Below are positions 1 to 64,000 of a stretch of 64,000 bases of DNA, in pieces. Numbering within the stretch: position 1 is the first letter of the stretch; every line of letters starts with the position of its first letter. The notes below the pieces were generated by a model, which did not search any database, had not been told where the DNA came from, and was given only the letters and a program-made list of their open reading frames with translations. Source of the stretch: an uncultured Pelagibacteraceae bacterium (GTDB lineage Bacteria; Pseudomonadota; Alphaproteobacteria; Pelagibacterales; AG-422-B15); assembly GCA_902577765.1 (NCBI GenBank), contig CACHAK010000001.1, positions 263,040 to 327,039 on the forward strand, read 5' to 3'. Made by a program: the position numbers and the translations under genes.

Positions 1-1
1 T

Positions 2-370
2 TCTCATGGTAAGACTAATGTTGTTGTTACGGATGGATTCACTGGAAATATTGCATTAAAAACTGCAGAAGGCACCGCTAAGTTATTTCAAAGTCATTTA
101 ACTGATGCTTTTAAAAGTTCTGTGCTATCAAAAATTGGTTATTTTTTATCATCCTTAGCAATGAAGTCTGTACGTGAAAGGCTTGATCCAAGAGTGCATA
201 ATTGTGGTATTCTGACAGGCTTAAATTCTCTGGTTATAAAATGCCATGGTAAATCAGAGTTTCGAGGGGTTTCATACGCTGCGGATATTGTGTATTCCCT
301 ACTATTTAATGATGTAAACCGTAAAATTAAGCATTATGTTGCAGAAATACAAAGTAGGGCTCAATATTAA
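2..370 (+). CDS. plsX: Phosphate acyltransferase PlsX, 3' part (starts before the window)
   Basis: Frame from nt 2 reads SHGKTNVVVTDGFTGNIALKTAEG (PlsX motif) and continues into ORF 122..370 with KCHGKS. Confidence 0.9.
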   Translation, partial: SHGKTNVVVTDGFTGNIALKTAEGTAKLFQSHLTDAFKSSVLSKIGYFLSSLAMKSVRERLDPRVHNCGILTGLNSLVIKCHGKSEFRGVSYAADIVYSLLFNDVNRKIKHYVAEIQSRAQY

Positions 371-426
371 TGATAAAAATAAATTAATTTATTGTTATAA
401 CTTATTAATTTTATATAATTTTTTTA

Positions 427-741
427 ATGGACAAGACTACTACACGCTCAACACTAAGCGAAGCTGTATTTAAAAATGTAGGACTTTCAAGAAATGAATC
501 CGCAACTTTAGTTGAATCAGTATTTAATGAGATCTTAAAGAGTCTAATTTGTGGAGACGATGTAAAAATCTCTTCTTTTGGTACTTTTGTGGTTAGACAG
601 AAAAAGGAGCGCATAGGCAGAAACCCTAAAACTGGGGAAGAAGTTCCAATTACTGCAAGAAGCGTTGTTACATTTAGAGCATCAAATGTATTAAAATCAC
701 GAGTAAACTCAAAATTAAAATCAAGTATTCCAAACGAATAA
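427..741 (+). CDS. ihfA: Integration host factor alpha subunit
   Basis: VKISSFGTF...[14 protein letters not shown]...VVTFRAS; typical plsX-ihfA-MerR neighbourhood. Confidence 0.95.
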
Positions 742-747
742 AAATTT

Positions 748-1176
748 ATGAGCATTAAATCACCAGAAGCATTTAGAACCATAAGTGAAGTTTCTAAAGA
801 TCTGTCACTACCTCAACATGTACTAAGATTCTGGGAAACTAAGTTTGTTCAGATCAAGCCAATAAAAAGAGGTGGAGGAAGAAGATATTACAGACCAGAA
901 GACATTAGACTACTAAAGGGTATAAAAATTCTTTTGTATAACGACGGTTATACTATCAGAGGAGTTCAGAAAGTTATAAAAGAGAATGGTACAAAAAAAA
1001 TTTTGATGCAGGTTGATCAAAATAAAAACTTTACAAATAGTGAAATAAGTAATAATGATCTTGGCGAAACTAATTCAATAACAAATTATAACATTAGCGA
1101 AACTAAGAGAAAAAAGTTATTAAATGTTCTTGAGGATCTAGTTGAGTTAAGAAAAAAACTTGATACAGATAAGTAA
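748..1176 (+). CDS. MerR-family HTH transcriptional regulator
   Basis: [25 protein letters not shown]...GGRRYY; conserved position after ihfA in alphaproteobacteria. Confidence 0.9.
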
Positions 1177-1367
1177 TGGCAAAAAAATCTACCGTAAAAG
1201 TTAGACTTGTTCCTGAAGAGAAAACAGATAGTAAGTTTTATTACTATGCAAAAAAACCAACATCAGGGCTTAAAGCTAAAGACAAGTTAAGAATGAAGAA
1301 GTATAACCCTGCAACAAAAAAACATGAGTGGTTTATAGAAAAGAAACTGCCACCACATAGTAAATAA
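1176..1367 (+). CDS. rpmG: 50S ribosomal protein L33 (Zn-free type)
   Basis: [12 protein letters not shown]...KLRMKKYNPATKKHEWFIEKK; TAATG overlap with the MerR stop. Confidence 0.85.
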   Translation: MAKKSTVKVRLVPEEKTDSKFYYYAKKPTSGLKAKDKLRMKKYNPATKKHEWFIEKKLPPHSK

Positions 1368-1661
1368 CTATTTTTTAAAATTCTTTTTTTCGAAGTCAAT
1401 AAAACTTTTTATAATTGAAAGCCATATATTACTGATTAGTGTTGGGTTTGCTCCAAGCTTTTTTGATTTGATTTTAATCTTCTTTTTTATTTGATTAATT
1501 CTTTTAATATCAACTATTTCTGATTTCTTTGTTTTAAGATTTAAGGCTTTACTTACCAAAAAAGATCTTTTGACCATGAGAGGTAAAATTTTCGAGTCAA
1601 TTTGATCTATTTTCTTTCTTACCTCTCTCATTTTAACTGAATTATTTTTCATACTTTTCAT
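1368..1661 (-). CDS. Chorismate mutase, AroQ/type II
   Basis: MREVRKKIDQIDSKILPLMVKR...IVDIKR; ~97 aa. Confidence 0.8.
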   Translation of the reverse strand: MKSMKNNSVKMREVRKKIDQIDSKILPLMVKRSFLVSKALNLKTKKSEIVDIKRINQIKKKIKIKSKKLGANPTLISNIWLSIIKSFIDFEKKNFKK

Positions 1662-1852
1662 TTTCTTTTAAAGGGAGATAAAATATATATTGCTGGAAAA
1701 ACCCATAGAATACCAAGGATAAAATATATTATTAATTCTATAAACCAATTATTAAAGTTGATTTTAATCAAAAAAGCCATAACTAATAAACAATATAAAA
1801 ACATCAATATAATAAAAAGAATAATACTGATTAATTTTTTTGTTTTTAACAT
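1658..1852 (-). CDS. Small two-TM membrane protein (DUF2842-like)
   Basis: Two hydrophobic helices, YFILGILWVFPA motif; usual neighbour of ctaA. Confidence 0.65.
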   Translation of the reverse strand: MLKTKKLISIILFIILMFLYCLLVMAFLIKINFNNWFIELIIYFILGILWVFPAIYILSPFKRK

Positions 1853-1870
1853 ATTAAATATTTAATTATT

Positions 1871-2914
1871 ATGACTACGAAAATCAATACATTTTCAATT
1901 TGGCTATTATTTCTAACGTTATCTATTTGTGCAATAATACTCATTGGCGGTTACACTAGAATTTCTGACTCTGGCCTATCAATTACAGAGTGGCTCCCAG
2001 TAACAGGGGTTATGTACCCTTTAAGTGAAGCCCAATGGCAATTAGAGTTCGAAAAATATCAAAAAATTGATGAATTCATTCTTGTTAATAGCGCAATGAC
2101 ATTGAGTGAATTTAAAGTAATATATTTTTGGGAGTGGTTTCATAGATTTTTTGCACGTTTAATCGGAGTAATATATTTGTTGCCTCTAATTTATTTATTG
2201 TTAAAGAAAAAAATCGAGAGAGTTTATCTGTTGAGAATTGTCTTAATTGGTTTTTTGTTAGCAACGCAGGCTGTGATTGGTTGGTATATGGTCGAGAGTG
2301 GCTTAGTTGGAAGAGTAGACGTAAGTCAATATCGGTTAGCAATGCACCTTACAATGGCATTTATTATTTTAGGTATTACATTTCAAACATTATTAGAGGC
2401 CAACATAAAATATTCCAACAAAAGCAACTTTTACCAACCGACAAATAGTGAAACTTTATTTTTATTATTGTTATTATTAATCTTCTTACAAATAGCATAT
2501 GGAGCTTTTGTCTCTGGAACTCACTCAGGATTATTATTTAATACTTGGCCAATGTATAATGGTAATATTTTTCCTCACATTGAAAATAATACTATGAATG
2601 GAATTATTCATTTTTTTGAAACTGGGGAATATATAATATTTGCTCATAGAACTTTCGCACTATTTGTCCTTGTATTAGTTGTTTATATAAATTATTTTTT
2701 TTTTAAAAAAAACGGCTCGACAAAGAAAAATTATTTATTATTAACATTTAACTTAACTTTTTTTATACAAATCTTACTAGGGGTTCTAATGACTTTTTAT
2801 AACATTCCATGGCACTTAGCACTAGCTCATCAGGGGAATGCTATAATCTTATTTTTGATTTCAATATCGATGTGGATGTTTAGCAAAAAGTCTCTTCAAA
2901 GTAATTTAACTTAA
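1871..2914 (+). CDS. ctaA: Heme A synthase (Cox15/CtaA)
   Basis: GGYTRISDSGLSITEW, WEWFHR, YRLAMH, HQGNA; multiple TM helices. Confidence 0.95.
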   Translation: MTTKINTFSIWLLFLTLSICAIILIGGYTRISDSGLSITEWLPVTGVMYPLSEAQWQLEFEKYQKIDEFILVNSAMTLSEFKVIYFWEWFHRFFARLIGVIYLLPLIYLLLKKKIERVYLLRIVLIGFLLATQAVIGWYMVESGLVGRVDVSQYRLAMHLTMAFIILGITFQTLLEANIKYSNKSNFYQPTNSETLFLLLLLLIFLQIAYGAFVSGTHSGLLFNTWPMYNGNIFPHIENNTMNGIIHFFETGEYIIFAHRTFALFVLVLVVYINYFFFKKNGSTKKNYLLLTFNLTFFIQILLGVLMTFYNIPWHLALAHQGNAIILFLISISMWMFSKKSLQSNLT

Positions 2915-2933
2915 AGAGACTTAAAGCTACAGT

Positions 2934-4247
2934 TTAAGCCGCGTCTAAAGCATTTTTAAGATCTTCTATGATATCATCGATATGTTCAATGCCTATGGAC
3001 AATCTCACATAACTTGGGTTTACACCAGCAGACTCCATATCCTCATCCGATAATTGAGAGTGAGTTGTTGAAGCTGGATGTATAGCAAGGCTTCGTGCAT
3101 CACCGATGTTAGCAACATGATAAAACATATTTAAATTATTAATAAACTTTTCACCACTTGCTTTACCTCCTTTTAGTTCAATGCCACATAGTGCTCCGTG
3201 ACCACCTTTGAGGTATTTGTTAGCTCTTTCGCCAGCCTCGCCTTCATCAAGCCCAGCATATATTACTCTTGAGACCTTATTATGATTTGAGAGATATTCA
3301 GCCACCTTAGCGGCATTAGAACAGTGCTTTTCCATCCTTAAAGAAACTGTTTCTAATCCCTGAATGATTTGAAATGCACTTTGAGGGGGAAGAGCTGGTC
3401 CTAAATCTCTTAATCCTACAAATCTAGCCCTCACAATGTAAGCAATAGGACCTACTGCTTTCGCAAACTCTGTCCATACCATTCCATGATAACTAGGATC
3501 GGGATTATTTAGCATGGGCTGTCTTTTGGGATCTTTAGCCCAATCAAACTTTCCGCTATCAACAATTATTCCGCCAATTGTTGTACCGTGGCCACCTATG
3601 AATTTTGTTAGTGAGTGCACAACTATAGTTGCACCATGTTCAATTGGCTTACAGATTACAGGCGCTGCAGTGTTGTCTACAATTAGAGGGATATTGTACT
3701 CATCACCAATATCTGCTACCTCTCTAATTGGAAAAACTTTAAGCTTAGGATTAGGCAAAGTTTCAGCGTAATAAGCACGAGTATTATCATCTGTCATTTT
3801 TCTGAAACTTTCAGGATCTGTAGGGTCAGCAAACCTAACTTCTATGCCTAAATCTTTCATGGTATTAGCAAATAAATTCCAAGTTCCTCCATATAAATCT
3901 GTCGAACTAACAATATTATCTCCAGCTTTGACCAAATTTTGAATGCTTAACATAGAAGCTGATTGGCCAGAACTAACACATAATGCTCCTACACCACCTT
4001 CCATTGCTGCAACTCTTTTTTCAAGAACATCAACTGTAGGGTTCATTATTCTTGTATAAATATTACCAAAATCTTTAGCTCCAAATAAGTTAGCTGCATG
4101 TTCAGTGTTATGAAACTGATATGAAGTTGTTTGATAAATTGGAACAGCTACTGACGTTGTAGAAGGGTCACTTCTGTAATCACCTCCATGTAATGCAATT
4201 GTTTCAGGATTTACAGAATCTGCTGGATTAAATTTATTTTTTGCCAT
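2934..4247 (-). CDS. metY: O-acetylhomoserine sulfhydrylase (aminocarboxypropyltransferase)
   Basis: PIYQTTSY, GNIYTRIMNPT, HSLTKFIGGHG (PLP Lys), ANIGDARSLAIHPASTTH; ATG at 4247 preceded by GAGG. Confidence 0.93.
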   Translation of the reverse strand: MAKNKFNPADSVNPETIALHGGDYRSDPSTTSVAVPIYQTTSYQFHNTEHAANLFGAKDFGNIYTRIMNPTVDVLEKRVAAMEGGVGALCVSSGQSASMLSIQNLVKAGDNIVSSTDLYGGTWNLFANTMKDLGIEVRFADPTDPESFRKMTDDNTRAYYAETLPNPKLKVFPIREVADIGDEYNIPLIVDNTAAPVICKPIEHGATIVVHSLTKFIGGHGTTIGGIIVDSGKFDWAKDPKRQPMLNNPDPSYHGMVWTEFAKAVGPIAYIVRARFVGLRDLGPALPPQSAFQIIQGLETVSLRMEKHCSNAAKVAEYLSNHNKVSRVIYAGLDEGEAGERANKYLKGGHGALCGIELKGGKASGEKFINNLNMFYHVANIGDARSLAIHPASTTHSQLSDEDMESAGVNPSYVRLSIGIEHIDDIIEDLKNALDAA

Positions 4248-4290
4248 TTTTTTACCTCTATTTATATTTTCTTCGAGTTTCACAGCAAAC

Positions 4291-4320
4291 AAAAAAACCG
4301 CATCATAATACTATGTGCGG
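4291..4320 (-). terminator. Intrinsic terminator in the metY leader
   Basis: Minus strand CCGCA-catagtattatga-TGCGG followed by T7. Confidence 0.75.
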
Positions 4321-4325
4321 CTGAT

Positions 4326-4365
4326 GGCTTAGCTGTATAAGTCCGCAAGCTGTATTAAACTCGAC
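4326..4365 (-). ncRNA. SAM-II-like riboswitch aptamer
   Basis: Minus strand GTCGAGTTTAATACAGCTTGCGGACTTATACAGCTAAGCC has the TTTAA / GCTTGC / GCTAA elements of SAM-II, upstream of a Met biosynthesis gene. Confidence 0.6.
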
Positions 4366-4469
4366 AATATATTGAATAACACTCTAAGACTTATGTAAAG
4401 CGTAATAATTTAAAAAGTATCATAATACCAGTAATTAAATAGCTGAATTTATTAGATAAATATATGTTG

Positions 4470-4498
4470 TTGACATATTTTGCTGTATTCTCTAATAA
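4470..4498 (+). promoter_or_regulatory. Candidate sigma70 promoter of rplM-rpsI
   Basis: TTGACA (4470-4475), 17-nt spacer, TAATAA (4493-4498). Confidence 0.45.
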
Positions 4499-4506
4499 GC
4501 AACAAT

Positions 4507-4974
4507 ATGACTACATCTAAGATACTAAAGCAAACAGCATCTCTAAGAAAAGAGGACATTAAGAAAGATTGGCTCTTGATCGATGCAAAAGACATAGTCT
4601 TGGGCAGACTGGCTACAAATGTCTCAAATATTTTAAGAGGAAAGCATAAGCCCACGTATACGCCACATGTGGATTGCGGTGACAACGTTGTTATAATTAA
4701 TGCTGAAAAAATTAAGCTTACAGGCAAAAAACTCGATGACAAAACTTATTATAGACACACTGGATATCCTGGAGGTATTAAGAGCATCAATGCTAGAAAG
4801 ATATTAGAGGGAAAATTTCCAGACCGGCTTGTAAGATTAGCTGTTAAGAGAATGATTCCTAAAGGGCCACTAGGAAGAAAGCAGCTATCTAATATGAAAG
4901 TATATGTAGGAGATAAGCATCCACACGAGGCTCAAAATCCTAAAACATATAATATACAGGATGTAGTTAAATGA
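4507..4974 (+). CDS. rplM: 50S ribosomal protein L13
   Basis: [42 protein letters not shown] at 4507. Confidence 0.97.
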
Positions 4975-5417
4975 ACGAAAACATGAATAACAATACTGAA
5001 GAAAATTTAGCTAAACCTGTATTAGATAATTTAGGCAGATCTTATGCAACAGGCAAGAGAAAGAATGCTGTTGCAAGAGTATGGATAAAAGATGGATCTG
5101 GAAAAATTGTAATAAACGGTAAGGATGTAGATAAATACTTTTTAAGACCTGTTTTAAACATGTTAGTTCATCAACCGCTTGAACTTACGAACAAAAAAAT
5201 GAATGTTGACACAACAGTTACAGTTAGCGGTGGTGGAATGTCTGGTCAGGCTGGTGCTGTCAGACATGGAATTTCAAAAGCTCTAACTTTGCTAGATCCA
5301 AACTTAAGACCAATCCTTAAAACTGAAGGTTTACTTACTAGAGACGCTAGAATTGTTGAAAGAAAAAAATATGGTAGACGTAAAGCGCGTAGACGTTTCC
5401 AATTCTCAAAAAGATAA
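4971..5417 (+). CDS. rpsI: 30S ribosomal protein S9
   Basis: [40 protein letters not shown]. Confidence 0.97.
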
Positions 5418-5455
5418 TTTTTTTCAAACTTCTATTTTAAAATTAAAAATTAATT

Positions 5456-6466
5456 ATGAAAAACGTAGCTATATTAGGTGCTAGTGGTTTTGTAGGACAA
5501 GAAATAATCAAAATTTGCCTCAACCACCCCCATGTTAAGATTGTTGCTTTATCTGCAAACAAGTCTGCAGGTGAGACAGTTCAAATCCATGACTCTGTTG
5601 GTATACAAGCACCACTCAAATACAAAAGCTATGAAGACATAAATTTTAGCAGCATTGATTATGTATTTAATTGCTTGCCAAATGAAAATCTTCACAAAAG
5701 AAGCGATCTATTGAAATCAGATGTCAATATAATTGACCTTTCAGTTGATTTTAGACTTGATGATAAAAATGATTATGAGGACTGGTATGGCTTTAAACAT
5801 GGCAACTTTGAGGTAAACGATGAATTTCAATATGGGTTAACAGAGTTTAATAGAAATAAGATAAAAAAATGTAAGCATATTGCAAACCCTGGCTGCTATG
5901 CAACTAGCATCTTAATCCCACTAATTGAATTGATAAAACAAAATGCAATTAAAACCGACAATATCGTTATTGACTCAAAATCAGGTTACTCAGGTGCAGG
6001 TAAAACAAAGGGAAAAAAAGAGTTAATTAAGGAAGTAAATGAAAATATCAGAACCTATGGTATTGGTGATCACAAACACATAGCTGAAATAAACCAAGAA
6101 CTAAGTAAAATCAAAAATATTCAAACTGAAGTTTTCTTTGCGGCTAATATATTACCTGTTGAAAGAGGTATTTTGAGTAACATATATATTGACACAAATG
6201 AGGTATCTCAAAATGATATTTACGATATATTACAAAATAGATTTAATGATGAGCATTTTATACAATTGCGACCAATGAATGAAATTCCTTCCTCTAGGGA
6301 AGTAGTTGGTACCAATAACTTAGTCATAGGATTAAAAAAGGGATATAAAGAAAATAAATTATGTATTGTTAGTGTTTTAGACAATTTGGTAAAAGGTGCT
6401 GCTGGACAAGCAGTTCAAAATTTTAATCTTATGAATGATTATGATGAGGGGTTAGGACTAGAATGA
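5456..6466 (+). CDS. argC: N-acetyl-gamma-glutamyl-phosphate reductase
   Basis: GASGFVG, IANPGCYAT, SGYSGAG, DNLVKGAAGQAVQ. Confidence 0.95.
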   Translation: MKNVAILGASGFVGQEIIKICLNHPHVKIVALSANKSAGETVQIHDSVGIQAPLKYKSYEDINFSSIDYVFNCLPNENLHKRSDLLKSDVNIIDLSVDFRLDDKNDYEDWYGFKHGNFEVNDEFQYGLTEFNRNKIKKCKHIANPGCYATSILIPLIELIKQNAIKTDNIVIDSKSGYSGAGKTKGKKELIKEVNENIRTYGIGDHKHIAEINQELSKIKNIQTEVFFAANILPVERGILSNIYIDTNEVSQNDIYDILQNRFNDEHFIQLRPMNEIPSSREVVGTNNLVIGLKKGYKENKLCIVSVLDNLVKGAAGQAVQNFNLMNDYDEGLGLE

Positions 6467-6660
6467 GAAAAAAAATAATAATTATTTTTAATTTATTTTT
6501 ATTTTTATTTAGTTTCAATGCCTGCTCATCAATAAAAAATTTTTCTTTTTATGAGTTTTTTATCAACCCGAATGCTGCAGAATTAATTTTAGATGATCAA
6601 GAAAATTCTCAGAAACCAGATTTAGAGAGCGTACCAGAAAAGGTTGAAATCGATGAGTAA
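6463..6660 (+). CDS. Small putative lipoprotein
   Basis: Basic N-terminus, hydrophobic stretch, lipobox FNAC; overlaps both neighbours. Confidence 0.55.
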   Translation: MRKKIIIIFNLFLFLFSFNACSSIKNFSFYEFFINPNAAELILDDQENSQKPDLESVPEKVEIDE

Positions 6661-7942
6661 AACTTATGGTGTCGGAATCGCAGGACTTGGAACAGTTGGA
6701 TCGGGATTTCTCAAACAATTAAAAAATTTTAAAACACCCTCACAAAAAACTGCAAATATCAATGTAATTAAAATTGCTGTTAAGAACTTAAGAAAAAAAA
6801 GAAGTTTATCAGTTAAGTCTCTACCGTTAACAACTGATACAATGTCATTAGCAACAAATGACAATGTAGATATTTTAATTGAGCTAATTGGTGGCTCAAA
6901 GGGAATAGCATATTACGTTGTTAAAAAAGCACTCCAAAATAAAAAGCATGTAATTACCGCTAATAAAGCTTTGCTCGCAGTACATGGCAATGAGTTATCT
7001 AAAATTGCTGAACAAAATAATGTTTGTCTCAATTATGAAGCAGCTATTGCTGGCGGTATACCAATTGTAAAAGCTGTAAGAGAAAATTTGCGACTTAATA
7101 AAATAAACAAAATTTATGGTATTTTGAATGGTACTTGTAACTACATTTTAACAAAGATGGAAAATAATGCGGGAGATTTTAAAAATGTATTAAATGATGC
7201 TCAAAAAAAAGGTTTTGCTGAGTTAAATCCAACATTTGATATTCAAGGTATTGATGCAGCTCATAAGATCACATTGTTATCAAGTATTGCTTTTGACATT
7301 CCTGTAAATTTTAAAGCTACTTTTATAGAAGGTATTACTAAGATTGATAAATATGATTTTGTTTTTGCAAAAGAATTAGGATATTCAATAAAATTATTAT
7401 CAGTTGCTTCTAAAAAATTAAGTAAGATCGAACAAAGAGTTCATCCTTGTTTTGTTAAACTAAAATCAGATATTGCAAAAGTGAGTAACGAGATCAATGC
7501 TGTTGTTGTAAATGACTCAGTAATTGGAAAAAATATTTTTGAAGGCCCTGGTGCTGGAGCTGGACCAACGGGAGCCTCTGTTATGTCAGACCTTATGGAC
7601 ATTATAAGAGGTACTTATAATTATCCATTGGGTGTATCAATGAAAAAGAAAAAGAAGCTAAAAATCCAGAAAATTGATGATTTGTCATTCCCATATTATT
7701 TGAGAATTACAGCCAAAGATAAGGCCGGGGTAATGGCAAAAATTTCTAAATCTCTATCAAAAAGAAAAATTTCGATTGAAAGTATAATTCAAAAGCCATC
7801 GAAAAGGTCAAATTTTGCTGAAATTATTTTGATAACTCACACAGTTAAAGAATCTTCGCTTTTATCATCTATTAAGCAGATAAAAAGATTACCAGAAGTA
7901 AGCTCATCTGTTAAATTTATCAGAATTGAAGATTCGTTATGA
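6653..7942 (+). CDS. hom: Homoserine dehydrogenase with C-terminal ACT domain
   Basis: GLGTVGSG, HVITANKA, EAAIAGGIP, GILNGTCNYIL, GPGAGAGPT. Confidence 0.95.
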   Translation: MSKTYGVGIAGLGTVGSGFLKQLKNFKTPSQKTANINVIKIAVKNLRKKRSLSVKSLPLTTDTMSLATNDNVDILIELIGGSKGIAYYVVKKALQNKKHVITANKALLAVHGNELSKIAEQNNVCLNYEAAIAGGIPIVKAVRENLRLNKINKIYGILNGTCNYILTKMENNAGDFKNVLNDAQKKGFAELNPTFDIQGIDAAHKITLLSSIAFDIPVNFKATFIEGITKIDKYDFVFAKELGYSIKLLSVASKKLSKIEQRVHPCFVKLKSDIAKVSNEINAVVVNDSVIGKNIFEGPGAGAGPTGASVMSDLMDIIRGTYNYPLGVSMKKKKKLKIQKIDDLSFPYYLRITAKDKAGVMAKISKSLSKRKISIESIIQKPSKRSNFAEIILITHTVKESSLLSSIKQIKRLPEVSSSVKFIRIEDSL

Positions 7943-8889
7943 CCGTAATATCAACTCAATATGCATCAGGAATTGTAGCTGCAACTGAAAAGGCTGCAAT
8001 TGCATCGTCTAAATTAATAGGTCTTGGTGACGAAAAAGCAGCAGATCAAGTTGCTGTAGACGCAATGAGAACAGCTTTAAATGCAATTGATTTTGATGGC
8101 AGAATTGTTATTGGTGAAGGTGAGAGAGATGAAGCGCCAATGCTTTATATTGGCGAGGAAGTAGGAACTGGCAAAAATCACGAAGTTGATATTGCGTTAG
8201 ATCCTCTAGAAGGAACCACTATAACAGCTAAGGGCATGCCAAATTCATTATCTGTAGTAGCTGCAGCTCAAAAAGGAGGGTTGCTCTATGCGCCAGACAC
8301 TTACATGAATAAGATTGCAGTTGGCAGTAGTCTTCCAAAAGATGTAATAGATCTTGATGCAGCTGTCGAAGATAACATAAAAAATATCGCGGAAGCTAAA
8401 AAAGTTAAAATTAGTGAAGTTACTGCCTGTGTATTAGAAAGACCCAGACACGATGATATAATTGAGTCTTTAAGAACAATTGGCTCAAAAATTGTTCTTA
8501 TTCCTGACGGCGATGTAGCAGGAGTAATTATGACAACACAGGAACATAATCCAGTTGATATTTACCTTGGCATCGGCGGAGCTCCTGAAGGAGTTTTAGC
8601 TGCTGCAGCACTGCAATGCATTGGCGGTCAAATGCAAACTAGACTTGTAATCAATAATGACGATGAAAAAATCAGAGCTGAAAAGATTGGCATTAGGGAC
8701 CTAGAAAAAAAATATACTCTTAATGAACTTGCACACGGCGATATTATCTTTTCTGCTACAGGTGTAACAGAAGGTACTATGGTTAGAGGAGTAAGATCTG
8801 ACAGCAGTCACTACATAACCCATTCACTAGTTCTAAGAACTGGCGAAGCCGCATCTCAGTATATCGAGACTTATCACAAAAAAGATTGA
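7939..8889 (+). CDS. glpX: Fructose-1,6-bisphosphatase class II
   Basis: IGEGERDEAPMLY, DPLEGTT, DGDV, GGAPEGVL, ATGVT. Confidence 0.95.
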   Translation: MTVISTQYASGIVAATEKAAIASSKLIGLGDEKAADQVAVDAMRTALNAIDFDGRIVIGEGERDEAPMLYIGEEVGTGKNHEVDIALDPLEGTTITAKGMPNSLSVVAAAQKGGLLYAPDTYMNKIAVGSSLPKDVIDLDAAVEDNIKNIAEAKKVKISEVTACVLERPRHDDIIESLRTIGSKIVLIPDGDVAGVIMTTQEHNPVDIYLGIGGAPEGVLAAAALQCIGGQMQTRLVINNDDEKIRAEKIGIRDLEKKYTLNELAHGDIIFSATGVTEGTMVRGVRSDSSHYITHSLVLRTGEAASQYIETYHKKD

Positions 8890-8892
8890 ACT

Positions 8893-10674
8893 ATGAGAAA
8901 AGATTCTTTCGACGAAGATTTTTTTTCTCTAACAAATAAAAAATGGTCTTTAAAAGAATACAGCGAAAAAGATACGGAATATATTTCACAAAGTTATGAA
9001 GTAAGCCCGCTAGTTGCGAAATTACTAAGTATTAGAAAAGTAAATTTAGACGACATTATTTCTTATATAAGTCCCTCATTAAAAGAAAGTTTACCTGATC
9101 CATACGTTTTAGCAGACATGGAAAAAGCCTGCGAGAGACTTTATCAGGCAATAATTAATAAAGAACGAATTGCAGTATTTGGTGACTATGATGTTGATGG
9201 TTCTACATCAACTTCAACTCTAATTAATTATTTCAAACAAATTTCAATACGTCTAAAATTTCATATACCTGATAGATTTAGTGAGGGATATGGTCCTAGT
9301 ATACAAACCTTTTCAAACTTTAAAAAAAGAGATGTAAAAATAATATTTACCGTTGATTGTGGAACAATGGCCTTTTCTGAGATTGAATATGCGAGAAAGC
9401 AAGGTATGGACGTTGTTGTCTTAGATCATCACATTCCAGAAATAAAACTACCAAAAGCAACAGCAATTATAAATCCAAATAGAATGGACGATAATTCAGG
9501 ATTAAACTATCTTTCTGCAGTAGGTGTAACTTATATGTTCATTATCGGTCTTAACCGGAAATTAAGACGTGAAGATTGGTTTAAAAAAAATAACCTAAAA
9601 GAACCAAACCTTATTGCTTTGTTAGATCTTGTTGCTTTAGGAACTGTTTGCGATGCTGTTCCACTAAAAGGGTTAAATCGAATCCTAGTTTCAAAGGGAA
9701 TCGACGTAATACAAAAACGATTAAATCCAGGTTTAAATTCATTGATTGAAAAATCAAATATAAAATCAAAAGTATCTGTTCATGATCTTGGTTTCAAGAT
9801 TGGTCCAAGAATCAACGCTGGTGGAAGATTAGGTTTTTCAAACTTTGGCACAAACTTATTAACTGAAAGTGAAAAAAGTAAAATCGATAGCATCTCAAAC
9901 GATTTAGATAAATTTAATTCTGAGAGACGTACAATAGAAAGTTATGTTTTAGATCAAGCTATTGCCCAAGTTGATGATAAAAAACTAAAAAATAAACTAC
10001 TGATCGTATCTGGCGAAGGATGGCATGAGGGGGTAATTGGTATTATTGCAAGTCGACTTAAAGATAAATTTAATAAGCCTAGCATTGTTTTCTCGATAAA
10101 CAATGGCGAAGCTAAAGGTTCCGGACGCTCAATAAAAGGCATTGACCTTGGACAGTTAGTTATTTCTGCTGTTCAAAGTAATTTGCTTAAAAAAGGCGGA
10201 GGACACTCTATGGCAGCTGGATTAACAATAGATTCTGCAAAGATAGAGGAATTGGAAAAATTTTTTGAAAAGCAATTGACCAATAAAGTAATAAATACTC
10301 AAGATAATAAAATTTTACTTGCTGATGACATTTTAAGCACATCAGCAATCAATTTAGATGTTCATAGGGAAATTGAAAAAATTGGTCCTTTTGGATCAGA
10401 GAATCCTGAACCATCTTTTATTTTTAAAAATGTGATACTCGCGACTGTTGATCAAATAGGTGAGGAGCATTTTAAATGTCTTATTAAATCTGATGGAGGA
10501 AAATTTATTGAAGCGATGGCTTTTAGAAGTGCAAAAACACAGCTTGGAGAAGAATTAATAAAAAATAAAGGTTCATCAGTTTGCTTATTCGGCAAAATAA
10601 AGATCAATGAGTGGGGGGGTAAAAAAATACCTCAAATACATATTATTGATATTTCCGCATCACAAAATAGTTAA
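8893..10674 (+). CDS. recJ: Single-stranded DNA exonuclease RecJ
   Basis: GDYDVDG, VDCG, DHH, LGTVCD, PRINAGGR, GGGHSMAAG. Confidence 0.95.
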   Translation: MRKDSFDEDFFSLTNKKWSLKEYSEKDTEYISQSYEVSPLVAKLLSIRKVNLDDIISYISPSLKESLPDPYVLADMEKACERLYQAIINKERIAVFGDYDVDGSTSTSTLINYFKQISIRLKFHIPDRFSEGYGPSIQTFSNFKKRDVKIIFTVDCGTMAFSEIEYARKQGMDVVVLDHHIPEIKLPKATAIINPNRMDDNSGLNYLSAVGVTYMFIIGLNRKLRREDWFKKNNLKEPNLIALLDLVALGTVCDAVPLKGLNRILVSKGIDVIQKRLNPGLNSLIEKSNIKSKVSVHDLGFKIGPRINAGGRLGFSNFGTNLLTESEKSKIDSISNDLDKFNSERRTIESYVLDQAIAQVDDKKLKNKLLIVSGEGWHEGVIGIIASRLKDKFNKPSIVFSINNGEAKGSGRSIKGIDLGQLVISAVQSNLLKKGGGHSMAAGLTIDSAKIEELEKFFEKQLTNKVINTQDNKILLADDILSTSAINLDVHREIEKIGPFGSENPEPSFIFKNVILATVDQIGEEHFKCLIKSDGGKFIEAMAFRSAKTQLGEELIKNKGSSVCLFGKIKINEWGGKKIPQIHIIDISASQNS

Positions 10675-10721
10675 TCAATTATTGATTTAGACCGATTATT
10701 AGATATATAAATAAGATATAA

Positions 10722-10797
10722 GGTCCCTTCGTCTAGCGGTTAGGATATCTGGTTTTCATCCAGAAGATCACGGGTTCGAATCCCGTAGGGACCGCCA
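10722..10797 (+). tRNA. tRNA-Glu(TTC)
   Basis: GGTCCCT acceptor stem, anticodon arm TCTGG-TTTTCAT-CCAGA, GTTCGAATC T-loop, encoded CCA. Confidence 0.95.
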
Positions 10798-10884
10798 TTT
10801 TTATGGCCTTATCTGTGACAAAATGTCAGTAAAACATTCGTTTTATAGTATTTAATTTCTATAAATAAATATTATCTATTTAGT

Positions 10885-11553
10885 ATGACCGAAATGTTTA
10901 AGCACTATAAACCTTTAAATAATAGTGACCGTATAGCTCTACTATTTACAAAAGCCCTCCGTCTTTTCGCTGATCTTTTCTTTAAAAAACGTTATGGGCA
11001 CAGAGCGGTTATATTAGAGACTGTAGCAGCTGTCCCTGGAATGGTCGCCGGTATGCTTAATCATTTAAAAAGCCTTAGAAATATGGAGCAAGATAGAGGC
11101 TGGATCAAAACACTTTTAGATGAAGCTGAGAACGAAAGAATGCACTTAATGACTTTTATTAATATTGCAAAGCCATCAGTTTTTGAGAGATTTTTAGTGA
11201 TGATAGTGCAAGGAATATTTTTTAATCTTTATTTTGTAATGTATTTAGTTTCACCTCGTACCTGCCATAGAATTGTGGGTTATTTTGAGGAGCAAGCAAT
11301 TATAAGTTATACAGAATATTTAGATGAAATTGAAAATGGAAATATTGAAAATGTTAAAGCACCTCAGATAGCAATTGATTATTGGGGTTTATCACAGTTT
11401 GCAAAATTAAAAGATGTTATCATTGCTGTTAGAAACGATGAGATGGGTCACCGTGATGTTAACCATGAATTTGTAACACTTATTGATCAAAAAGACCATA
11501 AAGAGACTTATACAGATTCAAGTGAAATACTCTCAAAAGATAATACTAAATAA
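10885..11553 (+). CDS. aox: Alternative oxidase (di-iron ubiquinol oxidase)
   Basis: [38 protein letters not shown]. Confidence 0.92.
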
Positions 11554-11560
11554 GTGTATA

Positions 11561-11974
11561 ATGTTGGAATTTGGAATTTTTCTACATTCTTTAATTATTG
11601 GATTTATGATTTTTTTTATGTCTGTTGTAACCCCATCTGTATTTTCAATTTTAAATGAAGATGAGGCAGGCAAGTTATTACGAGTTATTTTCCCCAGAAT
11701 GTTTATTTATGGGTTAATCATTACTATTTTATCGTGTGCTGTTTTTTTTGTTATTAGTATGATTGATTTTCTAATTATATCGTTGCTTTCCACTGCTTTC
11801 TTTTTAATCAATCTCATTTATCTAACTCCTAGAATCAATATTTATAGAGATAAATTTAAAGGTGGTATCGTTGAGGCTGAAAAAAAATTTAAAATGTTTC
11901 ATTTTTTCTCAGTAGTTTTATTTATCTCACAGCTTTTTGGATCTATCGTTATTGTATTTGTATATTTTTATTAG
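11561..11974 (+). CDS. Four-TM membrane protein (DUF4149/TMEM205-like)
   Basis: FFMSVVTPSVF...AGKLLRVIFP...LTPRIN...FHFFSVVL; ATG at 11561. Confidence 0.7.
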   Translation: MLEFGIFLHSLIIGFMIFFMSVVTPSVFSILNEDEAGKLLRVIFPRMFIYGLIITILSCAVFFVISMIDFLIISLLSTAFFLINLIYLTPRINIYRDKFKGGIVEAEKKFKMFHFFSVVLFISQLFGSIVIVFVYFY

Positions 11975-11983
11975 GAGGATAAT

Positions 11984-12166
11984 ATGAAAATTTTAAAAAC
12001 ATTTGAAGATGCAAAGCTAATTATAGTTGATCTTGAGGTCAATCTAGGTAATCAGAAAAGAAGTGCTCCAACCTTGTGTGCGCAGTATGATGGAAAAATT
12101 ATTCCCCTAAGTACAGCTCATGATGGAAGACCTATACTCATGAATATAGATAATGCGATTAAGTAA
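11984..12166 (+). CDS. Small hypothetical protein (60 aa)
   Basis: Strong SD AGGAGG; fills the gap between neighbours. Confidence 0.7.
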   Translation: MKILKTFEDAKLIIVDLEVNLGNQKRSAPTLCAQYDGKIIPLSTAHDGRPILMNIDNAIK

Positions 12167-12176
12167 ATAAATTCGC

Positions 12177-13655
12177 TTAGCTTGTATGCTCTCTGATAAA
12201 AATTTCTGCCTTCTGTAGTATTCTTTTCTTTCGATCCTGTTTCATTTTATCAAATACACTTACCATCATATTTAGTCTTGGGTTGCTACTGAAGAATTTT
12301 CTATTTTTATTTATAAATCTCCAATATAAGCCATCGACAGTCTCACACCACTCTCCTTTTTTGAAGTCCATCATTTTCAAATAATAGCTTGAACCACAAA
12401 TATATGGTTTGGTTGCGAAGATGCCTCCATCACTAAATAGTCCCATCCCATAGACATTTGGCACCATCACCCATTCAGAAGAGTCGGCAAACATTTCCAT
12501 AAACCATTTATATACATATTTTGGGTGTATTTCACACAAGTTCATTAAACTGGACATTATCATTAGCCGTTCAATATGATGCGTCCAACCAAAATTAAGA
12601 GCATTTTTAATTGAATGATCTAGAGGGGGTATACCTGTTTCAGCAGTATACCAATCATTTTTGAGTTTTCTTTTATGATTAAAAAAATTAGATGATTCCA
12701 TTTTAGGCGAGTAGTTATGATAAATACCTCTCATAAATTCTCGCCATCCAATAACTTGTCTAATGTATCCCTCAAGTGAATTTATACTTATCTTTCCTTT
12801 GTATTTTTTTAATCTATTAATTATTTCTTGGGGTGTAATCAATCCTATATTAATAAGCGGGCTTAATGCGCTATGAAACAGGATATTATCCCTTTGACTT
12901 ACTGCGTCTTCGTAGTCTCCAAATAAATTTAGTTTATTTTTAATGAAATCGTCCAGCCAATCTGAAGCATCTTTATGTGTTGTTGGTAGCCAAAAGTTAT
13001 TTGTACTACCAGGGTGTTTTTTAAATTTTTCTTCGATGAAGTTTTTTAAATGTTTTGTGTGTTTGGTTTCACTTGATTTTGGTTGCTTTGGAAGTTTTAG
13101 GTCTTGTGGGAGTTTTTTTCTGTTATCTTTATCAAAGCTCCATTTGCCGCCGACAGGTTTTCCGTTTTTAACTAGTAAGTCAAATTTTAATCTACTTTCT
13201 TTATAATAAGTTGCCATGAAAGGCTTTTTTTGTTTTGACAGATATTTTTTAAAATCATCACGTGAATTAAGAAACATAGGTGTTTGTATTACGTTATGCT
13301 CAAGATTTTTTTGTATAATAAATTTTTTTATACGTTTTTCGAATGGCGTGTCTTCAATTTCAAAGTGGCTTACTTTATTTATTTTATATTTTTTTATAGA
13401 TTTTTCTAATTTATCTTCATACTTTTTTTCAAAATTGTTTTGACAGTCATAATAGTCAACTGAAAAACCTTTCTTTATTAATAAATCTCGGTAACTTCTC
13501 ATAGAGGAGAGAAACTGTAGAATTTTTAGCTTATGATGTTTTTCATATGAACACAGGCCAAGATCCTCACACATGAATATCTTATTCTTTTTATATTTAC
13601 TTAGATGTTTTGGATCAAAAAGCTGATTTCCTAGAATAATAAAAAGATCGCTCAT
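12177..13655 (-). CDS. Cryptochrome/photolyase family protein, PhrB/(6-4) BCP type
   Basis: LGNQLF, HHKLKI, GGKWSFDKDNRK, FGDYEDA, GYIRQVIGWREF, HHIERLM. Confidence 0.9.
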   Translation of the reverse strand: MSDLFIILGNQLFDPKHLSKYKKNKIFMCEDLGLCSYEKHHKLKILQFLSSMRSYRDLLIKKGFSVDYYDCQNNFEKKYEDKLEKSIKKYKINKVSHFEIEDTPFEKRIKKFIIQKNLEHNVIQTPMFLNSRDDFKKYLSKQKKPFMATYYKESRLKFDLLVKNGKPVGGKWSFDKDNRKKLPQDLKLPKQPKSSETKHTKHLKNFIEEKFKKHPGSTNNFWLPTTHKDASDWLDDFIKNKLNLFGDYEDAVSQRDNILFHSALSPLINIGLITPQEIINRLKKYKGKISINSLEGYIRQVIGWREFMRGIYHNYSPKMESSNFFNHKRKLKNDWYTAETGIPPLDHSIKNALNFGWTHHIERLMIMSSLMNLCEIHPKYVYKWFMEMFADSSEWVMVPNVYGMGLFSDGGIFATKPYICGSSYYLKMMDFKKGEWCETVDGLYWRFINKNRKFFSSNPRLNMMVSVFDKMKQDRKKRILQKAEIFIREHTS

Positions 13656-13670
13656 AAGTAATTAAAAGAA

Positions 13671-14216
13671 TTAAAGCTGAAGAGCTTTTTCTATTTCACT
13701 TATAAATTTTTTAGAGGACGGACGAGTTAATGCCGTATAGCCTGCAATTGCATTACCATCTTTACCTATTATAATTTTATGAAAATTCCACCTTGGAACT
13801 CCTCCAATAAAACCTAACTCTTTTTTGGACCATTTGAAAAATGGATGAGCATCTTTACCTTTGACAACATTTTTTTCTGTAAGTGGAAACGTTATACTAA
13901 AAGTACTTTCACAAAATTCTTTTACTTCACTATTTGTACCTGACTCCTGATTTCCAAAATCATTTGACGGAACACCCAATACGACCAGACCTTGATCTTT
14001 ATAGTCATCATAAAGTTTTTGTAGCCCATCGTATTGATAAGTAAAACCACATAAACTTGCAGTGTTTACAACGACAAGCGTTTTACCCTTGTAGTCTGAC
14101 AGGTTAATCATATCTTCTTCATTAATATCTTTAAAAGAGTAACTATATGCATTTTCTGACATTGAGGCTCCTGTGTTTAAGAGAAATATAAGGCAAAAAG
14201 TTAAAAATACTCTCAT
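13671..14216 (-). CDS. Glutathione peroxidase family protein
   Basis: VNTASLCGFT, PSNDFGNQE, WNFHK; N-terminal signal-like segment. Confidence 0.9.
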   Translation of the reverse strand: MRVFLTFCLIFLLNTGASMSENAYSYSFKDINEEDMINLSDYKGKTLVVVNTASLCGFTYQYDGLQKLYDDYKDQGLVVLGVPSNDFGNQESGTNSEVKEFCESTFSITFPLTEKNVVKGKDAHPFFKWSKKELGFIGGVPRWNFHKIIIGKDGNAIAGYTALTRPSSKKFISEIEKALQL

Positions 14217-14222
14217 TCTGAA

Positions 14223-15515
14223 TTAAAAATTTATCAGTATATGCACATAGACACTTGCAAAGTATCCGATTGCAATAATTGGTGTCCATTTTAAATGACC
14301 AAAGAAAGTATACATACCTCTTGACTGACCCATTAAAGCGACGCCTGCTGCAGATCCAATAGACAACATACTGCCGCCCACACCAGCAGTTAAAGTAACG
14401 AGCAGCCATTGTGAGTCTGGCATCGCAGGTTCCATTGTTAATACTGCAAACATTACTGGAATATTATCTACAATAGCTGAGAGTATGCCAACTAAGACAT
14501 TGGCAGTAGTTGCACCCAAGTCTGTGTACATAAATTCTGATACGTATTCTAGATAGCCTATGAAGCCCAGGCCTCCAACAGACAGAATTACACCAAAGAA
14601 AAATAATAATGTATCCCACTCAACACGAGCAACATTCTCAAAGAAGTCGTATTTTTGCTCCTCAATGTCTTTAACACTAATTTTAATATAAAAACTGTAG
14701 AGCTGTAAGTATGCCAGACCAGTCATCATTCCAAACACTGGAGGAAGATGTAAAAAATTATGAAAACTTACAGCAGTCACAATTGTTAAAAGACCAAGTA
14801 GAATAATTGTCTTTCCGCCATATTTGATTGTTACGCTTGTCTCTGCAACATCGGGCTTATGATCTGAAACAAAAAAGTGCATTATGCTTGCAGGAATAAT
14901 ATAATTTACAACAGATGGAATAACCAAAGCAAAGAATTGTAAAAAGTCTAACTGACCAGCTTGCCATACCATTAAAGTTGTAATATCGCCAAAAGGACTA
15001 AATGCACCACCTGCATTTGCAGCGACAACAATATTCACACATGCTAATCCAACAAACTTAGGACTTGATGAACCTACAGCTACTACAACAGCACATAACA
15101 CTAAAGCAGTTGTTAGATTATCAGCTAATGGAGACAAGAAAAATGCCAATACGCCTGTAATCCAGAATAGTTGTCTGTAACTAAATTGATTTTTAATCAA
15201 CCATGACTTTAGAGAATTAAACACATTGCGTTCTTCAAGAGCGTTTATATATGTCATTGCAACTAAGAGGAAAAAAGCAAGTTCTGTATATTCTAGAAAG
15301 CTGTGTCTAATTTCATGTTCAACCATTTCGTAATGAGGAGTGTTGGAATATGCAATTGCAATCATTCCCCATATTAAGCCAGCCGCAAGTACAACCGGTT
15401 TTGATTTTCTTAAATGAGTGAATTCTTCTGCCATCACAAATGCATAAGCGATGACAAAGACAACTAAAGCTGAGAAACCAGCCCAGTGATAGGTTAAATC
15501 TAATGAGTGTTCCAT
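14223..15515 (-). CDS. nhaD: NhaD-family Na+/H+ antiporter
   Basis: LRKSKPV, LADNLTTAL, NAGGAFSPFGDITT, SAIVDNIP, TAGVGGSMLSIGSAAG. Confidence 0.85.
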   Translation of the reverse strand: MEHSLDLTYHWAGFSALVVFVIAYAFVMAEEFTHLRKSKPVVLAAGLIWGMIAIAYSNTPHYEMVEHEIRHSFLEYTELAFFLLVAMTYINALEERNVFNSLKSWLIKNQFSYRQLFWITGVLAFFLSPLADNLTTALVLCAVVVAVGSSSPKFVGLACVNIVVAANAGGAFSPFGDITTLMVWQAGQLDFLQFFALVIPSVVNYIIPASIMHFFVSDHKPDVAETSVTIKYGGKTIILLGLLTIVTAVSFHNFLHLPPVFGMMTGLAYLQLYSFYIKISVKDIEEQKYDFFENVARVEWDTLLFFFGVILSVGGLGFIGYLEYVSEFMYTDLGATTANVLVGILSAIVDNIPVMFAVLTMEPAMPDSQWLLVTLTAGVGGSMLSIGSAAGVALMGQSRGMYTFFGHLKWTPIIAIGYFASVYVHILINF

Positions 15516-17044
15516 AACTTACCTTTCATAAATACGTATGAAGCTCCAAAGTAACAGATGCAAAACATTAGCAATATTAGAGAAACTGAATATGCTTCAT
15601 CCATCCTATAACTTCCCATAAGTCTATATATTGTTTGAGTTAGAGTTGACAAGCTATTCGTTCCAAAAAAGGAAATGATAGCGAGATCACTTGCAGATAG
15701 TATTGAAGATACTGAGAAAGCGGTAATTATTGGTACTTTTAGTCTAGGAAAATCAATAATTAGAAATCTCTGTAATCCATACATGTTGATACTTTTTGAA
15801 ATGTCTTCATTTTCATGCGTAACTTTAAAGTAAGACGGTGCTAGAAAGTTATATGTAAATGGCAGTGAAAAAATTGCGTTTAGAACGATAACAATAAGAA
15901 TATTCGGTATTTCAAACAAGCTGATTTTAAATAATAAAATATAATATCCAACAGCCATTGCAACTGGCGAAAATATAATAAGTGAATAAATCAATATTTC
16001 TGTAAAATATTTTTTGCGATAGATCAAATTAAGGTAGTTGAGAGCTACAAAAACTGAAATGGTTCCTGAAAAAAAACAAATCACAAATGTGTTATTTATT
16101 GCATGCCATATATATGATGTTGAAAATATATTTATTAGTTCATTATTGAATCCATTTAAGATTATGAAGCATATCGGAGAAAAAATGAAAATAGAAATCA
16201 GTATTATGCATACAATTTCAAAATAGAAAGAAAATCCCCTTTTTTTATTTTCATAAAAATTTCTTTGTTCATCAATTATAAAATTTGAACTTTTAAAATT
16301 TTTAAAGAAAGCAGCGTATATGAAAAGACATATTGATAATTGTATAAGTAATAAATTTAGGGCTGCATCAAAATCATTATTAAAAATTACAGAATAATAA
16401 ATTGCTACTTCTAAAGTTGAATATTTTGGACTTCCACCCAGAATTAAAACTGGGGTAAAGCTTACAAAGCATATAAAAAAGACAATAACAAAGAGACTGG
16501 GTATATTTTTTTTTATAATAGGCCATTCAATAGCAAAGAAAATTCCTAACTTGTCCAAAGACATTTGTTTTGCAAGCATATATTCATTTGAACTGATATC
16601 ATTTAGACTTTGAAATATAATTCTTGTTACTAATGGAGTGTTTAAAATTGTATGACCAAGCAACATGCCAATTATTCCATAAATAGAAAAATATTGTCCG
16701 TAAAATGTTAGGACTCCAAATACTGATAGTATTGTTGGCAATACAAATAAAATTGACAAAAAATTTACGATAAGTTTTATGGTTTTATGATGCCTGTGCC
16801 TTATTAATAAAAGTGCAAATACGGAACCTATTACTATAGAAAAAAAGGCAGAGGCAAATGATTGAAAGATTGTAAAAAAAATAATGGTAAAATAATAATT
16901 TGAGAAATTAAGTTTGAAACTAAAATTGTAATAATAAACTAAACTAAATACAGGCAACACAACTGCCGCTAAAACGAGAAAAAAAACTCCTATTGGAATT
17001 AGATCTTTTATATTAGCCTGCAATAGTCTCAAGCCAAGTTTCAA
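15500..17044 (-). CDS. thiP: Thiamine ABC transporter permease (exact start uncertain)
   Basis: Two fused permease halves, LGGSPKYSTLEVAIY; follows thiB behind a TPP riboswitch. Confidence 0.8.
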   Translation of the reverse strand: MKLGLRLLQANIKDLIPIGVFFLVLAAVVLPVFSLVYYYNFSFKLNFSNYYFTIIFFTIFQSFASAFFSIVIGSVFALLLIRHRHHKTIKLIVNFLSILFVLPTILSVFGVLTFYGQYFSIYGIIGMLLGHTILNTPLVTRIIFQSLNDISSNEYMLAKQMSLDKLGIFFAIEWPIIKKNIPSLFVIVFFICFVSFTPVLILGGSPKYSTLEVAIYYSVIFNNDFDAALNLLLIQLSICLFIYAAFFKNFKSSNFIIDEQRNFYENKKRGFSFYFEIVCIILISIFIFSPICFIILNGFNNELINIFSTSYIWHAINNTFVICFFSGTISVFVALNYLNLIYRKKYFTEILIYSLIIFSPVAMAVGYYILLFKISLFEIPNILIVIVLNAIFSLPFTYNFLAPSYFKVTHENEDISKSINMYGLQRFLIIDFPRLKVPIITAFSVSSILSASDLAIISFFGTNSLSTLTQTIYRLMGSYRMDEAYSVSLILLMFCICYFGASYVFMKGKLWNTH

Positions 17045-17909
17045 TTAATGGTTCAGACTCTAGATATACTTTATAGTCAATTTCTTTTGGTTTTACTAAA
17101 TTTTTCATTTTTTCTGGAACTAGTTCAGTTTTATCAACTGATGGATACATAATGTTCATTGAAGATATTATTTTTTGAATTTCATCCTCAATAATGAAAT
17201 CTATAAATTTTTTTGCAAGTTTTTGATTCATTGACTCCTCTCGAACATAAACAATCTCCCTTGTGGCTAAATGACCCTCAGTAAAATTAAGTGACTTGTA
17301 TTTGTATTCATTTTCATATTCTTGGTGATAAAATGGTGAAGTGCTATAACTCAAAACAAGGTCTGCATTTCCTTCAAGAAAAATTCCATAAGCCTCAGAC
17401 CATCCTGGTGAGTATGTTATTATATTCTGATCTAATTGTTTTAATTTAATAGAGAAGTCATCTTTAAATATTGATTTCATCCACCTTAACAAACCAATGC
17501 CAACTGGACTTGTACGAGGATCTTGCACAACGATTTTAAGATCTTCACGATTTACCAACTCCTCAAAAGTTTTGGGTGGGTTAGTTAGTTTATTACTGTC
17601 ATAAATAAACGAAAAGAAACCATGATCATACTCATGCCAATCTTCAATTGAATAATTAAATTCGTGCATTTCTACGCCAAGAATCACATCCTTACCATTC
17701 AGAAAAATTTCATTATTTAAAGTACCTGCTTGACTGGTTGAGATGAATTGAAGATCGCAATTGCAAATTTCTTCAAACTTTTCTTCTATAATAGGTCCTG
17801 GCCCCCAATCAGCTGAGAAAGAGTCGTAGGTTCCAACAACCAATTTTTCTTGGGCAAAGGAACTGTTTAAATAAATAAAAAAAAATAAAATAATTGATAT
17901 TTTCTGCAT
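17013..17909 (-). CDS. thiB: Thiamine ABC transporter substrate-binding protein
   Basis: TYDSFSADWGPGP, QDPRTSPVG, GWSEAYG, LVLSYSTSP. Confidence 0.9.
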   Translation of the reverse strand: MQKISIILFFFIYLNSSFAQEKLVVGTYDSFSADWGPGPIIEEKFEEICNCDLQFISTSQAGTLNNEIFLNGKDVILGVEMHEFNYSIEDWHEYDHGFFSFIYDSNKLTNPPKTFEELVNREDLKIVVQDPRTSPVGIGLLRWMKSIFKDDFSIKLKQLDQNIITYSPGWSEAYGIFLEGNADLVLSYSTSPFYHQEYENEYKYKSLNFTEGHLATREIVYVREESMNQKLAKKFIDFIIEDEIQKIISSMNIMYPSVDKTELVPEKMKNLVKPKEIDYKVYLESEPLIETWLETIAG

Positions 17910-17910
17910 A

Positions 17911-17990
17911 TTTCCTCCGCTAGCATTATCTAGATCAGGTTTTGGGTCGTTCCATTATTTGGAACCTCTCAGCAGTAGCTCCCCATAATC
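17911..17990 (-). ncRNA. TPP riboswitch
   Basis: Minus strand GGGGAGCTACTGCTGAGAGG...GACCCAAAACCTGATCTAGATAATGCTAGCGGAGGAAA matches the TPP consensus, directly before the thiB ATG. Confidence 0.93.
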
Positions 17991-18041
17991 TTCGATCAAT
18001 TATATATTTATCATTCATCATTAATCAAATATATTTTTGCA

Positions 18042-18476
18042 ATGCAAACTGACATATTAAAAAATATAAAAAACTATACCAAGGATACTGATCCTGGACC
18101 GTTCTCAAAAAATAATGGTTTTCTCTATAATTTAGAACTCGATGGAATTTTTTATAAAGGATTTACGGTTGAGGAAATTAATTGCAATAAAGCCGGTATA
18201 GCGCATGGAGGTACACTGATTGCATTTGCAGATGGAATTATGGGGTATACTGCTTGGAAAAAAGACTCATTCCCGTGCTTAACTGCTAAACTAAATGCTA
18301 ATTATGTAGGTCCCGCTCCAAAAGGATCATGGGTATATGGTTTTGCAGAAATTACGAGAGAAACAAAATCAATTTTATTTATGAAGTGCAACTTATTCAT
18401 AGATGATAAGATTATTTTTACTTCAGACGGGATTTTTAAAATTTTAAGAAATCATGGGAAAAAGGATCCATCTTAA
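18042..18476 (+). CDS. PaaI-family hotdog thioesterase
   Basis: CNKAGIAHGGTLIAFAD motif. Confidence 0.85.
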   Translation: MQTDILKNIKNYTKDTDPGPFSKNNGFLYNLELDGIFYKGFTVEEINCNKAGIAHGGTLIAFADGIMGYTAWKKDSFPCLTAKLNANYVGPAPKGSWVYGFAEITRETKSILFMKCNLFIDDKIIFTSDGIFKILRNHGKKDPS

Positions 18477-18478
18477 CA

Positions 18479-19423
18479 ATGTTTAATAAGAAAAATTTTA
18501 AAATTATTAAAAATAAGGATATCGAAATCAATACATATGTTGGTGGAAAGGGTCCATTAGTAATAATGGCTCATGGGTGGCCAGAGTCGTGGTATTCTTG
18601 GAGACATCAGATTACTTCTTTAGTTAAAAACGGTTTCAAAGTAGCAGTGCCAGATATGAGAGGTTACGGAAAAACTTCAAAGCCAACTGAAATCGATGCT
18701 TACAATATTATGGAACTCACTTCAGATATTATTGCTATAGCAGATGAGATGAATGAAGATGATTTTTCTTTAATTGGACACGATTGGGGAGCGCCAGTTG
18801 CTTGGAATACGTCATTGTATCATCCAGACCGAGTTAATAAAGTTTGTGGAATGAGTGTGCCATATGTAGTTTCAAAAATGCCACCGATTGAAACAATGAA
18901 ATTTTTATTCAAAGACGTATTTTTTTATATGATTTATTTCCAAGAAGAGGGACGTGTCGAAAAGGAGTTAGAGCAAGACATGAGAAAATCTTTGATTGCA
19001 GTATATAGTTCTCTCACAAGTGATGGAGAAGAGTCACAAACTTTTGAACCTAAGCCGCATACGGATGAGATGACTTTCTTAGATTCACTTGGCGAACATA
19101 ATAAAATTCCTGATTTTATGTCAGAAGAGGATTTTGATTTTTATCTTAAAGAATTTAAAAATGGAGGAATGCGCGGACCAATTAACTGGTATCGAAACAT
19201 TGACAAAAATTGGGAAATTACAAAAGATACTCATGAGAAAAAAATATCACCTCCTTCATGTTTTATTGTGGGCGAGCATGATCCTGTGGCTAAATGGAGT
19301 TTGATAAATCCAGCCCTACATGAAAACCTTGTCTCAAATAATATAATTAAAAATGCAGGTCATTGGGTACAACAGGAGAAGCCTGAAGAAGTAAATAATA
19401 TACTATTAGATTTTCTTAAATAG
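18479..19423 (+). CDS. Alpha/beta hydrolase, epoxide-hydrolase-like
   Basis: HGWPE, PDMRGYG, GHDWGA, NWYRN, GHWVQQE. Confidence 0.9.
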   Translation: MFNKKNFKIIKNKDIEINTYVGGKGPLVIMAHGWPESWYSWRHQITSLVKNGFKVAVPDMRGYGKTSKPTEIDAYNIMELTSDIIAIADEMNEDDFSLIGHDWGAPVAWNTSLYHPDRVNKVCGMSVPYVVSKMPPIETMKFLFKDVFFYMIYFQEEGRVEKELEQDMRKSLIAVYSSLTSDGEESQTFEPKPHTDEMTFLDSLGEHNKIPDFMSEEDFDFYLKEFKNGGMRGPINWYRNIDKNWEITKDTHEKKISPPSCFIVGEHDPVAKWSLINPALHENLVSNNIIKNAGHWVQQEKPEEVNNILLDFLK

Positions 19424-19464
19424 ATTGAAGATTTATCTGTTTTTAGATACATTCTCACTCGTTT

Positions 19465-19541
<77 letters not shown>

Positions 19542-19553
19542 ATGAGGTTTTTA

Positions 19554-20591
19554 ATGAGCACGCCAATCGAAAATTCTTACTCAATGCCAGCTGAATGGTT
19601 TCCTCACGAGTGTTGTTGGATGCAATGGCCAACAGAGACATTTCCAACAGATGTAACATCATCTTGGTCACATTTTGATTATCAAAAGGGAAGAGATGCA
19701 TGGGCAAAAGTTGCAAATGCTATTTCACAATTTGAAAAAACTAAAATGATAGTTCATCCAAAGGACTCTACTAGTGCCAAAAGTCTACTAAGTGAAAAAA
19801 TAGATATTATTGAGTTTCCTATCAATGACGCATGGTCAAGGGACTCAGGCGCTATATTTCTTTTAGATCATAATCATGGATTAGCAGGAGTGGACTCAGA
19901 TTTTAATTGTTGGGGTTACAAAGAGAATTATGAGCTTGACGATAAAGTAGCTAAGATGATGATAGAAAAATCTGGAGCTCAATATTTTAAAAATAATATG
20001 GTGCTTGAAGGTGGTTCAATTGATGTAGATGGTAATGGAACACTATTGACAACAGAACAGTGCTTACTTCATGACAATCGGAATCCTAATCTTTCTAAAT
20101 CAGAAATAGAGTCAAACCTTAAAAACTTTTTTGGTGTTAGAAATGTTATTTGGCTAAAACACGGAACAGACGAAGGCACTAATGGTCATGTAGATAATGT
20201 TGCATGTTTTATCTCTCCTGGAAGAGTTATGGCTATGACATGTCATGACAAACAAGATCCATATTATGACTTACTAAATGAAAATCTAGAAATTTTAAAA
20301 ACTTCAAAAGATGCAAATGGAAATGACTTAGATGTAATTGAATTAGAGATGTCTTATAAAAGAATTATTCCAAATGATGATGAGCCATGCTCATATATTA
20401 ACTTCTATATTGCAAATTCAGCAGTAATTCTTCCAATTTTCGGAGATGAAAAGGCAGATCAAAATGCTTTAGAAATAGTTAAAAGTTCGTTTCCAGATCG
20501 AAAAGTAGTCACTCTTGATGGGTCTCATATACTTTTAGGAGGAGGTGGTGTACACTGCATCACGCAACAACAACCTAGGAGTAAAATGTGA
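19554..20591 (+). CDS. aguA: Agmatine deiminase
   Basis: MPAEWFPH, NDAWSRD, LEGGSI, TNGHVD, YINFY, GGGVHCITQQQP; ATG at 19554 after GAGG. Confidence 0.92.
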   Translation: MSTPIENSYSMPAEWFPHECCWMQWPTETFPTDVTSSWSHFDYQKGRDAWAKVANAISQFEKTKMIVHPKDSTSAKSLLSEKIDIIEFPINDAWSRDSGAIFLLDHNHGLAGVDSDFNCWGYKENYELDDKVAKMMIEKSGAQYFKNNMVLEGGSIDVDGNGTLLTTEQCLLHDNRNPNLSKSEIESNLKNFFGVRNVIWLKHGTDEGTNGHVDNVACFISPGRVMAMTCHDKQDPYYDLLNENLEILKTSKDANGNDLDVIELEMSYKRIIPNDDEPCSYINFYIANSAVILPIFGDEKADQNALEIVKSSFPDRKVVTLDGSHILLGGGGVHCITQQQPRSKM

Positions 20592-21457
20592 GAGAAGTAA
20601 CCGTGGCAGCAACGCAAATGGCTTGCTCTAATGAAACTGATAAGAATGTGAGTAATGCTGAGAAGCTTGTCAGACAGGCCGCTTCCGAAGGCGCTCAAAT
20701 AATTTTAATTCAAGAGTTATTTGAATCACAATATTTTTGCATGGACCAAAAAGAAGAACTGTTTGAATTATCAAAGCCTTTTGAGAACCATCCAACAATA
20801 AAAAAATTTTCTGAATTAGCTAAAGAGCTGAAAGTTGTTTTGCCAGTGAGTTTTTTTGAAAAAGCAAATAGGGCTCATTATAATTCAGTTGCGATTGTAG
20901 ATGCAGATGGAAGCGTATTAGGAAAATATAGAAAGTCGCACATTCCTGATGGACCTGGATACCAGGAGAAGTTTTATTTTAATCCTGGAGACACAGGTTT
21001 CAAAGTATGGAATACAAAATACGCAAAGATTGGAGTTGGCATATGTTGGGATCAGTGGTTTCCAGAGGCCGCAAGGTCCATGGTTCTAAGTGGAGCAGAA
21101 TTATTACTATATCCAACTGCTATTGGAGGAGAACCAGAAGATGATGGATTTGATAGCTCTGATATGTGGCAAAGAGCAATGATAGGTCACTCTGCATCAA
21201 ATCAAATACCAGTCATTGCTTCAAATAGAATTGGAACTGAAAAAGGAATTGATATTGAAAACTATTTTTATGGCCGTTCCTTCGTGACAAATCATGTTGG
21301 CGACAAGATCGCAGAAGGAAGTAGAGATAAAGAAGAAGTACTGATAGGAAAGATTAATTTGTCTGAAGCTGAAACCTTGCGAAACGTTTGGGGGGTTTTT
21401 AGAGATCGAAGACCTGAACTCTATAAAGGCCTTCTTAATCTAGATGGATCAGAATAG
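20588..21457 (+). CDS. aguB: N-carbamoylputrescine amidase
   Basis: Nitrilase fold: QELF, YRKSHIPDGPGYQEKFYF, ICWDQWFPE, YPTAIG; coupled to aguA. Confidence 0.92.
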   Translation: MREVTVAATQMACSNETDKNVSNAEKLVRQAASEGAQIILIQELFESQYFCMDQKEELFELSKPFENHPTIKKFSELAKELKVVLPVSFFEKANRAHYNSVAIVDADGSVLGKYRKSHIPDGPGYQEKFYFNPGDTGFKVWNTKYAKIGVGICWDQWFPEAARSMVLSGAELLLYPTAIGGEPEDDGFDSSDMWQRAMIGHSASNQIPVIASNRIGTEKGIDIENYFYGRSFVTNHVGDKIAEGSRDKEEVLIGKINLSEAETLRNVWGVFRDRRPELYKGLLNLDGSE

Positions 21458-21462
21458 AGAAT

Positions 21463-21741
21463 ATGAAAGCTAAAATATATAAACCCTCTAAAACTGCAAT
21501 GCAGTCAGGAAGATCAAAATATAATAAATGGGTTTTAAAATTTTCGGACCAAAAAAATCAACTTAAAGACACTATGATGGGTTGGCATGGTGGTAGTAGT
21601 ACTGTTTCTCAAATTGAATTAAAGTTCTCATCTAAAGAAGAAGCCGTCAGTTATGCAAAAAAAAATAGTATTGATTATGAAATTCTTGAAACCTCAGAAA
21701 GGAAAGTTATAAATAAATCTTACGCAGATAACTTTAAGTAG
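21463..21741 (+). CDS. Complex I accessory subunit, NDUFS4-like
   Basis: KIYKPSKTAMQSGR, MMGW, LKFSSKEEA, KSYADNF. Confidence 0.9.
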   Translation: MKAKIYKPSKTAMQSGRSKYNKWVLKFSDQKNQLKDTMMGWHGGSSTVSQIELKFSSKEEAVSYAKKNSIDYEILETSERKVINKSYADNFK

Positions 21742-21818
21742 GCGCCCGTAGCTCAGCTGGATAGAGCAACAGCCTTCTAAGCTGTGGGTCAGAGGTTCGA
21801 ATCCTCTCGGGCGCGCCA
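21742..21818 (+). tRNA. tRNA-Arg(TCT)
   Basis: GCGCCCG/CGGGCGC acceptor stem, ACAGC-CTTCTAA-GCTGT anticodon arm, CCA. Confidence 0.95.
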
Positions 21819-21828
21819 TAAAAAAATA

Positions 21829-22488
21829 ATGAGTAAATTATCTATCATAACCATACTAATAGGTTTTCTAAGTTCTACAGTTTTACTAAAAGCCGAAAAT
21901 GTTTATGACCTTTTTGCTACTGGACAAAAAGAAGAAGCAATAAATGTTTTAAAAAATATTGTAAAAACAGATTCAAATCTAGATGCTAAATATATTTTAG
22001 GGCTGTTATATAATGACGCCTCATCTATAAACTTGTGTAAAATAGACGACTTTTGCATAGACGAGAATGAATCAAATTATAAAAAAGCTTATGAGATTTT
22101 TTTAGATCTTTACGAAAATGATAGCGACCCAAGAGCAGCATATGCTATTGGAGAATATTACGACAATCACTGGGTATTTTGGCCAAACTATAAAAAAGCG
22201 TTTAAGTATTATTTATTTGCTGCAGAGAGAGGTGTGCCTGAAGCTCAATATAATGTAGCAAATATGTACGAGTTTGGAGACGGAGTAAAAAAAGATCTTG
22301 TTCAATCAGTTAGATGGTATCTGCAATGTAATAAGTCTTCATTATGTGGCGCAGGAAAAGAAGGAATTGATGACCTCATTGCAGAGTTGAGCTCTGATGA
22401 ATTAGACTATGCACTGTCACTTGTGGAAGATACAATTGAAGAAGTAGATATAAGAATAACTGCAGCACGATCAATTGTGGTTCAATAA
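21829..22488 (+). CDS. Secreted Sel1-repeat protein
   Basis: Signal peptide; AAYAIGEYY, AAERGVPEAQYNVANMYEFGDGVKKDLVQSVRWY. Confidence 0.85.
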   Translation: MSKLSIITILIGFLSSTVLLKAENVYDLFATGQKEEAINVLKNIVKTDSNLDAKYILGLLYNDASSINLCKIDDFCIDENESNYKKAYEIFLDLYENDSDPRAAYAIGEYYDNHWVFWPNYKKAFKYYLFAAERGVPEAQYNVANMYEFGDGVKKDLVQSVRWYLQCNKSSLCGAGKEGIDDLIAELSSDELDYALSLVEDTIEEVDIRITAARSIVVQ

Positions 22489-22620
22489 AATTTTGATACC
22501 ACATATAGTAGTGGCAATTTGACTTTAGTGATTCATTTTTTTTGTTTCTCTTCGAATTAAATCTGTGATTATATTTTCCATAATTTAATTAATTAAATCA
22601 AAAAAAAGGATTAATCACTT

Positions 22621-23646
22621 ATGAATACAATGAGAATTACTTTCCTTGGATTAGTTTGTTCAGTATTGATGGTACCAGCTGCATTTGCTGGAACTTTAGA
22701 CACTGTTAAATCACAAGGATTTTTCAACTGTGGTGTAAGTCAGGGAGTTCCTGGTTTTTCAAACCCAGACGAAAATGGAAACTGGAGTGGTATTGACGTA
22801 GACGTATGTCGTGCTGTTTCTGCTGCCATTTTTGGAGATCCAGATAAAGTGAAGTATGTACCTCTAACTGCAAAAGAGAGATTTACAGCACTTCAAGCTG
22901 GTGAAATTGATGTTTTATCAAGAAATACTACTTGGACATTATCACGTGACGCTCAAATTGGTTTAGAGTTTGCTGGCGTTAACTTCTATGATGGTCAAGG
23001 TTTCATGGTCAGAAAAGACTCTGGCATTTCAAGTGCAATGGAACTTGATGGTGCAAGTGTTTGTACAAACCTTGGTACAACAACTGAATTAAATATGGCT
23101 GACTTTTTTAGAGCAAATGGAATGGCTTATGAGCCAGTTGTTTTTGAAAAAGCAGATGAAGTTGTAAATGCATATGACGAAGGTCGTTGCGATACATATA
23201 CGACTGATAAATCTGGTTTAGCTGCACAAAGAACTAAGCTTGCTGATCCTAATGCACACGTAGTCCTTCCAGAAACCATTTCTAAAGAACCTCTTGGTCC
23301 TGTTGTAAGAGAAGGTGATGGAGACTGGGCTGACATTGTCAGATGGTCACTTAATGCGATGATTGAAGCAGAAGAATTTGGGCTAACTCAAGCAAATGCT
23401 CAAACAACTTGTGCTCTTACTTCAAACCCAGTAGTTGCAAGACTATGCGGTAAAGAAGGTGCAACAGGTGCTGGTTTGAACTTAGGTGAAAGCTGGTCAT
23501 ATGACATCGTAACGATGGTAGGAAACTACGGGGATGTTTACGAAAAACATGTTGGAGAAAATACTCCAGTAGGTCTTGCAAGAGCAGGGTCGCCTAATGC
23601 TTCTTATAAAAACGGTGGAGTACTTTACGCTCCTCCTGCTAGATAA
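22621..23646 (+). CDS. aapJ: General L-amino acid ABC transporter, binding protein
   Basis: CGVSQGVPGFS, RFTALQAGEIDVLSRNTTWT, ISKEPLGP, GNYG. Confidence 0.93.
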   Translation: MNTMRITFLGLVCSVLMVPAAFAGTLDTVKSQGFFNCGVSQGVPGFSNPDENGNWSGIDVDVCRAVSAAIFGDPDKVKYVPLTAKERFTALQAGEIDVLSRNTTWTLSRDAQIGLEFAGVNFYDGQGFMVRKDSGISSAMELDGASVCTNLGTTTELNMADFFRANGMAYEPVVFEKADEVVNAYDEGRCDTYTTDKSGLAAQRTKLADPNAHVVLPETISKEPLGPVVREGDGDWADIVRWSLNAMIEAEEFGLTQANAQTTCALTSNPVVARLCGKEGATGAGLNLGESWSYDIVTMVGNYGDVYEKHVGENTPVGLARAGSPNASYKNGGVLYAPPAR

Positions 23647-23678
23647 TAGTAAAAGTAATTTCTAGCAAAGATCACTTT

Positions 23679-23707
23679 AAAGGGGGCCATTTATGGCCCC
23701 CTTTTTT
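23679..23707 (+). terminator. Intrinsic terminator / stabilising hairpin after aapJ
   Basis: AAAGGGGGCCAT-TT-ATGGCCCCC-TTTTTT. Confidence 0.85.
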
Positions 23708-23748
23708 ATATGTAAATAACTCAAATCAATATATAGTTTTTAGCGGTT

Positions 23749-24927
23749 ATGGAGACGGACAAATCAAAAATAGGAAATTTTATATTTAATAGGAGTGTTC
23801 AAGGAGTCTTCTATCAGCTTATCACATTAGGGTTAGTAGCACTTGGAATTTATTACATTGTTACTAATACAGCTCGCAACATGCTGGAAAGGGGCTTAGC
23901 AAGTGGTTTTCACTTTCTAGGAGTTGAGTCTCAATTTGATATAGGCATGACTCTTATAGAGTATTCTCCAACATCTACTTATTTTGACTCATTCATTGTA
24001 GGTTTATTGAATACCTTGCTGGTTGCAGGAATAGGAATTCTTTTTGCAACAATAATCGGATTTACAGTAGGCATCATGCGATTATCATCTAATTGGTTGA
24101 TTGCAAAGATTGCAGAGGCTTATGTTGAGATTCTTAGAAATATCCCGTTACTTCTTCAAATATTTTTTTGGTACTTTGCTGTTTTAAGGGCACTTCCAAA
24201 ACCTAAGCAAAGTTTAGAGCTCTACGATTCTTTTTTTCTAAATAACAGAGGTTTATTTATACCTGACACTGTATTCGGTGAGGGATCTTCAATAATATTT
24301 TACTTGCTTTGGCTAACAATAATAATCTCAATTGGAATATTCATTTGGGCAAAACGAAGACAAAATAGAACTGGAGAGAGATTTCCTGCCTTCTATGTAT
24401 CAACTGCATTAATTTTAGGTACATTTTTTATTAGTTTAGCCGCAACTGGCTTTCCAGTTTCTTTCGAATACCCGGAATTAAAAGGTTTTAATTTTAAAGG
24501 TGGCGTAAAGTTAATACCTGAATTAGTTGCTCTAACTTTTGCGCTAGCCATGTATACAGCATCATTTATTGCAGAGGTAGTCCGAGGTGGCATTATGGCG
24601 GTGTCGAAAGGACAAACAGAAGCTGCAAAATCTGTTGGTCTAAAACAAAATCTAATACTTCGACTAATTATAATTCCTCAGGCTTTGCGGGTTATTGTGC
24701 CTCCATTGACTAATCAATATTTAAACTTAACTAAAAACTCTTCCTTAGCGGCTGCTATTGCATATCCTGATCTTGTTTTGGTATTTGCTGGAACGGCATT
24801 AATGCAAACCGGACAAGCAATTGAAATTATTGGAATGGTGATGGGTGTATATCTATTCTTAAGCCTATTCACATCTGTAATTATGAATCTATTTAACAGA
24901 TTTATGAAAGTTGATGGTGAAAGATAA
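23749..24927 (+). CDS. aapQ: Amino acid ABC permease
   Basis: GLLNTLLV, RNIPLLLQ, AEVVRGGI, NLTKNSSL. Confidence 0.92.
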   Translation: METDKSKIGNFIFNRSVQGVFYQLITLGLVALGIYYIVTNTARNMLERGLASGFHFLGVESQFDIGMTLIEYSPTSTYFDSFIVGLLNTLLVAGIGILFATIIGFTVGIMRLSSNWLIAKIAEAYVEILRNIPLLLQIFFWYFAVLRALPKPKQSLELYDSFFLNNRGLFIPDTVFGEGSSIIFYLLWLTIIISIGIFIWAKRRQNRTGERFPAFYVSTALILGTFFISLAATGFPVSFEYPELKGFNFKGGVKLIPELVALTFALAMYTASFIAEVVRGGIMAVSKGQTEAAKSVGLKQNLILRLIIIPQALRVIVPPLTNQYLNLTKNSSLAAAIAYPDLVLVFAGTALMQTGQAIEIIGMVMGVYLFLSLFTSVIMNLFNRFMKVDGER

Positions 24928-26010
24928 ATGAGTGCTGCCAACAAAGAGATCGGACCCCCAGTTATCGAGTTAGGAGTAATGGGATGGCTTAGAAAAAATC
25001 TTTTTTCTAATTGGTATAATTCTTTGCTTACAATTTTCGGCTTATACCTACTTTACATTCTAATCCCTCCTTTAGTTAATTGGATATTTTTAGATGCAAA
25101 TTTTGTTGGCTCGACCCGAGATGACTGCACAAACGAGGGAGCATGCTGGATATTTATACAACAAAATATCAAGCTTATATTTTATGGACTATACCCAACC
25201 GAAGAATTATGGAGAATAAATTTTGTCTATCTTATTCTATTAATATCGGGAGTATATCTTCTTATTCCTAATTTAAAGCATAAAGGGTGGGTAGGCGCTT
25301 TTCTGCTTATAATTTTCCCAATCATTTGTGTGGTTATGTTATCAGGAGGTCTTGGCCTTGAAGCGGTTGAAACTCGTTTGTGGGGTGGTTTATTTTTAAC
25401 ATTAGTTATTGCAGGAGTTGGAATTGTATTATCTCTACCAATTGGAGTAATGCTAGCTTTGGGAAGAAGATCTAAGCTGCCGGTAGTTTCACTTTTATGT
25501 ACAATCTTTATTGAAATTTGGAGAGGTGTTCCGCTTATAACAGTTTTATTTATGGCCTCAAATATGTTTCCACTGTTCATGCCTGAGGGGGTCAATTTTG
25601 ATAAATTAATTAGAGCACTGATTGGAGTTATGTTTTTTTCAGCTGCATATTTAGCAGAAGTTGTACGAGGTGGTTTACAGGCAATGCCAAAGGGACAATA
25701 CGAAGCGTCGCAAGCAGTTGGATTGACTTATTGGAGAATGATGGCATTAGTAATTTTACCGCAGTCTCTCAAGATGGTGATACCAGCAATAATAGGAAGC
25801 TTTATAGCAATATTTAAGGATACAACTCTGGTTTTAGTTATAGGCTTATTTGATTTTCTTGGTATTATTCAGTTTGTTGGAACAAATCCAGATTGGTTAG
25901 GCTTTTCTCATGAGGGATATGTTTTTGCTGCTGCAGTATTTTGGGTTTTTTGTTATGCTATGAGTTGGTATAGTCAACGTCTTGAAAAGAAATTAGATAC
26001 AGGAAGATAA
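24928..26010 (+). CDS. aapM: Amino acid ABC permease
   Basis: [33 protein letters not shown]. Confidence 0.92.
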
Positions 26011-26012
26011 GT

Positions 26013-26750
26013 ATGAGTTCTGAATTAATGATAGAAATGAAAAATGTTCACAAATGGTTTGGTGAACTACACGTACTAAATGATATTAATCTTGAAATTA
26101 ACAAAGGGGAGAAGATTGTTATTTGTGGTCCATCTGGATCCGGCAAATCAACACTTATCAGATGCATCAATAGATTAGAAGAGCATCAACGAGGAAATAT
26201 TATCGTTGAAGGCACCGAACTTACAAATGACAGCAGAAGTATTGAAAGAATTAGAGGTGAAGTAGGTATGGTTTTCCAGCAGTTTAATTTATTTCCTCAT
26301 CTTTCTATTTTAGATAATTGTTCTCTTGCTCCGATCTGGGTTAGAAAATTGCCAAAGACTGAGGCAAAAGAAAAGGCTATGGAATACTTAAAGCGTGTAC
26401 AGATAGATGACCAAGCGCACAAGTACCCTGCTCAGTTATCTGGAGGACAACAGCAACGAGCAGCTATAGCCAGAGCCCTTTGTATGGAGCCAAGGATAAT
26501 GCTTTTTGACGAGCCTACTTCGGCTCTTGATCCGGAAATGATTAAGGAGGTTTTAGATGTAATGGTAGGGCTTGCCAAAGGGGGAATGACCATGATTGTT
26601 GTTACTCATGAAATGGGCTTTGCAAAAGAAGTTGCTGACAGTATTATTTTTATGGATGAAGGTCAAATTATTGAGGCAAAGAATCCAAAAGACTTTTTTG
26701 ATAACCCTGAAAGTGAGAGAACTAAAACTTTCTTGAGCCAAATACTCTAA
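26013..26750 (+). CDS. aapP: Amino acid ABC ATP-binding protein
   Basis: [35 protein letters not shown]. Confidence 0.95.
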
Positions 26751-26751
26751 A

Positions 26752-26827
26752 TGGCTCCCCGGACTGGACTCGAACCAGTGACAAAGCGGTTAACAGCCGC
26801 TTGCTCTACCAACTGAGCTACCGGGGA
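26752..26827 (-). tRNA. tRNA-Asn(GTT)
   Basis: Minus strand TCCCCGG...GCGG-CTGTTAA-CCGC...GGTTCGAGTCC...CCGGGGAGCCA. Confidence 0.95.
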
Positions 26828-26902
26828 ACAACTAACTTCTTATAACAAAAGATAAAGTTTATATCTAGTTTTACTTCAATAAGAAAGATATAAATAATCC
26901 TA

Positions 26903-27919
26903 ATGACAGTACAAAAAGACAATATTTACGAATTTGGTTTTGGTAGAAGTGATCAAGTATCAAAGAATGTTAATTTACTTGATGAGGCGGTATTTAGCTT
27001 TTTGTATGGAGGCTTATTTAAAGTACTTAAATCGCTCGCCCTTTCAAGCTTACTGGATCTTGAAATAGTATTTCGCTTATATGTAAATTTTTATAAAGGA
27101 TTATCTTTTTATGATATTCAATACTTTACGCAGTCACCCGAAAGAACACTTTGGCGTAGGTTAAAGTATTTGGAAGAAAATGGAGTAATTAGAAAATCTA
27201 AAAACCAAAAGGACAAAAGAACAATCAGATTTTTACTTTCTAAAAACTCATATGACAAACTTAGTAGTTCAATTCCCAAAGAAGATCTGGCAATCACAAT
27301 TTCAAAGATTGCCATGTCATATGCTGACAAATTATGGATGTTTAATGTAAGAGATCCAAATAAAGTCAGGAAAACACTTTTAAATCTTGCGAGAAGCTCA
27401 GTTTCACTGAATGAAAATAACTTTCTATGTCAATTCGCCTTTGGGCTGTCTTATTATTATGGTGGTAATTTCGACCTTGCTCTTAACCATTCATACAACT
27501 CAATAAAATTAAATAAAAAATTTGCTCACGGTCGTCGATTATTTGGATCTTCTTTATTTCAAATTGATGAGAAGAAAAGAGCGTATTTAGAGATGAATAA
27601 GGCACTAGACTTGTATGAGGACATTTATGGTCAATGGAGAACATATTTTGAACTTTGGAGGTTTAATTTTATTGATGATAAAATGAAGGATGCTCAGAAT
27701 TATTCTGAAAAACTCATAAGACTTCAGCCTGAATATCCTCAGTCTTATATTGCTTATCTCGCATCTCATCAAAAAAATACATTAATAAGATCGGTGAAAA
27801 GTAAACTTAATCAGCTATTGCCAAACTTTTCACCTTCAATGATTAAAAGTTTTCATTCTTGGATAAGGGACGATCAGGCAGAAAAAATAATCGACTCCTT
27901 ACGAAAACATTTATCTTAA
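26903..27919 (+). CDS. Hypothetical winged-HTH (MarR-like) plus TPR-like protein
   Basis: ERTLWRRLKYLEENGVIRKSKNQKDKRT then helical TPR-like repeats (ALNHSYNSIKLNKKFAHG). Confidence 0.6.
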   Translation: MTVQKDNIYEFGFGRSDQVSKNVNLLDEAVFSFLYGGLFKVLKSLALSSLLDLEIVFRLYVNFYKGLSFYDIQYFTQSPERTLWRRLKYLEENGVIRKSKNQKDKRTIRFLLSKNSYDKLSSSIPKEDLAITISKIAMSYADKLWMFNVRDPNKVRKTLLNLARSSVSLNENNFLCQFAFGLSYYYGGNFDLALNHSYNSIKLNKKFAHGRRLFGSSLFQIDEKKRAYLEMNKALDLYEDIYGQWRTYFELWRFNFIDDKMKDAQNYSEKLIRLQPEYPQSYIAYLASHQKNTLIRSVKSKLNQLLPNFSPSMIKSFHSWIRDDQAEKIIDSLRKHLS

Positions 27920-27925
27920 AATGAA

Positions 27926-27999
27926 TGGAGGCCACGACCGGAATCGAACCGGTATACAAGGATTTGCAGTCCTCTGCGTAACCATTCCGCCACGTGGCC
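27926..27999 (-). tRNA. tRNA-Cys(GCA)
   Basis: Minus strand GGCCACG...GAGGA-CTGCAAA-TCCTT...GGTTCGATTCC...CGTGGCCTCCA. Confidence 0.95.
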
Positions 28000-28093
28000 C
28001 GAAAGATTGGTTTTTATATCATTAATATTCGCAAAATGTGAATAATTTTGAAAAGTATGTGATCATATATTATAAAACAGACTTATATAAATT

Positions 28094-28744
28094 ATGGAAG
28101 AAGCTGTTTTGAATAAAAATATGGTAGATGGTCAAATTAAGCCATTAAACGGGATGAGTCAGCGGTTATTATCTGCTTTTTATTCACTTGATAGAAATGA
28201 CTTTATGCCAGAGACAATGAAAAAAATGTCCTACGTTGAGAAAAATATAATACTAGAAAACAATAGAACTATCTTGAAGCCTGATTTAGTAGCTAAAATT
28301 GCCTTGAATATAAATTTAAAGTCACATGAGAATGTTTTAATAGTAGGTTCATCTACTGGTTATCTCAGCGCTATTTTGTCGTATCAAGCAGAAACAGTTA
28401 TAGTCGTAGAGGAAGACGAAGAACTGCTCGTCAAATCAGAAAATGCAATTAAAAAGAACAATATTAATAATGTTGTTTTTATTAAAAATGAGATGGTCAG
28501 AGGATTTAGTAATCAGTCGCCTTTCAATGCGATTATAATTGAAGGAGCAATTCAAGAAGTTCCTACTAATATTTTGGATCAATTAGATAATGAAGGAAGA
28601 CTATTAGCTATAATTCAAGATGGGGACATATGTTCAGCTAAATTATTCAAAAAGAATGGTAATTCAATAAGCGATCAGCACCTATTTAATTGCTCAGTAC
28701 CGACTTTAAATGTATTCAAGAAAAGAAATAGCTTTAGTTTCTAA
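28094..28744 (+). CDS. pcm: Protein-L-isoaspartate O-methyltransferase
   Basis: VLIVGSSTGYLSAIL, PFNAIIIEGAI, LDQLDNEGRL; typical position before popZ-valS. Confidence 0.8.
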   Translation: MEEAVLNKNMVDGQIKPLNGMSQRLLSAFYSLDRNDFMPETMKKMSYVEKNIILENNRTILKPDLVAKIALNINLKSHENVLIVGSSTGYLSAILSYQAETVIVVEEDEELLVKSENAIKKNNINNVVFIKNEMVRGFSNQSPFNAIIIEGAIQEVPTNILDQLDNEGRLLAIIQDGDICSAKLFKKNGNSISDQHLFNCSVPTLNVFKKRNSFSF

Positions 28745-28769
28745 TTACTTATCGCTATAAAAGTTAACA

Positions 28770-29177
28770 ATGAGTAAAAATAATCCAAATACTGAAGAAA
28801 TACTTGATGCAATTAAAAATATGATGTCGGAAAGTTCTGCTAAACAAGATCAAGAGCTTCCAAAAGACGTTGTTGAACTTACAAATCCTATAAATGAAGA
28901 AACAAATTTAAAAAATGAAAAAATGGATATTTTGGAACTAACAAATCTTTTAAGTGATGAAGATAATATAGTTAAAGAAGAACAAAAGTATACTCAAAAA
29001 CAAAATACTGAAAATTTAATAAACGATGATCAAATTAAAAAGGCTGTAGAGACTGCAATCAAATCAATTCCATCGTCAAGATTAGACGAAATTATAAATG
29101 AGCAGCTTACTAAAATTATTCAAGAACGATTGAAATCTTCAAAAATCATCATTAGCTCAGTAGACAAAAAAAATTAA
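28770..29177 (+). CDS. PopZ-like (DUF2497-like) acidic polar organiser
   Basis: N-terminal NTEEILDAIKNMM resembles the PopZ helix-1 SMEEILASIRRII; acidic middle; sits before valS. Confidence 0.55.
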   Translation: MSKNNPNTEEILDAIKNMMSESSAKQDQELPKDVVELTNPINEETNLKNEKMDILELTNLLSDEDNIVKEEQKYTQKQNTENLINDDQIKKAVETAIKSIPSSRLDEIINEQLTKIIQERLKSSKIIISSVDKKN

Positions 29178-31816
29178 TGTTAGAAAAATATTATCAGCCA
29201 AGTCTTGTAGAAGGTGAGATTTATGAAAAATGGGAGAAGGAAGGTGACTTTCTAGCTTCAACGTCTTCTGATGAAGTTTTTAGTATAGTCATACCCCCGC
29301 CTAATGTAACCGGAACATTGCACATGGGTCATGCTCTAAATAATTCTCTACAAGATATTCTAGTTAGATTTTATCGAATGAATGGCAAAAGTGTGTTGTG
29401 GCAGCCTGGAACTGATCACGCTGGAATAGCGACCGAAATGGTTGTTGAAAGAGAATTAAAAAAAAAGAATATTAGCAAAAAAAACTTATCTCGAGATGAA
29501 TTCATTGGCCATGTCTGGGAATGGAAAGATCAATCAGGGAATCAAATTATAAATCAGCTAAAGCGACTTGGTTGTTCGTGCGACTGGTCTAGAGAAAGGT
29601 TTACTCTTGATGAAGGACTCTCAAGAGCTGTGAGGTATGTATTTGTAAAACTATTTAACGATAATCTTATTTACAAAGATAAAAGATTAAGCAATTGGGA
29701 TCCTAAATTAAAAACAACGATTTCAGATTTAGAAGTAATACAAAAAGAAGTAAAAGGATCACTATGGTACATAGATTATAAAATTGAAAACGAAAATAAA
29801 GTTATAACCATTGCTACAACAAGGCCGGAAACGATGTTGGGGGATACCGCTATTGCTGTACACCCTGATGATTTTAGATACAAAGATTTAATCGGCAAGT
29901 ATGCAATCTTACCGATCATCAATAGAAAAATTATTATAATTGCTGATGATTATGCAAAGATGGATCAAGGCTCTGGGGCTGTAAAAATTACTCCCGCTCA
30001 CGACTTCAATGATTACGAAATTGGTATCAGACATGGTTTGGACGTGATTAATATTTTTAATGAACATGCGCAACTTAACGAAAATTGCCCAAAAGAATAT
30101 CAGAGTCTTGATCGGTTCAAAGCAAGAGAAAAAATTGTAAGTGAGTTGGAAGATATTGGAGCTTTAAATAAAGTTGAAGAGAATATTCATACTGTTCCTT
30201 ACGGTGATAGATCTGGTGAAATTATTGAACCATGGCTTACTGATCAATGGTTTGTCAACGCCAAAGAACTATCGAAAAGCGCTATTGAGAAAGTAAAAAC
30301 AAAAGAAACTAAATTTATACCTCAAAGTTGGGAAAAAACATATTTTGAGTGGATGGAAAATATTCAGCCATGGTGTATATCTAGACAATTAATGTGGGGC
30401 CACCAAATACCTGCATGGTATGGTCCAGATAACAAAATATTTGTCGCGGAAAATTTTGAAGAGGCGAAAATAAAAGCGAGAGAGTATTACAAAAAAGACG
30501 AAATTTTAGTTCAAGATGAAGATGTTCTTGACACATGGTTTTCTTCAGCTCTCTGGCCTTTTTCAACTTTGGGTTGGCCTGATAAAACTCCTGAACTAGA
30601 AAAATTTTATCCAACATCAACTCTTGTTACTGGTTTTGACATTATATTTTTTTGGGTTGCTAGGATGATGATGATGGGATTGTATTTTACAAAAGAAATT
30701 CCATTCAATGAGGTATATGTTCATGCATTAGTTAGGGACGAAAAAGGGCAAAAAATGTCTAAATCAAAGGGCAATGTAATTGACCCACTAGTTCTAATGG
30801 ATGAATTCGGAGCAGATGCATTAAGAATGACACTTTGTTCAATGGCTGCTCAGGGTAGAGATATTAAGCTTTCAAAGCAAAGAGTGGAAGGCTATAGAAA
30901 TTATATCACTAAAATATGGAATGCGGTTAAATTGTGCGAAATGTACAATTGTTCATATCAAGATTTTAATATTAAAAGCACTGTGAATATTTTTAACCTG
31001 TGGATATTAAATGAACTTGAAATCTGTAGGGAAAAAACAGAAAAAGCCATTAAAAATTATAGATTTAACGAAGCAGCAAATGAACTTTACAAATTTACCT
31101 GGAGTGTCTTTTGTGATTGGTACCTAGAATTTACAAAAGTAATTTACATGTCAAACAAAGAAATTGAAGTTAAAGAAACAAGGCATATTACTTCTTTAGT
31201 TATAACAAATATATTAATTATGCTTCACCCAATAATGCCCTTTTTTACAGAACATGTATGGGACAAAGGATCTAAAGTTTTAAACAAACAAACTGAACGT
31301 ATTTCTCAATCTACATGGCCTAAAAAAATAGATTTTAATATGCTAGAAGGAACCAAGGTAAACTCACTTATTAATTTAATTTCATCGATAAGATCTACAA
31401 GATCTGAATTAAATGTTCCACTAAAGTCAAAAGTTAAAATTAATTATTGGAATGTAAGCGCTGGTTTAGAGAAATTAATTGAGAACAATAAAGATATTCT
31501 AATTTTTCTTACTAGATCTGAGTCATTTGAAAAAAGAGAATTTTCTAAAGATGAAGGAATGGTTCAGGTAATATTCAACGATGGATTGATATATTTATCT
31601 CTTAAGGATATTATTGATTTGAAACAAGAAAAAGAACGGTTAGAAAAGACTCTTAAAAAAATAGATTTTGAAATAAGTAAAATTCAGAATAAATTAAATA
31701 ATGAGAATTTTATTAATAATGCCCCTGAAGAAATAATTTTAGAGCAAAAAGAAAGAAAAGAAGAATATCAATTATCAAAAGAAAAAATTTCTAAGACAAT
31801 AGAAAGTTTAAAATAA
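29177..31816 (+). CDS. valS: Valyl-tRNA synthetase
   Basis: PPPNVTGTLHMGH, WCISRQLMWGH, KMSKSKGN, C-terminal coiled coil. Confidence 0.97.
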   Translation: MLEKYYQPSLVEGEIYEKWEKEGDFLASTSSDEVFSIVIPPPNVTGTLHMGHALNNSLQDILVRFYRMNGKSVLWQPGTDHAGIATEMVVERELKKKNISKKNLSRDEFIGHVWEWKDQSGNQIINQLKRLGCSCDWSRERFTLDEGLSRAVRYVFVKLFNDNLIYKDKRLSNWDPKLKTTISDLEVIQKEVKGSLWYIDYKIENENKVITIATTRPETMLGDTAIAVHPDDFRYKDLIGKYAILPIINRKIIIIADDYAKMDQGSGAVKITPAHDFNDYEIGIRHGLDVINIFNEHAQLNENCPKEYQSLDRFKAREKIVSELEDIGALNKVEENIHTVPYGDRSGEIIEPWLTDQWFVNAKELSKSAIEKVKTKETKFIPQSWEKTYFEWMENIQPWCISRQLMWGHQIPAWYGPDNKIFVAENFEEAKIKAREYYKKDEILVQDEDVLDTWFSSALWPFSTLGWPDKTPELEKFYPTSTLVTGFDIIFFWVARMMMMGLYFTKEIPFNEVYVHALVRDEKGQKMSKSKGNVIDPLVLMDEFGADALRMTLCSMAAQGRDIKLSKQRVEGYRNYITKIWNAVKLCEMYNCSYQDFNIKSTVNIFNLWILNELEICREKTEKAIKNYRFNEAANELYKFTWSVFCDWYLEFTKVIYMSNKEIEVKETRHITSLVITNILIMLHPIMPFFTEHVWDKGSKVLNKQTERISQSTWPKKIDFNMLEGTKVNSLINLISSIRSTRSELNVPLKSKVKINYWNVSAGLEKLIENNKDILIFLTRSESFEKREFSKDEGMVQVIFNDGLIYLSLKDIIDLKQEKERLEKTLKKIDFEISKIQNKLNNENFINNAPEEIILEQKERKEEYQLSKEKISKTIESLK

Positions 31817-31819
31817 ATA

Positions 31820-33535
31820 ATGAAGTTTAATAAAAATAAATTACCTAGTCGCCATGTGTCGGTTGGACCCGAAAGAGCTCCTCATCGATCATATTATTAT
31901 GCTATGGGCATGAATGAGGAGGATATTAATAAGCCATTTGTTGGAGTTGTTTCAACTTGGAATGAAGCAGCGCCCTGTAATATTGCATTAATGCGTCAAG
32001 CGCAATCTGTTAAAAAAGGAGTTACAGAGTCGGAAGGTACGCCAAGAGAATTCTGCACAATTACTGTGACTGACGGTATTGCAATGGGTCATCAAGGAAT
32101 GAAATCGTCTCTTGTTTCAAGAGAAGTAATAGCTGACTCTACTGAGTTAACTGTGAGGGGCCATTGTTATGATGCAATCGTTGGACTTGCAGGTTGCGAT
32201 AAATCTCTTCCAGGTTTAATGATGGCAATGTGTAGACTAAATGTTCCGAGTGTTTTTATGTATGGAGGTAGTATTTTGCCAGGAAAATATAAAGGCAAAG
32301 ACGTAACAGTTGTTGATGTATTTGAAGCGGTTGGAAAATACTCATCTGGTAATGCGACCGAAGAGGAACTTCACGAACTTGAATGTGTTGCCTGTCCAAG
32401 CGCTGGAGCTTGCGGTGGTCAATTCACCGCTAATACAATGGCCTGCGTTTCGGAAGCCATTGGCTTGGCGCTTCCATATTCTTCAGGCGCACCAGCGCCT
32501 TATGAAGAAAGGGACAAATATGCTTACGAGTCTGGAAAGCAAGTAATGCAGTTAATTGAAAATAATATAAGACCTCGAGATATAGTAACCAGAAAATCTC
32601 TTGAGAACGCAGCTACCATTGTTGCAGCTACTGGAGGCTCAACAAATGCTGGTCTTCATCTTCCAGCTATTGCTCATGAGTGTGGTATTAAATTTAATTT
32701 AGATGATGTAGTCGAGATATTTAAGCGCACCCCTTATCTTGCTGATTTAAAGCCAGGTGGCCAATATGTGGCAAAGGATGTTTATGAAGCAGGCGGAGTT
32801 CCAATTATAATAAAAACCTTGCATGAAGGTGGGTATATTCATGGCGACTGTTTAACAGTTACTGGAAAGACGATTGCAGAAAATTTAAAATCTGTGATCT
32901 TTAATGATGATCAAAAAGTTATTCGACCATATAGCAATCCTCTTACACCTACTGGAGGCGTTGTTGGTTTGAAAGGTAATTTGGCACCAGAAGGTGCAAT
33001 TGTTAAAGTTGCTGGAATGGAAAATTTAAAGTTTCAGGGAAAAGCAAAATGTTTTGATTGTGAAGAAGACGCATTTGATTGTGTAAAAAACGAAGATTAC
33101 AAAGAGGGCGATGTATTTGTTATTCGTTACGAAGGTCCAAAAGGAGGGCCTGGAATGCGTGAAATGCTTGCAACTACAGCTGCTATATACGGGCAGGGCA
33201 TGGGTGATAAAGTAGCTCTAATAACTGACGGTCGGTTTAGTGGCGCTACACGGGGCTTTTGTGTTGGGCATGTATCCCCCGAGGCTGCTGTTTGCGGACC
33301 CATAGCTCTTATTGAAGATGGAGATAATATAATATTGGATGCTGAAAAAGGTGAAATACGGCTAGATGTTTCTGAAGAAATCCTTGTGACTAGAAAAAAA
33401 TCATGGAAAGAGCGAAAAACTGACTTTAATTCAGGAACTCTTTGGAAATATAGTAAAACTGTGGGTTCCGCCGCAAATGGAGCGGTCACACATCCTGGTG
33501 CCGAGGAAGAAACCCATACTTATGCAGAAATTTAA
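31820..33535 (+). CDS. ilvD: Dihydroxy-acid dehydratase
   Basis: [41 protein letters not shown]. Confidence 0.96.
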
Positions 33536-33573
33536 GTAAAAAATATTAAAAAATATACGACGAATCGTGGTTG

Positions 33574-33599
33574 AAATAGCTTGTATATAGCTATTTTTT
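33574..33599 (+). terminator. Weak hairpin after ilvD (terminator or operator)
   Basis: AAATAGCT-tgtatat-AGCTATTT perfect 8-bp inverted repeat followed by T run. Confidence 0.4.
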
Positions 33600-33647
33600 A
33601 GATGATAATTTTCATTATTTATTAGCAAATTGATTAGGGAGTCCAAA

Positions 33648-34991
33648 ATGAATCTATTGCTCAAAAAAACAGCACTATCTCTAACTGCTGTTATGACTTT
33701 TTTAATTTTCTCAATACCATCTTCAAATGCAGAAAGACTGTCTTCAATGGTAGAGCAAATATTATCTTCTCACGAAGACATTGTTAATTCCAAGAAAGAG
33801 GTTGAGGAAGCATCAAGAGATGTTACCGATGCACTTTTAGTTTATGCTCCTGACTTGTCAGTAAAATATGAGGCTGGTCAAAATGACAAATATAATGCCT
33901 CTTCAAATTCTCAAATAGATGGCTTTGACACTTTTGATTGGACTTGGAAACAGAAAATAATGGACTCAGGTGCTTCCATGGCAGATGTAAGAAATAAAAG
34001 AATAGCTTTAGAGAAAAAGGAACTTGAATTTATTTCTGCTCGTAATGATCTTTTAATTGAAGCTGCGGATGCTTATCTTGGATTAATTAAAGCATCAGAA
34101 AAATTGGAGGCATCAGTCGCAGCTGAAGAAAATACAAGACAAACAACTGGTCAGGAAGAAATCAGAGTTCAAGTTGGCTCTGGATTGGCATCGGATGTTT
34201 TAAAGGCAAAAAGACAATTAGCGAGTGCACAAAAAACAGTTATTACAGATGAAAAAAGTTTTAAATCTGCAATCTATACTTACGAAAAACTTTTTAATGT
34301 AGACGATGTTAATGTTAACAGTTTAACCAAACCTAGACTTGCAGCATCTACAATCTCGATGGTTCCAAAATCTATGGAGGCAACTGTTGTAATGGCATTA
34401 TCCGGAAATCGTGACTTACAAATCGCCAAAATTGATGTTGAGACCGCAAAAAATGATCTTGCTTCAGCTCTAGCTAATTTTGGCCCAACAGTTGATGCAG
34501 AAGCTAAATACTCAGATAAGAATGATGCCTCTCACACAGGAGGAAGTCATTATGAAGAGCAGATTAAAGTTACTGTGGAATTTCCAATTTCTGGTTTTTA
34601 TATGGAAATGCCAGGTTATTTAAACGATCGTTCTGCATTGGATAGAGCTATTAATGATTTAGCTCTGAAAGAACGTGATACAGTTAAAGCTGCAAAAGAT
34701 GCCTGGGTTGAGTATGCAAATGCAAGAACCATGCTTTCTTACAGTGAGAATGAGGCGACTATTGCTAAAGAACTTTTATCAATTGCTCAAAAAGAAAGAG
34801 CTGCTGATCAAACAGATGCTGCCGCAGTGCTAGCAGCTGAGGAAGCATTAGAAGGCGCTCTAAAAGATTTATCTGATGATAGCATGGCCCTACTAACAAC
34901 TGTGTATGAAATTTTAGATGTTATTAATTTGCTTGAGCCAGATATGGTTGAAGAAAGTGTAAGAGAAGGCACATTTAATACATCATCATAA
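33648..34991 (+). CDS. TolC-family outer membrane channel of a T1SS
   Basis: Signal peptide, duplicated OEP-type repeat (ADAYLGL...SDVLKA; DAWVEY...AAVLAAE); ATG 33648 after GGGAG; precedes substrate-ABC-MFP. Confidence 0.85.
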   Translation: MNLLLKKTALSLTAVMTFLIFSIPSSNAERLSSMVEQILSSHEDIVNSKKEVEEASRDVTDALLVYAPDLSVKYEAGQNDKYNASSNSQIDGFDTFDWTWKQKIMDSGASMADVRNKRIALEKKELEFISARNDLLIEAADAYLGLIKASEKLEASVAAEENTRQTTGQEEIRVQVGSGLASDVLKAKRQLASAQKTVITDEKSFKSAIYTYEKLFNVDDVNVNSLTKPRLAASTISMVPKSMEATVVMALSGNRDLQIAKIDVETAKNDLASALANFGPTVDAEAKYSDKNDASHTGGSHYEEQIKVTVEFPISGFYMEMPGYLNDRSALDRAINDLALKERDTVKAAKDAWVEYANARTMLSYSENEATIAKELLSIAQKERAADQTDAAAVLAAEEALEGALKDLSDDSMALLTTVYEILDVINLLEPDMVEESVREGTFNTSS

Positions 34992-35040
34992 CAACTTGAA
35001 AGGTAATATTTACGGTTATAATTTTAGAAAGGAATATTAG

Positions 35041-38000
35041 ATGCCAGTAACGCCAGCAGAAGCACAAGAGTTTTTTCAAGAGGTTGCCGCCGCAGGCTCT
35101 CCTGAGGAACAACAGGCATTAATACAAGATTATGCTGCCAATAATGACAATCCAGATGAGATGTTGGCAGCAGTCGTACAAGCCAATCCTGCTGCTGCTC
35201 AACAAATTGCAACCGTAACTGCACAGGCAATCCCAGAACAGGCAGCCGAAATTGCTGGCGCAATCGCTGCTGCAGCACCACAAACTGCTAATGCAACTGC
35301 CGCTGCAATGGCGAGTGCAGCACCTGATATAGCAGAAGACGTTGCTTCTGATGTTGTTCAAAATGCTCCAGCAGCTGCTGGCGCTGTCGCTGCCTCACTT
35401 ACTCAAATTAATCCAGAAGGTGCCGCTGAAATGGCTGCAGCTATTGCTGAAGTTGCTCCTGCAGCTGCGGGCGCTGTTGCAAGTGCTGTTGCACAAGCTG
35501 CACCTGAACATGCTGTAGATGCTGCTGCATCAATGGCCGCTGCTAACCCTGCTGCTGCAAGTGGAGCTGCAAGTGCTGTTGCTGCCGCTGATCCTGAAGC
35601 CGCTTCCCAAGTTGCAACTGCAATGGCTCAGGCCGCACCCGAAGCTGCCGCAGCTGTTGCTGCCGGAGTTGCATCTGGTGTTGCACAAGCTGCTATTGCA
35701 GAAGTTAATCAAGAAACCGCTCAAGAAAATGCTCAAGCTCAAGCAGATGCACAGTCCCAAGTAGCTGAAGTTGGTCAGGAAGGATTATCCGATATCCAAG
35801 GTGATTTACAAGAGACATTATTAGAAAACAATCAAGCAGGTCAAGAAGCTGCACTTGAAGCATCACAAGCTGCAACACAAGAAATTATTGCTGAAATGAT
35901 ACAAATGAATCCTGATGCTGCTGCTGAAATTATTGCCGGTACTGCTGCATCAAATCCAGAAGCCGCTGCTGAAATGGTTCAAGAAATGATGGCATCAAAT
36001 CCTGAGGGAGCTGTTGAATTATGTGCTGATATAGCTGAGGCAAACCCAGCCGCCGCTGCGCTAGCCACAGAAGCAATTATTGAAGCTGCTCCAGAGCAAG
36101 CAATTGAAGCAACCGCTGCCATGGCTGAAGTTGCACCTGCTGCTGCGGGAGCCGCTGCTGAAGTGATGGCAGAATTAGCGCCTGATCAAGCAGGTGATGC
36201 TGCAATTGCAATGCAAGAAGCTGCACCAGAAGCGGCTGCTGCAATTGCTGGTGGAGTTGCACAAGGTAATCCAGATGTTGCTGCAGATGTTGCATCAGAA
36301 ATGGCTGCTGCTGATCCTGAGGCCGCTGCCGATATTGCAACTGGAGTTGCTGTTGCTGCACAAGCAAATGCCGCTCAAGAAGTTGCCGCTGCTCAGGCTG
36401 AGGCACAGGCACAAATTGCTGAGGCAAGTGCAGACTTGCAGGCTGATTTAACATCTGACGATCCAAACGTAGTAGCTCAAGCTCAAGCGGCAATAGCTGA
36501 GGTACAAGCTGCTGCTCAAGAAACGATTGCTGAAGCGCAAGGTGCTGCAGCAGAAGTTGCACAAGAATTAGCTGGCGATATTGCTGGCGCAATGATGGAA
36601 GCCAACCCTGAAGCAATTGGAGACATCGCAGAACAAATCGCCGAGTCAGCTCCTGGAGCTGCAGAGGGAGTTATGGGAGCAATTGCAGAAGTTGCACCTG
36701 AACAAGCAGTAGATGCCGCTGCAACAATGGCTGATGCCAATCCTGCAACCGCGGGTGCTGCGGTTGGAGCAGTTAGTGAAGCTTTACCTGAATTAGCTAC
36801 TGAGGCTGCTGTCGCTATGGCTGAAGCTGCGCCAAGTGCTGCTGCAAATATTGCTGCAACTGTTGCTCAAGCCAATCCAGAAGCCGCTACAGAAATTGCA
36901 AGCGAAATGGCAGCTGTGGCTGCTGGAAATGAAAACTTTTCTCAAGATGAAGCATTAGCTATGCAAACTGCAATTGCAACACAAGTTGCAAGTGCGGCAC
37001 CTGAAGCTGCAGCAGAAGTTGCTGGAGCAATGGTCGAAGCTATGACGGCCGTTGACGGTAACGCAAGTGATGGTGCTCTCGCAGAAGCAGCTGCCGCAAT
37101 GACAGCAAACGTTGCATCTGCAGCAACTATTGCTGATCCAGAAGGCGCAGCTGAATTAGCTGGAACGATGATGGAGCAAATGGCCGAGATTCCTGGAATT
37201 GAACCTGAGGCCCTTGCTGAAACTGGTGCTGGAATGACTGCTAATATGGCATCTGCTGCTGTACAAGCGGATCCAGAAGGAGCTGCAGATTTAGCTGGAG
37301 CGATGATGGAAGTTATGGCTGACATTCCAAATGTACCAGAAGAATTTGATATGGCCGGGCAAATGGCTGATATGACAACTGCAATTGCTACACAGGCTAC
37401 AGCTGCTGCTCCCGACCAGGCTGCAGAATTAGCTGGAGCGATGATGGAGCAAATGGCTGAGATACCTGGCGCTCCTGCAGATTTTGACCCTGCAGAACAA
37501 ATGGCTGAAATGACAGCAAACATTGCAACTGCTGTTGCAGCTGCAGACCCTGAAGCCGCAGGTGAAATTGCAGGTCAGATGATGGAACAAATGGCTGAGA
37601 TACCGGGAGTATCACCTGAAGATATGGCGGACTTTAACGCTGACATGGCAGCACAAGTTGCGCAAGTTGCACCTGAAACCGCAGGAGAAGTTTTGGGAGC
37701 AATGGCTGCCGCTGATCCAGGAGCTGCTGCTGAACTAGCAACTGCAATGGCAGAAGCAAACCCTGCTGCGGCTGGTGAAGCGATGGCGGGACTTGCTGAA
37801 GCTGCACCTGAACTTGTCGCAGATGTAGCCGGAGCTGTTGCTGAAGCTGCACCGGAATTATCGGGAGCACTAGCTGCTGGAGTTGCATCGGGTAATCCAG
37901 AAATTGCTGCTGAAGCTGCTCTTGCATTAGCGGAAGCTAACCCTGATGCTGCTGCACAAATTGCTGCAAGCACTGCTGCTGCAAATCCAGAATTTGCTGC

Positions 38001-41000
38001 TGAAGTAACAGCTGCGATGGCTGACGCCAACCCAGACGCTGCGGCTGACATGGCTGCTGCTGTAGCCCAATTTGCACCTGATGCTGCTGCATCTGTTGCA
38101 TCTGAACTTATTTCTAATGACCCTGAAGCTGCGGGTGAACTTGCAGCTGCAATGGCCGAAGCAAATCCAGCTGCTGCCGGAGATATTGCTGGTGCATTAA
38201 TGGAGTCAGCACCCGAACAAGCTGTAGCTGCTGCTGCAGCAATGGCCGAGGCTAGTCCTGCTGCCGCTGCATCTGCAGCACAAGGCATGGCGGCTGTTGT
38301 AGCAGACGCTGGTTTCTTTGATGGTGGAAGCGCTGACATAGCAACTCAAGCCGCTGCTGCAATGGCAGAAGCTGCACCAGAAGTTGCTGCTTCAGTTGCT
38401 GCGGGTATTGCTAGTGGTAATCCTGAAATGGCCGCTGATGTTGCTGTTGCAATGGCAGAAGCTGCACCTGATTCCGCATCCGCAATCGCAGGTGGAATGG
38501 CAAGAAGCGCACCTGATGCTGTTGGTGATGTTATCGGAGCAATGGCCGATGCCAATCCTGAGGCTTTAAATGATATTGCAACAGGAGTTGCACAAATTGC
38601 ACCAGCTGCCGCTGGCGATGCAATGGCTGCTGTTGTAGACGCTAACCCTGAAGCTGCAGTTGCTGCTGCAACTGCAATGGCTGCCGCTAATCCTGCAGCC
38701 GCACAAGATATTACTGCCGCAATAATAGAAGTCGACCCTGGCGCTGCTGCGGATACTGCCGCTGCATTAGCAGAAGCTGTACCTCAAGCTGCTGGGATGA
38801 TTGCAGCGGGCGTTGCAGAAGCTGCACCTGAAGCTGCTGCTGATGTGGCTGGCTCACTTGCTGAAGCCAATCCAGCTGCTGCTGCGCTAATCGCTACTTC
38901 TGTTGCACAGGCTGCACCAGAACTTGCTGGAGATATTGCTGCTGATATGGCCGAGGTAAATCCTCAAGCTATGGCTGGAGCTGTTGCAAATATTGCAGCA
39001 ACCGTTGCTGCTTCAAATCCAGACTTGGCTGCGGATATTGCGGGAGATATGGCCGCTATTAACCCTAATGCCGCTGGAGCAATTGCAAATGTTGTTTCGG
39101 CTCAAGCTCCAGAAGCTGCAGCTGAAGCTGCCGCTGCTTTGATACAAGCTAACCCAGATGCTGCTGGAGCAATCGCCGCTGGGGTTGCTGCTCAAGCACC
39201 AGAGGCTGCTGCTGATGCTGCTTCTGCTCTGGTTGAGGCAAATCCAGATGCTGCCGCCGCTATTGTAGGTGGGATGGCAAATGCAAATCCAGACGCAGTT
39301 GCTGATGTTGCTGGAGCTATGATGGAAGCTGCACCGGAAGCTGCCGCTGCTATGGCTGGTGCTGTAGCGCAAGCTGCTCCTGAAATGGCGGGAGATATGG
39401 CCGCTGCAATTGCTGAGAGTAATCCTGAACTAGCCGTTGAGGCTGCTGCTGCTATGGCTGAAGCCAATCCTGCTGCTGCACAAATGGCTGCAGAAGGAAT
39501 GATGGAAGCTGCACCTGAGCTTGCTGCTGATGCAGCAAATGCAATGGCTGCTGCTGCACCTGAAGCTGCTGCTGATATTGCAGGTGGAATGGCAATGGCT
39601 AACCCTGATGCTGCCGCTGATATTGCTGGTGCGATGGTTGCAGCTAATCCTGATATTGCAGGTGATATTGCAACTGGTGTTGCTATGGCTGCTCCGGTTG
39701 CCATGGAAAATGTTGCAAATACTTTAATAGAATCAAACCCTGAAGCGACAGCGACGATGGCTGCGGTCCTTGCAGAAACTGCACCTGGTGCTGCTGACAA
39801 TATGATGAGTTCTGTTGCTGAATTAAATCCTGAAGCAGCATTGGCTGTTGCTGGTGCGATGGCTGAAGCAAATCCAATGGCTGCTGAGGGCACTGCGGGT
39901 GCAATCGCTGATGCATTGCCAGATATCGCTGCTGATGCAGCTGGTGCTATGGCTGCTGCTAATCCAGACGTTGCTGGAGATATTGCTGCCGGTATGGCTG
40001 GATCAAATCCAGAAATTGCTGGAGATATCGCTGGAGCAATGATGGATGCCGCTCCTGAGGCTGCTCAAGGAATTGCTCAGGGTATTGCTGCTGCTGCACC
40101 TGATCAAGCCGCTGAGGTTGCAGGGGCGATGGCTGAGGCAAATCCAGAATTTGCTGGTGATATTGCTGGAGGTATGGCTGCGGGAGATCCAGGACAAGCT
40201 GCTGATATAGCAACTGCAATGGCAGCTGCAAATCCTGAAGCTGCTGCTGATATTGCAGGAGGTGTTGCAGAGTTTGCACCGAGTGCTGCTGGAGATGTTG
40301 CGGGGGCGATGGTTGAAGCAAACCCTGAAGCTGCTACAGATATGGCTGCTGCGATGGCTGAAGCGAACCCAATTGCCGCAGGAGCTGCAATGGGAGCAAT
40401 GGCTGAAGCTGCTCCAGAAATTGCTGCAGATGCTGCAAGCGCAATGGTTGCTGCAAATCCAGATGCTGCTGGTTTAGCTGCGCAGAGTTTAGCAGATGCA
40501 GCTCCTGAATTGGCTGCTGATGCTGCAACTGCAATGATGGAAGCTGCGCCAGATGCTGCTGGTGCAATTGCCGGAGGAGTTGCTAGAGGTGACGCTGATA
40601 TTGCTGCTCAAGTAGCAACAGATATGGTTAATGCCAATCCAGAATTAATGGGAGATATTGCAGGAGGTGTTGCGCAAATGGCTCCTGGCGCTGCCGGTGA
40701 TGTGGCCGGAGCGATGGTTGATGCAAATCCAGATGGCGCTGCTGATATGGCTGCCGCTGTAGCTGAAAATGTTCCTGGTGTTGCCGGTGCTGTAGCTGGA
40801 GCTATAGCAGAAGCGGATCCAGCTCTTGCTGCTGAAGCTGCTGGTGCGATGATGGAAGCTAATCCCGCTGCTGCCTCTGCGGCTGCTGCAGGTATGGCCA
40901 ATGCAGCTCCTGAAGTTGCAGGTGATGTTGCGGGCGCCATGATGGAAGTTGCAATGGACCCTGAATTTGCAACAGACTTTGCAGAAAATGCAGCAACTGC

Positions 41001-48128: not shown

Positions 48129-49070
48129 ATGAAAATGTTATTTAAAATAGTTTTGATTTTATATTGGGTAACTCTGCCAGTATTTGCTCAGGTCATATTT
48201 GAGAACCAGCAAAGTGGCACTCCAACTGTATTTAAAGTAAAACCAACTGACATGAAATTATGTGAAGATTTTGATTTAACTACTGGCGAGTGTTCAGGCG
48301 ATAATGTCTTTACTTTTTTAAAAACAATGACAGCAGACAATGGAAGATGCGACATTGCTGGAGTTACCGAAAACTCAATTGCTTGTAATTACGGACCGAC
48401 TAGCAATATTCCACTAAACGTAACCTATAGTTATTCAAGAATAACTCTTGATAGGACCATGTGGTTAAAGGGGACTGTGAATAATGTTACAAAACAGTTT
48501 ACCTCTTCAGATAGTTGTCACACGAACTCTGCTAATACTCAAGCAGATGGATCTATTGCGTCAGAGGGATCTTTAACTGGATCTCCAACTACTCAGGCAA
48601 TTAAATTTACAAATGGGCCTGGTAACGAGGATTTTTTAGGGAATGGAAGCAAGTCCTCAGCAAATACAATAGATACCTATGGAAACACTTGTTATAACGA
48701 TAGCTCAAATCAAGGCTGTGCTTGGGGCAGTGTAACTACATTAGATACTTATGGTTCCACTGTTTTTGATGGAACAAACCCTTATCCAGCATCTGATTAT
48801 AGCTTTACTGCTAATTATACTACACCCCCCGGCGGTGTTTGGCAAAGTGGTCTTTCAACAAATGACGACACGTTGGTCATAATCTATAAGTTAACTACTC
48901 CTTTTACGAGAACAAATTCAGATATTGCGCCACTTATAACAATGTCATTTGATGTAACGGATGCTTTAGATGCACAATTTATATATGCTAATGAAGCTGG
49001 TAGTGATCCAATAGAGGCTTGCTCAATTTATATTGGTAATCCAGGTGTAAGTATTACGATATCTGAATAA
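48129..49070 (+). CDS. Secreted Thr/Ser/Asn-rich hypothetical protein with 8 Cys
   Basis: Signal peptide ending VFA; beta-rich composition; 5 nt after the barrel gene. Confidence 0.8.
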   Translation: MKMLFKIVLILYWVTLPVFAQVIFENQQSGTPTVFKVKPTDMKLCEDFDLTTGECSGDNVFTFLKTMTADNGRCDIAGVTENSIACNYGPTSNIPLNVTYSYSRITLDRTMWLKGTVNNVTKQFTSSDSCHTNSANTQADGSIASEGSLTGSPTTQAIKFTNGPGNEDFLGNGSKSSANTIDTYGNTCYNDSSNQGCAWGSVTTLDTYGSTVFDGTNPYPASDYSFTANYTTPPGGVWQSGLSTNDDTLVIIYKLTTPFTRTNSDIAPLITMSFDVTDALDAQFIYANEAGSDPIEACSIYIGNPGVSITISE

Positions 49071-49099
49071 GAGGTTGTTTAAAAATCAAAAAAATTATT

Positions 49100-49594
49100 A
49101 TGAAAATTCTTATATGTGGACTTCCCGGATCAGGCAAAACTTGGTTAGCAGAGAGACTTGTTCAAAGTATAGATAATTGTGCATGGTATAATGCAGATAT
49201 TGTAAGAACTGCGTCAAACGATTGGGATTTTTCAAATGAGGGTAGGTCTAGGCAGGCAATGAGAATGAAAACCTTTGCTGACTTCGAAAAAAATAATGGA
49301 AGATATGTAATATGTGATTTTGTGGCTCCGACAAAAGCCGCAAGAGAGTCTTTTGGCGCAGATTACTTAATCTGGCTTGATACAATTAAGGAAGGAAGAG
49401 TTGTAGACAATAAAAAAAAAGAATTAGAGAACTCCAAGGATCTTCCATTTGAAGTTGAAACGCTTGAGAATTCTCAAGCATTTAAAGATACAACTAATAT
49501 GTTTGAAGAGCCTAAAAATGCAAATAAGGTTATAAATAGTTTCATGAATGATCAGGAAATAGCTGCTTTGGCAAAAGAAATTACCAATGTTTGA
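49100..49594 (+). CDS. Adenylylsulfate-kinase-like P-loop protein
   Basis: GLPGSGKT, YNADIVR, DFSNEGRSRQ, VICDFVAPT, MFEEP. Confidence 0.7.
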   Translation: MKILICGLPGSGKTWLAERLVQSIDNCAWYNADIVRTASNDWDFSNEGRSRQAMRMKTFADFEKNNGRYVICDFVAPTKAARESFGADYLIWLDTIKEGRVVDNKKKELENSKDLPFEVETLENSQAFKDTTNMFEEPKNANKVINSFMNDQEIAALAKEITNV

Positions 49595-49982
49595 TTGGAA
49601 AAAGCCAACATCTCAGATGCTTGGCCGTTGGCAACCTTGGCATAAAGGCCATACGGAGCTATTCAAAAAAGCTTTAAATTTGTCAGGTCAAGTATGTATT
49701 ATGTTTAGAGATGTTTCTGGAGTTGACGCTGGAGTTGATGGTCAGTCAGATAACCCATTTGAGTTTGAAGAAGTAAAAAAACGTATAATTAACAGTCTTG
49801 AATTAGAGGGATTTAAAAATGAAAGAGAATTTGTTGTAATTAAGGTACCAAATATAACTAATATTTCATATGGCAGAGGAGTAGGTTACACATTTACAGA
49901 GCACGACCTCGGAGAAGAAATCCACAAAATTTCAGCTACAAATATTCGTAAAGAAATGAGAGATAAGGATGAACTAGATTAA
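49587..49982 (+). CDS. Small HxxH nucleotidyltransferase (cytidylyltransferase-like)
   Basis: GRWQPWHKGH, NPF, ISATNIR; 8-nt overlap with the kinase. Confidence 0.8.
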   Translation: MFDWKKPTSQMLGRWQPWHKGHTELFKKALNLSGQVCIMFRDVSGVDAGVDGQSDNPFEFEEVKKRIINSLELEGFKNEREFVVIKVPNITNISYGRGVGYTFTEHDLGEEIHKISATNIRKEMRDKDELD

Positions 49983-50329
49983 AATATTGTTGCTCCAAAT
50001 ATTTTTATTTCTCCATCTTCTACACCTAAAACTAACCTTCCTAAATAATCACCATCTGAAATAGTACTTTTTTGCTTAAACAGTGCAGTAACATTTCCAT
50101 CTCTTCTAATACATCCGAGAAATTCATTTTCTTGCTTTAAATTTGTTATAACCTCGTTGTTTGCCCATTGTTTTGCAAGTTCAATTTCATTCGCTCCAAA
50201 AAGCATTCTTGCTGAAAAATCTTTTGTAAACCCAAAGTAATCTTGGGAATTTGAGCAATTAATCAAATTATTCCAGAGGGGAGTGGCAATTTCTAAAATT
50301 TCCTTATCAGATTTTTGAAGAAGGTCCAT
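49979..50329 (-). CDS. Hypothetical protein directly downstream of aprA
   Basis: ATG immediately follows the aprA TAA; 116 aa. Confidence 0.7.
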   Translation of the reverse strand: MDLLQKSDKEILEIATPLWNNLINCSNSQDYFGFTKDFSARMLFGANEIELAKQWANNEVITNLKQENEFLGCIRRDGNVTALFKQKSTISDGDYLGRLVLGVEDGEIKIFGATIF

Positions 50330-52165
50330 TTAGTCGACAAGATTATGCATTGGAGCCTTATTCATAGTAAATTCACCTGTATCCCTGTCTCTTTGTGAAA
50401 CAGTCAAACAGTGCCAATTTGCATCATCAATTTTCATGTGATCACCACGATAGTAATACCCAGGCCATCGTGTTTCTTCCCTGAACAATGTATGACTCGT
50501 CACGCACTGAGAGGTGGTAACTCTATGCTTTAATTCCCAAGCTCTCATAAGCTGGTGGTAATCTTCTGCGGCTACATGCTCTAAATCTTCTTCAAGCATC
50601 TTTAGAAGATTAGTCCCAATTTTTAGCAAGTTATCATTTGTCATGTAAGAAACTCCAACACCTCCTACATACTCATCCATTATCTTTTGTAAGCGTTGAA
50701 GTCCTTGAATTGGAAGAATATAACTTGGAGATACTGTGCCAGCAGTAATTTCATTTCTTCCAACTTTATAATTTTCAAGAGGCTTATAAATAACTTCTTT
50801 TAAATCTTCATATTGTTTGTCAGTAACCTTAATTTCTTCACTTTGCATATCATTTACATATTTAACAGCAGCTTTTGCAGCAAGACGTCCCTCAGTAAAT
50901 GATCCTGAAGAAAATTTATGTGCACTTCCACCAACAGTATCTCCTGCTCCAAATAATCCATTGACACTTGTCATCCTGTTGTATCCCCAGAAATAATCGC
51001 TTGGTGAAATATCCTCTGGACCACTAACCCAGGCTCCGGAACAAGTAGCGTGTGAGCCCATTACATACGGTTCGGATGTAGTGAGTTCAGGATTAGTATA
51101 TTTTGGGTCAATGTTCTGAGATGCCCACACAACAGCTTGACCAACTGTCATGCCAAGAAAGTTCTCCCAGCCAACTGTTTCCATGTGAGGATCTTGAAAC
51201 GCTTCTTTGGTAACCATGTGAATAGGCCCACGTCCAGCTTTTACCTCTTCAATAAATGCATGGTTTCTTAAACAAGTTGGTACAGGAACATGATCAATAT
51301 ATTCGCCTACAAGTTTTTTAGTTTCTTCGTACCATTTTTTTTCATAATTTTCCCCGTTACCGTTTTCTGTGTAAGTTTTAAGATGTAAAAAATAAGCACC
51401 CACTGGTCCGTAACCATCTTTAAACCTTGTCAGAACTATTCTATTTTCCATTTGTGTCATTTTGGCTCCAGCCATAATAGGAAGAGCGTATGCTGAGCCA
51501 TTACTCCATGGCGCATACCAAGTCCTTCCCATTCCTTCACCAACAGCTCTTGGTTTGAAAATATGAGATGCTCCTCCTGCAGCCACAATAACTGCTTTGG
51601 CTTTAAAAACATGGTAATTCCCTGTTCGCATATTGAAACCAACAGCACCACCCACTCGGTCAGATTTACCTTCATCCATCAGAAGATGAGTGATCATTAT
51701 TCTATTGTAAATTTTATTAGCTGATTTTTTTGCAGCCTCAGCTACAATAGGTTTATAACTTTCACCGTGGATCATTATCTGCCATTTGCCCTCCCTTTGG
51801 TACCTGCCTGTTTCTTTGTCTCGCATGATTGGCAATCCCCATTCATCGAACATATGAACAGTGGAATCGACGTGTCTTGCGATATCGTATGTGAGATCCT
51901 CTCTAACTAAACCCATTAGGTCATTTCTGGCATATCGGACATGATCTTCTGGTTGATTTTCATCCCATTGCATTCCCATGTAGCAATTTATAGCGTACAG
52001 TCCTTGTGCTACTGCGCCGCTTCGATCAATATTTGCTTTTTCAACACATACTATTTTAAGATCTCTGCCCCAATGTCTTGCTTCAAAGGTAGCGCCTGTT
52101 CCAGCCATTCCACCGCCGACAATGAGAATGTCACAATCCTCATGAATTGTTTTAATTGAAGCCAT
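50330..52165 (-). CDS. aprA: Adenylylsulfate reductase alpha subunit
   Basis: GGGMAG, RSGAVAQGLYAINCY, WQIMIHGESYK, GHKF-like AHKFSSGSF, EETRWPGYY. Confidence 0.97.
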   Translation of the reverse strand: MASIKTIHEDCDILIVGGGMAGTGATFEARHWGRDLKIVCVEKANIDRSGAVAQGLYAINCYMGMQWDENQPEDHVRYARNDLMGLVREDLTYDIARHVDSTVHMFDEWGLPIMRDKETGRYQREGKWQIMIHGESYKPIVAEAAKKSANKIYNRIMITHLLMDEGKSDRVGGAVGFNMRTGNYHVFKAKAVIVAAGGASHIFKPRAVGEGMGRTWYAPWSNGSAYALPIMAGAKMTQMENRIVLTRFKDGYGPVGAYFLHLKTYTENGNGENYEKKWYEETKKLVGEYIDHVPVPTCLRNHAFIEEVKAGRGPIHMVTKEAFQDPHMETVGWENFLGMTVGQAVVWASQNIDPKYTNPELTTSEPYVMGSHATCSGAWVSGPEDISPSDYFWGYNRMTSVNGLFGAGDTVGGSAHKFSSGSFTEGRLAAKAAVKYVNDMQSEEIKVTDKQYEDLKEVIYKPLENYKVGRNEITAGTVSPSYILPIQGLQRLQKIMDEYVGGVGVSYMTNDNLLKIGTNLLKMLEEDLEHVAAEDYHQLMRAWELKHRVTTSQCVTSHTLFREETRWPGYYYRGDHMKIDDANWHCLTVSQRDRDTGEFTMNKAPMHNLVD

Positions 52166-52169
52166 CTTT

Positions 52170-52634
52170 TTAGTTGATCCCTTTTTGATTATCTTTCTTT
52201 AGACTTGGAAGACCTGTTTCAATATTAAGTCCATTAGGTTCTGAGTAAAGTAACTGTGAATCTATTTCCTCATTTGTTGGAGGCGTTTCATCAGCAAGAT
52301 TTGGAATATGTTTACCCCAAGGTTTAGTTGTAATAGGCGATACAAAATTTTTTTCGTGACCATTTCGGAATTTTATTCTCCAAGATATTGTGCCTTTTTC
52401 TTCCTCTCGTAAAACCCTTACCTTGTGGTGCATCGGCGCAAAGTCAGCGTAGCCTCTTGCATCTATAGCATTTTGAGGACAGGCTTTTACACATGAATAG
52501 CATTCCCAGCACATGTTAGGCTCTATATTTACCGCGCGTCTTGTTTCTTTATCAATATGCATAATGTCTGATGGACATATATCTACGCAATGACCACAAC
52601 CATCGCATCTTGTCATGTATACAAATGTTGACAT
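52170..52634 (-). CDS. aprB: Adenylylsulfate reductase beta subunit
   Basis: CDGCGHCVDICP and CWECYSCVKACP; WRIKFRNG. Confidence 0.97.
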   Translation of the reverse strand: MSTFVYMTRCDGCGHCVDICPSDIMHIDKETRRAVNIEPNMCWECYSCVKACPQNAIDARGYADFAPMHHKVRVLREEEKGTISWRIKFRNGHEKNFVSPITTKPWGKHIPNLADETPPTNEEIDSQLLYSEPNGLNIETGLPSLKKDNQKGIN

Positions 52635-52673
52635 ATATTTTCCTCTTCTCGTTTCCTAGTAAATCAGTTTTTG

Positions 52674-53462
52674 TTAATAATGCCTAGGCGATTCTCGTTT
52701 AATTCCAAGTCCAAATTGCTTTGGTGCATCAGCTGGGGCAGGTAAGTCATCCCTATACCCGTCAGCCTCAGATAAATTCTTTTGAATTGCTGCACCTGGT
52801 TTGTAAAACATGTGAGCAAATTTCGACCAATATACACCACCAAACAATAAAATATTAGATAGGCCAAAGAGAACTAAAAACAAGATATCTAGTATTGGAA
52901 CCCCTGACGACTGAGTAAACGACCAAGCTAATCCAGAGGTTGCTGCAGCTAAAAGCGATAATACAAAAAGATCTGCTCTTATTATTCTATTCCACGGATT
53001 TGCCTCAGCAGAGACATCAACTCTTAAGAAAAACCAAAACCAATAACCTCCTAGACATGTCATTATAGCCCCAACATGCCATAACAATGATAGTTGATAG
53101 GGAGCGGGTGAATTAGTATATCCAAATATTAAGATAACAGAAGTAATCCAAAATAATATCGAACCGTACATACCTAAAAGGTGAGCAACTCTTCTTTGCC
53201 CTCTACCTAATTCTGAAGTTGTTAGAATATCGTTAGCAATTGTCTTGCTGATAATTTTTGCCTTTTGAGCGCCACTTAATTCATTTGTTGCAGAAGCTTT
53301 TGCTCTTTTAAAATTAATGAAAAAATATTTTGCATTCTTCTTAAGCACCATATCCACTAAAGTACCTATTGCAACCATCAGTATCATTACAACTACAAAG
53401 CCTTGTAACGCAATGGCGGGCACAAAAGTAATAAGTTCTTCGAAAGGATTTATATAAATCAT
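52674..53462 (-). CDS. aprM: APS reductase membrane anchor
   Basis: NPF, KYFF, RRVAHLLGMYG, GGYWFWFFLRVDV, WSKFAHMFYKPGAA, FGLGIKRE; upstream of aprBA. Confidence 0.9.
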   Translation of the reverse strand: MIYINPFEELITFVPAIALQGFVVVMILMVAIGTLVDMVLKKNAKYFFINFKRAKASATNELSGAQKAKIISKTIANDILTTSELGRGQRRVAHLLGMYGSILFWITSVILIFGYTNSPAPYQLSLLWHVGAIMTCLGGYWFWFFLRVDVSAEANPWNRIIRADLFVLSLLAAATSGLAWSFTQSSGVPILDILFLVLFGLSNILLFGGVYWSKFAHMFYKPGAAIQKNLSEADGYRDDLPAPADAPKQFGLGIKRESPRHY

Positions 53463-53515
53463 AAGTATCAATTCACTATAACAGAATCTATAAATAATAA
53501 CTATTATTTATACTT

Positions 53516-54451
53516 TCAAGGCAGAGGTTTAGTTTCAAATCTATTATATAATCGTCTCAAATTTGAAACTTTTTGTATGTCTTCTCTTAGATTTTTCGTG
53601 CCAGAGTCAATTGTTTCTGAATTGAATTCGATAATACAACTGGTAAAACTTTCACGATTTTTTAAACGGGAATAGTAGTCTCTTAAATTGTCTAATTTTT
53701 CAGTGAATAGCTCAACCAAATTAACTTCATCAAGTCTGTGTAATAATGTCATCCAGGTTATGTCTGCAATACTAAACTTATCCCCATCAATCCAGATCTT
53801 GTTCTCTAAATGACTATCTAACGAAGTTAAATGTGATTTAAGATTCTCAAATGCTTTTATAGCAACTCTTTGATGTGGAGAATTTTTATTAAAGACTGAG
53901 TAGCCTAATAGTCGATATAAAGTAAAATTAAGCGCTCTAAACTTTGAAGGATGCTTTATAAAATAATTAAAAAATTTAAAGAAACTAATTTTTCTAAGCA
54001 TTGCAACAAACAATGGTTGAGTAAGTAAGGATACGCAATTACCGGCGTAATCTTTTACCCCACTAACTGGGTCATCTCCAACTAACGAACCTTTTTTATT
54101 CCAATAATCAACTACTTCACTCTCCCCAAGTTTATTTGGAAAAGTTTCCATTAAATATCTTATTTGTTCGTGAGACTCATAAATAGGCTGATTGTTATGT
54201 AATAGAACTGGCACAGTTGCTTTTGGATTAATTCTAAGGAAATCTTTTGATAAGTTTTCACAATCTTTTGTCTCAATAATGTGTACATGAACCGGCAGGT
54301 AATCAATTTTATATTCCTCAAGACATATTCTTACTTTGCGAGAGCAAAGTGAGAAGTTGTTATGATAAAGCACCCATTCAGAATTTGAGTCTGATACTGT
54401 ATATTTTTGTTTACCCGTAAGATCTTTATTTTTAGGATTCTTTTTCTTCAT
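53516..54451 (-). CDS. Glutathione S-transferase family protein
   Basis: SLCSRKVRICLEE, INPKATVPVL, YES, FSIADI. Confidence 0.88.
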   Translation of the reverse strand: MKKKNPKNKDLTGKQKYTVSDSNSEWVLYHNNFSLCSRKVRICLEEYKIDYLPVHVHIIETKDCENLSKDFLRINPKATVPVLLHNNQPIYESHEQIRYLMETFPNKLGESEVVDYWNKKGSLVGDDPVSGVKDYAGNCVSLLTQPLFVAMLRKISFFKFFNYFIKHPSKFRALNFTLYRLLGYSVFNKNSPHQRVAIKAFENLKSHLTSLDSHLENKIWIDGDKFSIADITWMTLLHRLDEVNLVELFTEKLDNLRDYYSRLKNRESFTSCIIEFNSETIDSGTKNLREDIQKVSNLRRLYNRFETKPLP

Positions 54452-54803
54452 CCCATACTTTGTTTAGTAATTGACTGGCTGAAACTGCTGTAGGGAAACC
54501 ACTATAGTGAGCAACATGCAATATCATTTCTTCAATTTTTTCTTTCGTTATTCCTAAATTTTTAGCCCCTCTTAAATGAGATTTTAATTCATTCTCTCTA
54601 TTAAGTGCTACCAAAACCGTGAGCGTAATCATACTTCTTTCTTGAAGCGATAACTGCTCAGTTCGTGACCAGATTGTTCCATACAACATATCAATTATTT
54701 GCTTTAGCAAATCTTTAGAGACAGGAGTTTCATCATTCTTAAGTAAATCCATCTTCTTAAGGATTTCTAATCCTTTTTTTCTATCTTGATCATCTAATGG
54801 CAT
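54432..54803 (-). CDS. Carboxymuconolactone decarboxylase family protein
   Basis: YGTIWSR...LSLQERSMITL...HLRGAKNLG...HVAHYSGFP. Confidence 0.88.
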   Translation of the reverse strand: MPLDDQDRKKGLEILKKMDLLKNDETPVSKDLLKQIIDMLYGTIWSRTEQLSLQERSMITLTVLVALNRENELKSHLRGAKNLGITKEKIEEMILHVAHYSGFPTAVSASQLLNKVWDEEKES

Positions 54804-54833
54804 TTTTATATTTTACTCCTTAATAACAGTGTT

Positions 54834-56445
54834 TCAATTAAATTCAATTTTCTCTCTAATATTAAATAATACATTATTAATAATAGTTTCAAGACTATCG
54901 CTTTTATCAAAGTTAAATAAATCAAAAATATATTTATCAGGTCTTAAGATAACTCCAGAACAACCAAACTTTTTACAGTAAATTTGTAAATCTTTATGAG
55001 TTTCTTCACACGCAATGTACCCCTCATAGTTTGAATGGTTATAATTGTGAGTTACATTAATGATCTTAAAGTTATGTTTTTTTAAAAGTTCAAGGTTATC
55101 CTCTGAAATATTTTTATTACCTTCAAAATTATTTAAAATAATCCCAAAATTCTTTTCGAGCACATAATCTGTGCTCATAATTCTGCCATCATGAAGACGA
55201 ACATTTATCTCATTGAAGTAATATCTCTCAATTGAAACATTTTTAATTTTTGGCATTTTATGAACACCGGGTCCTAAACGGTTGCCATTTAAAACAGGAA
55301 ATATATTTTCTTTACCTCTTAAATAACTTTGTGTCCTTAGCAACGCATTCCTAATAAATGCTTTAAATTTACTTTTGGCATTAATGATTCCTCCCATTTT
55401 AATTGCCCCTCTAGTAATTCGAGCGACGTGCGGCCTTCTTTCAGATTGGTAGGTATCTAATATTTTAGGTGAGTAAAGTCCATTTAGTACTCCATTAATT
55501 TTCCACAATATATTTTCAGCATCTCTACATCCAGAATTCATTCCTTGACCCATAAAAGGAGGCATTTGATGTGCTGCGTCACCGAGTAGAAAGATATTTT
55601 CATTTTGCCATTTAACAGCATCGGCCGCGTGAAATGAGTAAACTGCTGTTCTGCTAAATTCAACTTCATTATCTCCGATCCATTGGTCTATGTATTTCCT
55701 AAAAACTTCTTCCTTTTGAATTTCATCAACAGTATCACCCGGCATAAAGGCTATTTCAAATCTAAAGCAATCATCAACCCCTTGAATAATTGTTGTTGGT
55801 CGTGACGGATTGCAATATTGAATCGCATCTATATCTGTGAAACAGTCAAATTTACTTTTCGTATACCCGTCCACCACCATCCAGGTCTCATCAGCATCTA
55901 AACTTTTAAGTTTAACATTGTTGAGTTTTCGAATTGTACTATTTGCTCCATCGCACGCCAAAAGATACTTACTGCTTGTTTTAAACTCTTCCCCGGTTTC
56001 AATATTCTTGTATGAACAATTCACAACGCCATCTGATTGATCAACGCTTAGAATTTCATTGCCTGTTTTAATCGTATTAGTCTGATATTTTTTTTGCATT
56101 TTCTCTATGAGCTTCATCAAATTGAGGTTGGTGAATGAACAGTATTGAATGTTGATAATTATATGTATCAAAACCATCCATTGTAATTTTTAAAATTGAT
56201 CTTTTCTTAGCATCTTTATTATCAACACCTCTAATTTTTCTCGTCTTCACTTTAGTTAGAAAGTTACAATGAGCCATTGCCCTTTGGCATTCAGCATCCC
56301 ATGTAATTGCTCTCGGTAAGGGGAAGGTTTCTTTTTCTTTATCTAAGATTAAAGCTTTAATGCCATAATAACCTAGCAAGTTTGCGCAAGTTTCACCTAC
56401 TGGTCCATACCCGGCTACAATGACATCATATTCAGTATCACTCAC
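54834..56445 (-). pseudogene. MhpA/PcpB-like FAD-dependent aromatic monooxygenase, split by a frameshift
   Basis: GYGPVG and PRAI in ORF 56077..56445; ACDGANS and GDAAHQMPPFMGQGMNSG in ORF 54834..56177; removing one A from the A8 run (56088-56095) gives one 536-aa frame. Confidence 0.85.
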
Positions 56446-56450
56446 GCGAC

Positions 56451-57344
56451 TTAGTATGCAGGCGTATCTTCTGGCTCTTCAATAACTTTATTGCTAATGA
56501 AGCCCAGTTTTTCAATTTCAATTTTAATTTCATCACCTGCTTTAAGCCAATTTCTTGTCATCACTGCAGATCCAGCCGGTGTACCAGTCGGAATCAAGTC
56601 TCCAGGTTCTAGTGTAAAAGCAGTTGATAAGTACTCTACTAATGTAAAACAGTCAAAAATTAAATCACTCGTCGAAGCAGACTGTCTTAATTCACCGTTT
56701 ACATATGTTTCAAGCTTTAGGTCATGCGGATCACCAATTTCATCACTGGTCACAATATAGGGACCAAAAGGACAGTGGGTATCCCATGACTTACCCATAG
56801 TCATTGTCATAGGAGGACCACGCATCTGCCAATCTCTGATTGTAACGTCGTTAACGACAGTATAACCATAAATAACTCCAGCTGCTTTATCATACGGTAC
56901 GTGACGACATTTTTTTCCAATAATGAAACCAAGTTCGCCTTCATAATCTAAAAATTCTGAAGCACGTGGACGATGAATTTCATCGTATGGACCGTTAACA
57001 GAGCTATTTTGCTTGTTAAATATATTTGGATATTTTTCTTGAGCTTTACCTATTGTTTTTGCAGCTGTCTGCGCAACTTCATCTTGATGTTCTTTATAGT
57101 TTAATCCAACAGCAAGAATTTTACTTGGTTTTGCAATAGGAGCTTCTAAATGTACTTTGCTTATATCAATTTTATTTTCACTTTTTTCAATAAGGTTTTT
57201 TGCATTAGCTAGACCTTGATCCCCAAGAGCGATAAAATCGATCATGTTGTTAGGTAATGAACTATTTGAGAAATCAATTATATGTTCTCCATTTATCGCG
57301 CCAATGGATGTAGTGCCATTAAATGTAAAGGTAACTAATTTCAT
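56451..57344 (-). CDS. Fumarylacetoacetate hydrolase family protein
   Basis: ILAVGLNY, DYEGEL, YTVVNDVTIRDWQ, GKSWDT, TGTPAG. Confidence 0.93.
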   Translation of the reverse strand: MKLVTFTFNGTTSIGAINGEHIIDFSNSSLPNNMIDFIALGDQGLANAKNLIEKSENKIDISKVHLEAPIAKPSKILAVGLNYKEHQDEVAQTAAKTIGKAQEKYPNIFNKQNSSVNGPYDEIHRPRASEFLDYEGELGFIIGKKCRHVPYDKAAGVIYGYTVVNDVTIRDWQMRGPPMTMTMGKSWDTHCPFGPYIVTSDEIGDPHDLKLETYVNGELRQSASTSDLIFDCFTLVEYLSTAFTLEPGDLIPTGTPAGSAVMTRNWLKAGDEIKIEIEKLGFISNKVIEEPEDTPAY

Positions 57345-57418
57345 AAAACCAAATCAATAAATATCTAAAAGCTAGGTTTGTAACAAGTTTAAATAATGTA
57401 TATTATTTTCTTATATTT

Positions 57419-64000: not shown

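Follow-up and report, generated by a model that had tools for sequence, protein, structure and literature searches.

SAR11 is the most abundant heterotroph of the surface ocean. How does it pass from APS to sulfate and ATP, and what would supply its PAPS? Sat, cysDN, cysH and cysIJ are described as absent in SAR11, with a 'cysC' that co-occurs exactly with aprA in seven genomes (PMC5069961; we found no cysC or aprA entries in the supplements of that paper), and ATP sulfurylase is missing from most SAR11 (PMC10356861). Because sat and cysDN are missing, the SAR11 pathway stops at APS in every reconstruction (PMC5069961, PMC10356861). The aprAB genes are nevertheless core genes and among those under strongest purifying selection (PMC12636525), and sulfotransferases are present in SAR11 hypervariable regions (bioRxiv 10.64898/2026.04.03.716430). 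Strain HIMB59 is reported to have cysDN (PMC5069961), so a relative of the nucleotidyltransferase described here could be redundant in some genomes.

We analyzed a locus in which two small genes lie beside an apr operon, in a stretch of 64,000 nt from a Pelagibacteraceae (SAR11) genome, called the window here. An earlier, sequence-only reading of the window had suggested that these genes might substitute for Sat. In the literature, we found no paper proposing the smaller enzyme as a sulfurylase.

Two overlapping genes converge on an apr operon

The locus contains the following features.

49100 to 49594, + strand: kin, a P-loop kinase of 164 aa, homologous to APS kinase (CysC) but lid-less
49587 to 49982, + strand: NT, a 131-aa HxGH nucleotidyltransferase, candidate APS/sulfate adenylyltransferase
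49979 to 50329, - strand: orf116, a conserved protein of 116 aa whose gene ends the aprM-aprB-aprA operon
50330 to 52165, - strand: aprA, alpha subunit of APS reductase, with FAD; TIGR02061 991 bits (cut-off 642)
52170 to 52634, - strand: aprB, APS reductase beta subunit with two 4Fe-4S clusters; TIGR02060 193 bits against a cut-off of 136
52674 to 53471, - strand: aprM-like membrane anchor, named from its position, hydrophobic sequence and weak likeness to the QmoC C-terminus

The kin and NT genes converge on aprM-aprB-aprA. They share 8 nt (ATGTTTGA), a sign of translational coupling. The sequence-only reading had described overlapping genes for a CysC-like kinase and a 131-aa GRWQPWHKGH enzyme, and both the coordinates and the overlap are borne out; the motif is encoded at nt 49623-49652. 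It had also placed the pair 350 nt from aprA. The distance is right, at 347 nt from the NT stop to the aprA stop, but the stretch is not a gap. It is filled by orf116, which that reading missed, and which starts directly after the aprA stop (TAAATG) and ends with a stop overlapping that of NT by 4 nt. No Pfam, NCBIfam or PDB-sequence match to orf116 was found, relaxed E-values included, and the gene trails aprA in genome loci extending beyond the aprA end, in both arrangements described below.

The aprA gene beside the pair is genuine, as had been read. With both subunits above their equivalog cut-offs and an additional Pfam APS-reductase_C match for AprB (106 bits), model scores identify AprBA as a genuine dissimilatory APS reductase. 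We infer the identity of AprM, since the adjacent 265-aa hydrophobic protein is only weakly similar to the QmoC C-terminus (NF038018 qmoC, 27 bits over residues 22-225, far under the cut-off). Its gene is syntenic with aprBA in every locus that extends that far.

Both kin and NT are real genes rather than chance ORFs, given the 7992 and 6385 homologues scored for the two and the marine metatranscriptome contigs that cover both, one of which spans the kin/NT junction. In such contigs aprA reaches high depth. Across SAR11, kin and NT are 75-95% identical. The pair borders a variable type I secretion/giant-protein island on one side and the conserved apr block on the other. In a scan of 47900-53700 for promoters and terminators, promoter-like sites were fewer than in shuffled sequences, and the convergent genes had no terminator between them.

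The earlier statement that the window has no sat stands. Its six frames contain no match to the strings that we take to be Sat motifs (QxRNPxHxxH and GRDHAG), to the CysD motif (SGGKDS) or to the canonical CysC lid. Pfam scans placed the larger ORFs in other families, and we rejected a Sat or CysDN hidden in the window on these two grounds.

The kinase is a lid-less homologue of CysC

The CysC-like label given to kin holds: it passes the Pfam APS_kinase gathering score of 21.1 with 31.4 bits, though this match is limited to residues 3-84, half the model. NCBIfam scores are far lower than their cut-offs (25.8 against 138.7 for TIGR00455 and 28.9 against 127 for another model). Alignment to canonical CysC with hhalign extends over the whole domain with the lid deleted (98.9%, E 1e-17), and by this comparison kin is homologous to CysC along its full domain. 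Among PDB sequences kin matches APE1195 best (E 7e-8), a protein described as a probable APS kinase. Fold comparison with APS kinases gives TM values of 0.65-0.72; the top fold match is a 'sugar kinase', and gluconate kinase is among the matches too.

Of the CysC residues, kin retains the catalytic Asp and the F...P motif, and apparently also the Arg-Phe-Arg acceptor triad. Its Walker A sequence, GLPGSGKT at residues 7-14, is invariant across the kin family. At the DGDN(I/V)R site kin has NADIVR, in which D33 and R36 are invariant, whereas the first Asp of DGDN is replaced by Asn in nearly all family members. Mutation of both Asp residues of this motif abolishes human APS kinase activity (PMC11697783). 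The acceptor region reads DFSNEGRSRQAMRM and DFVAP, compared with GFSxxDRxENIRR and an (I/F)xSP strand in CysC. Here the Phe, Arg and Pro are conserved and aligned with CysC by hhalign, and RQAxRM stands for ENIRR.

The sequence-only reading had pointed out that the DPKGLY lid is missing, and the hhalign comparison with CysC reveals a deletion at this site. The RDPKGLYKKAR mobile lid is deleted throughout the kin family. In its place, residues 101-127 of kin form a 27-aa insert that is specific to Pelagibacteraceae, unrelated to the lid and of low pLDDT; relatives are without it. On balance, kin probably acts as an APS kinase.

The nucleotidyltransferase appears to form a distinct small family

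The motifs of NT are GRWQPWHKGH, DNPF, VPNI, YGRGVGY and ISATNIR. This family signature is kept in all genomic contexts, with YGRDVGY in place of YGRGVGY in most relatives, and H19-K-G-H22 (HxGH) is invariant. The HxGH motif is essential in human ATP sulfurylase/hPAPSS1 (PMC11697783). It is common to the whole nucleotidyltransferase superfamily, however, so its presence in NT is not Sat-specific.

No match of NT to PF01747 (Sat) was found at E <= 0.01. The nearest models are those of archaeal-type NMNAT/NadM, PPAT and cytidylyltransferases, and the matches to CTP_transf_like and NMNAT models are weak and far under the cut-offs (20.5 against 181.2 and 27.7 against 127 for archaeal-type NMNAT models). 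The alignment to the NMNAT models covers only about 80 N-terminal residues. NT has 131 aa, about 40 residues fewer than the matched NMNAT chains (168-181 aa), and the missing segment presumably includes the NMN-binding part. A Foldseek search with the AlphaFold model of NT, which is weak (pLDDT 67), returned only NMNAT, PPAT and pantothenate synthetase at E >= 4e-3, with no Sat in the top 50. By these comparisons NT is a distinct new small family, nearest to archaeal-type NMNAT.

Neighbors and fusions point to sulfur nucleotides

To what metabolism does the pair belong? We counted neighbors in 80 species-representative genomes, judging apr linkage within 10 kb. NT adjoins aprMBA in 50 of the 80. 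The arrangement is convergent as in the window in 36 of these and divergent in 14, and the linkage has thus survived a rearrangement.

A second linkage is to cysQ. NT lies directly downstream of cysQ in 29/80 genomes, as cysQ-kin-NT in 27 and as a kinase-free cysQ-NT pair in two (loci L049 and L051). In most of the 27, kin starts 12-15 nt after the end of cysQ (up to about 30 nt in a few). The 30 genomes with no apr within 10 kb are where this linkage occurs, cysQ being intact in 29; the single genome outside both groups retains a 35-aa cysQ remnant. Both linkages meet in 10 of the 50 apr-linked genomes, all among the 14 divergent loci, where cysQ converges on orf116. The identity of the gene is supported by a TIGR01331 score of 287 bits (cut-off 229) for L060:8792-9583, which HisN and SuhB models score far under their cut-offs.

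The domains also occur fused, in both orders. Among the best 150 representatives at 50% identity, 19 are fusions with kin N-terminal and NT C-terminal, plus four partial ones, and this fusion is found in many lineages. The opposite order, NT followed by CysC, is a large marine family of at least 120 clusters at 90% identity. Its kinase half is a canonical CysC, scoring 219 bits with Pfam and 247 bits with TIGR00455 (cut-off 139), and has the RDPKGLYKKAR lid, and its N-terminal domain is 46-47% identical to the window NT. The hosts are marine contigs of about 33% GC, one of them from SAG assembly GCA_003209955.1.

Sulfotransferases lie close to three fusion loci. The NT-CysC loci hold Sulfotransfer_1 genes (PRSGTT and RDPRD motifs) and a TPR-sulfotransferase, and a probable sulfotransferase is found two genes upstream of a fused kin-NT, inside a glycan cluster of O-antigen or nonulosonate type. 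A 659-aa protein following NT-CysC was considered as a further sulfotransferase and rejected; it is a repetitive lipoprotein. No sulfotransferase was detected in the window or in SAR11 loci by a crude 5'-PSB/3'-PB motif scan and by tblastn with two sulfotransferases. Motifs of Sat or CysD were likewise absent from about 180 fetched loci.

Taken together, the neighbors and fusions indicate that the kin/NT module very probably belongs to APS/PAPS/PAP metabolism. The sequence-only reading had kept an NMNAT/cytidylyltransferase pair unrelated to sulfur as its alternative, which now ranks low, since NT occurs fused to CysC and linked to cysQ and apr.

Relatives in phages

The kin/NT family is commonest in phages. 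At least 592 relatives occur in IMG/VR phages, all without apr, and kin is present in 74 of the 80 phage relatives inspected. NT sequences of SAR11 and marine phages are 60-68% identical. The neighbors of the phage pair are genes of replication modules (UvsX, DnaB, ThyA/ThyX, DHFR, clamp loader, PolA and UDG), a setting that recurs in very different phage types, and some pairs lie near a UDP-glucose dehydrogenase and an epimerase. No relative of AprA occurs in IMG/VR, and on this ground we rejected the idea that phages carry apr.

Independence of apr was a check set beforehand, and the outcome is divided. The pair is linked to apr in 50/80 genomes, and the other half of the picture, 30/80 genomes and at least 592 phage relatives without apr, does show a distribution independent of it. 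Being commonest in apr-free phage replication modules, the family is not apr-specific. Sulfate activation does not obviously explain the pair in these modules. Their position says little on function, because auxiliary metabolic genes are commonly found in early or replication modules of phages.

A possible route through APS and PAPS

We propose, as a model with about even chances, that kin and NT form a minimal split PAPS-synthase-like module for sulfur nucleotides. NT would be an HxGH adenylyltransferase interconverting ATP plus sulfate and APS plus PPi, the reversible ATP-sulfurylase reaction, and kin, as a lid-less CysC-type kinase, would phosphorylate the 3'-OH of APS to give PAPS. In the SAR11 genome of the window, organosulfur catabolism would yield sulfite, which AprBA would oxidize with AMP to APS. 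This APS could then meet two fates. NT could discharge it to sulfate and ATP, or kin could convert it to PAPS, on which the sulfotransferases of the hypervariable surface-glycan region would draw. CysQ, whose gene is adjacent in sister lineages but lies elsewhere in the window genome, would turn PAP back to AMP, the co-substrate of AprBA. In Apr-less lineages and phages the pair would work in the forward direction, making APS from sulfate and then PAPS.

Of the suggestion that NT substitutes for Sat, the link to sulfur nucleotides is upheld by the apr and cysQ adjacency and the fusions. The Sat role itself is not established in this way; like the substrates of NT and kin and the direction of flux, it is what we infer, and no likeness between NT and the Sat family could be detected. 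Whether NT is a sulfate adenylyltransferase is, in our estimate, an even call. NT would not be strictly required in SAR11, because AprBA could supply APS to kin without a sulfurylase.

The broadest form of the proposal is somewhat more tentative. NT, at about 120 aa, might represent a third sulfate-activating class beside Sat and CysDN and, with kin, the smallest known PAPS synthase; it might account for the missing APS-to-sulfate/ATP step and the PAPS for surface sulfation in SAR11, and be the other half of the viral 'cysC'. Were the last part true, many marine phages would have the full module for sulfate activation. In any case the pair is a concrete, cloneable candidate for the missing SAR11 step, which makes the gap directly testable. 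If the proposal is correct, it would explain the PAPS supply to the sulfotransferases of the SAR11 phage-receptor glycan island. If NT is a sulfurylase, marine metagenomes are systematically misjudged for the completeness of sulfate activation, the NT-CysC proteins are PAPS synthases under a wrong annotation, and the very common viral 'cysC' genes are a two-step sulfate-activation module.

Alternative functions

Could the module act on sulfur nucleotides with an NT that is not an ATP sulfurylase? NT might instead be APAT-like (APS + Pi to ADP + sulfate) or act on PAPS/PAP or another anion, with kin still a 3'-kinase of APS or an adenosine-5'-phospho-X. The apr, cysQ, CysC-fusion and sulfotransferase contexts fit such a reading equally, and it is favored by the absence of Sat-family similarity in NT, by the kinase-free cysQ-NT pairs and by the ability of AprBA to provide APS in SAR11 already. 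However, the NT-CysC fusions (within 10 kb on either side) and the phage pairs (within 8 kb) are without apr, Sat or CysD motifs, so another maker of APS would be needed there, and HxGH enzymes typically take an NTP and release PPi. We regard this alternative as unlikely.

Quite unlikely, in our view, is a generic kinase joined to a phospho-X nucleotidyltransferase. The product would be an NDP-activated small molecule of the CDP-glycerol, CDP-choline or ADP-sugar kind, for the decoration of surface glycans, of secreted giant proteins, or of phage DNA or virions. NT has the size of TagD-type cytidylyltransferases along with its weak CTP_transf_like match, and the fold matches of kin include a 'sugar kinase', the best of them, and gluconate kinase. 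The O-antigen or nonulosonate-type cluster around one fused kin-NT, the UDP-glucose dehydrogenase and epimerase near phage copies, and the type I secretion system and giant protein beside the SAR11 pair could all be read in the same direction. The sulfur neighbors would then be incidental. Such a module leaves unexplained the fusion of NT to canonical CysC, the cysQ gene upstream in 29 genomes and the aprMBA linkage in 50, as well as the APS-binding Arg-Phe-Arg/F...P pattern of CysC that kin appears to keep over the whole domain.

A split NadR-like NAD(P) module is distinctly improbable. NT would then act as an NMN adenylyltransferase in truncated form, with kin phosphorylating nicotinamide riboside or NAD and the CysQ-like neighbor serving as an NADP phosphatase; in phages the pair would replenish NAD+. 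GRWQPWHKGH and ISATNIR, the best sequence and fold matches to archaeal-type NMNAT/NadM and a weak match to a PHROG NMNAT model agree with this, NadR itself is likewise an NMNAT plus a P-loop kinase, and NAD salvage would suit phage replication modules. Yet NT scores 5- to 15-fold under the NMNAT cut-offs and is about 40 residues shorter than the matched chains, kin is a CysC homologue, and the CysQ neighbor is above the CysQ equivalog cut-off. It also leaves the fusion to canonical CysC, the linkage to apr and the neighboring sulfotransferases without an explanation.

A phage-derived DNA replication or nucleotide module (such as modification of bases or nucleotides, or counter-defense), domesticated or inserted at the edge of the SAR11 hypervariable island with a merely historical apr adjacency, would fit the extreme commonness of the pair in replication modules of very different phages, the NT identity shared with marine phages and the position at the border of the island, but is highly improbable given the apr linkage in two arrangements across families, the cysQ linkage in a third lineage, the conservation of the genes across SAR11, their transcription, and viromics papers that already count viral 'cysC' as a sulfur auxiliary metabolic gene.

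Comparison with known systems

Like APS kinase CysC (PF01583/TIGR00455), kin has Walker A, the catalytic Asp and the C-terminal F...P, and apparently also the Arg-Phe-Arg residues and the xFxxP strand. It differs in the deletion of the lid of about 20 residues (RDPKGLYKKARxGEIKD), in the unrelated insert found in SAR11, and in having NAD or NGD rather than DGD.

The closest sequence and fold relative of NT is archaeal-type NMNAT/NadM (TIGR01527, NF002243; PDB 1f9a and 2qjt), with which it shares GR(F/W)QP(F/W)HxGH, NPF and IS(G/A)TxIR. In contrast to these enzymes, NT has a family-specific YGR(D/G)VGY motif, and it is CysC-type kinases, cysQ and apr, not NAD genes, that accompany it in genomes.

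The phage proteins belong to the same two-domain family as the window pair. In PHROG 10255 ('kinase', 230 positions), kin matches the first half and NT the second, and Xylella phage Sano gp35, the Ralstonia phage phiRSL1 'APS kinase' and viral 'cysC' auxiliary metabolic genes are further members. They are usually fused and annotated as kinase only, whereas the window pair is encoded by separate genes. Unlike the pairs of SAR11 and sister lineages, they have no apr or cysQ neighbors in the inspected loci.

In the oxidative sat-aprMBA route for sulfite in sulfur oxidizers, as in the window, AprM-AprBA is encoded beside an enzyme for APS to sulfate plus ATP, although for the window this enzyme is a proposed one. 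The window AprBA is of the type with an AprM-like anchor (PMC2211403, PMC10356861). Where that pathway has a canonical Sat, the window has a candidate replacement from another family, accompanied by a kinase, and orf116 ends the operon.

The arrangement of the window pair mirrors the plan of PAPS synthase and Sat-CysC (human PAPSS1/2; Aquifex aeolicus SAT/APS kinase, PDB 2gks), in which an HxGH alpha-beta-cleaving adenylyltransferase is combined with a P-loop APS 3'-kinase. The differences are that NT is NMNAT-like and only about 120-130 aa long, too small at 131 aa in the window for the extra N-terminal domain of Sat, with no PF01747 match and no QxRNPxHxxH or GRDHAG, and that kin is without the lid and the first DGDN Asp, the two window genes being separate apart from their 8-nt overlap. 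Among relatives of the pair, the kinase-NT fusions have the domain order of animal PAPSS, and the NT-CysC fusions that of the bacterial and fungal enzymes (PMC11697783).

A kinase-nucleotidyltransferase gene pair converges on the apr operon

The SAR11 literature states outright a gap that a small HxGH nucleotidyltransferase (NT) could fill. SAR11 is reported to lack sat, cysDN, cysH and cysIJ, and across seven genomes 'cysC' is reported to share the presence/absence pattern of aprA (PMC5069961). Other papers state that 'most SAR11 lack ATP sulfurylase' (PMC10356861), that aprAB are core genes and among those subject to the strongest purifying selection (PMC12636525), and that sulfotransferases are encoded in the hypervariable region (bioRxiv 10.64898/2026.04.03.716430). 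Our literature search found no paper that proposes NT as a sulfurylase or notes a family of NT-CysC fusions.

Features of the locus and its surroundings (strands are given from the kinase gene, kin, onward)
33630-49070: variable island upstream of kin, with type I secretion and giant-protein genes
33630-34991: TolC-like OEP, in the island
35041-44217: 3058-aa Ala/Pro/Met-rich repetitive protein, anomalous GC
47050-48123: inverse-autotransporter beta-domain protein, in the island
49100-49594, + strand: kin, CysC-like P-loop kinase, 164 aa, Walker A GLPGSGKT
49587-49982, + strand: NT, 131 aa, GRWQPWHKGH
49979-50329, - strand: orf116, 116 aa, on the apr strand
50330-52165, - strand: aprA, far above the NCBIfam equivalog cut-off
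52170-52634, - strand: aprB, far above the NCBIfam equivalog cut-off
52674-53471, - strand: AprM-like membrane protein of the apr operon
53516-57344, - strand: GST-like, CMD-family, FAD-monooxygenase and FAA-hydrolase-family genes, after aprM on the same strand
57419-59122, + strand: sulfatase-family protein (Pfam Sulfatase, 149 bits)

The kin and NT genes overlap by 8 nt (ATGTTTGA), an arrangement typical of translational coupling, and are convergent with aprA, aprB and the AprM-like gene. The sequence-only reading had described two overlapping genes ending about 350 nt from aprA in a window with no sat. The ORF coordinates, aprBA scores, motif scan and Pfam scans confirm this description with one correction: the distance is right, but the stretch is not a spacer, since orf116 fills it. 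A six-frame scan of the window was negative for Sat, CysD and canonical CysC motifs, and Pfam scans of its larger ORFs returned unrelated families only.

The start of orf116 directly abuts the aprA stop (TAAATG), and its stop overlaps that of NT by 4 nt (49979-49982). We found no terminator-like hairpin between the two convergent units, so their transcripts would overlap. Promoter-like sites across 47900-53700 were fewer than in shuffled sequence. Family searches with orf116 gave no detectable match. The gene is kept after aprA in both Pelagibacteraceae and a HIMB59-like lineage, and its product may be an accessory AprMBA subunit that has so far escaped recognition.

Species-representative genomes with related loci bear the title Pelagibacteraceae (SAR11), and the closest of these loci show protein identities of 91-95%. 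In the upstream island, which also has an ABC/HlyD type I secretion pair and a 314-aa orphan, the gene for the 3058-aa protein has a GC content of about 52%, versus about 33% in its flanks. Pelagibacteraceae loci that reach far enough have the HlyD and ABC genes immediately before kin, and single-cell assemblies frequently end 4-5 kb upstream of NT. Beyond aprM, the gene group at 53516-57344 resembles a small aromatic or ring-cleavage cluster. The sulfatase gene, 4 kb past the apr operon, is a further sulfate-ester-related gene in a genome unable to assimilate sulfate. A crude motif scan and tblastn with two sulfotransferases uncovered no such enzyme in the window.

Linkage to apr and cysQ, and fusion to APS kinases

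We counted gene contexts in the 80 best species genomes carrying NT. The order seen in the window (kin> NT> <orf116 <aprA <aprB <aprM) recurs in 36, and in 14 the apr operon lies on the opposite side, divergent from kin, with cysQ converging on orf116 in 10 of the 14. Another 27 have cysQ-kin-NT with no apr within 10 kb, the cysQ-kin gap being mostly 12-15 nt and at most about 30 nt. Two have cysQ-NT without a kinase gene (L049 9135-10402; L051 4866-6033), which indicates that NT can be kept with CysQ alone, and the remaining genome has only a 35-aa cysQ remnant; NT without such neighbours was seen in none of the 80. The neighbouring CysQ scores 287 bits against an equivalog cut-off of 229 and does not pass the HisN or SuhB models. 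Because the linkage involves two different APS/PAP enzymes and survives rearrangement, we regard gene order as strong evidence for a functional tie of the NT module to APS/PAP metabolism.

We searched 1.8 billion representatives clustered at 50% identity and found 1067 NT relatives, of which the best 150 include 19 kin(N)-NT(C) fusions plus 4 partial ones. The representative P0319 has NT at the N terminus and CysC at the C terminus. It stands for a large family from the sea, with 120 or more clusters at 90% identity, many of them from Tara sampling. The CysC half of these proteins is canonical (Pfam 219 bits; TIGR00455 247 bits versus a cut-off of 139; lid present), and the NT half shares 46-47% identity with the NT of the window. 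Judged by both kinds of fusion, the partner of NT is always a kinase of APS-kinase lineage, lid-less or canonical.

At NT-CysC loci, a 230-aa Sulfotransfer_1 protein (PRSGTT, RDPRD) or a TPR-sulfotransferase stands beside a giant RTX protein. A surface-glycan cluster includes one fused kin-NT, and two genes before this fusion is a probable sulfotransferase with the motifs GRTGSDYL and IRDPRANLKS. The match of that protein to Sulfotransfer_3 spans its whole length but, at 21.9 bits, stays under the gathering score.

The NT-CysC fusions are 309-312 aa long and annotated merely 'adenylyl-sulfate kinase' or 'CysN/CysC' (L081-L087, L181-L184). Their island is conserved, with an MFS/PTR2 transporter upstream on the opposite strand and, downstream, a 655-667-aa repetitive lipoprotein and a 1660-2192-aa RTX protein. 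Most island variants have TPR/2OG-Fe(II) oxygenases, and two have sulfotransferases.

How the two proteins relate to known families

The kin protein matches Pfam APS_kinase at 31 bits over residues 3-84 only and scores far under the NCBIfam CysC cut-offs. Its best PDB sequence match is APE1195, a probable APS kinase. Fold matches of its AlphaFold model (pLDDT 82) are a sugar kinase, APE1195 and numerous APS kinases (TM 0.65-0.72). When 14 diverse members of the family are combined into a profile, hhalign aligns that profile with the entire canonical CysC domain (98.9%, E 1e-17). The family keeps the catalytic Asp, the Arg-Phe-Arg acceptor residues, the xFxxP strand and the C-terminal F...P motif. 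As the sequence-only reading had noted, the canonical DPKGLY lid is missing: RDPKGLYKKARxGEIKD is deleted in the family alignment. At this position Pelagibacteraceae kin has a charged 27-residue insert (residues 101-127, nt 49400-49480; pLDDT <50), which is unrelated to the CysC lid and missing in HIMB59-like, phage and fused versions. The family is thus like CysC in being a homologue with a P-loop, but unlike it in two respects: there is no lid, and in most members Asn replaces the Asp that opens the DGDN motif.

NT matches CTP_transf_like and archaeal-type NMNAT/NadM weakly, 5- to 15-fold under cut-offs. Its AlphaFold model is poor (pLDDT 67), and a structure search with it found NMNAT, PPAT and pantothenate synthetase only. 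We rejected NT as Sat, having no family match, and as a bona fide NMNAT, being under the cut-off and truncated. In every context the family has the signature GR(W/F/Y)QP(W/F)HxGH, NPF, PNI, YGR(D/G)VGY and ISATxIR, by which NT is a separate small family within the HxGH superfamily. On these sequence comparisons NT belongs to neither Sat nor NMNAT, and the CysC membership of kin is mixed.

The pair is widespread in phages and appears in metatranscriptomes

IMG/VR holds at least 592 NT relatives (60-68% identity), and kin is directly upstream of NT in 74 of 80 phage loci inspected. The contigs with the pair are genuine phage DNA. Within modules for replication and nucleotide metabolism, the pair or its fusion, which in phages is PHROG 10255 ('kinase'), is flanked by DHFR and ThyA or stands amid UvsX, DnaB, ThyX, clamp loader, SSB, PolA and UDG-like genes (L128 7101-9262; L107 6235-10423; L171 8001-8789; L185 4115-4921), in the orders DHFR-kin-NT-ThyA, UvsX...kin-NT...DnaB-ThyX and ParB-MTase...kin-NT...UDG-like-PolA. 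In T4-like contigs the pair is near neck and terminase genes, beside 2OG-Fe(II) oxygenases. Only 12 isolated phages, of Xylella, Stenotrophomonas, Xanthomonas and Clavibacter, are carriers, with the annotation 'kinase'. The best viral fold match is the 'APS kinase' of Ralstonia phage phiRSL1, and viromics papers already count 'cysC' among sulfur auxiliary metabolic genes.

One fused copy adjoins Erv1/Alr genes, and that of Xylella phage Sano (gp35, 'kinase'; L177, record 11616-16143) is a few genes past a 'cysteine dioxygenase' and a MazG-like pyrophosphatase.

The idea that the pair would co-occur with aprBA holds in 50 of the 80 genomes (36 convergent and 14 divergent) but fails in phages, as we found no AprA relatives among the viruses of IMG/VR. 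Given this and the wide phage occurrence, the NT/kin family is not apr-specific.

Four marine metatranscriptomes yielded contigs that cover kin and NT, and one contig crosses the junction. Word depth is about 10-50 times lower for kin/NT than for aprAB. Depth in contigs reflects expression poorly, and some signal may come from carried-over DNA.

A candidate sulfate-activating module

Taken together, we consider it highly probable that the module acts in APS/PAPS/PAP metabolism. AprBA, whose identity is shown, would convert sulfite and AMP to APS, a direction taken from the literature. NT would interconvert APS plus PPi with ATP plus sulfate, as suggested by HxGH chemistry, the canonical CysC fusion, the cysQ/apr linkage and the absence of Sat and CysDN. 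We give this predicted sulfate adenylyltransferase activity even chances; that NT is instead a sulfur-nucleotide enzyme but no sulfurylase, such as an APS:phosphate adenylyltransferase, is unlikely. The kin protein is probably an APS kinase, a prediction based on CysC homology and on the interchange of kin with canonical CysC as partner of NT, and would convert APS to PAPS. Sulfotransferases would consume PAPS, and CysQ would turn PAP back to AMP. Where Apr is missing, the pair would work in the forward direction and serve as a minimal PAPS synthase.

A generic small-molecule kinase and nucleotidyltransferase that decorate glycans or DNA form a less probable pair, and one that does not explain why NT is both fused to canonical CysC and linked to cysQ and apr. 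The same evidence is unexplained by an NMNAT with an NR/NAD kinase, less probable again, to which the weak NadM match of NT could point. The least probable is a function tied to phage replication, with apr a neighbour by chance. Sulfate activation does not account for the replication-module position, although auxiliary metabolic genes are frequent in such modules; the CysC fusion and the cysQ and apr linkage are again left without explanation.

The proposed sulfate-activating module would resemble a PAPS synthase, or Sat beside AprBA, and the two fusion orders, kin-NT and NT-CysC, mirror those of animal and microbial PAPS synthases.

Follow-up and report, generated by a model that had tools for sequence, protein, structure and literature searches.

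This locus raises the question of whether the APS reductase of a SAR11 bacterium belongs to an aromatic-catabolism operon. Within the 64,000-nucleotide stretch of DNA analysed here (the window), from an uncultured Pelagibacteraceae bacterium, an aromatic block and aprMBA follow each other on the minus strand, and a preliminary description had taken aprMBA for the tail of a single operon. Had this link held, it would have tied the APS reductase of the most abundant marine heterotroph to aromatic sulfonate breakdown. Based on gene identities, synteny patterns, a spacer motif and a cassette exchange, all computed directly, we consider it probable that the locus combines two independent modules whose head-to-tail position in this SAR11 genus is a coincidence.

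Organization of the locus

The eight minus-strand genes from the FAH-family gene to a gene for a 116-aa protein are separated by gaps of 5, 30, -20, 53, 39, 4 and 0 nt, the 53-nt gap between the GST gene and aprM becoming 44 nt if a TTG at 53471 is taken as the aprM start. The same strand, short gaps and the lack of an internal terminator, as in an operon, were found from the FAH gene to the 116-aa gene. A scan of the minus strand from 49000 to 58000 returned no terminator-like site, in agreement with the earlier remark that none is obvious, yet the GST-aprM spacer contains a conserved promoter-like element. The previously given positions, identities and gaps of the eight genes were reproduced with the ORF list, Pfam and NCBIfam, except that the monooxygenase is not a single ORF due to a frameshift. 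The statement that dsr, sox, qmo and sat are missing from the window also held for all ORFs of at least 100 aa scanned with Pfam. The convergent APS-kinase-like and NMNAT-like genes and the divergent TAT-signal sulfatase gene had been omitted from the preliminary description.

Module 1 would be a small phenolic or aromatic block split between the strands: one carries a DUF-like ORF and the genes for a sulfatase and a VOC-fold protein, the other those for FAH, CMD, GST and an MhpA-like monooxygenase that is frameshifted here. The first block gene on the minus strand, at 56451..57344, encodes a 297-aa FAH-family protein (PF01557, 231 bits, E 1.2e-68), for which HpaG-like and other NCBIfam matches stayed below their cut-offs. 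It is followed at 54834..56445 (minus strand) by the MhpA-like group-A FAD monooxygenase gene, with PF01494 matches on both of its pieces and NF004829 scores of 81 and 289 bits. This gene is 1612 nt long and split over two frames (56077-56445 and 54834-56177) because of a +1 frameshift in a run of eight A at 56088..56095 on the minus strand; the run has seven A in 7/7 aligned relatives, in which the gene is 1611 nt long and encodes an intact protein of 536 aa. The RNA-library contigs X2 and X7 likewise have one letter fewer at 56088. The remaining minus-strand block genes encode a 123-aa carboxymuconolactone-decarboxylase-family protein (CMD; 54432..54803; PF02627, E 1.3e-18) and a 311-aa GST-fold protein (53516..54451) with GST_N and GST_C Pfam matches. 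Divergent from the FAH gene, on the plus strand, lie the TAT-signal sulfatase gene (57419..59122; PF00884, E 1.7e-43; TIGR01409) and a gene of the VOC ('glyoxalase/dioxygenase') superfamily (59126..59818; PF00903, E 3.9e-12), both of which travel with the block; the sulfatase gene is syntenic with FAH-monooxygenase in the window's genus (g1) and in genera g5 and g6, and the VOC gene encodes a possible ring-cleaving enzyme.

Lower pathways of the gentisate/homogentisate type consist of a flavin hydroxylase, a ring-cleaving dioxygenase, a GST-type isomerase and an FAH-family hydrolase. The block resembles these in its flavin hydroxylase, VOC-fold, GST-fold (with a weakly MaiA-like N-terminus) and FAH-family proteins, but none of its proteins reaches an equivalog cut-off, its dioxygenase is of the VOC and not the cupin type, and the CMD-family and sulfatase genes are additional.

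The apr genes and their small partners

Module 2 would comprise a SAR11-wide unit of aprM, aprB, aprA and an NTF2-like gene, to which NMNAT-like and APS-kinase-like genes are added in the window's family. AprA (minus strand, 50330..52165) scored 991.2 bits against TIGR02061 (cut-off 641.75) and AprB (minus strand, 52170..52634) 193.1 bits against TIGR02060 (cut-off 135.65), with a PF12139 match at E 1e-30, as expected of an AprB with two clusters of the ferredoxin type and the C-terminal tail of APS reductases. The lineage-I membrane anchor gene aprM (minus strand, 52674..53462; 262 aa from the ATG at 53462) ends 39 nt before aprB, and no qmo family was found among the scanned window ORFs. Its product is weakly similar to QmoC in the C-terminal membrane part only (NF038018, E 2e-6). 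In all related loci aprM immediately precedes aprB, and M1, P6 and F7 are invariant in the alignment. From the AprA and AprB scores and the position of aprM, AprMBA is predicted to be a dissimilatory APS reductase of lineage I (AprM type). The closest known system, aprM-aprB-aprA of 'Candidatus Pelagibacter ubique' and other sulfur oxidisers of Apr lineage I (Meyer and Kuever 2008, PMC2211403), shares this gene order, the lack of qmo and a presumed role in sulfite oxidation with AprM linking it to the membrane.

The 116-aa protein (hyp116; minus strand, 49979..50329) had no Pfam or NCBIfam match, but its AlphaFold2 model (pLDDT 92.6) gave Foldseek matches to NTF2/SnoaL/ketosteroid-isomerase-like folds with a TM of about 0.5. 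The gene lies 3' of aprA in 73 of the 74 SAR11 loci among the 80 best aprM loci of a species-representative collection, and also in two non-SAR11 Alphaproteobacteria. Convergent with the apr module, with a 4-nt overlap at the stop codon of hyp116, is a plus-strand gene (49587..49982) for a 131-aa NMNAT-like nucleotidyltransferase with invariant GRWQPWHKGH and ISATxIR motifs. Its PDB profile matches to NMN adenylyltransferases were weak (E 1.4e-3) and its AlphaFold2 model was poor (pLDDT 66); the gene adjoins aprMBA in three different arrangements. The third small gene of the cassette (plus strand, 49100..49594) encodes a 164-aa APS-kinase-like P-loop protein, which matched PF01583 at 31.4 bits (cut-off 21.1) and had APS kinases as its top PDB profile matches (2yvu, E 5.6e-10), in its N-terminal half only. 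Against TIGR00455 it scored 25.8 bits (cut-off 138.7) and remained below the NCBIfam cut-offs; by its sequence, the protein is CysC-like and falls short of a full-domain APS kinase (CysC). In SAR11, the NTF2-like gene thus forms a constant fourth member beside aprMBA, which also has recurrent small nucleotide-handling neighbours.

A conserved promoter-like element before aprM

The GST-aprM spacer (53463..53515, minus strand) contains an A/T palindrome of 10+4+10 nt at 53512-53489 and an extended -10-like element, TGTTATAGT, at 53483-53475, 12 nt before the aprM ATG. Among 12 unique close relatives the spacer was conserved more strongly than the flanking coding sequence, with 43 of 53 columns invariant compared with 116 of 183 for GST coding and 170 of 240 for aprM coding. 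Both subclades of the genus, and genus g7 as well, have the pattern TGnTATA[AG]T 12-13 nt before the aprM ATG despite differing upstream genes; in the 90% subclade and g7 its form at this position is TGnTATAAT. Its chance rate in this genome is 0.0016 per 25-nt window, a value that applies to a motif picked after the sequences had been inspected. For Pelagibacter-type loci, no common motif in the aprM spacer was recognised by eye. A sigma-70 scan from 49000 to 58000 gave 25 matches, compared with 34.4 in shuffles, and is uninformative in A+T-rich DNA of this kind; the aprM-proximal element was not listed by it. The stretch before aprM thus does not appear to be free of an internal promoter, a conserved extended -10-like element being present in three lineages. 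We infer that the 53-nt spacer holds a promoter of aprM's own, which would be the main source of module 2 transcription. The A/U hairpin of the spacer was considered as a terminator and rejected, its RNA fold being no better than that of shuffles (z -0.57).

Transcription from this putative promoter could coexist with read-through from a promoter before FAH, in which case the eight genes would be co-transcribed without functional coupling, as an operon in the formal sense only. We give this somewhat less than an even chance. It agrees with the lack of a terminator-like site, with an A/U hairpin no stabler than shuffles and with the RNA-library contig X1 (53263-53849, 587 nt, 92% identical), which spans the GST-aprM junction, where DNA carry-over or assembly is a possible origin. 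RNA-library contigs also cross the divergent FAH/sulfatase region (X2, 57286-57582; X8, 57187-57606); therefore, junction-spanning contigs do not discriminate, and X1 carries little weight. Read-through is compatible with two independent modules, to which it adds a minor transcript only, and from GST into aprM it may occur incidentally. According to PMC2211403, lineage-I aprBA is 'always preceded and co-transcribed' with aprM. In four metatranscriptome runs aprA, aprB and aprM had a much greater summed contig depth than the genes from GST to FAH; contig depth is no basis for ranking genes, and these runs were found via the stretch itself, so that depth was not counted as evidence.

Linkage in relatives

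The full order is present in 17 of 20 loci of the same genus, and in the other three a contig end interrupts it. None of the flanking genes, from the sulfatase gene through a Vut1-family gene at 60952-61554, is missing from these loci either, and the conserved order is therefore a matter of general synteny. In the sister family only aprM-aprB-aprA-hyp116 is kept, in 18/18 complete-genome loci. For the 80 aprM loci ranked best in the species-representative collection, we counted the genes upstream of aprM wherever at least 1.2 kb of upstream sequence was available, as it was in 70. In these 70 informative loci aprM is preceded by a HIT gene (43 loci), the NMNAT-like gene (12), GST (10, all of one genus), a divergent APS-kinase-like gene (2) or a divergent LysE gene (1), and in two no query matched; the spacer before aprM always measures at least 56 nt. 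In genus g5, a 133-nt spacer separates aprM from a divergent LysE gene, and the aromatic block, accompanied by a TetR gene of its own and with the GST-CMD pair inverted, is found on other contigs. Genus g6 has the aromatic block, and aprA was found in 0/5 of its genomes. The Pelagibacter-type genomes sampled have an AprA 83-85% identical to that of the window, but HIT/pabABC upstream in place of the GST of the aromatic block, and TauE and a YeiH-family gene downstream in place of the NMNAT-like and APS-kinase-like genes.

The linkage of apr with the aromatic genes is thus limited to one genus and a sister genus with another gene in between; it is retained by those members of the genus that have apr, even at about 10% AprA divergence, and g7 shows it in a loose form. 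Synteny in relatives had been proposed as a check on the operon, with a lack of conserved linkage counting against it, and such linkage is mostly lacking. The view of aprMBA as the tail of an aromatic operon also conflicts with the block occurring without apr in g5, g6 and four same-genus genomes and with the promoter-like spacer of aprM's own.

These patterns bear on the strongest form of that view, in which FAH to hyp116 form one functional operon, the monooxygenase desulfonates an aromatic sulfonate oxygenolytically and AprMBA, on the same mRNA, oxidises the sulfite. Co-directional genes with short gaps and no predicted terminator-like site, the order kept in 17/20 same-genus loci and the crossing of the GST-aprM junction by X1 are all in line with it, but the linkage is missing in g5, g6 and the sister family, an exchange described below removes apr and keeps the aromatic genes, and X2 and X8 span the divergent FAH/sulfatase promoter region as well. 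The enzymes fit no better: the monooxygenase is an MhpA-type group-A flavin hydroxylase, not a known desulfonating type, and is frameshifted in the window's own genome; no Rieske, SsuD or TauD family was found among the scanned window ORFs; and sulfate esters, suggested as substrates by the neighbouring sulfatase, give sulfate. We regard a single functional operon as highly improbable. As judged from the sequence comparisons, the link between aprMBA and the aromatic genes is positional only, the modules apparently having been gained, lost and moved independently.

Exchange of the apr cassette for cysD-cysNC

Four same-genus genomes, one of them 99% complete, keep the FAH-GST block and carry cysD-cysNC in place of the apr cassette. 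The exchanged segment corresponds to 49220..53923 (blastn breakpoints 53924 and about 49219). Its border falls within GST, the 3' third of which, from about 53923, is part of the exchangeable cassette, the homology to cys-type genomes ending at 53923-53925 (blastn). The sulfatase gene is kept in three of the four cys-type genomes; in the fourth, G024, no sulfatase match was found, and a yeiH-family gene and DUF2061 were seen at the replaced segment. Another of the four, G002, retains a decayed 5' remnant of the APS-kinase-like gene. Across the window's family, aprA is present in 39 of 60 genomes and in none of the 8 that bear cysNC. The slot borders a variable region with a type I secretion system (T1SS) and a giant protein, in which neighbours are 40-74% identical among strains with an AprA 98-99% identical to the window's.

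CysD-CysNC, a sulfate-activating system not found in the window's genome, occupies the same locus in sister strains and also handles APS. No NIR_SIR sulfite reductase was found in the 5 genomes tested, and CysD-CysNC would therefore make APS or PAPS rather than serve assimilation. The shared slot for cysDNC could hint at a link between this neighbourhood and sulfur metabolism.

Such a link might take the form of a sulfur-ester island, in which the sulfatase/phenolic block and an adjacent APS/PAPS cassette (apr with the APS-kinase-like gene, or cysD-cysNC) cooperate, for example in aryl sulfate turnover or sulfation, and in which adjacency is selected outside a single operon. In one genus two different sulfur-nucleotide cassettes do share a slot beside the sulfatase-containing block, and they are mutually exclusive (aprA in 0/8 cysNC genomes). 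The apr cassette and the block are, however, on different contigs in g5, in g6 some 70 kb separate cysNC from the block within one contig (G068:C2), and G024 has the block without a sulfatase match. Exchange beside a variable T1SS/giant-protein region is frequent anyway, and related genomes are non-independent samples. We consider such an island unlikely.

Source of sulfite and fate of APS

As known for the family, AprBA would oxidise sulfite and AMP to APS, with electrons passing via AprM to the quinone pool. We infer this sulfite-oxidising direction from the lineage membership and the presence of xsc, found at G000:C1:334595-336322 (963 bits, cut-off 676), 19 kb from aprA. Xsc, encoded elsewhere in the genome, would supply the sulfite by cleaving C2-sulfonates; the neighbouring genes would not. 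No Pfam family of Rieske, SsuD/luciferase-like or TauD-type desulfonating oxygenases was found among the scanned window ORFs, where the sole oxygenase of the cluster is the MhpA-like monooxygenase. The product of the adjacent sulfatase would be sulfate instead of sulfite. A search of the window's genome for PF04295, standing in for SuyB, gave no match. The earlier proposal that Apr serves as a sink for organosulfur sulfite is thus consistent with our data in its general idea, given xsc and the published SAR11 view, but not in its feeding by an arylsulfonate-degrading aromatic operon. The general role is already in the literature, the excerpt of PMC12636525 stating that SAR11 aprAB 'likely removes sulfite' from organosulfur degradation. 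Searches for aprM, aromatic genes or cysDN/PAPS in SAR11 returned nothing on this locus in the literature.

In phototrophic and chemotrophic sulfur bacteria, sat-aprMBA constitutes the indirect pathway of sulfite oxidation. The window shares AprBA and AprM with this type, but a search of its genome (90.5% complete) found no ATP sulfurylase. Among 121 genomes of the order that are at least 90% complete, the enzyme was found in only 5, which makes canonical Sat a rarity there. The partners of SAR11 AprMBA are the NTF2-like protein together with a HIT protein in the Pelagibacter type or the NMNAT-like protein in the window's family, where the latter occurs beside AprMBA with or without the APS-kinase-like P-loop protein. 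A bolder, speculative reading, which we hold to be rather doubtful, is that these small partners perform the missing APS-turnover step, either by a non-canonical transfer of the adenylyl group of APS to PPi or Pi, or by turning APS into PAPS; in this genus apr might then draw on sulfite and cysD-cysNC on sulfate, the two cassettes being alternative ways to fill or drain a pool of APS/PAPS.

Implications

With two modules probably lying head to tail by coincidence, the apr-aromatic neighbourhood is an ordinary one and not a new pathway, and a connection of position alone should not be taken up as a pathway in further work. The same genus, carrying either apr or cysD-cysNC at one locus, offers a clean natural contrast for what Apr does.

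Gene content of the apr region

The genome from which the window (G000:C1:263040-327039) is taken (1.27 Mb in 19 contigs, 33% G+C, 90.5% completeness) carries eight minus-strand ORFs in the apr region, at the coordinates given in a preliminary description, and the gene names proposed there were borne out by Pfam and NCBIfam. In order, four genes assigned by these databases (FAH-family, MhpA-like FAD monooxygenase, CMD-family and GST-fold) are followed by aprM, with weak likeness to the C-terminal membrane domain of QmoC, aprB (TIGR02060, 193 bits against a cut-off of 136), aprA (TIGR02061, 991 bits against a cut-off of 642) and a gene at 49979-50329 for a 116-aa protein, here hyp116, without a family match in Pfam or NCBIfam. 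The successive gaps from FAH to hyp116 are 5, 30, -20, 53, 39, 4 and 0 nt. A scan of the region gave no minus-strand terminator-like site, and no dsr, sox, qmo or sat families were reported among the ORFs scanned in the window, all 100 aa or longer. Overlooked in the preliminary description were a divergent TAT-signal sulfatase gene (57419-59122), with a VOC-fold gene after it, and two convergent genes, one for an APS-kinase-like P-loop protein (49100-49594) and one for an NMNAT-like nucleotidyltransferase (49587-49982), the stop of the latter overlapping that of hyp116 by 4 nt. We refer to FAH, monooxygenase, CMD and GST with the sulfatase/VOC genes as the aromatic block, and to aprMBA, hyp116 and the two convergent genes as the apr cassette.

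The monooxygenase gene is split over two frames by a +1 frameshift in a run of eight A at 56088-56095, which may stem from a sequencing error or mark the gene as a pseudogene specific to this strain. All seven aligned relatives have A7 at this run and an intact monooxygenase of 536 codons (536 aa), and one letter of the run is also missing in RNA-library contigs of relatives (two runs). Elsewhere in the window, an alternative oxidase gene (PF01786, 289 bits) was found at 10885-11553, in what is a small genome. Positions 33630-49070 hold a TolC-like gene, a 3058-aa giant protein (35041-44217), an ABC exporter, HlyD, an inverse-autotransporter beta-domain protein and a 314-aa ORF. Because HlyD, the inverse-autotransporter protein and the 314-aa ORF have only 40-80% identity among strains that share 98-99% AprA identity with the window, a hypervariable region adjoins the apr cassette. 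Contigs of many relatives end about 5 kb past aprA.

Conservation of the aprM neighbourhood

The preliminary description had read aprMBA as the tail of an aromatic-catabolism operon. All relatives named in the aprM alignment were SAR11 records (Pelagibacteraceae single-cell genomes or Pelagibacter genomes), and the window's genus comprises two AprA subclades, at 98-99% and about 90% identity. Within the genus, the order from FAH to hyp116 was kept in 17 of 20 loci, the other three being cut by contig ends. As these loci equally retain all flanking genes out to a Vut1-family gene at 60952-61554, this order reflects general synteny. In the sister family of Pelagibacter-type genomes (about 99% complete), only aprM-aprB-aprA-hyp116 was retained (18/18 loci), with pabB, pabA, pabC and a HIT gene on the 5' side and TauE and a YeiH-family gene on the 3' side.

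A wider sample comprised the best 80 aprM loci from a species-representative collection, which overlaps the genomes of the genus and sister family and is not independent of them. Among the 70 loci with at least 1.2 kb of upstream sequence, the gene directly before aprM was HIT in 43, the NMNAT-like gene in 12, GST in 10, a divergent APS-kinase-like gene in two and a divergent LysE in one, and in two no query protein matched. The spacer 5' of aprM measured at least 56 nt in every locus of this sample. Directly after aprA, hyp116 was found in 73 of 74 SAR11 loci with room for it.

The aromatic block likewise occurs apart from apr. Among 60 genomes of the window's family, aprA was present in 39 and the monooxygenase, at 48% identity or more, in 48. 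In genus g6 of this family the block was present and aprA was found in 0/5 genomes. In genus g5 the block lies on contigs other than apr, with its own TetR and SDR genes and the GST-CMD pair on the opposite strand; there LysE and the apr cassette diverge from a 133-nt spacer, in which the aprM promoter of this genus must be located. The TetR gene lies directly 5' of FAH (locus L075, 7139-8581); the window's block has neither TetR nor SDR. In genus g7 a gene for a DmdB-like acyl-CoA ligase stands between the aromatic genes and aprM, directly upstream of the latter. This 3-(methylthio)propionyl-CoA ligase-like protein (loci L073, 5085-6707, and L072, 8316-9935) scored 767 bits with NF005426, just below the cut-off of 822. 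With aprM neighbours that vary and a block that occurs without apr, membership of aprMBA in an aromatic-catabolism operon was not supported.

Exchange of the apr and cysDNC cassettes

Four genomes of the window's genus (G024, 99% complete, G008, G009 and G002) kept the FAH-to-GST block, three of them with the sulfatase, and carry cysD and a bifunctional cysNC instead of the apr cassette (loci L069, 11520-17280, and L084, 2350-8320). A YeiH-family gene and DUF2061 were additionally seen in G024. In these cys-type genomes nucleotide homology to the window stops within GST, at 53924, and in G002 it picks up again at 49219-49093. There, G002 retains a decayed remnant of the 5' end of the APS-kinase-like gene, with the start codon gone, the P-loop broken and stop codons after it; therefore the cys cassette took the place of the apr cassette in that lineage. 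The exchanged unit, 49220-53923, comprises the 3' third of GST, aprMBA, hyp116, the NMNAT-like gene and most of the APS-kinase-like gene; the aromatic genes were left in place. None of the eight cysNC-bearing genomes of the family had aprA, and the two were never found together in the 60 family genomes searched, which we take as a pattern rather than a test since related genomes are not independent.

The spacer before aprM and RNA-library contigs

The 53-nt GST-aprM spacer contains an A/T palindrome (10+4+10, 53512-53489) and, 12 nt 5' of the aprM ATG at 53462, TGTTATAGT at 53483-53475. At the same distance TGATATAAT or TGGTATAAT is present in the 90% subclade and in genus g7, despite a different upstream gene. 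The motif TGnTATA[AG]T, picked after being seen in the sequences, occurs 163 times genome-wide on both strands, which corresponds to a chance probability of 0.0016 for any 25-nt stretch. Across 12 unique close relatives, 43/53 columns of the spacer were invariant, as were 116/183 in GST coding and 170/240 in aprM coding sequence. From these sequence features we infer a putative aprM-proximal promoter, which would give a very short leader. The palindrome was also considered as a terminator and rejected: its RNA hairpin did not exceed shuffled sequences in stability (z -0.57), and so it is not a credible one.

Contigs matching the region at 90% identity or more were found in four metatranscriptome runs from four studies; depth differences between such contigs are inadmissible as evidence. 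One contig spans the GST-aprM junction, and read-through from GST into aprM is possible. This contig is no proof of a single transcript, because the divergent FAH/sulfatase spacer (57286-57606) was spanned as well, by contigs in two runs, either because DNA was carried over into the libraries or because antisense transcripts overlap there. A passage of PMC2211403 describes lineage-I aprBA as "always preceded and co-transcribed" with aprM.

Sulfite, APS turnover and the small partners of Apr

The observation in the preliminary description is essentially right, and its view of Apr as a sulfite sink is sound and already published for SAR11: passages of PMC12636525 describe SAR11 aprAB as core genes, subject to very strong purifying selection, that "likely remove sulfite" from organosulfur degradation, with xsc and suyAB. 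Parts of a preprint (bioRxiv 10.64898/2026.04.03.716430) file aprA-aprB adjacency under sulfite oxidation and report assimilatory sulfate reduction as absent from 135 Pelagibacter genomes. A true sulfite-releasing enzyme is encoded by xsc (sulfoacetaldehyde acetyltransferase; G000:C1:334595-336322 in the window's genome, scoring 963 bits where the cut-off is 676), 7.6 kb past the window end and 19 kb from aprA; the genome also has two TauE genes. No known desulfonating enzyme types were found in the block neighbouring apr, and the sulfatase next to it would yield sulfate. Domain content alone makes the block look like a pathway of hydroxylation, ring cleavage, isomerisation and hydrolysis acting on a phenolic compound, perhaps a sulfate ester.

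A search for Sat (PF01747) gave no match in the window's genome (90.5% complete); among genomes of the order at least 90% complete it occurred in 5 of 121, and in 0/12 in the window's family. The NIR_SIR domain was not found in the five genomes tested. As these searches were largely empty, canonical enzymes do not explain APS turnover in these organisms. AprA was present in 39/60 family genomes and all 18 sampled sister-genus genomes, though Sat is rare in the order.

The AlphaFold2 model of hyp116 is confident (pLDDT 92.6), with NTF2-like, SnoaL and ketosteroid-isomerase-like matches at a TM of about 0.5. None of its 4864 relatives in the protein collection has a name. Three genomes outside the order (301 Alphaproteobacteria sampled) had a homologue; in two of them, larger non-SAR11 genomes, it again follows aprA (L171, 1498-1845; L172, 1501-1851). 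It appears that hyp116 is a fourth gene, as yet unnamed, of lineage-I apr loci. In the NMNAT-like protein the HxGH and ISxTxxR motifs are preserved and similarity to NMN adenylyltransferases is weak, and the best matches of the P-loop protein are solved APS kinases, over its N-terminal half only. The genes for these two proteins (49100-49982) adjoin aprMBA in three arrangements: downstream and convergent with it, immediately upstream on the same strand, or upstream and divergent from it (other loci: L095-L103, about 6550-6950; L104 and L107, about 5970-6870). Pelagibacter-type loci, in contrast, have a HIT gene where other apr loci carry this pair. A limited literature search found nothing on APS turnover by small apr neighbours. 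The recurrent small neighbours of aprMBA are candidates for players in APS turnover, and the apr/cysDNC exchange and these conserved small Apr partners deserve a note.
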